Assembly: GCA_040905425.1 (NCBI GenBank)
Contig: JBBDRO010000047.1
Location: 1-39,587 of the forward strand
DNA length: 39,587 bases
Reading direction: 5' to 3'
DNA from: Gemmatimonadota bacterium
GTDB lineage: Bacteria; Gemmatimonadota; Gemmatimonadetes; Longimicrobiales; RSA9
A program made the position numbers and the translations under genes. Every line of letters starts with the position of its first letter. Within the stretch, counting starts at the first letter, position 1. Below the pieces are notes generated by a model. The model saw only the letters and a program-made list of their open reading frames with translations, was not told the origin of the DNA and did no database searches. Of this stretch, positions 1-39,587 are shown piece by piece.

Positions 1-29
1 AGCGGCCGGACCATCGACCAGCGGGACAT
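1..29 (-). CDS. 5' end of a CDS running off the left edge of the window (MSRWSMVRP...)
   Basis: Minus-strand ATG at 29 with a perfect GGAGGT Shine-Dalgarno at 39-34; too short to assign a product. Confidence 0.55.
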
Positions 30-178
30 CGTTACCTCCAGCCAGCGTGACCGCGATGCCACGGTCGCGGGCTTCCGGGCGGGGATGCCCGGGCCGCGCC
101 GGCACCTGCAGGAAAGGTGTATCGGGTGGGCGTGGCGTGCAACGGGGTGGCTTGGGGCGGTAGTTCTAGGTCGTGGTG

Positions 179-592
179 TCAGGCTGGCTGGCCCCAGTCC
201 TCGACCTCCAGCCCCGGCACCCGCCGGAACTCCCGCACGTTCACCGTGGCCAGAGTGAGGTCGTGGGCCACGGCCGCGGCGCCGAGCCAGAGGTCGTGGG
301 CACCGATCATCGAGCCGGTCGCAGCCAACCCGGCCCAGAGCTCGGCATGGAGCCGCGCCGTAGGGAGGTCGATGGGCAGCAGCGGAAACGCGTCGATCAC
401 CGCCTCCACGAACGCCGACCGCCGCGCCCGTTGCGCCCGCTCCTCGGCGCGGTGGACGCCATGAAGCAACTCGCTGACCGTGATCACGGAAAGGAAGAGT
501 CCCTCGTCCTCGCGGCCGCGCACCCGAGCATCCACATCCACACCCGCCCGCTCCCAGCCGATGAGGACGCTGGCGTCGATCAGGACTCCCAC
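179..592 (-). CDS. vapC: PIN-domain toxin (VapC family)
   Basis: 137 aa; N-terminal LIDAS, ITVSELLHG, IGAHDLWLGAAA and TVNVREF motifs typical of VapC; overlaps the upstream antitoxin. Confidence 0.93.
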   Translation of the reverse strand: MGVLIDASVLIGWERAGVDVDARVRGREDEGLFLSVITVSELLHGVHRAEERAQRARRSAFVEAVIDAFPLLPIDLPTARLHAELWAGLAATGSMIGAHDLWLGAAAVAHDLTLATVNVREFRRVPGLEVEDWGQPA

Positions 593-858
593 CGGTCCTC
601 CGGCTCCCGGGCCTCCAGCTCCGTCCGCGCCGATGCCAGATCCTCGGCGAGCGAGGACGCCTCCGTTTGATCCAGACGGGGAAGTGAGCCCAGCAGCGCC
701 GGCAGATCGCCCAGCCGCGTAGCCGTCGGCACCGGCGACAGCTCCGCCACCGGCTTCCCTCCTCGAACGATCACGAAATGCTCCCGGCGATACACTACCC
801 GGTTTACATAAGCGGAGAAGTTCCGGATGAGATCGGTGACATTAGCATGTATTCGCAT
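580..858 (-). CDS. Phd/YefM-family antitoxin
   Basis: 92 aa; NVTDLIRNFSAYVNRV...FVIVRGGKPVAELSP is a Phd/YefM N-domain pattern; acidic C-terminus; directly upstream of vapC. Confidence 0.88.
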   Translation of the reverse strand: MRIHANVTDLIRNFSAYVNRVVYRREHFVIVRGGKPVAELSPVPTATRLGDLPALLGSLPRLDQTEASSLAEDLASARTELEAREPEDRWES

Positions 859-860
859 AG

Positions 861-877
861 AATCATATTATATGATT
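861..877 (-). promoter_or_regulatory. TA operator palindrome containing the -10 box
   Basis: AATCATA-TTA-TATGATT inverted repeat; the minus strand reads TATAAT (872-867) 8 nt before the antitoxin ATG. Confidence 0.75.
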
Positions 878-978
878 TAGCGCTTGAATACCAGCGGGCT
901 GCGGTGGCAACGGGTGGGGGCGGTGCCACTGCTCACCCGTCCTGGCTGTGCCCCCGGTAATGATCAGGAGGTAATTCT

Positions 979-1128
979 GCCCAACGGCACCCCGCGGGGC
1001 GGCGATTGTGCATTTTGGCCCGCCTGGCACGCCATAATGCGCAATCCGCACCAGCCCGGAATCACCTTTGTGCGTTTTTACGTCCAGGGCGGGCCAAAGT
1101 GCACAAGCGCCGGCGCAACGGGGGCGTT
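979..1128. repeat. Long imperfect inverted repeat (about 150 bp hairpin), weakly attC/REP-like
   Basis: TTGTGCATTTTGGCCCGCCTGG (1006-1027) pairs with CCAGGGCGGGCCAAAGTGCACAA (1084-1106); pairing extends imperfectly inward and outward to GCCCAAC (979-985) and GTT (1126-1128). Confidence 0.65.
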
Positions 1129-1232
1129 TTTGCATTTTTGCACTCGCCCGGTCCCCGCACGCCCGCCGCACGGCCGCACGCACGCCCGCCGCGCCGATCC
1201 GCACACCGTCCGTCCACCCGACGAGCGCTCCC

Positions 1233-2159
1233 TCACCGCCACCCACCCACCGTATCCGGCTGCACCACGATCCACGGCGGGCTGTAGCGCTCCGTCTCCG
1301 CCAGGTGGAACACGGGGCGCCGCACGCCCGTGGCCAGGAGTTGGAGATAGCCGGCGGTGTAGAAGCGGACCTGGATCTCGCCGCGGATGCCGAACGTCTC
1401 CACGCGGTGGATGTCACCCATCGGCACGTCGGCCAGGCCCGCGATGCCGCCGGGCATTTTTTCGTCATCGAGAAAGACCGGCGGCTGCGCCACCGCCTTG
1501 ATCCCCGCAATTCCGCGTCGAGCGCCAGAGCGAGAGCCGCCGACGGACGTCCCGCCGTACACGCGGCCCATGCGTCCGAGGTCGAGGCCGTACATCATGG
1601 GCATCCGCGTGCACATCGACTCCGTGGGATCGTTGAGATTACATCGGACCACGGGCATGTGCGGACCCAACGCCAGGAACTCCAGGCCGTGGACCGCCCC
1701 TGTCTCCAGGATCTTGTCCCGGTCGAACGCCCGGTAGAAGCCCGCGCCGATCAGGATGTAGGGGTGCGCCCGTGCCCTGGCCTGCGAATTGAGGCGGTCA
1801 TTGTACGCCCGCACCGCCTCGAGTTCGACCGGCTTCGGGGCGAGCCGTATGCGCAGGGGCGTTCTCTGCGGCAGCACCGCCGCCGGAAAGGCGTCCGCGT
1901 AGCCCAATTGCCCCACCGTCAGCAAGTAGAGGCGCTCCTCGAGGCCGGTGAAGACGAACCAGCCGCCGTCGTTCGTGACGGTGTAACGGTTCAGCGCGGA
2001 GATGCGCACTAGGGTGCCGGCCAGCGGCGCGCCGGTGATGGAGTCCACCACCTGGCCCCGTAGCACGGGAGGCTCCTGCGCCTGGATCGGACTGGCCAGG
2101 GCGGCGAGCGCACTGCACAGGACGGCGGCGCGTAGCGGATACCGCGTGAGCGGGGGCAT
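1233..2159 (-). CDS. Secreted carboxypeptidase-regulatory-like domain protein with a C-terminal TonB-plug-like region and no barrel
   Basis: Signal peptide ending IQA-Q; LRGQVVDSITGAPLAGTLV...TNDGGWF...LGY Ig-like domain; PVFLDD...DIHRVETF plug-like motif; 308 aa. Confidence 0.78.
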   Translation of the reverse strand: MPPLTRYPLRAAVLCSALAALASPIQAQEPPVLRGQVVDSITGAPLAGTLVRISALNRYTVTNDGGWFVFTGLEERLYLLTVGQLGYADAFPAAVLPQRTPLRIRLAPKPVELEAVRAYNDRLNSQARARAHPYILIGAGFYRAFDRDKILETGAVHGLEFLALGPHMPVVRCNLNDPTESMCTRMPMMYGLDLGRMGRVYGGTSVGGSRSGARRGIAGIKAVAQPPVFLDDEKMPGGIAGLADVPMGDIHRVETFGIRGEIQVRFYTAGYLQLLATGVRRPVFHLAETERYSPPWIVVQPDTVGGWR

Positions 2160-2174
2160 GGTTGGATCGCCTTC

Positions 2175-2196
2175 ACCTCCAGACCGGTCTGGAGGT
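2175..2196. promoter_or_regulatory. Perfect 22-bp palindrome in the divergent intergenic region
   Basis: ACCTCCAGACCGGTCTGGAGGT is self-complementary; TTGACC on the minus strand overlaps its end. Confidence 0.55.
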
Positions 2197-2417
2197 CAAA
2201 CGTGGGCCAGGGGGATGCTGACGGCGGTGTGGCGGACGGAAGTCCGGTCGCGATCGGCTCACCAGGAGGAGGTGCACCGCCTGACGAACGGTACCATCAG
2301 CCGCGTCACCCGGTCAATGTGCTTGAAAACCAGCCGGCGGCCACGCCCCTCCCCGCTTGCGTCCCCCGCGCGCCGCCGGGTACGTTCGGAGCATCCGACC
2401 CAGAGACCCGAGGAGCC

Positions 2418-4100
2418 ATGCCGCCTGGGAAGAAACGCACCTCCGGTGGGCTGAAGCTGCGCCCCGCCCCCAAGGGCCGCCCGGTCATGAGCGAGCCGCT
2501 GGATCAGGTGCGCCGCCTGCTCGGCGCGCGCCCCCGCCGCCCCGACCTGCTGATCGAGCACCTGCACGTCCTCCAGGATGCGCTCGGCCATCTGCCCGTG
2601 GCGCACCTGAACGCGTTGGCGGCCGAAATGGGGCTGGCGCCGGCCGAGGTCTACGAGGTGGCCACCTTCTACCATCATTTCGACATCGTGGACGAGGGAG
2701 AGGCGCCGCCGCCGGCGCTCACCGTGCGCGTGTGCGAGAGCATTGCCTGTCACATGGCGGGGGCCGAGGCGCTGCACGCGGAGCTGGCCGGGCGGGAGGC
2801 GGACGGCGTGCGGGTGCTGCGGGCGCCGTGCGTGGGGCGCTGCGAGCAGGCGCCCGTGGCGGTGGTGGGCACCAACCCGGTGGACCGCGCCACGGCGGCG
2901 AAGGTGGATGAGGCGGTGCGCTCGGAGGCCACGGAGGCGGCGCTTCCGGGGGGCGTCGCTTATGAAGAGTACAGGAAGGGCGGCGGATATGAGGTCCTGC
3001 GCGCGTGCGTGACGGGCGAGCGGAGCCGCGAGGAGGTCATCGAGACGGTGCTGGCGTCCGGGCTTAAGGGGCTCGGCGGCGCGGGCTTTCCCACCGGCAA
3101 GAAATGGCAGTTCGTGCGCGCAGAGGCGGGGCCGCGGCTCATGGCGCTGAACGCCGACGAGGGCGAGCCGGGCACCTTCAAGGACCGCTTCTGCATGGAG
3201 ACGGACCCGCACCGGGTGCTGGAGGGCGTGCTCATCGCGGCGTGGGTGATCGAGGCGGATGAGGTCTTCTTCTACCTGCGTGACGAGTACGCCGCGGCGC
3301 GCGGCGTCCTGACCCGGGAGATCGAGGCGCTCTACGCGGACCCGCCGTGCGCGCTGCCGGCCTTCCAGCTGCGGCGGGGTGCGGGGGCGTACATCTGCGG
3401 GGAGGAGACGTCGCTCATCGAGTCCATCGAGGGCAAACGGGGGGAGCCGCGGCTGCGCCCGCCCTTCCCCGCGCAGGTGGGTATCTTCGGCCGGCCCACC
3501 CTGGTGCAGAACGTGGAGACGGTCTTCTGGCTGCGGGAGATCCTGGAGGACGGCGCGGAGGCCTTTGCGGCGCGCGGCAAGGAGGGCCATCCCGGCGTGC
3601 GCTACTTCTCCGTGAGCGGGCGGGTGAAGGAGCCGGGGGTGTACCTGGCGCCGAACGGCGTGACCGCGCGCGAGCTGGTGGAGATGGCGGGGGGCATGGC
3701 CGAGGGGCACACGCTCTACGGCTACCTGCCGGGCGGCGCGTCGGGCGGCATCCTGCCGGCGCGGCTGGCGGACCTGCCGCTGGACTTCGGCGTGCTGGCC
3801 GAGCACGGCTGCTTCATCGGCTCGGCGGCGGTGGTCATCCTCTCGGACCAGGACAGTGCGCGCGAGGCGGCGCACAACCTCATGCACTTCTTTGCGCACG
3901 AGAGCTGCGGCAAGTGCACGCCGTGCCGCGCGGGCACGGAAAAGGCCACGGTGCTGATGGCCGAGCAGGACTGGCGCCTGCCGCTGCTGGATGACCTCTC
4001 CGCCGCCATGGTGGATGCCTCCATCTGCGGCCTGGGGCAGGCGGCCCCGAACGCGTACGAGAGCGTGAAGCGATTCTTTCCGCAGGAGCTGGACGCATGA
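2418..4100 (+). CDS. NAD-dependent formate dehydrogenase beta (diaphorase) subunit, NuoE+NuoF-like fusion
   Basis: ATG after GAGGAG at 2418; 2Fe-2S ligands (CESIAC, CVGRC), GLGGAGFPTGKKW, NADEGEPGTFKD, GAGAYICGEE and ESCGKCTPC...ICGLG motifs. Confidence 0.92.
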   Translation: MPPGKKRTSGGLKLRPAPKGRPVMSEPLDQVRRLLGARPRRPDLLIEHLHVLQDALGHLPVAHLNALAAEMGLAPAEVYEVATFYHHFDIVDEGEAPPPALTVRVCESIACHMAGAEALHAELAGREADGVRVLRAPCVGRCEQAPVAVVGTNPVDRATAAKVDEAVRSEATEAALPGGVAYEEYRKGGGYEVLRACVTGERSREEVIETVLASGLKGLGGAGFPTGKKWQFVRAEAGPRLMALNADEGEPGTFKDRFCMETDPHRVLEGVLIAAWVIEADEVFFYLRDEYAAARGVLTREIEALYADPPCALPAFQLRRGAGAYICGEETSLIESIEGKRGEPRLRPPFPAQVGIFGRPTLVQNVETVFWLREILEDGAEAFAARGKEGHPGVRYFSVSGRVKEPGVYLAPNGVTARELVEMAGGMAEGHTLYGYLPGGASGGILPARLADLPLDFGVLAEHGCFIGSAAVVILSDQDSAREAAHNLMHFFAHESCGKCTPCRAGTEKATVLMAEQDWRLPLLDDLSAAMVDASICGLGQAAPNAYESVKRFFPQELDA

Positions 4101-7100
4101 GCGGCATCGACGGCGCCTCCAGCAGCGCGCCCCTGGAGCCGGGCACCAACCCGGTGGGTCCGCAGGGCACGGAGCCGTGGAGCGGGCTGTGGTCGGGGCA
4201 GAATCCCGACGGCGGCGCCCTGGCCGTGCCGGTGGCCACGAGCGCCCGCACCTCGCCGCGGCACGAGATCGAGCAGCGGCTGGGCTGGCCTCCCGCGAGC
4301 GGCGGAGAGCCGGTCCCCTTCGAGCTGGACGGCCAGTCGGTGACGGCCGCGCCGGGGGAGACCATCCTGGAGGCGGCGGCGCGGCACGGCGTGGCCATCC
4401 CGCACCTCTGCTACACGGAGGGGATGCGGCCGGACGGCAACTGTCGCTCGTGCGTGGTGGAGGTGGAGGGCGAGCGCGTGCTGGCGCCCTCCTGCTGCCG
4501 GCGCCCGACGGAGGGCATGAAGGTGCAGAGCGCCAGCGAGCGCGCGCTCCGCAGCCAGCGCACCGTGGTGGAGCTGCTCCTCTCCGACCACCCGGAGACG
4601 CCGCACAGCGCCGCGTCCGAGCTGGCGCACTGGGCCCGCAAGCTGAAGGTGGGCACGCCGCGCTTCCCGGCGGCCGCCATGCCCGCGCCGGACCTCTCGC
4701 ACCCCGGCATCGAGGTGCGCCTGGACGCCTGCATCAAATGTACGCGCTGCGTGCGCGCCTGCCGCGAGGTGCAGGTGAATGACGTCATCGGCTACGCCGG
4801 CCGGGGCGCGGCCGCAAAGATCGTCTTCGACTTCGACGACCCCATGGGGGAGTCCACCTGCGTGGCGTGCGGCGAGTGCGTGCGGGCGTGCCCCACGGGC
4901 GCGCTACTGCCGGCGCTGCTGCCGCTCGCGCGGGGGAACGGGGATGCGGCGGCGGGCAACGGGAAGCGCGCTGGTGAGGTGATGGGGGACGTCGCTTCAA
5001 AGAGTGCGGCGGCGGCCACCACGAACGGCAAGCCGGCCGCCGGCTGGACACCCGCGGAGGAGCTGGTGCCGTCGCTCTGTCCGTACTGCGGCGTGGGGTG
5101 CCAGACCACCTACCAGATTGCCGACAACCGTATCCTGCGGGTGAGCGGGCGGGAGGGGCCGGCCAACCTGGGGCGGCTGTGCGTGAAGGGTCGCTTCGGC
5201 TTCGACTACGTGCACCACCCGCAGCGGCTGACGAAGCCGCTCGTGCGGCGCGACGACGTGCCCAAGGACGCTACCAAGCTGGTGGACCCCGGCAACCCGC
5301 TGGAGGCCTTCCGCGAGGCCACGTGGGAGGAGGCGCTGGAGCGCGCGGCGGCCGGCCTCACGCGCATCCGGGACGAGCACGGCGGCAACGCGCTGGCCGG
5401 CTTCGGCTCGGCCAAGGGGAGCAACGAGGAGGCCTACCTCTTCCAGAAGCTGGTGCGCGTGGGCTTCGGCACCAACAACGTGGACCACTGCACGCGCCTG
5501 TGCCACGCCTCTTCGGTGGCCGCGCTCATGGAGAACCTCTCCTCGGGCGCGGTGTCCAACCCGGTGTCGGACGTCCAGTACACGGACGTCTTCATCATCA
5601 TCGGCGCCAATCCCACCGTGAACCATCCGGTGGCCGCCACGTTCATGAAGAACGCCATCGAGCGGGGCGCCAAGCTCATCCTCATTGACCCGCGGAAGAC
5701 GGAACTCGCGCGCCTGGCGGAGTACTCGCTGCAGTTCAAGCCGGACACGGACGTGGCGCTGCTGAACGCCATGATGCACGTCATCGTGGCGGAGGGGCTG
5801 GTGGACGAGGCGTTCGTGCGTGAGCGGACCAAGGGCTTCGACGAGCTGAAGCGGGTGCTGGAGCCCTACACGCCGGAAGCCATGGCGGAGGTGTGCGGCG
5901 TCCCGGCCGAGACCATCCGCGCCGCCGCGCGGCTCTATGGGTCCGCGGGCAAGGCAATGATCTTCTGGGGGATGGGCATCAGCCAGCACGTGCACGGCAC
6001 GGACAACTCCCGCTGCCTCATCAACCTGGCGCTCATGACGGGCAACGTGGGCCGGCGCGGCGTGGGGCTGCACCCGCTGCGCGGCCAGAACAACGTGCAG
6101 GGCGCCTCGGACGTGGGGCTCATCCCCATGGTCTACCCGGACTACCAGTCGGTGGCCAGCCCGAAGGCGAAGGCGTTCTTCGAGGAGCTGTGGGGCACGG
6201 AGCTGGACCCCGAGCCCGGCCTCACCGTGGTGGAGATCATGCACGCCATCAAGGCGGGGCAGATCCGCGGCATGTACATCATGGGGGAGAACCCCGCCAT
6301 GTCGGATCCCGACGTGAGCCATGCCCGCGAGGCGCTGGCCGCGCTGGACCACCTGGTGGTGCAGGACCTCTTCCTCACCGAGACGGCCAGCTTCGCGGAC
6401 GTGGTGCTGCCCGCCTCGGCCTTCCCGGAAAAGGACGGCACCTTCACGAACACGGACCGGCGCGTGCAGCTGGGCCGGAAGGCGCTGGAGATGCCGGGCG
6501 AGTGCCGCCAGGATCTGGAGCTCATCCAGGAGCTGGCCCGGCGCATGGGGCTGGACTGGGACTATGCGGGGCCCGCGGAGGTGTGGGCGGAGATCCGCCA
6601 GGCGTGCCCCTCCGTGGCCGGCATCACGTGGCAGCGCCTGGAGGAGGAGAGCGCCGTGACGTACCCGTGCCTGAAGGAGGGGGACCCCGGCCAGGAGGTC
6701 ATCTTCGTGGAGGACTTCCCCACCGCCGACGGGCGCGCCACCTTCACCCCCGCCGAGTACATGCAGGGGGACGAGCCGCCCGATGAGACCTACCCGTTCG
6801 TGCTCATCACCGGCCGCGTGCTCGAGCACTGGCACACGGGCGCCATGACGCGTCGCTCCGGCGTGCTGGACGCGCTGGAGCCCGTGCCCACGGTCACCAT
6901 CCACTCGGCCGACGCCGCCGCGCTGGGCATCGCGGACACCGAGCCCGTCACGCTGGAGACGCGACGCGGCCAGGTCACCGCCCAGGCCCGCGTGGACGAC
7001 ATGGTGGGCCGCGGCAGCGTCTTCATCCCCTTCGCCTTCGTGGAGGCGGCGGCCAACGTGCTCACCAACCCCGTGCTGGATCCCTTCGGCAAGATCCCCG

Positions 7101-7192
7101 AGTACAAGTACTGCGCGGTACGGCTGCGGCCGGCGGCGGGGGAGTTGGGAGCGCCGGGGTATGGGGTGGCGGCGGGGGTTCAGGGGGAGTGA
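4097..7192 (+). CDS. fdhF: Formate dehydrogenase alpha subunit (Mo/W-bisPGD, Cys active site, N-terminal Fe-S domains)
   Basis: IPHLC...GNCRSC, CIKCTRCVRAC, CVACGECVRACP, CPYCGVGC...LCVKG, NVDHCTRLCHAS and LRGQNNVQG motifs; ATGA overlap with the beta subunit. Confidence 0.95.
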   Translation: MSGIDGASSSAPLEPGTNPVGPQGTEPWSGLWSGQNPDGGALAVPVATSARTSPRHEIEQRLGWPPASGGEPVPFELDGQSVTAAPGETILEAAARHGVAIPHLCYTEGMRPDGNCRSCVVEVEGERVLAPSCCRRPTEGMKVQSASERALRSQRTVVELLLSDHPETPHSAASELAHWARKLKVGTPRFPAAAMPAPDLSHPGIEVRLDACIKCTRCVRACREVQVNDVIGYAGRGAAAKIVFDFDDPMGESTCVACGECVRACPTGALLPALLPLARGNGDAAAGNGKRAGEVMGDVASKSAAAATTNGKPAAGWTPAEELVPSLCPYCGVGCQTTYQIADNRILRVSGREGPANLGRLCVKGRFGFDYVHHPQRLTKPLVRRDDVPKDATKLVDPGNPLEAFREATWEEALERAAAGLTRIRDEHGGNALAGFGSAKGSNEEAYLFQKLVRVGFGTNNVDHCTRLCHASSVAALMENLSSGAVSNPVSDVQYTDVFIIIGANPTVNHPVAATFMKNAIERGAKLILIDPRKTELARLAEYSLQFKPDTDVALLNAMMHVIVAEGLVDEAFVRERTKGFDELKRVLEPYTPEAMAEVCGVPAETIRAAARLYGSAGKAMIFWGMGISQHVHGTDNSRCLINLALMTGNVGRRGVGLHPLRGQNNVQGASDVGLIPMVYPDYQSVASPKAKAFFEELWGTELDPEPGLTVVEIMHAIKAGQIRGMYIMGENPAMSDPDVSHAREALAALDHLVVQDLFLTETASFADVVLPASAFPEKDGTFTNTDRRVQLGRKALEMPGECRQDLELIQELARRMGLDWDYAGPAEVWAEIRQACPSVAGITWQRLEEESAVTYPCLKEGDPGQEVIFVEDFPTADGRATFTPAEYMQGDEPPDETYPFVLITGRVLEHWHTGAMTRRSGVLDALEPVPTVTIHSADAAALGIADTEPVTLETRRGQVTAQARVDDMVGRGSVFIPFAFVEAAANVLTNPVLDPFGKIPEYKYCAVRLRPAAGELGAPGYGVAAGVQGE

Positions 7193-7419
7193 TTTAAGCG
7201 ACGTCGCCGGGCTGGCTTGCCGGCGGAGGCCGATCGTTCGTTGCGGGGGCAAAGTGTAGGCTTCCCGGCGGGAGGGTGAGCTCCGGCGCGCAGCCTCCAT
7301 TCTCGAACAACGTTGCGCTGGATCGGTGCCCTGCACTATACCTTGGGAGCCATCGACTCTGCCCGCCATGGTGACGCCGCCTCCGCCTGCCTACGCCTGC
7401 GCCACCAACCGAGGTGAAC

Positions 7420-8088
7420 ATGGCCAACTCGCAGCCTGAATCAACCTTCCCGAGGCGTTCTCGCCGCACTGCCCCGGCCGCCAAACGTAGGACCGGCCAG
7501 ACATCGAAGCCGTCCGAGGCCGCGCGAAACGATCCGCAGCTCGGTGGCCGCGGGCGTCTACCCAACCCGGAAATCGAGCGCCTGGCCGTGGAAGCGAGAC
7601 CAAAGATGCTTGGCCTAGCAACGCGCCTCCTGCGCGACAGCCCCGCGGGCCAGTCCGTTGAGCCCGATGACCTCGTGCAGAAGGCGCTGGTGAAGGTCGT
7701 CGCCGGAGATCTGCCTCTACGGGACGTACCGTTATCCCGACGGGTGCGGAGGTTACTCACCGCCGTCGCGTTCGAGTTCCTGCACCTGCAGCGCGATACG
7801 GCGCGACACAGGGAACTCCTGCAGGAGAACCCGCCCGCTCGCCCGGTGCAGGTCCTCCCGGAAAAGGCCACCGAGCGTAGCGACCTCAGAGCGCGGATAG
7901 ATACGGCACTCGATGAGCTGCCCCCACGCCAGTGCGAGATCGCCCGGAAGTACTTCCTGGATTCGTCCCCCACCGCCGAGATCGCCGACGATCTCGGAGT
8001 AGCTAACTCGACCGTCAAGAACACGATCAGGACGGTACGAAGAAAGCTGCGGCAGGCGCTCGTGGGCATCCGGAAGGATCTCGAGTAG
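7420..8088 (+). CDS. ECF (group 4) sigma-70 factor
   Basis: Region 2-like EPDDLVQKALVKV and region 4 LDELPPRQ...AEIADDLGVANSTVKNTIRTVRRKLR; GAGGTG precedes ATG 7420; basic disordered N-terminal extension. Confidence 0.85.
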   Translation: MANSQPESTFPRRSRRTAPAAKRRTGQTSKPSEAARNDPQLGGRGRLPNPEIERLAVEARPKMLGLATRLLRDSPAGQSVEPDDLVQKALVKVVAGDLPLRDVPLSRRVRRLLTAVAFEFLHLQRDTARHRELLQENPPARPVQVLPEKATERSDLRARIDTALDELPPRQCEIARKYFLDSSPTAEIADDLGVANSTVKNTIRTVRRKLRQALVGIRKDLE

Positions 8089-8158
8089 TCCGATTGCGGG
8101 CTGCTGAGGTATTACTGTATGGCAGTAGGTCTTGAGCCAATTCGACACGGAGGTGCAT

Positions 8159-8485
8159 GTGTTTGCTTGTGAGCCGAGGGCCCTCATCCGCGTTACCGCT
8201 GGTTTCGTATGGGCGTTGGTCCTCATCGGTCTTACCGTGACGGCGTTGGCGCTGAGTCCGACCGGCGTCCAAGGTTTCGGCGGCTGCACCGCTCAGGAGG
8301 AACCTTATGGTTGTGCCTCGATTTACGGAGTGATGGATGATGCCCTATGCGGGGGCGGGCCGACCGCAAACTGCACAAACTGCCTGAAAGATCCGGCCAG
8401 CTTTTGCGCCCCCGACAACGAGGAGGTCGGATGCCAGGTCGAGAATTGCGTGCTCGATGGATACGAGCACCAGAGCAGTGGATAA
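8159..8485 (+). CDS. Small secreted cysteine-rich protein (8 Cys in the predicted mature part)
   Basis: GGAGGT at 8149-8154 then in-frame GTG 8159; hydrophobic signal (FVWALVLIGLTVTALAL...VQG) followed by an acidic, about 70-aa domain with 8 Cys. Confidence 0.75.
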   Translation: MFACEPRALIRVTAGFVWALVLIGLTVTALALSPTGVQGFGGCTAQEEPYGCASIYGVMDDALCGGGPTANCTNCLKDPASFCAPDNEEVGCQVENCVLDGYEHQSSG

Positions 8486-9635
8486 CGCCGAAGATGGGAC
8501 GGCCCTTCAGAACATGCGAGTGGCAACCGTCCCTTGGATCTCAGCCCGGAGGTTGTGCCCCGTAGATCCATGGCATGGCCTCAGCTTGTCCGCAGTGCCG
8601 CGGGCACTCAACCTCTGTGCTGTTGTCGTTTTGGCAGCCTGTGAGTTGACTGGCGACTTTTCTGCAGCCGATTTCTACGATGCTCCGCTTCTGCGCGGAG
8701 AATCCGTCAACGCAATGCCCGTGTTGGGCCAACCGTTTGAACTGCGCGTTAGCGGTGATCGACTCTGGGTAGGGGATATTGCCCTGGATCCAAGTTTGCA
8801 TATGCTCGATCTGGGTACGGTTGAGTTGCTCATGTCCATGGCCAGAAGGGGCGAGGGCCCTGGCGAGTTCAGAGGCAGCCCCCAGGTCCAGGTTCGACCT
8901 GGAGATCTCGACGGCGCTGTCTGGGTGTTTGATCGGATGCTCCAGCGGATGACACGATTTGATCCGAGGGCGCCGCTCGACGATCCCCTGGTGATTTCGC
9001 TTGCTGTCGGCGAGGGAGGGAACGCCTACCGCGCCATCTGGCTGACATCTGATCGGATCCTAGGCGTCCACGCGTCAGATGACTCGCGCTTCTCACTGTT
9101 CTCGGCAACCGGCGCACGGATGCGAACAGTTTCTGGCGAATTACTGGGGCCAGAGGATGCTTCGCGAACGCGGCGAATCCGTGAAACCGTTGGGGGATTT
9201 GTCATCTGCCCTTGGCCAGGCCGCGGCTTCGCAATCGCGTATACCCGCGCAGGTCGTATCGAATACTACAATCTTGCGGCCCAGCTCGTGCGAACCGCCG
9301 ATGTACCCTATGCTTCCAATGGCTTCGTGCCGGATGCTGACGGCGCCCTCGTACCGAATCGGGAGCGTAGTTATTATCGATCCTGCGCTGTGAATGAGGA
9401 TCGTTTATATGCAGCGTTCTCGGGCCGATTCGACGCGAATTACGCCGACAATCCAGCCACGCCTGACCGCTATGCGTCGGAGTTCCTGCATGTATTCGAC
9501 TGGACTGGAGAGTTGCAGGCGGTAAACAGGCTTGAGCCTGCCGTTCATTCGATCGAAATCTCGGCGGAAGATAGCACAATGCTCGCAACCTCTTTGACAA
9601 CTGCGGAAATTTATCGATTTCCTCTCTTGCCATGA
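8457..9635 (+). CDS. Six-bladed beta-propeller lipoprotein (TolB-like/BF3164-like); true start probably near 8586-8595
   Basis: Lipobox-like VVVLAAC; RRGEGPGEF motif; blade repeats (LWVGD, VWVFDR, LYAAFSG, LHVFDWTG). Confidence 0.8.
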   Translation: MDTSTRAVDNAEDGTALQNMRVATVPWISARRLCPVDPWHGLSLSAVPRALNLCAVVVLAACELTGDFSAADFYDAPLLRGESVNAMPVLGQPFELRVSGDRLWVGDIALDPSLHMLDLGTVELLMSMARRGEGPGEFRGSPQVQVRPGDLDGAVWVFDRMLQRMTRFDPRAPLDDPLVISLAVGEGGNAYRAIWLTSDRILGVHASDDSRFSLFSATGARMRTVSGELLGPEDASRTRRIRETVGGFVICPWPGRGFAIAYTRAGRIEYYNLAAQLVRTADVPYASNGFVPDADGALVPNRERSYYRSCAVNEDRLYAAFSGRFDANYADNPATPDRYASEFLHVFDWTGELQAVNRLEPAVHSIEISAEDSTMLATSLTTAEIYRFPLLP

Positions 9636-10378
9636 CGGATCTCTTTGATCGCTCGATGGCGCCGGACGGGCGAGTGGCCGACGACGCCCGATCGCCGCGG
9701 CGGGGCGGCAAATGGGTCGATTGGCTCGCAGCATTTACGTTAACACTGGCGGGAATGGGAGGCGCTGCAATCGTCACGGCGTGGTGGATCGCCGGTGATG
9801 GCCTGCTGGATGCGGACGCCACTACTGTGAACGCGCGACTCGACCCGGCCGAATTCGCGCGACTTACCTCATCCGGACAATGGCTGGGCGAGCGGAACGC
9901 TCCAGCGGTCCTTCTCGTCTACAATGATTACCGGTGCAGCTTCTGCAAGACGCTAGACGCATCCATCGAGCGGCTACGTAGCAAGTACCCACAACACTTT
10001 GCGGTTGTCTTTCACCATTTCGTCGATCCATCCACTCCGCATAGGCGACAATACCTCGTTCCCGAGGGGGCGGAATGCGCTGCTGAGCAAGGCGTATTTG
10101 AGGCCTTCCATCATACCGCTTTTGCGAATGCTGGCATTCTTGGCTATTCCGACGCTGCGCGCATTCTTGCGCAGACGATCGAGATTCCAAGTCCTACGGC
10201 CTTCCTCGAATGTGTTAGTTCGCGCCGACATGCAAGCACTGTAGCGGAACACTATCAGGAGGGTGCGAAGCTGGGCGTTGCTGCAACGCCGACGATGTTT
10301 CTCAATGGCAACCGTATGATTGGCGCTCTGCCTCTAACGATGCTTGACTCCTTGATTGTGGGCGAATTCCGGCGTTAG
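9632..10378 (+). CDS. Membrane-anchored DsbA-family thiol-disulfide oxidoreductase
   Basis: N-terminal TM helix; YNDYRCSFC active site; second Cys pair (AECAAEQG / LECVSS); GVAATPTMFLNG cis-Pro loop; ATGA overlap with the upstream gene. Confidence 0.9.
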   Translation: MTDLFDRSMAPDGRVADDARSPRRGGKWVDWLAAFTLTLAGMGGAAIVTAWWIAGDGLLDADATTVNARLDPAEFARLTSSGQWLGERNAPAVLLVYNDYRCSFCKTLDASIERLRSKYPQHFAVVFHHFVDPSTPHRRQYLVPEGAECAAEQGVFEAFHHTAFANAGILGYSDAARILAQTIEIPSPTAFLECVSSRRHASTVAEHYQEGAKLGVAATPTMFLNGNRMIGALPLTMLDSLIVGEFRR

Positions 10379-10407
10379 AGCACCCCAAAAGGAGTGATTA
10401 GAAGCAA

Positions 10408-11616
10408 ATGGTTAAAGGAATGATGCACCCCTTACTCCGCCTGGCCGCCTTCCAGATGCTCGTGTTGGAAATGGGCTGCAGTCCAGGGGATTATATAGGA
10501 GATGGCAGCCCAGGCGCCGTGCCTGCAATTACGCTGGATCATGTTTCGACTTTTGATGGCCATGCCTCCCTATACGGGAGCGTTCAAGCTGTTGTGGCAG
10601 ACGACAGCGGCCAAATTTATGTTTCGGACACTCAGTACCGGGGGAATCAACAAATTGTTGTCATCAGTCCAAACGGTGTACTTCGGAGGAGCATCGGCAG
10701 GCAAGGCGAAGGTCCTGGCGAATTTCAAGCTCTTGTAGGTCCCACATGGGTGGGGCAACAAATCCTTGCTATGGATGTACGGTTACGGCGCTTCACCTTT
10801 TTTGAACCGAGCGGGCGGGTCGCCCGAACCTGGGCATGGGACTGGCCGTTTGTGACCAGTGCCACGCCACCGCTGATGTCTGGGGGCAGTAGTGCATACG
10901 CATTGGTGCGGGCTGTGAATCGCCAGGTGCAAGGTCAGTCAGACTCGCAAATCGATGAGTACCTTATCTTTCGGGCGGACGGAACAGTAGAGGATGCGCC
11001 ACGCGTATCCGAGCCGGAGATGGGACCGTCTTCCGTTGTGTGCCTGATGCCAGATGGCGTCAGTTTTCAGGGCGGGCCGTTGCCTTACTTTGATCGCGGC
11101 CCGCTCCGCGCCTTTTTGCCAAATGATCGGCTCGCACTGGCTTACCGAGACACGTTTCGGATCGACATTGTAGATATCCACACCCAAGAGGTGGTAAAGA
11201 TCATCAGGCGTCCGTATCCGAGAGTATCAGTCTCGAGAGACGAATGGGAATCTCAGCCAGAAATCCAGTTCTTCCGGGACCTTGCTCGAGAAGCAGGAAC
11301 AGAACTCCGGGACAGGAATACTGGCGGGCCCTGCGCCTCGGATGACTTGCGTCCCGATTTCCTACCGATCCTGCGAACTATCGTGTCTGATGACACGGGC
11401 CAACTCCTGGTGGAAGCCACCGCCGCGGACGGAAACGGATTCACGTTCACTCTGTACGATTCCACGGGCAGCTTGATTGGCGAGACGCGAATGCCAGACC
11501 GTGACCCAGATGTGCGTCCGTACTTCAGGGGAGATCGACTTTATATTGGCACGATCGATTCGCTTGGGGTCCAGTCAATCGAAGTTTATGAGATCCGGCT
11601 CCCCTCGTTAAAGTAA
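10408..11616 (+). CDS. Six-bladed beta-propeller (NHL/TolB-like) exported protein
   Basis: Signal ending in MGC; DDSGQIYVSD, IGRQGEGPGEF and terminal DSLGVQSIEVY motifs. Confidence 0.82.
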   Translation: MVKGMMHPLLRLAAFQMLVLEMGCSPGDYIGDGSPGAVPAITLDHVSTFDGHASLYGSVQAVVADDSGQIYVSDTQYRGNQQIVVISPNGVLRRSIGRQGEGPGEFQALVGPTWVGQQILAMDVRLRRFTFFEPSGRVARTWAWDWPFVTSATPPLMSGGSSAYALVRAVNRQVQGQSDSQIDEYLIFRADGTVEDAPRVSEPEMGPSSVVCLMPDGVSFQGGPLPYFDRGPLRAFLPNDRLALAYRDTFRIDIVDIHTQEVVKIIRRPYPRVSVSRDEWESQPEIQFFRDLAREAGTELRDRNTGGPCASDDLRPDFLPILRTIVSDDTGQLLVEATAADGNGFTFTLYDSTGSLIGETRMPDRDPDVRPYFRGDRLYIGTIDSLGVQSIEVYEIRLPSLK

Positions 11617-11665
11617 AGTTCCTCTGTAGGGCAGCGTGCGCGCTTGTGCGCATCCTGCAGGCTCG

Positions 11666-13120
11666 CTAAAACAGATCCTCGATTGTCCAGCGGATGACTC
11701 GGTGCCCCGAGTCCTGCACGGCCGCCGCGAAGGAGTCCTTGAACCCGGAAGCCGAGACGAACAGTTTGGGCGCGTCCTTCTTCATGGCCTCCTCAGCCCA
11801 GCTCTTGCCGCTGTCCGCCAGGCGCTCGAGATCTTGCAGGTGCCGCAGGAAGACGGTTGCGTCAGCGGCGCGCTTCCGGATCTTTGCTGAACCCGTCATC
11901 ATCGTGCCGTCGAGCAGGCGCGCGACCACGTCGATCTCCAGCGCCTTCCGCGTGCGATCCTGCCCCTCCCATCGGCCCCACGACTCGACCAGCGGCAGGT
12001 CCCTTTCGTTCTGGAACCGTGCGTACGCCTGCTGCACGACGTCCTCGAAGACGTGTTGGCCGACGTAGCCCGGGAACTGCGTAGCCTCCAGCCGCTCGCG
12101 CCAAACGGTCGCGGCGCCGATGCGCGCGATGGCGGACTCGTTGGGGAGGATCAGCCCGTAGTACATGCGCAGGGCCGGGTCGCCCACGCGGTACCTGAAG
12201 GCATGGGTCCCGGTCTCCTCGAAGTTGCGCTCCGCCTCCAGGTAGCCCATCTCCGTCAGCCGTTCGATCATGCGGCGGAAATTCGAATCCACGTTGGTGC
12301 TGAGCGCGGCGGCAATCTCCCCCAGCGTTCTCCGTCCAATCCCGACCGCGGTCAGGATGGCTTGATACCGCGTGAGATTCTGTAGCCCCTCCTCCTGTGC
12401 GAGCGCGGTTTCTACCTGCAGGCGCACCTCCCCCGTCGGGGACAGGAGCAGGTCAATGATGTTCTCCCCCACCGGGCGCCTGGGGTTGATCGGACGCAGG
12501 TACTTGGGGACGCCCCCGAACGCGGCGTACGTGTGAATCCGCTCGAGGGGGCCGTACCCCTCCACCATCCGGCCGGCGTCGTAGTAGTCGAACGGAAAGA
12601 GCTGGGTGGACCAGTCGAGGCGACCGTAGAGAGGTGAGCCCCCGTCCTTGAGCGCTTCGAGCGTCCGGATGGCGGAGCCAGAGATCATCAGCAGGAGCCC
12701 GCCGGTGCGAAGGCGCCGGCCCTCCCAGACGGCGTTGAGCTCCGAAGCAACCTCCCGCAGGCCCTCATCCCCTTTGGCCAGGTACTGAAATTCGTCGAGG
12801 ACGAGGACCACGTTGCGCTCGGGGGCGAGCGAGAGCAGGGTTCGGAAGACGTTGCGCCACGTCGAGTTATCCTGCGGACGCAGATCCTGGCCGGACCAGC
12901 GCGCGGCCTCCTCGATCAGGACGCGGCGGTTCAGTTCGGGGCTCGTGGCCGACGCGGTGAAGTAGAAGGCCCTCTCCGGGTCCCAGAGGTGCGTCAGCAG
13001 GTACGTCTTGCCGACGCGCCGCCGGCCATACAGGAGCCCGAGCTTCAGGTCACCGCTGTCCGCAAGTTGCCGGAGGCGCGCGATCTCCGCCTCGCGATCA
13101 ATGATTACGTCCGTGGTCAC
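11666..13120 (-). CDS. Archaeal-type ATPase (ATPase_2) with winged helix and C-terminal DUF234/PD-(D/E)xK-like domain
   Basis: IIDREAE, Walker A GRRRVGKT, Walker B LVLDEFQ, PLYGR, FGGVPKYL and WGRWEG...EIDVVA motifs. Confidence 0.87.
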   Translation of the reverse strand: MTTDVIIDREAEIARLRQLADSGDLKLGLLYGRRRVGKTYLLTHLWDPERAFYFTASATSPELNRRVLIEEAARWSGQDLRPQDNSTWRNVFRTLLSLAPERNVVLVLDEFQYLAKGDEGLREVASELNAVWEGRRLRTGGLLLMISGSAIRTLEALKDGGSPLYGRLDWSTQLFPFDYYDAGRMVEGYGPLERIHTYAAFGGVPKYLRPINPRRPVGENIIDLLLSPTGEVRLQVETALAQEEGLQNLTRYQAILTAVGIGRRTLGEIAAALSTNVDSNFRRMIERLTEMGYLEAERNFEETGTHAFRYRVGDPALRMYYGLILPNESAIARIGAATVWRERLEATQFPGYVGQHVFEDVVQQAYARFQNERDLPLVESWGRWEGQDRTRKALEIDVVARLLDGTMMTGSAKIRKRAADATVFLRHLQDLERLADSGKSWAEEAMKKDAPKLFVSASGFKDSFAAAVQDSGHRVIRWTIEDLF

Positions 13121-13135
13121 AACGTACCCTATGGC

Positions 13136-13187
13136 TATACCTACTGTTAGATATACCTATGATCAGGTATAGTTATGGATGAGTATA
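13136..13187. promoter_or_regulatory. Symmetric four-site operator upstream of the ATPase gene
   Basis: TATACCT (13136), TATACCT (13152), AGGTATA (13165), GAGTATA (13181); 16-bp periodicity on each side of a dyad. Confidence 0.6.
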
Positions 13188-13235
13188 GAAGGGCGGAGGT
13201 CCGTGCGCAAGCCGGAGCGGCTTCGCCCAGGATAG

Positions 13236-13439
13236 CGATACCCAGAACGTGGCGGCCTTGAGGTGCTCGCCGCCGAGCACAGCAGAGCACTCCGGATTCC
13301 CATGTCGAGCCTACGAACCGCTCTGCAGTCGCTCGATGATTCCCGCGTGATTCGCGTCGACGCGAGTATGGGCCAGAGCCGGTACCGACTCGTCGACCCC
13401 TTTCTGGCCGAGTGGCTAGCCGTTTCGCGGGCGACGTGA
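13236..13439 (+). pseudogene. C-terminal remnant of a second ATPase/winged-helix protein
   Basis: Frame reads ...IPMSSLRTALQSLDDSRVIRVDASMGQSRYRLVDPFLAEWLAVSRAT*, bounded upstream by TAG at 13233; Y-x-x-x-DP-F-x-x-W-L is the usual terminal wHTH motif of this ATPase class. Confidence 0.6.
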
Positions 13440-13628
13440 GGGCGTAGCGGCAACGCCTCCCGGGGAGTTTCCCGGGGACGTCGCTTGAGATTGCGGTATT
13501 AAGCGACGTCCACTCCGGGCGCGCTGTCCCTGCGGAACCTCCGTCGCGCGTCCCGTGTACGGTCTGATGGCACCGCCCGGGCGGGCGGCGCTCCCCTGCC
13601 AACTCACCTCCCTTCCGGAGAGCCGCCC

Positions 13629-14113
13629 GTGCGGTTTCGTCGTGCTCCCTATACCAGCCTGCTGGTATTGCTGCTCGGATTACCGCTGACACAGTCCGCT
13701 TCCGCGCAGTCGCTCGTCCGGGGCCGTCTGGAGCATGCCCCCACGGGCACCCCTGTGCGCGGCGCCGTGGTGGAGCTCCTGGGTACTTCTCAGGAGCGCT
13801 TCGCCGCTACGCTGTCGGATTCCCTGGGGGCCTTTTACCTGGTGCTCTACCTGGGCATTCAGGGCTACGAACTGGCGCCGCTGGAGGTGCGCGGTCGTGC
13901 GCAGCGGTCGCAGGCGCGGCTCACCCGTGGGCGGGATTCCTTCCAGGCGCACCGGCTGCTGGGGAAGGGCCGCTTCCTGACAGCGGAAGATGTGCACGGC
14001 ATGAACCTTCCAGCGGTGTCCCACCTCCTCCTGGGAGAGAAGGGCGCGAGGTCTACGGTGAAGGCATCAGCCGCTGCGGCGTCATGATGATCTGGACGAA
14101 GGCGGCGTGTTGA
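13629..14113 (+). pseudogene. Decayed member of the carboxypeptidase-regulatory/plug paralog array
   Basis: Lacks 36 codons present in the paralog at 15830; the conserved terminus CGVMMIWTKAA lies in a shifted frame (14051-14113) after a second large deletion. Confidence 0.8.
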
Positions 14114-14931
14114 CCTCCTTTCGGTGCGCGCCATTCGTGGCACTGCTCGTGTTGCTTGCCCCCGCGCCCGCGGTAGCTCAGGTGCTCCGCGTGCGCGTGG
14201 AGAACCCCATGACGCGGCTGCCCGTCACGGAGGCCGTCGTGGAGCTGCTGGGCACGGACGGGGAGCGCTTCGACGTGGGCGTCACCGACTCGGTGGGCGC
14301 CGTGCCGCTGTCGATTCCGGGGGCGGGCCAGTACCAGCTCCGCGCCAGCCACGCCGAGTACGGCACCACCCTCTCCGAGGTCATGACCTTTGCGGCCGAC
14401 GAGTGGAAGGACGTGCGCCTCTTCCTGGGCATCGAGAGCTATCGGCTGGCGCCCATCGAGGTGGTCGGCACCTCGAAGCGGGCCAAGCTGACTCGGGGGC
14501 AGGCGTTCTTCGACGCCCATCGGCGGGAGAGCCGCGGTGGGCGCTTCATCACGCGAGCGGAAATCGCGGCCATGGGAGCCGAGGTGGTGTCGGAGGTGTT
14601 CCGTCAGGAGGAGGGTGTCATCACGAGCATGGAGCTGGTCGGCAGCAGGATCGTGCCCACCCTGAAGTCCCTCCGCGGCTGGGGTTGCCTGTACGTGTAC
14701 GTAAACCTCCTGCGCGGCGGGGCCACGCCGAACTTCGCCGGCCAAAGTGGCGACCTGAGTATCGACACCTACCTGGACGTGGACTTCATCGAAGGGATCG
14801 AGTTCTACCGGGAGTTCAACGAGGTGCCGCGGGAGTGGGTGCATCTGGCCTGGCCGCCGGACGACGGGACGACGATGACGGTCCCGGCCCCCTGCGGCCT
14901 CATGATCATCTGGACGCGGGCCGCATGGTGA
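14110..14931 (+). CDS. Secreted carboxypeptidase-regulatory + plug-like protein (array type B)
   Basis: Signal peptide AVA-Q; AVVELLG...TDSVG, GRFIT, CLYVYVN, IEGIEFYRE, CGLMIIWTRAAW; start overlaps the upstream stop (TTGA; GTG 14107 is an alternative). Confidence 0.85.
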   Translation: MTSFRCAPFVALLVLLAPAPAVAQVLRVRVENPMTRLPVTEAVVELLGTDGERFDVGVTDSVGAVPLSIPGAGQYQLRASHAEYGTTLSEVMTFAADEWKDVRLFLGIESYRLAPIEVVGTSKRAKLTRGQAFFDAHRRESRGGRFITRAEIAAMGAEVVSEVFRQEEGVITSMELVGSRIVPTLKSLRGWGCLYVYVNLLRGGATPNFAGQSGDLSIDTYLDVDFIEGIEFYREFNEVPREWVHLAWPPDDGTTMTVPAPCGLMIIWTRAAW

Positions 14932-15176
14932 GCGGTGGCGGGCAGGCGGCGCGCGCGTGGGGGGTGACGGGGGTCGTCGCTTTGATGCTGATGGGTACGT
15001 GGACGTTCCCGGCGGCCGCGCAGCGCCCGATCGTGGAGGGGCGGGTGTTCGAGGGCGGCACGGAGGCGCCGGTGGCTGGGGCCATCGTGGAGCTGCTCGG
15101 TCCGCAGGGCGAGCGGTTCGCGGGGGTGCTCTCGGATTCCGCGGGCGCGTTCCGGCTGGAGGCGGAGGGTCCGGGC
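14908..15176 (+). repeat. Direct repeat, copy 1 (gene junction plus 5' part of the type A gene)
   Basis: Closely similar to 16706-16974 at an offset of 1798 bp. Confidence 0.85.
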
Positions 15177-15833
15177 CGCTACCGGGTGCGGGGGTACCAC
15201 AACGAGCACGGTGTGGACCTGTCGGGTCCGCTGGAACTGGCTGCGGGCCAGCTCCGCAGCGTGGAGCTCCGGCTGCGCCGGGTGGACTACGAACTGCCCG
15301 GGATTTCCGTGGAGACGGATGCGGCGCCCCTGCTGCCTGTGGGGCAGGCCAGCTTCGACGCCCATCGCGCGCTGGGCAAGGGCGTGTTCATCGACAGCGT
15401 CCGGCTGGCCGAGAAGAAGCCGGGCTTCTTTTCGGACGCGTTGCGGGCGGAGGAGGGCGCCTACCCCATCGGACGCCGCTTCAGGTTCACCCGCTCGCCG
15501 AACGGCTGCGCCTATACCTACGTGAACCCGCTGGAAGCGCCGGAGCCGCACGACTTCCCGGGCGCCGCGCGGCAGGGCGAGTACCCGGTGGGGATCTATG
15601 CCATACGCTACGGCGAGGGTACGGACACCATCGTCTCGGCACGCCTGGCGGGCTTCAGCAGCGCCGGCCGCTATGGCCGTGCCGATCTGCTCTTCGACCC
15701 GCGCAAGCTGGCGGGCATCGAGTTCTACCGGGAAGGCAGTGAGGTGCCGCCCGACCTGGAGCCGCTGAAGGTGCGGGAATGCGCGCTCGTCATCGTATGG
15801 ACGGAGGAGGCGTGGCGGTGGAAGCAGCGATGA
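14928..15833 (+). CDS. Secreted carboxypeptidase-regulatory + plug-like protein (array type A)
   Basis: GTGA-coupled start at 14928; AAA-Q signal; GKGVFIDS, CAYTYVNP, LAGIEFYRE, CALVIVWT. Confidence 0.85.
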   Translation: MSGGGQAARAWGVTGVVALMLMGTWTFPAAAQRPIVEGRVFEGGTEAPVAGAIVELLGPQGERFAGVLSDSAGAFRLEAEGPGRYRVRGYHNEHGVDLSGPLELAAGQLRSVELRLRRVDYELPGISVETDAAPLLPVGQASFDAHRALGKGVFIDSVRLAEKKPGFFSDALRAEEGAYPIGRRFRFTRSPNGCAYTYVNPLEAPEPHDFPGAARQGEYPVGIYAIRYGEGTDTIVSARLAGFSSAGRYGRADLLFDPRKLAGIEFYREGSEVPPDLEPLKVRECALVIVWTEEAWRWKQR

Positions 15834-16729
15834 GGTCCGTGGGGCGGGTGGGTGGCCGGGCGCTGGTCCTGGCCTGCGCGCTGGCATGCTCGGGCGTCAC
15901 GGGGCTGGCCGCCCAGTCGCTCGTGCGGGGGCAGCTGCAGCACGCCTCGAGCGGGCAGCCGGTGGTGGGGGCCGTGGTGGAGCTGCTGGGTCTGGCGGAC
16001 GAGCGCTTCGGCGCCACCGTCTCCGACTCGGTGGGTATGTTCCGCCTGGTGGCGCCGGGCCCCGGCGAATACCGGGTGCGGGTGCTGCACGCGGACTATG
16101 AGCGCATCGTCTCGGAGACCCTGCGCGTGTTGAAGGACGGCGAGGGCGTGGACCTGGTGCTGTTCCTGGGCATCCAGGGCTACGAGCTGGCGCCGCTGCA
16201 GGTCATCGGCCGTGCGGACGCGCGGATGCTCAGCGGGCGCGAGTCCTTCGAGCGGCACCAGGCGCTGGGGAAGGGCCGGTTTATTACGGCGGAGGAGATC
16301 ATGGCCAAGAAGCCACCTGGCGCCTCCCACGTCCTGCGGGCCGAGGAGGGCGTCATCCCCTTCGCGCTGCCGGACGGCTCCATGGGATACCGTGCCCTGC
16401 GCGGCGCCAAGCCCTGCATCTATACGGTCATCAATGGACAGTGGGCCGGGCGGAGCGGGTTGGTGATGGTCGATAGCGGCCGCGGCGTGATCGCCGCCAC
16501 GGAAGCCATGGTCAACGCCATCACCACGCCCAATCGGGACGGACCCATCCGCCACCCCGGCCTGGACGCGCTGCTCAGCCCGGAGGAGATCGCGGGCATC
16601 GAGTTCTTCCGCGAGTTCAACGAGGTGCCGGAGGAGTGGAAGCGGGAAGCGTGGCAGGGCGGCGACGGGGCCTTCGGCGGGCTGCAGGCTTGCGGGCTGG
16701 TGGTCATCTGGACGCGGGCGGCGTGGTGA
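15830..16729 (+). CDS. Secreted carboxypeptidase-regulatory + plug-like protein (array type B)
   Basis: ATGA-coupled start; LAA-Q signal; GKGRFITAEEI, CIYTVING, IAGIEFFRE, CGLVVIWTRAAW. Confidence 0.85.
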   Translation: MRSVGRVGGRALVLACALACSGVTGLAAQSLVRGQLQHASSGQPVVGAVVELLGLADERFGATVSDSVGMFRLVAPGPGEYRVRVLHADYERIVSETLRVLKDGEGVDLVLFLGIQGYELAPLQVIGRADARMLSGRESFERHQALGKGRFITAEEIMAKKPPGASHVLRAEEGVIPFALPDGSMGYRALRGAKPCIYTVINGQWAGRSGLVMVDSGRGVIAATEAMVNAITTPNRDGPIRHPGLDALLSPEEIAGIEFFREFNEVPEEWKREAWQGGDGAFGGLQACGLVVIWTRAAW

Positions 16730-16974
16730 GCGGTGGCGGGCAGGCGACGCGCGCGTGGCGGGTGACGGGGGTCGTCGCTTTGCTGCTGACGGGTACGTGG
16801 ACGGTCCCGGCGGCCGCGCAGCGCCCGGTCGTGGAGGGACGGGTACTCGAGGGGGCTACGGAGGCGCCGGTGGTCGGTGCCATCGTGGAGCTGCTCGGTC
16901 CGCGCGGGGAGCGGTTCGCGGCGGTGCTGTCGGACACGACGGGTGCCTTCCGGCTGGAGGCGGAGGGTCCTGGC
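16706..16974 (+). repeat. Direct repeat, copy 2
   Basis: Closely similar to 14908-15176. Confidence 0.85.
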
Positions 16975-17646
16975 ACCTACGCCGTGCGGGCGCACCACAA
17001 CAGCTACGGCATGGCCCGCTCGCCCGTGGTGGAGCTGCGCGCCGGGGAGACGCGGGTGCTCCAACTGACGCTGGTCTATTCGGGCTATGTGCTTCCCCGG
17101 CTGCGCGTGGAGGTCGAGGCGGCACCGCTCCTCCCCGTGGGACGCGCCAGCTTCGAGGCGCACCGCGCGCTGGGAAAGGGCGTGTTCATCGATAGCATCC
17201 GTCTGGCCGAGAAGAAGCCCGGCTTCTTCACCGACGCGCTACGGGCGGAGGAGGGGATCTGGCCCACCCTGAACAGCCGGCTCTATCCGGTCTACGTCTT
17301 TCCGCGCGCGCCGAATAACTGCGCCTTCACGTACGTGAATCCGCTCCGGCCACCGAAAGTCCACGACTTCGGCGGCGCCGCGCGTCAGCGGGGGCCGCCG
17401 GCTGGTATCTACGCCCTCACCCGCGCCATGAACGGGGACACCATTGTCTCGGCGCGCCTCAGGGGGGCACATGATGGCGGTTTTTTCGGCCACGTCGACA
17501 ACTTCTTCGACCCGCGCGACCTGGCGGGCATCGAACTCTACCGGGAGGGTGACGAGGTGCCGGCCGATCTGGCACCACTGAAACACGGCCGCTGTGCGCT
17601 CATTATCGTGTGGACGAAGGCGGCATGGGAGGGGGTACGTCGATGA
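16726..17646 (+). CDS. Secreted carboxypeptidase-regulatory + plug-like protein (array type A)
   Basis: GTGA-coupled start; close paralog of 14928-15833; CAFTYVNP, LAGIELYRE, CALIIVWT. Confidence 0.85.
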   Translation: MSGGGQATRAWRVTGVVALLLTGTWTVPAAAQRPVVEGRVLEGATEAPVVGAIVELLGPRGERFAAVLSDTTGAFRLEAEGPGTYAVRAHHNSYGMARSPVVELRAGETRVLQLTLVYSGYVLPRLRVEVEAAPLLPVGRASFEAHRALGKGVFIDSIRLAEKKPGFFTDALRAEEGIWPTLNSRLYPVYVFPRAPNNCAFTYVNPLRPPKVHDFGGAARQRGPPAGIYALTRAMNGDTIVSARLRGAHDGGFFGHVDNFFDPRDLAGIELYREGDEVPADLAPLKHGRCALIIVWTKAAWEGVRR

Positions 17647-18557
17647 AGCCGCGGGCAGTGCGGGCAACCTACATGCTCCTGGCGTCCGTCCTGGCCGCCC
17701 TCCTCCCCGCCAGCGGCGTCGAGGCCCAGACGCTGGTACGCGGCAAGCTGGAGGACGCCCGCACTGGCGCGGGCGTGGCCGCCGCGGTGGTGGAGCTCCT
17801 CGGCACCGCCGGCGAGCGCTTCGGCGCCACCCTGTCAGATTCGCTCGGCGCGTTCACGCTGCCTGCGCCCGGGCCGGGAACCTACCAGTTGCGGGCCGTC
17901 CATGCCGAATACCCGCCGGCGCTTTCCACCAGGCTAACCCTGGACGAGGACCAGCAGGTGGTGGACTTCCGCCTCTACATGGGCATCGAGGGCATCGAGC
18001 TGGCGCCCATCGAGGTGATCGGCCGCTCCACCATGAAGCTGTCCCGCGGCCAGGACATCTTCGACGCCAACCAGCGGCTGGGTAAGGGCCGCTTCATCAC
18101 GGCCGAGGAGATCCGTCTCAAGAATCCGCCTGCCACCTCATACATTCTGCGGGGGGAGGAGGGGGTGGCGCCGTCAGGTATGCCGGACGGGACCATGGTG
18201 TACACGTCCACCCGCACGCTGTGCGTGCACGTGGTGGTGAATGGCCAGTGGCGCTCAACCACGCCCCGCATACGCTTCATGCGTCCGAGAGCCATCGTGG
18301 CTGCCCATGAGGCCTACATCGAGCGCATCGCGAATCCTCGGACATCCGACCCGTTTGCCGGGATGGGGGGGTGGGCTATCAGCGTGGATGCGGTCCTCAT
18401 GCCGGAGGACATCGCGGGCATGGAGTTCTACCGGGAGGACGACGAGAATCCGGAGTTCTGGATCCAGCATGCCATGGATGCCAACGAGCACCAGATTGCC
18501 CAGGACCTGCGTTTCAGCTGCGGCCTGTTGGTGATGTGGACGAAGGGCGGGTGGTGA
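17643..18557 (+). CDS. Secreted carboxypeptidase-regulatory + plug-like protein (array type B)
   Basis: ATGA-coupled start; VEA-Q signal; GKGRFITAEEI, CVHVVVNG, IAGMEFYRE, CGLLVMWTKGGW. Confidence 0.85.
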   Translation: MKPRAVRATYMLLASVLAALLPASGVEAQTLVRGKLEDARTGAGVAAAVVELLGTAGERFGATLSDSLGAFTLPAPGPGTYQLRAVHAEYPPALSTRLTLDEDQQVVDFRLYMGIEGIELAPIEVIGRSTMKLSRGQDIFDANQRLGKGRFITAEEIRLKNPPATSYILRGEEGVAPSGMPDGTMVYTSTRTLCVHVVVNGQWRSTTPRIRFMRPRAIVAAHEAYIERIANPRTSDPFAGMGGWAISVDAVLMPEDIAGMEFYREDDENPEFWIQHAMDANEHQIAQDLRFSCGLLVMWTKGGW

Positions 18558-18666
18558 AAACGGCGCGGCTGCCGGCGGTGTGGGCCGGAGGTCGCGCCGC
18601 ACACGGGTGGGAGCGCGCGGGGGTGCACAACGCTCGGAGCTTTTGCACAGCCCGGCGCGTGGTTAA

Positions 18667-18694
18667 GCCAAAATACTTTATAAAGTATTTTGGC
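18667..18694. promoter_or_regulatory. Perfect 28-bp AT-rich palindrome
   Basis: GCCAAAATACTTTATAAAGTATTTTGGC equals its own reverse complement; function unassigned. Confidence 0.6.
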
Positions 18695-18882
18695 GGCAGG
18701 CCGGGCCGGACCCTGCTTCTGCGCCGAGCGTTCCAGCACCTGCCTGCCGGCGCTCGGAGAAGAATTCGGCCGCCCGGGCCGTGGGGGATGGTGGGGTGCG
18801 CCGCATGAGCCCGCAATCAACGTCAGGGTGGAAGCGCGCGCCGCGCGCGTTATATTAGGGGCCTGCGGATCGACGCGGCGCC

Positions 18883-19878
18883 ATGCCGCACCCCTACGGA
18901 GGCGAATTGACCACCCTCGAGGCTCGGGTCCCCGACGCCGGTTCCGGCGGCGCCGTGCACACCGGCGCGGCCGCGGAGCCACGTGCGCGTGCGCGACCGC
19001 CCCGTCCGCCCGCGCGCGCCGGCCTGCCGCGCGCCTACCTGGAGCTCACCAAGCCGGGCATCACGCGTATGGTGGTGGTCACCACCGCCGCGGGCTTCTA
19101 CATGGCCGCGCGCGGGGGCATCGACTGGTTTCTGCTGCTCCACACCCTGGTGGCCACGGCGCTCGTGGCCAGCGGGTGCAACGCCTTCAACCAGATCCTG
19201 GAGCGGGACGCCGACGCGCGCATGAAGCGGACGGCGCGCCGTCCGCTGCCCAGCGGCCGGCTCGGCACCGCGGAGGCCTACGCCTTCTCCGTCTTCATAT
19301 CCGCGGTGGGGCTGGTGCAGTTGGTGGTGTTCGTGAACCTGCTCACCGCCGTGCTGGTGGCGGCCAGCCTGGCCAGCTACGTGTGGATCTACACGCCCAT
19401 GAAGAAGGCCACGTGGGTGGCCACCTGGGTGGGGGCGGTGCCGGGGGCGCTGCCCATCCTGGCGGGGTGGACGGCCGCGGGCGGCGGGCTGGACGCCGTG
19501 GGCTGGGCGCTCTTTGCCATCCTCTTCCTCTGGCAGATGCCGCACTTCTTCGCGCTGGCCTGGATCTACCGGGACGATTACAGCCGCGGCGGCTTCCGCA
19601 TGCTCACCGTGGTGGACCCGAGCGGCCGCCGCTCGGGCAGGCAGGCCGTGCTCTTCGCGCTGCTGCTCATCCCCGCCAGCCTGCTGCCCTCCGTGCTGGG
19701 CGTGGCCGGTCAGCTCTACCTGGGCGCGGCGCTGATCCTGGGCGTGGCGTTCACGGCGCTGGCCGTCCGCCACGCCATGCGCCGCACGGACCGGGACGCC
19801 TGGGGCCTGTTCATCGGCTCCATTGCCTACCTGCCGCTGCTCCTTCTCCTGTTGGCCATCGACAAGCTGCCCTACTGA
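18883..19878 (+). CDS. ctaB: Protoheme IX farnesyltransferase (heme o synthase)
   Basis: YLELTKP, NQILERDADARMKRTARRPLPSG, YTPMKK, GAVPGALP and WQMPHF motifs; multi-TM. Confidence 0.95.
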   Translation: MPHPYGGELTTLEARVPDAGSGGAVHTGAAAEPRARARPPRPPARAGLPRAYLELTKPGITRMVVVTTAAGFYMAARGGIDWFLLLHTLVATALVASGCNAFNQILERDADARMKRTARRPLPSGRLGTAEAYAFSVFISAVGLVQLVVFVNLLTAVLVAASLASYVWIYTPMKKATWVATWVGAVPGALPILAGWTAAGGGLDAVGWALFAILFLWQMPHFFALAWIYRDDYSRGGFRMLTVVDPSGRRSGRQAVLFALLLIPASLLPSVLGVAGQLYLGAALILGVAFTALAVRHAMRRTDRDAWGLFIGSIAYLPLLLLLLAIDKLPY

Positions 19879-19939
19879 CGAACCGGCGCCGCCCCCGGGA
19901 TGGTGGGAGCTACGCCGGTGCGTTGAAGTGGGACGTCGC

Positions 19940-20605
19940 TTACCGCTCTATGATGGTGGTGCGACGGATGTAATCCAGGCTGGGAAACATCTCCTCCAGA
20001 TACGCGTTGCCGCGACTGCGCATGAGCCCCTGATCGGGGCCTGCGCCGCGGGGCGCGCCCTCACCGTAGCCGGAGTAGAGGGCATCCACCGCCTCCATCC
20101 CGTTCGTCACGCGGCCGAACGGCGCGAAGCGCATGGCGTCCAGGTTGGAGTTGTCGCCGAAATTGATGAAGAACTGGGTGGTGCGCGTGTTGGGCTGGGA
20201 CTGGGCGGCGAAGCTCACCATGCCGCGACCGTTCGTCTGCGTCACCGGATCGTCGGGGATGGTCTGGCCCGTCCACGCCTCGCTCACGGCAGAATCACCG
20301 TGCAGGCCCACCTGGGCCATGAACCCGGGCAGCACGCGGAAGAAGCGGTTGCCGTCATAGTAGCCGTTGCGCACCAGGTTGTAGAAGCGCTTGGCGCCCT
20401 CGGGCGCCCACGCCTCGATGACCTGGATGTCGAACGTGCCGGCGGTGGTCTCGAAGCGAGCCACGAAGGTGTCCGGGGGCTCCGCGGCGAACGCGGCGGC
20501 GGCGGGATCGAGCAGCACCGGGTCAGTCTCCGCGGGCGGCCCGCCGTTGTTGCCGGCGCAGGCCGCCAGGGTGATGCCCAGCAGCAGGGTGACGATGCGG
20601 CGCAT
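19940..20605 (-). CDS. Cyclophilin-type peptidyl-prolyl isomerase, lipoprotein
   Basis: MRRIVTLLLGITLAAC lipobox; WAPEGAKRF, RFFRVLPGFMAQ, TTQFFINF and FAPFGRV motifs. Confidence 0.92.
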   Translation of the reverse strand: MRRIVTLLLGITLAACAGNNGGPPAETDPVLLDPAAAAFAAEPPDTFVARFETTAGTFDIQVIEAWAPEGAKRFYNLVRNGYYDGNRFFRVLPGFMAQVGLHGDSAVSEAWTGQTIPDDPVTQTNGRGMVSFAAQSQPNTRTTQFFINFGDNSNLDAMRFAPFGRVTNGMEAVDALYSGYGEGAPRGAGPDQGLMRSRGNAYLEEMFPSLDYIRRTTIIER

Positions 20606-20781
20606 GGTCCTCTCCGTTACAGGTTCAGGGAAGGCTATAAGGTAAGCGACGACGCTCGGCAGGTCACGGGGGCGCCTCCACCTCTCCTTCCAACCCCTGA
20701 CACTTTCATCCCATCCAATACGTACGTACCCGCACACGGCTCCCTGCGGCCCGGCCCGCGACCCCACAACCGAACACGCCC

Positions 20782-23280
20782 ATGCGCAATGTGAAGCTGG
20801 CCCTGCGAATGCTCTTCAAGTCACCGCTCGTCACCGTGGTGGCCATCCTCTCCCTGGCGCTGGGGATCGGGGCCAACGCGGCCATCTTCTCCCTCTTCGA
20901 CCAGATGATCCTCTCCCCGCTGCCGGTGCGCGCGCCGGAGCGGCTGGTGAACCTGAACGCGCCGGGGCCGAAGCACGGCAGCACCACGTGCAATCAGGCG
21001 GGGGACTGTGACTACGTGCTGAGCTACCCCATGTACCGGGACCTGGAGCGGGCGGCGGAACCCTTCGGCACCCTGGCGGCGCACCGCTACTTCTCCGCCA
21101 ACGTGGCCGTGCCCGGCGGGGAGACCATGAACGCGGAGGGCGTGCTGGTCTCCGGCTCCTACTTCGAGGTGCTCGGCCTGCAGCCGGCGGCGGGTCGCCT
21201 GCTGGGGCGCGGCGACGATCAGACCATAGGCGCGCACCCGGTGGCGGTGCTCAGCCACGGCTTCTGGCGCACCCGCATGGGCTCCGACCCGGAGGTGGTG
21301 GGCCGCACCCTGGTGGTGAACGGCACCACGCTGGACATCGTGGGCGTGGCGCCCGAAACCTTCCGCGGCGCCACGCTGGGGAGCCGGCCGGTGGTCTACG
21401 TCCCGCTGGTCATGCGCGCGCAGATGTCGCCCGGCTGGGACGCCTTCGAGAACCGGCGCAACTACTGGATCTACGCGTTCGCGCGCCTGGCGCCCGGGAT
21501 GTCCGTGGAGCAGGCGCAGGCGGCCGTGAACGGCGTCTACCGCCCCATCCTGAATGAGGTGGAGGCGCCCCTCCAGGAGGGCATGGACCCGCAGACACTG
21601 GAGCGCTTCCGCGCGCGCGAGCTGCTGCTGGAGGACGGGCGCCGCGGGCAGAGCTCGGTGCACGAGGAAGCCAGGACGCCGCTCATCATGATGTTCGCCA
21701 CCGCGAGCATCGTGCTCCTCATTGCGGTAGCCAACATCGCGAACCTGCTGCTGGCGCGCGGCGCCAACCGGGGGCTCGAGATGGCGGTGCGGTTGTCACT
21801 GGGCGCGCGCCGGCGGCAGGTGGTCGGGCAGCTCCTGACGGAGGCGGTGCTGCTGGCGCTCATGGGCGGCGCGGCCAGCCTGGTGGTGGCCCACTGGACG
21901 CTGGCGGGGATTGCCTCCCTCCTGCCGCCGGAGGCGTCGGAGAGCCTGGCCTTCTCGCTGCAATGGTCGGTGGTGGGCTTCGCGGCCGCGCTGTCGGTGC
22001 TCACGGGGCTGTTCTTCGGGCTTTTCCCGGCGCTGCACAGCACCCGCTCCGAGCTGGTGTCCAGCATCCGCGCCAATGCCGGCAACCTGACGGTGACCCG
22101 GGGGGCGGTGCGCTTCCGCACGACGCTCGTGACCGCCCAGATAGCCCTCTCCATGGCGCTGCTCATTGCTGCGGGGCTGTTCCTGAAGAGCCTGGTGAAC
22201 GTCACGCGCGTGGACCTGGGGCTCACGGCGGACGGCATCGTCACCTTCCAGATCGCGCCGGCGCTGAACGGCATGGCGGCCGAACAGCGCTACCCGCTCT
22301 TCCAGGAGGTGCAGGACCAGCTCGCGGCCCTCCCCGGTGTCACCGCCGTGACCGCCGCCATGGTGCCGGTGCTGGCGGGCAGCAGTTGGGGGACGAGCGT
22401 GCGCGTGGAGGGCTTCGAGAGCGGCCCGGGCATCGATTCAGGCGCCCGCTACAACCATGTGGGCCCCGGCTACTTTGCCACCTTCGGGATGCCGCTGCAG
22501 GCGGGACGGGAGTTCACCCGGGCCGATGATGCGGTGGGGGCGCCGGTGGCCGTGGTGAATGAGGCCTTCGTGGAGAAGTTCGGGCTCGGCCGGGACGCCG
22601 TGGGCAGCTTCATGTCGGACGGGGGCCACGACGAGCTGGACATCCAGATCGTGGGCGTGGTGCGCAACGCCGCCTACAACAACGTCAAGGATGATGTCCC
22701 GCCCCTCTTCTTCCGGCCCTGGCCGCAGAACGAGGACGTGGGCGCGCTCAGCTTCTACATCAGCTCGCCCTTGCCGCCCGCGCAGGTGATCCGGAGCGCC
22801 CGGAACGTCATGCGGGGGATCGATCCGAATCTGCCGCTGGAGGAAATGAAGACCATGCGGCAGCAGGTCCGTGAGAACGTGGCCCTCGACCGCATCATCA
22901 GCATCCTGTCCGCCTGTTTCGCCGGGCTGGCCACGCTGCTGGCGGCGGTGGGGCTCTACGGCGTGCTGGCCTACACCGTGGCCACCCGCTCCCGGGAGAT
23001 CGGCGTGCGCATGGCCCTGGGCGCCAGCGCGGGTGCCGTGCGGCGCATGGTCCTGGGCCAGGTCCTCCGCATGCTCGCGGTGGGCGGGGTGGTGGGAATC
23101 GTCGGCGCGGTGTTCCTGGGCCGGGCGGCCAGCGCCATCCTCTTCGGCATGGAGGGCACCGACCCGCTGGTGTTCGCGGCGTCGGCCAGTCTGCTGGCGG
23201 TGTTCGCGCTGGCGGCGGGGCTGGTGCCGGCGGTCAGGGCCTCGCGGACGGCGCCCAGCCAGGCGCTGCGCTACGAGTAG
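20782..23280 (+). CDS. Duplicated MacB/FtsX-type ABC permease (ADOP-like orphan permease)
   Basis: 832 aa; SLALGIGANAAIFS, two periplasmic core domains, NIANLLLAR...EMAVRLSLGA and REIGVRMALGA; terminal ALRYE; no adjacent ATPase. Confidence 0.92.
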   Translation: MRNVKLALRMLFKSPLVTVVAILSLALGIGANAAIFSLFDQMILSPLPVRAPERLVNLNAPGPKHGSTTCNQAGDCDYVLSYPMYRDLERAAEPFGTLAAHRYFSANVAVPGGETMNAEGVLVSGSYFEVLGLQPAAGRLLGRGDDQTIGAHPVAVLSHGFWRTRMGSDPEVVGRTLVVNGTTLDIVGVAPETFRGATLGSRPVVYVPLVMRAQMSPGWDAFENRRNYWIYAFARLAPGMSVEQAQAAVNGVYRPILNEVEAPLQEGMDPQTLERFRARELLLEDGRRGQSSVHEEARTPLIMMFATASIVLLIAVANIANLLLARGANRGLEMAVRLSLGARRRQVVGQLLTEAVLLALMGGAASLVVAHWTLAGIASLLPPEASESLAFSLQWSVVGFAAALSVLTGLFFGLFPALHSTRSELVSSIRANAGNLTVTRGAVRFRTTLVTAQIALSMALLIAAGLFLKSLVNVTRVDLGLTADGIVTFQIAPALNGMAAEQRYPLFQEVQDQLAALPGVTAVTAAMVPVLAGSSWGTSVRVEGFESGPGIDSGARYNHVGPGYFATFGMPLQAGREFTRADDAVGAPVAVVNEAFVEKFGLGRDAVGSFMSDGGHDELDIQIVGVVRNAAYNNVKDDVPPLFFRPWPQNEDVGALSFYISSPLPPAQVIRSARNVMRGIDPNLPLEEMKTMRQQVRENVALDRIISILSACFAGLATLLAAVGLYGVLAYTVATRSREIGVRMALGASAGAVRRMVLGQVLRMLAVGGVVGIVGAVFLGRAASAILFGMEGTDPLVFAASASLLAVFALAAGLVPAVRASRTAPSQALRYE

Positions 23281-23286
23281 CGGCGC

Positions 23287-23601
23287 TCAGCCGCCGTACT
23301 CCGGCAGCACCTTGAAGAGGATGACCAGGCCCACCACCACGAAGACCGCCAGCACCATGGGGCCGAAGAAGACGCGGCTGAAGATGGGGCTGTCCGACTT
23401 CAGGTGCATGTAGAAGAGCACCACCATGACGAACTTGGCCGCCGAGAGGATCAGCAGCGTGGGCACGAGCACCGGGGCCAGCGCCGGAATGTAGAAGATG
23501 GCCACTTCCACGCCGGTGATGACGGTGAGGATGATGCCGATGAGCACGTAGCCCCGCCACGTCATGTGCCCGGCCTCGTGGGCCTCGTGATGTTCCGCCA
23601 T
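23287..23601 (-). CDS. ctaF: Cytochrome c oxidase subunit IV (caa3-type)
   Basis: Three TM helices; AKFVMVVLFYMHLK motif; last gene of the oxidase operon. Confidence 0.88.
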   Translation of the reverse strand: MAEHHEAHEAGHMTWRGYVLIGIILTVITGVEVAIFYIPALAPVLVPTLLILSAAKFVMVVLFYMHLKSDSPIFSRVFFGPMVLAVFVVVGLVILFKVLPEYGG

Positions 23602-23610
23602 ACGCCTCTC

Positions 23611-24255
23611 CTACTCGATCAGGTAGATCAGCGTGAAGATCGCGATCCATACGATGTCCACGAAGTGCCAGTAGAGCCCCGCGATCTCCACCTTGAGGGC
23701 GTGCTCGTTGGTCACGGCGAAGCGGCCCCGGAAGGACTCGAGCCACAGGATCAGCAGCCAGATCACGCCAATGGTCACGTGGGCGCCGTGGAAGCCCGTC
23801 AGCACGAAGAAGCTGGAGCCGAACAGGTTGGTCTGGAGCGTCAGCCCTTCGTGGTAGAAGTGCGTGAACTCGTAGGCCTGGAAGCCCAGGAAGGTGGCGC
23901 CCAGGATGATGACCCCCATGAGACCCCAGAGCCCCACCTTGCGATTGTTGCGCTGGAAGCCGTCCAGCGCAATCACCATGGCCAGTGAGCTCATGAGCAG
24001 CACGAAGGTGCTGACCGAGGTGAGCGGGATGTCCAGCAGGTCCGTGGGATAGGGGCCCGTGACGGACTCGTGCTTGTAGACCATGTAGGTGGAGATGAGC
24101 GTTCCGAAGAACAGCGTCTCCGACCCCATGAAGATCCAGAAGCCCAGCTTCCAGGTGTTCAGTCCGGTGGCCGTGGGCGGATGCGCGGCATGAGCCGACT
24201 CGCCGGGGCCGTGACCGGGACCGTGGGGTGCTGGCATGGCTGCGGTATTCTCCAT
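23611..24255 (-). CDS. ctaE: Cytochrome c oxidase subunit III
   Basis: GFWIFMGSE, LTGFHGAHV and GLYWHFVDIVW motifs; start MENTAAM overlaps the ctaD stop (TGATG). Confidence 0.93.
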   Translation of the reverse strand: MENTAAMPAPHGPGHGPGESAHAAHPPTATGLNTWKLGFWIFMGSETLFFGTLISTYMVYKHESVTGPYPTDLLDIPLTSVSTFVLLMSSLAMVIALDGFQRNNRKVGLWGLMGVIILGATFLGFQAYEFTHFYHEGLTLQTNLFGSSFFVLTGFHGAHVTIGVIWLLILWLESFRGRFAVTNEHALKVEIAGLYWHFVDIVWIAIFTLIYLIE

Positions 24256-26069
24256 CAGTGCGTCGGCTCGAAGGCCCAGTTGATGGCGCCGATCATGGTC
24301 CACGCCAGTCCGATTAGGGGCGCCCACCAGAGATTGGTCATGAAGAGCGCCATGGTGGCCACCACGCCCGCGGCCGTGAGAATGGGCCAGTACGAGGGCG
24401 GCGGCAGGTGGATGTGCTCCATGGGTCCGCGCGCGGCTTCCTCCATCTTGGCGGGCTCCACCCAGAGCGGCTCACGACTGTGCACCACCGGCGTGGTGTT
24501 GAAATTGTGCTCCGCCGGGGGAGACTCCGTGGCCCACTCGAGCGTGGCGGCGTTCCACGGGTTGGTGCCCGCCGGGGCGCCGCGCCGCACGCTGATCCAC
24601 AGGTTGTAGACCAGCAGCAGGACGGCCGGCACCTGCAGGAAGGCGCCCATGGACGTCACGAAATTAATCGTGGTCAGGTTCAGCTCCGGCGCGTACGTGA
24701 AGATACGCCGCGGCATACCCAACAGACCCGCGAAGTGCATGGGAAAGAACGTCAGGTTCATGCCCACGAAGTAGAGCCAGAAGAACCACCTGCCCAGCGT
24801 CTCGTTCATGAAACGGCCGGTCACCTTGGGGAACCAGTAGAAGATCCCCGCAAAGACGCCCATCACCGTGCCGCCGATCAGCACGTAGTGGAAGTGCGCC
24901 ACCACGAAGTAGGTGTCCGTCTGCTGCAGGTCGTGCGGCGAGGTGGCGTGCATGACGCCGGACACGCCGCCCACGGTGAAGAGCGCCACCGCGCCCACGG
25001 CAAAGAGCATGGCCGTGGTGAAGCGGATCTTGCCGCCCCACATGGTGGCGATCCAGTTGAAGATCTTCACCCCCGTGGGGATGGCAATGATCATGGTGCT
25101 CACCGTGAAGAAGGCGTCGGCAATGGGACCGAGCCCCGTGGCGAACATGTGGTGCGCCCAGGCGCCCCAGCCGATGAGCGCAATGAGCGCCGCCGAGTAC
25201 ACCATGACCGCGTAGCCGAAGAGCGGCTTGCGCGAGAAGGTGGGGATCACCTCCGAGATGATGCCGAAGGCCGGCAGGATCAGGATGTAGACCTCGGGGT
25301 GGCCGAACATCCAGAACAGGTGCTGCCAGAGCACCGGGTCACCGCCGGCGCTCACCTGGAAGAAGACCGTGCCCCAGAAGCGGTCGAAGGTCACCAGGAA
25401 GAGCGCCACGGCAAAGACCGGCAGGGCCGTGATGATGAGGAAGCTGGTGATGAACGCCATCCAGGTGAACAGCGGCATGCGCATCAGCCGCATGCCGGGC
25501 GCGCGCAGGTTGATGATGGTGGCCACGAAGTTGACGCCGCCCATGATGGAGGCGGCGCCCAGCGCCTGCAGCCCCAGCACCCAGAAGTCGATGTTCAGCC
25601 CTGGCGAGAATTCGCTCGACGTCAGATTGGCGTAGCCGAACCAGCCGCCGTTGGGCGCGGCGCCGATGAGGAAGCTGGCGTTGATGAAGATCCCACCGAA
25701 GAGGAAGATCCAGTAGGACAGGGCGTTCAGCCGCGGGAAGGCCACGTCCCGCGCGCCGATCTGCAGCGGCACGATGTAGTTGAAGAAGGCCACCGCAATG
25801 GGCATCCCCATGAGGAAGACCATGGTGGTGCCGTGCATGGTGAAGAGCTGGTTGTAGACCTCCGCCGAGACGAACTCGTTGCCGGGCCGCATGAGCTGGA
25901 TGCGGATGAGGATGGCCTCCAGCCCGCCCACCACCAGGAAGAACAGGGACGTCAGGAAATACAGGATGCCGATCTTTTTGTGATCGACCGTGGTCATGTA
26001 GTCCCAGATGATGCTGCGCGTGCCCCTCGGCTGTGCGGCGGGGGGCGCGTGCGCCTCGAGCGTTGCCAT
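24255..26069 (-). CDS. ctaD: Cytochrome c oxidase subunit I (A1-type)
   Basis: TVDHKKIG, TMHGTTM, FGHPEVY, WAHHMF, VAHFHY and GMPRR motifs. Confidence 0.97.
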   Translation of the reverse strand: MATLEAHAPPAAQPRGTRSIIWDYMTTVDHKKIGILYFLTSLFFLVVGGLEAILIRIQLMRPGNEFVSAEVYNQLFTMHGTTMVFLMGMPIAVAFFNYIVPLQIGARDVAFPRLNALSYWIFLFGGIFINASFLIGAAPNGGWFGYANLTSSEFSPGLNIDFWVLGLQALGAASIMGGVNFVATIINLRAPGMRLMRMPLFTWMAFITSFLIITALPVFAVALFLVTFDRFWGTVFFQVSAGGDPVLWQHLFWMFGHPEVYILILPAFGIISEVIPTFSRKPLFGYAVMVYSAALIALIGWGAWAHHMFATGLGPIADAFFTVSTMIIAIPTGVKIFNWIATMWGGKIRFTTAMLFAVGAVALFTVGGVSGVMHATSPHDLQQTDTYFVVAHFHYVLIGGTVMGVFAGIFYWFPKVTGRFMNETLGRWFFWLYFVGMNLTFFPMHFAGLLGMPRRIFTYAPELNLTTINFVTSMGAFLQVPAVLLLVYNLWISVRRGAPAGTNPWNAATLEWATESPPAEHNFNTTPVVHSREPLWVEPAKMEEAARGPMEHIHLPPPSYWPILTAAGVVATMALFMTNLWWAPLIGLAWTMIGAINWAFEPTH

Positions 26070-26082
26070 GCGTTGCGTCTCC

Positions 26083-27252
26083 CTACTTCAGGCTGGTCAG
26101 GTACGCCGCCACGGCCCGGATCTCCGCGTCGGAGAGGCCGGTGGCGGGGAAAGCTCCCCAGGGCCGCTCGGCACCGGGCATCTGCGCGCCGGCCTTGACG
26201 GCTACGGGATCCCTGATCCAGGCCTCCACGTTTTCCAGAGTGTTGGGCAGCGCGCCGGCGCCCACCGTGAGGCGGCGGCCGAAGAGCGTCAGGTTCGGCC
26301 CCAGCGGGCCGCTGGAGACGCCCTCGATGGTGTGGCACGCCACGCAGGTGCTGCTGCTGAAGACGCGCTTGCCCTCGAAGATGAGGGAGTCCGGGCGGCC
26401 GGCGGAGACCCGCTGGCCCGTGCCGGTGGGAACCGGCAGCGCACCCGGTGGCGGCGCCGGCGTGGCCGCCGTGTCACCCTCCAGGGGGAGCGGCTCGCGC
26501 GGCGGCGCCTTCATGTCCGCCACCCAGGCCTCGAAGGCGTCCGGCGCCACGGCCTCCACCTCGATGCGCATGATGGCGTGCGAGTCCCCGCAGAACTCGG
26601 CGCACTGGCCGGCGTAGCGGCCGGGCTCGCTGATGGTGAAGAGCAGGTGCGTGGAGTGCTGCGCCTCCCCTTCGGCCTGGCGCGGGCGGGGGTTCACGTC
26701 ACGCTTGCCGCCCAGCCGGGGCACCCAGAAGGAGTGGATGACGTCCGCCGAGTGCATCTGCAGGTGGATCTCCCGGCCCGTGGGCATGTAGGCCAGGTTG
26801 GCCGTCACCACGTCATACTCGGGGTAGCGGAACTCCCACCACCACTGGTGCCCGATGACCTCGATGGTGAGCGCGTCCTCCGAGGGCCGGCGCTGCGTCT
26901 CGAAGATGGCGCTGACCGTGGGCACCAGGATCATCACCACGATGATGGCGGGCACGATGGTCCAGGCAATCTCCAGCTTCACGTTGCCGTGCACCTGCTC
27001 CGGCTCGGGCGAGTCGGGCGTCTCCCGGAAGCGGATCGCCGCCACGATGATCAGGCTCAGGACCACCACCAGGATGCCCATGGTCCACCACACCGTGATG
27101 GCGAAGACCTCATTGATGAGGACGCCGAAGTCGGTGACCGGCTCGAAGGTGGTCTGCGGGTACTCGCCCGCGCAGGCCGCGAGCAGCAGCACGGCTGAAG
27201 CGCGCGCGGCCGCCAGGGGGGCGCGCACGAGCGCCTTCCTACTCCATCCCAT
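26083..27252 (-). CDS. ctaC: Cytochrome c oxidase subunit II with fused cytochrome c
   Basis: Lipobox LAAC, two TMs, HQWWW, DVIHSFW, CuA site CAEFCGDSHAIM, heme c motif CVACH and distal MP. Confidence 0.95.
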   Translation of the reverse strand: MGWSRKALVRAPLAAARASAVLLLAACAGEYPQTTFEPVTDFGVLINEVFAITVWWTMGILVVVLSLIIVAAIRFRETPDSPEPEQVHGNVKLEIAWTIVPAIIVVMILVPTVSAIFETQRRPSEDALTIEVIGHQWWWEFRYPEYDVVTANLAYMPTGREIHLQMHSADVIHSFWVPRLGGKRDVNPRPRQAEGEAQHSTHLLFTISEPGRYAGQCAEFCGDSHAIMRIEVEAVAPDAFEAWVADMKAPPREPLPLEGDTAATPAPPPGALPVPTGTGQRVSAGRPDSLIFEGKRVFSSSTCVACHTIEGVSSGPLGPNLTLFGRRLTVGAGALPNTLENVEAWIRDPVAVKAGAQMPGAERPWGAFPATGLSDAEIRAVAAYLTSLK

Positions 27253-27398
27253 CTCGATCGGGGTTCAGGGAACGAACCGGGCAATAGCCCCGAAGGCTAA
27301 TGCGGAGTCGGGGGGTGGTCAAGCACTACCGTCCGCTCTGGGACGATGTGTCTCAACCCGCATTGCACCGAGGTGCGGCGGGCCTCTATCGTGCCTGA

Positions 27399-28574
27399 AT
27401 GAACGAGCGTTGGGACGTGCTTGTACTGGGTGGCGGCGCGGCCGGATGCGCGGCCGCGCTGGCGGCGGCGGAGGCGGGCGCGCGCACCGCCCTGCTGCGC
27501 GCCGGGCCGGGCGCCAGCGCGCTCGGTTCGGGCGGCTGGCGCGGGCCGCTGGCCGGGACGCTACGCGATCGTCTGGCCGCGGCGGGCTACCCGCTGGAGG
27601 AAGCCGGCGGGCCGCTGCCCCACCCGCACGGTGACCTGCGCCATTATGAGCTGGCGGGTGCTTCCCACGCGGGCGCCTCACCGGTGGCGGGCACGCTCGT
27701 GGTGGGGATCGCCGGCATCGCCGGCTTCCACGCGCCCGCCCTGGCGCGGCTCTGGGGGGAGGCGGCCGGCGTGCCGCTGCGCGCGGCCGAGGTCACCCTG
27801 GGCGGCACGCCGGCGGCCGGCTGGTCCCCGGTGGCGCTGGCCGCGCTGCTTGACCGGGAGCCGGAGCGGCTGGGCCACGCCCTCCGCACGCTGGATGCAA
27901 GCGACGACGCATTCATCATCCTGCCCGCGGTCCTCGGGCTCGAGCGCCCGGAGGCCACCCGGGCCACGGTGGCCGAAGCGGCCGGGCGCCCCGTGCACGA
28001 GGCCCTCGGCACGCCACCCTCGCTGCCGGGCTGGCGGCTGGACCGCGCCCTCCTGGCCGCGCTGGCCAGCGCGGGCGTCACCGTGATCGAGGGGCGGGCG
28101 GAGCGCTGCCAGCTGGAGGACGGCCGGGCGCGTCGGGCGCTGCTCGTGCGCCGCAACGGCGGTGCGGACACCGACGCGCTCGAGGCGCACACGTTCGTGC
28201 TGGCCACGGGCAAGTTCCTGGGCGGCGGCGTGGTCGGCGGCGCGGTGGGCGGCGAGCACCTGCGCGACGCCGTCTTCGGGCTGCCCGCCACGGCCGAACG
28301 CTTCGGCGAGCGCATCCCGGAAGCCGAGCCGCTGGCCGTGACGGACGTGGACCGCACGGACGCGCAGCCGCTGCTGGCGGCGGGCGTGCGGCTGGACGCG
28401 GACGGCCGCCCGCTCGGCACCGAGGGCGTGGCCGGGGCCGCCAACGTGTGGGCCGCGGGCTCCGTGCGCGCGGGCGCCGAGACGGCGTGGCTGGGTCTGG
28501 GCCACGCGGCCGCCGAGGGTTGGCGGGCGGGCACGCGCGCAGCCGCGGCCGCCGCTCGGGGAGGCGCATCGTGA
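27399..28574 (+). CDS. FAD-binding oxidoreductase, GlpB-like (anaerobic glycerol-3-phosphate dehydrogenase subunit B family)
   Basis: DVLVLGGGAAG, GASALGSG, LPAVLG, PPSLPGWRL, VLATGKFLGGG and NVWAAGS motifs. Confidence 0.8.
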   Translation: MNERWDVLVLGGGAAGCAAALAAAEAGARTALLRAGPGASALGSGGWRGPLAGTLRDRLAAAGYPLEEAGGPLPHPHGDLRHYELAGASHAGASPVAGTLVVGIAGIAGFHAPALARLWGEAAGVPLRAAEVTLGGTPAAGWSPVALAALLDREPERLGHALRTLDASDDAFIILPAVLGLERPEATRATVAEAAGRPVHEALGTPPSLPGWRLDRALLAALASAGVTVIEGRAERCQLEDGRARRALLVRRNGGADTDALEAHTFVLATGKFLGGGVVGGAVGGEHLRDAVFGLPATAERFGERIPEAEPLAVTDVDRTDAQPLLAAGVRLDADGRPLGTEGVAGAANVWAAGSVRAGAETAWLGLGHAAAEGWRAGTRAAAAAARGGAS

Positions 28575-29005
28575 CCCGCTTCGTGGCGTGGCTCAACCTG
28601 GCCTGGCACTTCGCCATCCAGATCACCACCCGGCTGCCCATGAGACTCCTGGGCCGGGACCGCTCGGCGCGGCGCTTCCGGCACACCACCATGGCCGAAG
28701 GCTACCTGCCGCTCACGCCGGCGGAGCGCGCCCTCACGCCGGCCGCCATGGGCTGCATCCACTGCGGCCTCTGCTCGCTGGCGTGCCCGGTGCTGAGGGA
28801 GGCGCCGGCGAGCGCCTGGGACGAGGCGTGGAGCTTCGTGGCCGGCCCCTCCCGCTCCCTGGACGCCGCGCCGCTCGCGGCGCTCCAGGCCGGCGCCTGC
28901 GCCCACTGTGACGCCTGCGCGCGCGTCTGCCCCACCGACGTGCCGATCCCGGCGCTGGCGGCCTGGGTGGAGCGGATGGCGGAGGCGGCTGGATCCACCG
29001 GGTAG
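28571..29005 (+). CDS. 2x[4Fe-4S] dicluster protein
   Basis: GTGA-coupled start; CIHCGLCSLACP and CAHCDACARVCP. Confidence 0.85.
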   Translation: MTRFVAWLNLAWHFAIQITTRLPMRLLGRDRSARRFRHTTMAEGYLPLTPAERALTPAAMGCIHCGLCSLACPVLREAPASAWDEAWSFVAGPSRSLDAAPLAALQAGACAHCDACARVCPTDVPIPALAAWVERMAEAAGSTG

Positions 29006-29021
29006 GGCGGGAGGCGGCCGC

Positions 29022-29366
29022 TCAAAGATCCAGGACCAGCGTCAGGCCCGCGTCGATCTGCGCCATCACGCGCGGCGCGATGCGGCTCACCCGCTCCGTC
29101 AGAAAGGCGCGGTCGAGCGTCACGATCTGAGACACGTTGGCAACGCTGTCGCGCGGTAGCCCCGATGCGCTGCAGGAGAGGAGGACGTTGCCGGGAGCGT
29201 CCAGCAGCCTGAGGTTGGACGTCAGGATCACAGCCGCGACCGTGCGGATCCTGCTGCGATTGAAGGCGTCCGCCTGGACGATCAGCACCGGGCGGCGGCA
29301 GCCGGGCTCGGAGCCCCGCGGCTCATCGAGTTCGGCCCACCAGATTTCGCGGCGCTGTACTACCAC
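29022..29366 (-). CDS. mazF: MazF/PemK-family toxin
   Basis: QRREIWWAEL...GSEPGCRRPVLIVQADAFN...LTSN...GLPRDSVANVSQIVTLD. Confidence 0.93.
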   Translation of the reverse strand: MVVQRREIWWAELDEPRGSEPGCRRPVLIVQADAFNRSRIRTVAAVILTSNLRLLDAPGNVLLSCSASGLPRDSVANVSQIVTLDRAFLTERVSRIAPRVMAQIDAGLTLVLDL

Positions 29367-29596
29367 TCGCCGCCGCCGAGGGTGGCCGCCTGGGCGCTGC
29401 GCAGAGCGGGATCGAGCCCGCTCGGCTCCCCGGCGTACACATCGTTCAGCCGGGCCGTCACGTCGGCGTGGCGGTGCTTGGCCACGTACTCCGCCACGGC
29501 CATGGCATAGAGCCAGCTGCGCGAAACCTCGAGGCGCTCGGCCAGGGCATCGGCCGATTCGAACACGTCATCCGGAACGGAAACGGTGATCTTCAT
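29360..29596 (-). CDS. Ribbon-helix-helix antitoxin
   Basis: MKITVSVPDDVFESADALAERLEVSRSWLYAMAV is an RHH pattern; overlaps the mazF start. Confidence 0.88.
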   Translation of the reverse strand: MKITVSVPDDVFESADALAERLEVSRSWLYAMAVAEYVAKHRHADVTARLNDVYAGEPSGLDPALRSAQAATLGGGEW

Positions 29597-29621
29597 ACCT
29601 TTATCATACCATGGTCATACC
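29593..29621 (-). promoter_or_regulatory. mazEF operator/promoter: three TCATACC repeats at 11-bp spacing
   Basis: Repeats at 29593, 29604 and 29615; the minus strand reads TG-G-TATGAT (extended -10) 6 nt before the ATG. Confidence 0.7.
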
Positions 29622-29653
29622 GCCGAGGCAAGCACGCCGGGGAGCCCCAACCC

Positions 29654-30490
29654 ATGAACCGACGCCGCTTTCTCACCGTGGCCGGCACCGGCGCCGCCGT
29701 CACAGCGCTCACCGCTGGCGGCACGGCCTCCTACGCCCGCTGGGTAGCCCCCGAACGTGTGGTTTTCACGCGCCATCGTGTACGCCGCTTCGTGGAGGCG
29801 CCCGGCGCCACGCTCCGCTTTGCCCAGCTCTCCGACCTGCATCTGCGCGAGCCCGGCGCCATGCACGAGGCCATCGCGGCGGAGCTGGCGGAAGCCGAAC
29901 TGGATTTCCTGCTCGTCACCGGGGACGCGGTGGATGACAGCAATGCCCTGCCCGCCCTGGCGGACTTCCTGGCCATGCTCCCGCCCGTGCCGAAGTACGC
30001 CATCCTGGGCAACTGGGAGCACTGGGGGGAGGTGGGCCGGCGCGCGCTGGCCCGCACCTACGACCGCGCCGACGGCCGCCTGCTGGTCAACGACTCCACG
30101 GTCCACCGCGCCCGCGGCGCGAGCGTGCGCATCACCGGGCTGGATGACTTCGTGGCGGGCGAGCCCGACCTGGTGGAGGCGCTCGGGCCCAGCCGCATCC
30201 AGGAAGAGGGGCACATCCTCCTGGCGCACTGCCCGGCCCAGCGGGACGCCCTGGAGCTGGCCGGCACGAGCGTGGACTGCATCCTCTCGGGGCACACCCA
30301 CGGCGGTCAGATCCGGCTGCTCGGCTGGAGCCCCGCCCTGCCGCGGGGCAGCGGCGGTTATGTTTCCGGATGGTACCCGGAGGGCCCCGCGCCCATGTAT
30401 GTTTCGCGCGGGATCGGGACCTCGGTGATCCCCGCGCGCCTGGGCGCCCCGCCGGAGGTGGCGCTGTTCGAGTGGCCGGCGCGCACGTGA
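29654..30490 (+). CDS. Calcineurin-like metallophosphoesterase (YkuE/YaeI type) with Tat-like leader
   Basis: MNRRRFLTVAG leader; SDLH, TGD, GNWEH, LAH, SGHTHGGQ and YVSRGIG motifs. Confidence 0.88.
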   Translation: MNRRRFLTVAGTGAAVTALTAGGTASYARWVAPERVVFTRHRVRRFVEAPGATLRFAQLSDLHLREPGAMHEAIAAELAEAELDFLLVTGDAVDDSNALPALADFLAMLPPVPKYAILGNWEHWGEVGRRALARTYDRADGRLLVNDSTVHRARGASVRITGLDDFVAGEPDLVEALGPSRIQEEGHILLAHCPAQRDALELAGTSVDCILSGHTHGGQIRLLGWSPALPRGSGGYVSGWYPEGPAPMYVSRGIGTSVIPARLGAPPEVALFEWPART

Positions 30491-30567
30491 GTGTCCAGAT
30501 TAGACCCCGCTCGGGCGTTCGTCAGATGGGAGACAACACTCGTTTACACTCCGCCGCGGGAGGCCCG

Positions 30568-32055
30568 ATGACCACTTCGCTACCGTTCCGCTCGCTCCGC
30601 GCCGCACTGGTCCTCCTCTGCCTGACCCCCGTGGCCGCCGCGGCGCAGTCCATTGCCATCAAGACCGTGCCCATCCCGCACGGCGAGCAGTTCCTGCTCT
30701 TCCCCTCCGCCAACATGGGGGCGGGCGGCCTGCACATCGCGGCCAGCGACCGGCTGCTGGACCCCTTCATCAATCCGGCGCTCGGCGCGCGCACCGAAGG
30801 CACCTGGTTCTCCACCCACCCTACCTTCTACGGCTCCAATGACAACATGGTGGCGGGGCGCTCGCTGCCGCTCACGGTGATGGGCGGCGGCGAGCGCTGG
30901 TTCGGCGGCGTCATGGTGGCCATGCAGCAGGTGGAGGACCCCTCCCGCGACCGCTGGGGCTGGATCCCCAGGCCCGAACCGACCGATCAGGTGCTGCTGG
31001 GCAATGAGCCGAGCAACAGCTACTTCCACGGCTCCCTGGGCCGCCGTCTCGGAGGTGGCCGCACTGCCGTGGGCGCGAGCGTCTACTACGCCGACCTGGG
31101 AGCCGTGGACGGCGTGAACCGGCTTTACGCCCGCAGCGTGGGCATCGACCAGGCGGGCGACCTCTCGGAGGTGCGCCTGGGCCTGCTTCATGACCTCACC
31201 GGCGAGCGCACCCTGGAAGCCACCGTGTCCCGCAGCATGCTCGACATGAGCCACCACGTGCACTACCTGGACTGGGGCTGGGACGAGCCCACCGGCACGC
31301 CATGGACGCGCCAGTGGGAGGAGGACAACCGGGACCGCACCGAGACCTGGGGCACGCGGCTGCGCTACACCGCGCCGCTCCAGGGGGAGGACACGCGCTT
31401 CGGCGTGGTGCTCGCCGCCAACACCAAGGACCACCCCAAGATCCCCAACTACGAGGTGGTGAATATCCCGCGTGACCCCGGCAACTCCGCCGTCTTCGGC
31501 ATCGGCGCCGGCATCCAGAAGCAGGAAGGCAACAACACGCTCGGCGCCGAGGTGCTCCTCTCGCCCGGCAAGAGCCACACGTGGGCGTTTGCCGACACCA
31601 TCGTGGAGCTGCCGAGCGGCGCCAAGCTGCAGCCCGGGGACAAGACGGTGGACAACCGCTTCCGCTACGCCAACTGGTCCATGCGCGTGGGCTTCGACCA
31701 CGAGGCCGAGCGCTACGGCGCGCAGCTCGGGCTGGGCTTCACCAACTACTCCTACCGCCTCGAGCAGAAGAACTTCCTGCGCGAGACGGAGCGCAGCACC
31801 CGCGAGGGCTGGATGGAGTGGTCGCCGAGCTGGGGCGCCATGTACCGGATCGGCACATTCGAGCTGCGCTACAGCGGCCGCTTCGTGGCCAAGGGGTTCA
31901 CGGACGACGGCTGGTTCGTCACCAGGGCCGAGGGTGACGCCATCGCCGCGCCTGGCAGCATCGATTTCGTGGTGGCGCCCACGGACCCGGTGGACATGCC
32001 GGACTTCCGGGTGACCACGCATCGGTTCGGTGTGACCGTGCCACTGGGACGCTGA
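30568..32055 (+). CDS. Exported protein, probable outer-membrane beta-barrel of unknown function
   Basis: GGAGG then ATG 30568; AAA-Q signal; many alternating amphipathic strands rich in G, Y and W; terminal RFGVTVPL. Confidence 0.65.
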   Translation: MTTSLPFRSLRAALVLLCLTPVAAAAQSIAIKTVPIPHGEQFLLFPSANMGAGGLHIAASDRLLDPFINPALGARTEGTWFSTHPTFYGSNDNMVAGRSLPLTVMGGGERWFGGVMVAMQQVEDPSRDRWGWIPRPEPTDQVLLGNEPSNSYFHGSLGRRLGGGRTAVGASVYYADLGAVDGVNRLYARSVGIDQAGDLSEVRLGLLHDLTGERTLEATVSRSMLDMSHHVHYLDWGWDEPTGTPWTRQWEEDNRDRTETWGTRLRYTAPLQGEDTRFGVVLAANTKDHPKIPNYEVVNIPRDPGNSAVFGIGAGIQKQEGNNTLGAEVLLSPGKSHTWAFADTIVELPSGAKLQPGDKTVDNRFRYANWSMRVGFDHEAERYGAQLGLGFTNYSYRLEQKNFLRETERSTREGWMEWSPSWGAMYRIGTFELRYSGRFVAKGFTDDGWFVTRAEGDAIAAPGSIDFVVAPTDPVDMPDFRVTTHRFGVTVPLGR

Positions 32056-32062
32056 GGCTACC

Positions 32063-33289
32063 ATGCGCCGTGTTCTCTACCTTGCCACGCCCATCCTGCT
32101 CCTCTGGACGGCACCGCTCATGAGCCAGACCACAGGCGAGCGTCCCCGCGCCCGCGACGCGGGCGTCATCGTGGGCGTCTTCGAGCCCGGCCCGCTGAAC
32201 GCCATCACGGACGTGGCCGGCGTGCGCGTGGGGCAGACCACCGTGGTGGACGAGGCGGCGGGCGTGCGCACCGGCATCACGGCCATCCTGCCCCACGCGG
32301 GCAACGCCTACCAGAGCCGCGTCCCGGCCGCCATGGTGCTCGGCAACGGCTTCGGCAAGCTGCTCGGCATCAGCCAGGTCATGGAGCTGGGGGAGCTGGA
32401 GACGCCCGTGCTGCTCACCTGCACGCTGTGCGTGTGGCGCGCCGCCGACGCCATGGTGGGATGGCTGCTGGAGCAGCCGGACATGGGCAACGTGCGCTCC
32501 ATCAACCCCGTGGTGGGGGAGACCAACGACGGCTCGCTCAACGACATCCGCGCCCGCCCCATCCAGCCGGCCCACGTGGTGGCGGCGCTCGAGGGAGCCG
32601 GCGGCGGCGCGGTGGAGGAGGGCGCGGTGGGCGCCGGCGCGGGGACCGTCGCTTTCGGCTGGAAGGGCGGCATCGGCACCAGCTCGCGGCTGCTCCGCGA
32701 GGAGTACGGCGGCTACACGGTGGGCGTGCTGGTGCAGAGCAATTACGGCGGCGTGCTCACCATCAACGGCGCACCGGTGGGCCAGGAGCTGGGCCGCTAC
32801 TCGTTCCAGCCGCGCGGCAACGACGCCATGCCGCAGGGCAATGGCGGCGACTCGTGGGACGCGCGCCCCGTGGGCATGGACGCCGAGGGCTTCACGCCCG
32901 ACGGCAGCATCATGATCGTGGTGGCCACGGACGCGCCGCTGGACAGCCGCAACCTGGAGCGCCTGGCGCAGCGCGCCCTCTTCGGCCTGGCACGCACCGG
33001 CGCCACGAGCAGCAACGGCAGCGGCGACTATGTCATAGCCTTCAGCACCGCGGCTGAGGTGCGCCGCGAGGGCGGCCGCGGCCCGCGCCAGATCACCGAG
33101 CTCCCCAACGACGCCATGAGCCCCCTCTTCCAGGCCGTGGCCGAGGCCACCGAGGAGGCCATCTACAACTCCTTGTTCCGGGCGGTGGACGTGACCAGCG
33201 GCGGGCGGACGGTGCGCGCGCTGCCGCTGGATGAGGTGCTGGAGGTGCTGCGGAAATACAATGCCCTGGGGCCGGTGGGCGGTCTGTAA
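32063..33289 (+). CDS. dmpA: DmpA/P1-family (S58) aminopeptidase
   Basis: GPLNAITDVAGVRVG, VGETNDG, GAVGAGAGT, GWKGGIGTSSR, DG/SI cleavage site and GSGDYVIAFST. Confidence 0.9.
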   Translation: MRRVLYLATPILLLWTAPLMSQTTGERPRARDAGVIVGVFEPGPLNAITDVAGVRVGQTTVVDEAAGVRTGITAILPHAGNAYQSRVPAAMVLGNGFGKLLGISQVMELGELETPVLLTCTLCVWRAADAMVGWLLEQPDMGNVRSINPVVGETNDGSLNDIRARPIQPAHVVAALEGAGGGAVEEGAVGAGAGTVAFGWKGGIGTSSRLLREEYGGYTVGVLVQSNYGGVLTINGAPVGQELGRYSFQPRGNDAMPQGNGGDSWDARPVGMDAEGFTPDGSIMIVVATDAPLDSRNLERLAQRALFGLARTGATSSNGSGDYVIAFSTAAEVRREGGRGPRQITELPNDAMSPLFQAVAEATEEAIYNSLFRAVDVTSGGRTVRALPLDEVLEVLRKYNALGPVGGL

Positions 33290-33295
33290 GCGACG

Positions 33296-33991
33296 ATGCT
33301 TTTCACAATCCGGCGCTCTTCCATCATCACCGCCTGCGCCTTGCTCGTGGCGGGCGGAGCGGGCGCGGTCGTCGGCGCCTCCGGCGCCGTCCGGCAGGGG
33401 CAGGCCGCCGCCGCCGAGCTGCCGGCGGACAGCACGCTCTTTGCCGCGGTGGCCCACTTCCTGGAGGAGGACCCCGGTGGCCGGCCGTTACGGGTGGATC
33501 CCCGGCCGCTCCGGCCGGACCCGGCGCTGGTGAGCGTCCACGAGGGGTTGGACGCGGCCACCGCCGGGCGGGTGGTCCCGGCAACGGCCGAGCAGCCCTT
33601 TGCGGAAGTGGAGCCGGTCATTCTGGAGCACCGGCTCGATCTGCTCCGGCGCCTGGCCGTGGACACCGCCCGGCTGGAGGCCCACCGCGCCTGTCCCGGC
33701 GTCCTCGTCCCCCCCTCGCCGGAGGTGCCGGAGCGGCGGCAGCGCAACTGCCCCGCCGAACCGTACCGATTGGCGCTCCTGGCCCTCCCCCGCGAGGGCG
33801 CCCCCTACTGGCCCGGCAACGTGGACGAGCGGCCAAGCTACGCCGGCGTGCAGGTGGTCTCCGTGCGGTCCATCGTACGCAGCCTCGGACCCGAAGGCGC
33901 CAGCGAATCGGCCACGGACTATCTGTTTGCCTTCACGTCGCCGGACGAGGTGCGGTTCGTGAAGCTGCGGGCGCTGGGGGTGGTGGATTGA
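33296..33991 (+). CDS. Hypothetical exported protein
   Basis: Hydrophobic N-terminus; operon-like spacing between dmpA and the next gene; host-like codon usage; no family recognised. Confidence 0.65.
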   Translation: MLFTIRRSSIITACALLVAGGAGAVVGASGAVRQGQAAAAELPADSTLFAAVAHFLEEDPGGRPLRVDPRPLRPDPALVSVHEGLDAATAGRVVPATAEQPFAEVEPVILEHRLDLLRRLAVDTARLEAHRACPGVLVPPSPEVPERRQRNCPAEPYRLALLALPREGAPYWPGNVDERPSYAGVQVVSVRSIVRSLGPEGASESATDYLFAFTSPDEVRFVKLRALGVVD

Positions 33992-35220
33992 GGCGGCCAT
34001 CAGGCCGCGTGCCGCAGTATTGGTTCACGCTCAGCGTTGTCATCCTCACCGCGGCATGCGGCGCCGGTGACCATGCGCCGGACACCAGCTATGGCGTGAC
34101 CACCCGCGACAGCGCCGGCATCACCATCGTCACCAGCTCGCGCGCGGCCACCGAAAGCCCGCTGGCATGGCGCGTACCATCTGAGCCGCGGGTGACGCTC
34201 GGAGCCGACCCCACGGATCCAGCGGGCCAGTTCCACCGTATCCGCGGAGCAGCCGTTCTAGCCGACGGCACGCTAGCCGTGCTGGACGGCGCCACCCTCG
34301 AGCTCCGTCTCTTCAACCCGGACGGCACCCACCGCCGCACCGTCGGCGGTGCCGGCGACGGTCCCGGCGAATTCCGCCAGCCCCACCTCGTGCCAGGGCG
34401 CGGCAGCGACGCGGTGGTGATCTACGACCGTCAACGGGCCCGCCTGACTGCTGTAGCCGCCGACGGCCAGGTAATGGCCGTCCGCACCGTCGACCTCCCG
34501 CCGAGAGAGCGGAACGCCGAGCTCCTGGGGCTTCTGCCCGATGGCAAGTTGGTCTTCCGGCGGACCGTGGGCTACGTGGGGCTGCCGGTCGGCGTGTGGG
34601 AGGCGGAGAGCGTGGCCTTCGTCCTGGTAGATTCGGCGGGAAGAGCGCACACCGTGGCCAGCCCGGTGGGCCGGCGGATGTACTACACCGAGCACGACGA
34701 GCTGGGCCAGCAAGGGATGCTCGACGTTCCTTTCGACATAGAACCCGCCGCTGCCGCCTCGGCCCGGGGGCTCTTCCTTACGATGGACGAGCGCGCCGAC
34801 GTCCACGCCTATGACGCCACCGGGACACTCCGCAGGATTCTACGCCTGTCCATCCCGCCGCGGGTGCGCACTCCGGAGCTGGTAGCCGAGTACTACAGAC
34901 TCTACACACCCAAAGGGATCACGCCGTGGTACCGTGAGCAACAGAGCCGCATCCCCGCCCCGGAAGTCCTCCCCCTCATCGACCGCCTGGTGGTGGACGA
35001 CCTGGGACTGCTCTGGGCCCGCCGCTATGACGTGGATCCGGCCGACCAGGGGCTGTGGTTCGTCTTCGACCCCGAGGGCGCATGCCAGGGCACCGTCCGC
35101 CTCCCGGCCCACCTCGAGGTAGAGCAGATCGGCGCCGACTTCGTGCTGGGGATCCGGAGGGATGCTTTCGACGTGGAACAGGTGGACCTGTACGATCTGC
35201 AGCGGGAACCCGCTATCTGA
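33988..35220 (+). CDS. Six-bladed beta-propeller lipoprotein
   Basis: LTAAC lipobox, TRDSAGITIV, VGGAGDGPGEF, LVVDDLGLLW and terminal DAFDVEQVDLY motifs. Confidence 0.85.
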   Translation: MRRPSGRVPQYWFTLSVVILTAACGAGDHAPDTSYGVTTRDSAGITIVTSSRAATESPLAWRVPSEPRVTLGADPTDPAGQFHRIRGAAVLADGTLAVLDGATLELRLFNPDGTHRRTVGGAGDGPGEFRQPHLVPGRGSDAVVIYDRQRARLTAVAADGQVMAVRTVDLPPRERNAELLGLLPDGKLVFRRTVGYVGLPVGVWEAESVAFVLVDSAGRAHTVASPVGRRMYYTEHDELGQQGMLDVPFDIEPAAAASARGLFLTMDERADVHAYDATGTLRRILRLSIPPRVRTPELVAEYYRLYTPKGITPWYREQQSRIPAPEVLPLIDRLVVDDLGLLWARRYDVDPADQGLWFVFDPEGACQGTVRLPAHLEVEQIGADFVLGIRRDAFDVEQVDLYDLQREPAI

Positions 35221-35287
35221 CGTGCGTGCTGCGGCGAATCGTTCTGGCGGTAACGTCCATGGCTGGTCGGGTCAGTCCTGCCGAAAA

Positions 35288-35734
35288 CTAACTTGCCCCA
35301 TTCCAGCTTTCATATGACACAGGTACGTACTTGCTGAGGCTCTCGTAATCGGCTGAGTTCGCGGTTAGTAGTGTGGCGCCACTCTCTCGACACGAAGCCG
35401 CGAGGAGGAAGTCATTCACAAGCGACTTCGGTATGCTTCGCAGTTCACGCTTCTCCTTCTTCGCGAACTGAGAAACGGCTATTCCCGCCAGTCGCCAGGC
35501 GTCATGACTTGGCGTGATTATGCGTCCCACTCTACGCAGCGGGCCCGCAATCCGATCCTCAATCTCGCGCGCCTTGGCTTGCGTGTTGGCGCCGACAAGG
35601 AGCTCATGCAGAACGATCGAGCTAAGATACGTGTTGGGCGTGAACACGAGCAGATACTGTTGGAGGGCGTCGGCACCCTGGCGTGACCGAAATGCTCGAA
35701 TGTACAGATTGGTATCGAGAACGTACTTCTTCAC
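35288..35734 (-). CDS. vapC: PIN-domain toxin (VapC family)
   Basis: YVLDTNLYI, SSIVLHELLVG, NDFLLAAS and LLTANSADY motifs. Confidence 0.9.
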   Translation of the reverse strand: MKKYVLDTNLYIRAFRSRQGADALQQYLLVFTPNTYLSSIVLHELLVGANTQAKAREIEDRIAGPLRRVGRIITPSHDAWRLAGIAVSQFAKKEKRELRSIPKSLVNDFLLAASCRESGATLLTANSADYESLSKYVPVSYESWNGAS

Positions 35735-35976
35735 GGCTCGACATCGTCCTCGAAGACGTTATCGATGCCACCAGTCCCGGCGATCTGCTCGATTCCGTTG
35801 ATGAGTTCCTCGCGCAGGAGCAGCATGCTCAGCGCTTGATCGACGGCCTCGGTTTCCGACGAAGCTGCAAGCAACTTCCGAACACGATCGAGCTTGGCCT
35901 GATCGATGTTGATATTCTTGCGACGGATCCGCGCTTCAGCACTTTTCCGCGACGGTCTTCCGGTGGTCTTAGCCAC
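35731..35976 (-). CDS. VapB-like antitoxin
   Basis: GTG 35976 after GGGAGA; RKNINIDQAKLDRVRKLL...ETEAVDQAL RHH-like pattern; acidic tail; GTGA overlap with vapC. Confidence 0.82.
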   Translation of the reverse strand: MAKTTGRPSRKSAEARIRRKNINIDQAKLDRVRKLLAASSETEAVDQALSMLLLREELINGIEQIAGTGGIDNVFEDDVEP

Positions 35977-36009
35977 GAGCGTCTCCCAGGTGATCTGTAC
36001 CCAACCCAA

Positions 36010-36023
36010 GATACGTCTGTATC
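36010..36023 (-). promoter_or_regulatory. Putative vapBC operator
   Basis: GATAC-GTCT-GTATC inverted repeat overlapping a minus-strand TATCTT -10-like box. Confidence 0.45.
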
Positions 36024-36143
36024 GGCAGAAGCGGAAGCCCCGCGGATCCTCGCGGCGACTCCGCCAACGTCAAGGGTACGTGCGATTCGCGCGGCGGGGG
36101 AGGCTGCGGGCGGGCGGTAGCGGGCGCCGTCGCGGTCTTCCAC

Positions 36144-36179
36144 TTGCCATCGGGACTGTGGTACTGTAAATTAGTACCA
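36144..36179 (+). promoter_or_regulatory. hicAB sigma70 promoter with operator palindrome (leaderless)
   Basis: TTGCCA (36144) -17 bp- TAAATT (36167); TGGTACT-N7-AGTACCA (36159-36179) ends on the A of the ATG. Confidence 0.72.
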
Positions 36180-36421
36180 TGGCGAAATACGAGCGCACCA
36201 AGGCGGCCATCCGACGATCAGATCCAGGACTCCATTGGTCCAACGTTGAGGCTTATCTCAAGGCACTCGGCGCCGAGGTCTACGAAGGGCCGGGCTCAAC
36301 CGTCACTTTTGTGTTGAAGGGGCGGAAATTCACTGCCGATCGTCCTCATCCGAGGCGCGAGTGTGGCCGCGGCCTGACCAAGCGCCTCCGATCGTTCTTG
36401 CGGGAAACGGGGCATTTGTAG
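36179..36421 (+). CDS. hicA: HicA toxin
   Basis: LHWSNVEAYLKALGAEVYEGPGSTVTF...RPHP pattern of E. coli-type HicA; upstream of hicB. Confidence 0.88.
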   Translation: MAKYERTKAAIRRSDPGLHWSNVEAYLKALGAEVYEGPGSTVTFVLKGRKFTADRPHPRRECGRGLTKRLRSFLRETGHL

Positions 36422-36497
36422 CGGCTCCTCGGTTAGCGGCAAGTATTCCAATAGAATCGAGAATAGCGCACAGCAAAAACGAAAGGTGTTACAAAAC

Positions 36498-36851
36498 ATG
36501 ATTGAATACAGGGGGTACACAGCGGTCGTAGACTTTGACCCAGACCTAAAGCTCTTTACAGGACATGTGGTTGATCTTAGGGACGAGATCTACTTCGAAG
36601 GGTCGTCGGTAGAGGAACTCGAATCGTCCATGCGTCGCGCCGTCGACCATTATCTCTCTGTGTGCGATAAGCGCAATGAAGAGCCTGAAAAGCCATTTTC
36701 GGGAAAGCTCAACCTAAGGTTGGGAACTCGATTGCACAGGGCTGCGGCAATCGCGGCGGCGACCGACGGCGAAAGCCTGAATTCATGGCTGGTGCATGTG
36801 ATTAGTCACGCAACGAAGCGACAATTGAAATCCCGAAAAGAGTCTGCCTAA
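36498..36851 (+). CDS. hicB: HicB antitoxin (GTG 36486 is an alternative start)
   Basis: YRGYTAVVDFD...FEGSSVEEL...AVDHYL...PEKPFSGKLNLR...LH...SLNSW. Confidence 0.92.
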   Translation: MIEYRGYTAVVDFDPDLKLFTGHVVDLRDEIYFEGSSVEELESSMRRAVDHYLSVCDKRNEEPEKPFSGKLNLRLGTRLHRAAAIAAATDGESLNSWLVHVISHATKRQLKSRKESA

Positions 36852-36974
36852 CAAGGGTGTGAAGCAGTCACGCGGAGTCGCGTCCGAAGTATCGGGTAGT
36901 CGCTCGCCACGCGGCTCGACCCGGGGATATTGGGAACAGGTGGGGCGTGCGGCTTACACCCAGGGAAGTTGCAC
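36846..36974 (+). mobile_element. Integron attC recombination site (solitary; no intI in the window)
   Basis: R'' GCCTAAC contains the hicB stop; left arm GGGTGT(G)AAGCAG(T)CACGC pairs with right arm GCGTGCGGCTTACACCC with two unpaired bases; R' GTTGCAC; 129 bp. Confidence 0.78.
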
Positions 36975-37062
36975 GATGCCGACCGCCATCCACGATCCGC
37001 GCCCGCGCTGCAACCACCGCAAGCGCCTGTTGCCGCTGCAGCATGGCGGTCGGCTTCGCATC

Positions 37063-37078
37063 ATAAGCGGCTTATATT
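37063..37078 (+). promoter_or_regulatory. Operator palindrome plus -10 box
   Basis: ATAAGC-G-GCTTAT (37063-37075) overlapping TATATT (37073-37078), 6 nt before TTG 37085. Confidence 0.55.
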
Positions 37079-37084
37079 CAAGCC

Positions 37085-37351
37085 TTGGACGACGCGATCC
37101 GGAGCTACCTGGCCAAGATCGGACAACGCGGTGGACGCAAGAGCCGCCGCGCGCTGGATACCGACACCGCACGCCGCATGGTGCAGGTGCGCGAAGCTCG
37201 CCGCGCGTACCGGAAATTCCACGCTCGGTGCTTCTGGTCCTACCGGCCTGATCTGGAGGTCGGCATGGAAGACGTGGAGTGGGTGGCCAGGACGTTGATG
37301 AAGCACGGTGACCGGGAGGCCTGGGAGGCAGGCATGCGGTTATGCCGCTAA
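37085..37351 (+). CDS. Small basic protein, putative antitoxin/regulator partner of the nucleotidyltransferase
   Basis: 88 aa; YLAKIGQRGGRKSRR basic N-terminus; its end overlaps the start of the next gene. Confidence 0.7.
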   Translation: MDDAIRSYLAKIGQRGGRKSRRALDTDTARRMVQVREARRAYRKFHARCFWSYRPDLEVGMEDVEWVARTLMKHGDREAWEAGMRLCR

Positions 37352-37841
37352 CCGAATTCTAGCGAGAACTGCTCGCGCTGCTGGCACCGGCCCGCACGCC
37401 GGACAGCTATCTGGCGGGAGGTGCCGCGCTCCACTTCGCGTGGACATCCTCTTCGTGATGGAGCGGATCCTCGAGCTCGGTTCGCTGGTGTGGGCCGCCG
37501 TGGCCAAGGACCCTGGGTTTACGCCGCTATCGCTGCTCGAACAACTGAAGCGGCGGGGGCGCTACCGCCCGGAGCAGACGCAGCGCCTCGACCTTGCTGA
37601 GCCTTTCGATCTGGTTCGCGCAAAGGAGTATTGGCTGAATAGCCTGGCCAATGCTGAGGCGTTCGTCGAGGCCATGCCGCCCGAGGAGGCCGGGTGCCTG
37701 TATTATGCGGCGGCGCGTGAACGCTTCGACGCTCCGCGCCCAGGTATCGAGCTGGCAGAGCAGGGGCTCGTGCCGCATTACGGCCGCCCGGGCGGAGTGC
37801 TGCCGCGCCCCGCGGATCAGCGGATTGGAGGCGAAGCATAG
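37342..37841 (+). pseudogene. Inactivated AbiEii-like nucleotidyltransferase toxin
   Basis: ATG 37342 reads MPLTEF*RELLALLAPARTPDSYLAGGAALHFA (TAG at 37360), then frameshifts at about 37440 into VDILFV...AKDPGFTP; the DxD core expected after the LAGG motif is missing. Confidence 0.75.
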
Positions 37842-37882
37842 CCCCGGGCACTCGCTGGTGGCTGGCGGCTGGCACCCTGGAC

Positions 37883-39040
37883 ATGGAGAGAGTGATGGAG
37901 GTGCGGAGCGACGGGAGCAGGCGCGGGGACGTCGCTTATAAGATGCTGATCGGGGCAGTAACGCTGCTGACCGCCACCAACTGCGGTTCCACGCCGTCCG
38001 ATTGGCTGCCCGAGTTCGAGGAGCCGGTGGCCAGCCTGACGGAGGTGCTCCGCATCGACGGCTACGCGGAGGAGCTGGTGCCCATCGGGGCCATGGCCGT
38101 GCGGGACGACGGCACCATCGCCTTCATCCAGCCGCAGGACGCCGAGGTCCGGGTCTTTACCGCCGACGGCGCGCCGTCGACCACCGTGGGGGGGGGGGGG
38201 GGGGGGCCGGGGGAACTCCGCTTCCCGACGCAGCTGGCCTGGGTGGCCGACACGCTGCGCGTCTTCGATGCGCGCACCCGACGCTTCACGTGGTTCTCCC
38301 CTGCGTTCGAGCTGCAACGCACGGAGCAGGCGCTGCCCGGGACGCTCGGCCGGACGCCGGACGGCGCCCTCGTGCTGCGCACGTCGGATGCGGCGGGCGC
38401 GCTTCATCTCACCCGCGTGGATCGTGACGGGGCGGACACGGCCCACGTGGTGCCCCTCCCAGCTGGCATCAACGGGGGGGCCGAAATCGGTGAGGATGTG
38501 TTCATCAGCCTGCCCTTTGCCAATCACGCCCGCTACGTCGTGGCGCCGGATGGTGAGCACATTGTGGTAGCCATGGCCCACGTCCTGGGTGATTCCGCGG
38601 GCACTTTCGACGTCACCCTGGCGGAGCTGGACGGGGACACCCTCTTCCACGAGCGCTACCGCTTCGCGGCGGTGCCCCTCACGGAAAAGGAGGCGCGCGC
38701 CCGGATCGAGGAGCGCATCGAGGGCGAGCGCATCCCGGCGGATTACCGCGCCATCGTCGAGGCGGGCTTCCGGCGGCAGACGGTGATCCCCGCCGTCTTC
38801 CCGCCCTTCCGATCGGTCCTGCTGGGCAACGACGGAACGGTGTGGATCGAGCACCACCCGCGCGACGGCCGGCGTCCGTACTATGTCATCGGCGGGGACG
38901 GCGAGCCGGTCGGGCGCCTCGACCTGCCGGAGGAGGCGGCCGGGGGCGCGGCCAGGCGGGACCGCATCTGGGCCACCGTGGCCGACAGCCTGGGCGTGCA
39001 GAGCGTGGTGGTCTACGACGTGGTGTGGGACAGCGGCTGA
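37883..39040 (+). CDS. Six-bladed beta-propeller exported protein/lipoprotein (start uncertain)
   Basis: LLTATNC, G-x-x-G-x-GPGEL, LAWVADTLRVFD, DGTVWIE and terminal DSLGVQSVVVY motifs. Confidence 0.82.
   Translation: MERVMEVRSDGSRRGDVAYKMLIGAVTLLTATNCGSTPSDWLPEFEEPVASLTEVLRIDGYAEELVPIGAMAVRDDGTIAFIQPQDAEVRVFTADGAPSTTVGGGGGGPGELRFPTQLAWVADTLRVFDARTRRFTWFSPAFELQRTEQALPGTLGRTPDGALVLRTSDAAGALHLTRVDRDGADTAHVVPLPAGINGGAEIGEDVFISLPFANHARYVVAPDGEHIVVAMAHVLGDSAGTFDVTLAELDGDTLFHERYRFAAVPLTEKEARARIEERIEGERIPADYRAIVEAGFRRQTVIPAVFPPFRSVLLGNDGTVWIEHHPRDGRRPYYVIGGDGEPVGRLDLPEEAAGGAARRDRIWATVADSLGVQSVVVYDVVWDSG
38188..38206 (+). repeat. G19 homopolymer tract inside a CDS
   Basis: GTG-(GGG)6-CCG; currently in frame. 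Confidence 0.9.
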
Positions 39041-39047
39041 GCCCGGA

Positions 39048-39254
39048 TCAGCGCCCCGCGGCCACGGCGTCCGAGGGCGCGCCCTGCAGGAACGCGTCGA
39101 TCGGGGCGGCGTTGCGCTCGGCGTCCTGCTTGCCCAGGCGGAGGAGGCTTTGCAGGTAGCGCGGCTGCAACATGAGCATGGAGAGCACGTCGGCGCTGCG
39201 CGTCTCCTGCGTGCCCAGGCCGCGCGCCATGAAGCGGAGGGCCCACGGCAGTGA
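39048..39254 (-). pseudogene. C-terminal fragment of a patatin-like phospholipase
   Basis: SLPWALRFMARGLGTQETRSADVLSMLMLQPRYLQSLLRLGKQDA resembles the C-terminus of bacterial patatin-like proteins; bounded upstream by an in-frame TAG at 39257-39255. Confidence 0.65.
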
Positions 39255-39587
39255 CTACAGGGGATTCCACGGTCGTCGAGCCCTAGCCGGTTGGGCTCTT
39301 CGTGCCGCGTGGGCCCGAGGTGGGGAAAGATCCGATTCGGGACATCTGCCAGAGGCCGGGATTGAAGCGTAAGCATCGGCGGCCACCATCTTTCGAAGAT
39401 GGTAGAGCTGATCGCTCCGGGGAGCGTGGACGAGCGCGAACAGAGATGTCTCGGGGCCGTGGCCCATGATACCATGGCCCCGCCCGCCCGCTGGCCCAAG
39501 CGTGGCCCATGCCCACGCCCACGACCGAGCGGCGCACCTGGTCCTCGCCCGCAGCTGCATTCCCGCCTCCGCCCCACGCCGCGCTAC

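Follow-up and report, generated by a model that had tools for sequence, protein, structure and literature searches.

The segment 8159-10378 of the window, i.e., of the whole 39,587-nucleotide stretch of Gemmatimonadota DNA that was analysed, is read here, with a probability of about 0.55, as a copy of a self-contained cassette of three genes for an exported peptide, a folding enzyme and a propeller partner. No earlier description of the three-gene cassette was found. It consists of a mini-protein, an NHL-type propeller lipoprotein and a membrane-anchored DsbA-like protein that keeps its CxxC motif, and it recurs across Gemmatimonadota: the gene family, its invariant Cys residues, the signal peptides, the lipobox and CxxC motifs, the repeated co-location of the genes and the low GC content are all observed directly. 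The cassette is proposed to work as follows. Sec would export the mini-protein, the signal peptide of which would then be cleaved off, and the DsbA/ScsC-like enzyme of the cassette would oxidise or isomerise the mature domain (about 60-77 aa) to give three disulfides (four in the present copy). The folded peptide would act with the co-encoded propeller lipoprotein, taken as its dedicated binding partner in what is a candidate pairing, and the atypical ECF-type sigma factor encoded in front of the lower-GC island probably drives the cassette or is co-transcribed with it.

ORF calls in the window place five genes at 7414-11616 in one orientation (forward strand), which the earlier note had also seen, and the gene that comes next is that of a convergent PF01637 ATPase. 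Four of the five, from the mini-protein gene to that of propeller 2, and exactly these, make up a segment of low GC and low GC3 at 8090-11650. The earlier description of this DNA as poor in GC holds (57.6% at 8132-11616 vs 69.2% in the remaining window), but the value of about 50% given with it is that of the extremes and not of the mean, since the lowest 200-nt windows are at 51.5-54%. The GC content falls from about 8000-8100, where the sigma gene ends, and recovers at about 11650, while GC3 is 0.96 for fdh, 0.77 for the sigma gene, 0.68 for the mini-protein, 0.59 for propeller 1, 0.61 for the DsbA gene and 0.58 for propeller 2; the GC content of the sigma gene is nearer the host value than that of the cassette. 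A scan of the window gave no tRNA gene, and a search for repeats flanking the low-GC segment gave none that were convincing. Terminator-like sites are absent from the sigma gene to the DsbA gene, the single site of the scan being inside propeller 2. The five genes also lack anti-sigma, transporter and RiPP-enzyme domains in Pfam and NCBIfam, in agreement with what had been claimed.

The mini-protein, with 108 aa, is encoded at 8159-8485 (+). Its GTG start at 8159 is preceded by GGAGG at 5 nt, and the source gene call (P0012) likewise has 108 aa; an alternative TTG start is found at 8132. After a Sec-type signal (Arg11, a hydrophobic helix, ALA/LS) comes a mature part of some 77 aa that contains 8 Cys. 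Six of these correspond to the Cys that are invariant throughout a wider, unnamed family of Sec-signal proteins of about 90-110 aa, with 138 cluster representatives at E ≤ 1e-3. Alignments A5 (13 sequences) and A6 (80 sequences) both keep all six without exception, despite a mean column identity of 20% across the 80 members. No Pfam or NCBIfam family matches the mini-protein, and its AF2 model (pLDDT 82.8) has a helix and a small all-beta domain. This small ORF is a genuine gene for a conserved, exported Cys-rich protein, in line with the earlier proposal.

Another reading, in which the mini-protein stays in the membrane as an anti-sigma factor of the ECF sigma factor encoded upstream, was rejected as highly improbable. 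Its gene comes next after the sigma gene and its product has one hydrophobic segment, and one of the sigma paralogs on contig C74 is likewise followed by a gene for a signal-or-anchor Cys-rich protein. However, an anti-sigma factor should have a cytoplasmic domain of some 50 aa or longer in front of its membrane segment, and the mini-protein offers no more than about 20 residues there, the family 5-15; zf-HC2, RskA and other anti-sigma domains are absent, small residues of the A/S-x-A type mostly precede the mature part, and 16 of 17 cassettes of the same type have no adjacent sigma gene.

The sigma gene (7414-8088, +) encodes an atypical ECF-type protein whose N-terminus is extended by a basic stretch of about 55 aa. 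Residues 54-216 match the ECF sigma70 model TIGR02937 with 64.3 bits (cut-off 42.9), and in Pfam, region 4 is above its cut-off and region 2 is unmatched. There is no recognisable cognate anti-sigma gene beside it, the downstream genes being free of anti-sigma domains in Pfam and NCBIfam. The sigma factor has two paralogs in its own genome (36-39% identity) and no match at E ≤ 1e-8 in any of 36 genomes of the same family. The earlier note counted it as part of the module, but it is not conserved in the cassette: an ECF sigma gene is found beside none of 16 other propeller-DsbA loci and none of three further complete loci. A regulatory link between sigma and propeller genes within this lineage is nevertheless plausible, because all three sigma paralogs of the genome lie directly upstream of propeller genes. 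Upstream of the sigma gene is also a conserved non-coding element (7193-7281, +; alignment A7), the initial 35 nt or so of which form a GC-rich hairpin directly after the fdh stop codon, while the remainder (ATCGTTCGT..GGGG..AAAGT) is common to the regions upstream of the two C74 paralogs. When the whole genome is searched with nhmmer, three strong copies appear (E 1e-19 to 8e-26), every one upstream of sigma paralogs, together with a fourth copy on contig C111 that is chiefly hairpin and weak partial hairpin matches elsewhere. The motif of the element occurs once in the window vs 0 times in 100 shuffles.

Propeller 1 (8595-9635, +; longest ORF from 8457; 346 aa in the source gene call) is an NHL-type six-bladed beta-propeller lipoprotein with the signal MPRALNLCAVVVLAAC, which ends in LAAC. 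It matches PF15869 with 42.7 bits (cut-off 29.2), its AF2 model (pLDDT 92.9) has the six blades of the TolB_like/NHL type, and the propeller profile matches TRIM-type NHL chains at E 1e-13. Its best structural matches are the NHL domains of Brat (Z 24.1) and TRIM2 (Z 22.4) and peptidyl-alpha-hydroxyglycine amidating lyase, PAL (Z 21.2; 275 residues at rmsd 3.9; Foldseek E 2.6e-11); NHL domains in general are matched at Z 24-20, and NHLRC2 is also among the matches (Z 19.1 and 18.4). The PAL match, together with the position of the peptide gene immediately 5' of the propeller gene, would suit a Sec-dependent, RiPP-like pathway in which the propeller acts on the peptide in the periplasm as a maturation enzyme, e.g., as a PAL-like lyase. 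Such a pathway is improbable, however, as RNA- and protein-binding NHL domains reach scores that are at least as high (Z 24.1 to 22.3). PAL has a three-His zinc site and a catalytic Tyr/Arg, but the near-invariant columns in an alignment of 76 propellers comprise the motifs of the NHL structural repeat, Asp and Gly/Pro, and no His. Two Cys outside the lipobox, C205 and C264, are conserved in propeller 1 and in the six relatives closest to it, and the DsbA-like protein could therefore also serve the propeller.

The second, divergent propeller lipoprotein (10408-11616, +; LEMGC) has only sub-threshold Pfam matches and is recognised by hhalign against propeller alignment A3 (97.6% probability, E 4.4e-12, 229 columns). 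At E < 1e-3 the propeller profile finds about 77 ORFs in the genome, propeller 2 among them, and of these 77, propeller 1 alone has an adjacent Cys peptide. The case for propeller 2 as a partner in the module is thereby weakened; it is a neighbouring paralog from a large expansion rather than an established member of the cassette. Its 3' end occurs in a second allelic form in metagenome contigs.

The third cassette gene (9632-10378, +) overlaps the stop of propeller 1 by 4 nt and encodes a thioredoxin-fold protein with a hydrophobic anchor at its N-terminal end and the active-site motif CSFC, which matches PF13462 with 54.5 bits (cut-off 23.2) and PF01323 with 52.9 bits (cut-off 25.6). In the loci studied, CxxC is present in all ORFs of the DsbA cluster with 214-283 aa. 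The solved sequences nearest to it belong to suppressors of copper sensitivity of the ScsC type (E about 3e-5, a weak match), which are copper-linked reductases or isomerases, not oxidases. A DsbB/VKOR partner gene is not conserved in the cassette flanks.

These matches bring in the thought that the peptide buffers metal or thiol stress by sequestering copper or another thiophilic metal, in the manner of a bufferin without MNIO, with the ScsC-like protein reducing or repairing it. All four of the top solved relatives of the DsbA-like protein are indeed ScsC or copper-resistance proteins, there is ECF control in a sister architecture of the cassette, and bufferins, as described in PMC11626156, are small, folded rather than linear, periplasmic Sec-signal proteins with 4-6 Cys, controlled by an ECF sigma and an anti-sigma factor. 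The bufferin system proper, however, comprises BufA1/BufA2, the MNIO BufB and the DUF2063 protein BufC under SigF/NrsF. PF05114 (MNIO) has no match in the present genome (96.7% complete; a Caulobacter control was positive), nor in the neighbour clusters and flank ORFs scanned with Pfam, and the scanned ORFs have no DUF2063 or DoxX neighbour; in their place the cassette has an NHL propeller and a DsbA-like protein. The mini-protein has no hit to DUF2282 or another bufferin family at E ≤ 0.1 in Pfam and NCBIfam, libraries that may lack a BUF_6/12Cys model. Furthermore, His and Met are not conserved in the peptide family, the cassette flanks contain no metal transporter or oxidase, and the ScsC matches are weak, so that metal buffering is quite unlikely.

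The reading as a three-gene cassette is carried by its recurrence. Strong propeller ORFs (E < 1e-30; n = 74) were found in 71 of 72 sources, and 45 of the 74 have, within 1.5 kb on the same strand, a signal-peptide ORF with at least 4 Cys, vs 2 of 74 on the opposite strand. Only 32 of the 26,907 ORFs of at most 150 aa in the genome of the window pass this signal and Cys filter, and the association of peptide and propeller is therefore beyond chance. When the DsbA gene follows directly after the propeller gene (17 loci), a peptide is present in 16 cases, of the 6-Cys family in 14 and of the CC type in two, and absent in one. Peptide, propeller and DsbA are thus found together in many genomes, as the module of the earlier note would require. 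A 6-Cys gene lies just 5' of a propeller gene also in L128, L141 and L144, which are complete, and in L145 and L146, which are cut. Conversely, 29 of the 74 strong propellers lack a peptide by the filter, 15 propellers are solitary, and the counts overstate the independent support, since many loci stem from few genera (g91, g40, g80). Over 12 cassettes the distances of DsbA and propeller co-vary (Spearman 0.80), while those of peptide and propeller do not (0.18). In the sister architecture, which has no DsbA, an ECF sigma and a zinc-finger anti-sigma factor with TPR and a CxxC-less thioredoxin-like domain occur with 5-Cys peptides, so that a thioredoxin-fold domain, a Cys peptide and a propeller of the same kind are likewise joined; homology between the two peptide classes is not demonstrable (hhalign 81.5% over 13 columns).

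Of 12 other cassette loci, 10 have a GC content 5-8 points under that of their flanks, and 15 cassettes are flanked by unrelated housekeeping genes. This fits an accessory, laterally moving module, as the earlier note had proposed. The low GC and varied contexts, the patchy distribution (131 of 401 genomes of the phylum, some with multiple copies), the strong divergence of the peptides apart from their Cys and the tandem peptide copies (three in L027; two each in L028, L032, L121 and L126) would also suit a competition module, where the peptide is a disulfide-stabilised antimicrobial or toxin and the propeller lipoprotein the immunity or release factor of the producer; a toxin was one of the roles suggested in the earlier note. 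But an exporter, a C39 peptidase or a lysis gene is not conserved in 89 flank ORFs of 15 cassettes or in the annotated recurrent neighbour clusters, the Sec signal reaches only the periplasm in a diderm, and Pfam and NCBIfam give no bacteriocin family match, which makes competition unlikely. Neither MNIO nor a radical SAM enzyme was found with the cassette, and since no exporter is conserved, we are inclined towards a periplasmic peptide module with a role in the envelope or in redox processes, and not towards a bacteriocin that is released.

Read as such a module, the cassette has partial likenesses among known systems. In NHLRC2/SOQ1 a thioredoxin-fold module also stands beside a six-bladed NHL propeller; there, however, the two are fused, whereas the cassette has separate genes, periplasmic proteins, a DsbA/ScsC-like (PF13462) rather than TlpA-like partner and a Cys-rich candidate client encoded alongside. 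The NHLRC2 study (PMC6107167) describes a crystal structure with the Trx motif facing the binding face of the propeller, and gives no conserved operon partners in 7 bacterial genomes examined. As in the dedicated Dsb systems, a DsbA-type gene is co-encoded with an exported presumed client. BdbA/B are found beside sublancin, and DsbL/DsbI beside arylsulfate sulfotransferase, itself a propeller enzyme. The cassette differs in having no conserved DsbB/DsbI-type partner and no RiPP or glycosylation enzymes, and in that its invariant Cys are in the mini-protein and not family-wide in the propeller. In the quinoprotein amine dehydrogenases, finally, a propeller subunit is likewise encoded together with a small exported subunit rich in Cys and with a helper for thiol redox or maturation (MauD, QhpD), but their propellers have seven blades and not the six of the NHL type, the mature mini-protein contains no Trp for TTQ/CTQ, and neither a radical SAM enzyme nor MauG (none in the window) nor a haem subunit accompanies the cassette. 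In L085 a complete qhp operon adjoins the cassette as a separate unit.

The interval 7414-11616 of the window holds five open reading frames, all running in one direction. The first encodes an atypical sigma factor (7414-8088, +), which scores 64.3 bits with the ECF sigma model TIGR02937 against a cut-off of 42.9 and matches Pfam in region 4 only. The second encodes a mini-protein of 108 amino acids (8159-8485, +), a length identical to that of the source gene call, and most likely starts at the GTG at 8159, 5 nt downstream of a GGAGG. Propeller 1 (8595-9635, +), taken in the 346-aa form of the source gene call, lies above the PF15869 cut-off and carries the lipoprotein signal ...VVLAAC. Its stop shares 4 nt with the start of a DsbA-like gene (9632-10378, +), the product of which is above the cut-offs for PF13462 and PF01323 and has a CSFC motif and an N-terminal hydrophobic anchor. 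Propeller 2 (10408-11616, +) is under the Pfam cut-offs but, in a profile comparison (97.6%, E 4.4e-12), proves homologous to the propeller family. The GC content of the four genes after the sigma gene is 57.6%, compared with 69.2% elsewhere in the window, so that the earlier description of five co-oriented genes with lower-GC DNA from the mini-protein onward is borne out. The GC3 values of these four genes are 0.58-0.68, that of the sigma gene lies between at 0.77, and that of the upstream formate dehydrogenase gene (fdh) is 0.96; the low-GC segment begins where the sigma gene ends and finishes at about 11650.

Upstream of the sigma gene, the product of 2202-4100 is a Nuo51-type flavoprotein, and that of 4097-7192 combines a molybdopterin formate-dehydrogenase-like subunit with ferredoxin domains in one chain; together they look like an NAD-linked formate dehydrogenase, and the genes at 2202-7192 have host-typical GC3 values of 0.90-0.96. 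Marks of mobility were sought around the low-GC segment, but there is no tRNA in the window, no convincing flanking repeat and no contig that joins across the segment, and propeller 1 has no tblastn match among plasmids. The window's stretch occurs in four sequencing runs; none of RNA is listed, and all four consist of DNA contigs that one sediment study produced. At 11153-11603, metagenome contigs of that study hold a second allele of the propeller 2 3' end, which shows 32 differences over 324 nt and makes up as much as about 43% of the summed depth; past 11603 its contig runs on into sequence unlike the window. The right edge of the low-GC segment is variable at strain level.

In the mini-protein, a basic residue and a hydrophobic helix are followed by ALA|LS and about 77 residues with eight cysteines. 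Thirteen peptides encoded beside related propellers share six invariant cysteines and an invariant signal-peptide arginine, and a profile made from them finds, among 1.84 billion representatives, 138 proteins at E<=1e-3, 19 of them at E<=1e-10, mostly of 85-110 aa. When 80 members are aligned the same six cysteines are invariant at a mean column identity of just 20%, in the pattern C-x(6-8)-C-x(9-16)-C-x(4-7)-C-x2-C-x(6-9)-C, after which comes a conserved aromatic residue. The window's mini-protein has an extra C-terminal cysteine pair, which is common to its closest relatives (P0053, 40%; P0102, 47%; and the peptide of locus L145). Source annotation leaves the relatives nameless or as 'hypothetical protein', and the family has no Pfam or NCBIfam model. 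Judged from this conservation and from the matching 108-aa source call, the mini-ORF is a genuine conserved gene, and the secreted 8-Cys mini-protein proposed earlier is real at the level of sequence.

The AlphaFold2 model of the mini-protein (pLDDT 82.8) places a confident, small all-beta domain after the signal helix. With the signal helix included, the model matches none of 48,161 chains at Z>=2 in VIA-align and nothing at E<=0.001 in Foldseek (best E 4.0), while the profile finds nothing under E 7.7 among PDB sequences; the absence of a solved-structure match is not proof of a new fold. The ESM Atlas search gave no usable match. What is named here is a new family of small, predicted triple-disulfide proteins, the model of which has no solved-structure match found.

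To quantify how the peptides and propellers occur together, consider the loci selected with the propeller profile, which at E<=1e-10 has matches in 131 of 401 Gemmatimonadota genomes. They comprise 11 loci around the matches of the best relatives and 60 stretches covering all places at E<=1e-36, from which a propeller fragment with an internal stop (G112:C6) is excluded; an ORF running off its contig end (L112) is left out of the counts. With the window this gives 72 sources, in which 74 ORFs match the propeller at E<1e-30. A small ORF at most 1.5 kb away counts here as a peptide when its N-terminus is basic-hydrophobic and its tail of 20-95 aa has at least 4 cysteines. By this filter 45 of the 74 propellers have a same-strand Cys peptide and 2 have one on the opposite strand, while the base rate in the window's genome is 32 among 26,907 ORFs of at most 150 aa. 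Many loci come from few genera, and the counts are not independent events; the association is beyond chance. One of the 74 propellers (locus L023, in a genome flagged as unpublished, G016) can be removed without consequence for the conclusions. ORFs of about 400 aa that follow DsbA in some of 6 loci were tried as further propellers, and with an unconvincing hhalign value of 12.9% they are not counted.

The window's own arrangement (Type II) has the order peptide, propeller, DsbA. DsbA directly follows the propeller at 17 loci. A profile search finds a peptide of the 6-Cys family at 14 of these; two of the remaining three have shorter 'CC' peptides (L024, and L027, where three copies stand in tandem), and the last is without a peptide. 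Cys-rich exported ORFs thus recur at 16 of 17 DsbA/propeller loci, the point on which the earlier note had asked for a check. A search of other collections finds the same trio complete at three loci (L128, L141, L144), and peptide with propeller at two truncated ones (L145, L146). All ORFs of 214-283 aa in the DsbA cluster have CxxC. Distances between DsbA sequences co-vary with those between propellers (rho 0.80), as expected of a unit inherited together, and peptide distances show no co-variation (rho 0.18). Dedicated Dsb paralogs encoded beside the protein they serve are already known. The cassettes are flanked by unrelated housekeeping genes (tRNA synthetase, CPSase, DnaJ/GrpE, PPK, Rho and others), and in 10 of 12 other loci the GC content of the cassette is 5-8 points under that of its flanks. 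In a single genome, a complete quinohemoprotein amine dehydrogenase operon (L085, 75-4441) lies directly upstream of the cassette. This operon, which encodes the alpha subunit, the radical SAM protein QhpD, the small Cys-rich gamma subunit and the beta propeller, resembles the cassette but is no part of it.

The 89 flank ORFs at Type II loci include no sigma factor, MNIO, metal gene or recurrent exporter. The diversity of the peptides, their tandem copies and the patchy low-GC distribution fit a bacteriocin with its immunity partner, but no conserved exporter is found. A metal or thiol buffer that works without an MNIO, akin to the bufferin metallophores, is possible. Bufferins are Sec-exported Cys-rich small proteins under ECF control (PMC11626156), a logic which the window's genes resemble, and the nearest solved relatives of the DsbA-like protein are of ScsC type, a weak hint at E about 3e-5; the genome, however, has no MNIO and the peptide fits no bufferin family model. 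Should the peptides turn out to be antimicrobials or to bind metal, they would offer a new source for compact disulfide scaffolds.

The predicted structure of propeller 1 (pLDDT 92.9) is a six-bladed NHL propeller. Structurally it is closest to Brat (Z 24.1; 260 residues at an rmsd of 2.9), TRIM2 and Mei-P26; PAL ranks lower (Z 21.2), and further down, both at Z 19.1, are NHLRC2 and the sensor domain of PknD. By sequence, the family profile matches TRIM-type NHL chains at E 1e-13, and its conserved GxGPGEF is none other than the motif of the NHL repeat. Over 76 propellers, Asp, Gly, Pro, Phe and Leu occupy the near-invariant columns, and His is absent from them. From the NHL matches, the NHL motif and the lack of a near-invariant His it follows that the propeller is probably a binding scaffold and not a PAL-like enzyme; an enzyme acting on the peptide as its substrate would have the modelled resemblance to PAL as its one basis. 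The complex prediction for propeller 1 (residues 17-346, 76 rows) with the mature mini-protein (32-108, 13 rows), run without controls, scores 0.02 where the mark is 0.32, which speaks neither for nor against an interaction.

NHLRC2 joins a thioredoxin-like domain and an NHL propeller in one protein, the Trx motif facing the propeller's binding face (PMC6107167). NHLRC2 and SOQ1, which pair a thioredoxin fold with an NHL propeller, are the nearest parallel in logic, but here the two are separate periplasmic proteins and a candidate client is encoded alongside. The mini-protein is a candidate natural client for this pairing, of whose function little is understood, NHLRC2 and SOQ1 included.

The propeller profile matches about 77 ORFs at E<1e-3 in the 4.1-Mb genome of the window, among them propeller 2 and two further ORFs of the window (33988-35220 and 37883-39040, both +). 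They make up a very large expansion of paralogs, NHL/TolB-like and of about 400 aa, and many have lipoprotein-like starts. Only one of the 77, propeller 1, has an adjacent Cys peptide. Propeller 2 is treated as a neighbour and not a proven part of the cassette, and the earlier assignment of both propellers to the module is weakened.

The sigma gene is not found beside other Type II cassettes, and none of 36 genomes of the same family has a match to it at E<=1e-8. Two paralogs, with 36-39% identity, lie on another contig of the genome (C74), co-oriented with downstream propeller lipoprotein genes: one (23591-24277, -) is followed by two lipoprotein ORFs; behind the other (19067-19753, -) come the gene for a secreted protein with nine cysteines in about 190 aa (18406-19044) and then two propeller ORFs. 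The C74 copies are a recent duplication, so that the three paralogs count as about two independent cases. Upstream of all three lies a shared element of about 90 nt (window 7193-7281; C74 19894-19989 and 24418-24513, -), which is about 80% conserved although the sigma proteins are just 36-39% identical, and which may be a common promoter or operator; a GC-rich hairpin, which the genome has at other places too, makes up its first third. A scan of the coding strand finds no sigma-70-like promoter between the genes, and its sole terminator-like site is inside propeller 2. The orphan ECF factor, earlier taken as activator of the module, is not a conserved component of Type II loci; its paralogs precede propellers, and a lineage-specific regulatory link to the cassette is plausible. 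The converse idea, that the mini-protein is a membrane-retained anti-sigma factor, is rejected, because its cytoplasmic part is too short, an anti-sigma domain is lacking and a sigma gene is missing from 16 of 17 cassettes. The C74 region 14000-24300 (-) is a second cluster built like the window's, at about 59-66% GC, and C74 also has a DsbA-like gene at 9320-10033.

Of the five-gene system first proposed, then, the locus is real and wider than noted, while the core is three genes, mini-protein, propeller 1 and DsbA, with sigma and propeller 2 as unproven parts; the function of the core is inferred. It is a conserved and testable unit.

A sister architecture (Type I), at host GC, has the order ECF sigma, anti-sigma, peptide, propeller. 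The anti-sigma factors (for example L030 1655-4090, L031 3795-6254 and L087 6295-9180, all -) are 700-960 aa long and begin with a zf-HC2 domain; TPR repeats follow, and the C-terminus is an AhpC/TSA-like thioredoxin fold. CxxC is absent from the thioredoxin-like part in 26 of 27 cases, and this part may be a pseudo-enzyme sensor domain, which gives a lead on how some ECF pathways might sense periplasmic thiol chemistry. The Type I peptides have five cysteines and a conserved juxtamembrane stretch, and homology between the 5-Cys and 6-Cys classes is not demonstrable with hhalign. In both wirings a thioredoxin-fold module, a Cys-rich exported peptide and a propeller travel together. Longer CarboxypepD_reg/Plug proteins recur beside the Type I sigma/anti-sigma loci, and the window has four paralogs of about 300 aa with an N-terminal CarboxypepD_reg domain (1233-2159, -; 14107-14931, 15779-16729 and 17610-18557, +).

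Gemmatimonadota are abundant in soils and sediments and hardly touched by experiment. A literature search, mostly at record level, found neither the cassette nor the 6-Cys family nor the anti-sigma factor of Type I described. With a probability of roughly one in four, the 6-Cys mini-proteins would be a new fold class of periplasmic peptide ligands, forming with NHL propeller lipoproteins an undescribed peptide-receptor system of Gemmatimonadota in two wirings: a mobile stand-alone cassette with its own DsbA, and an ECF pathway in which the catalytically dead thioredoxin domain of the anti-sigma factor reads the thiol state of the peptide. If true, this would be a peptide-based redox or signalling circuit of the periplasm with no described counterpart.

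The window has a second low-GC patch (35288-36851, 56-61% GC), which holds toxin-antitoxin genes. A PIN-domain protein is encoded at 35288-35734 (-), and its small partner lies upstream of it at 35731-36009 (-); HicA and HicB form a pair at 36179-36421 and 36486-36851 (+).
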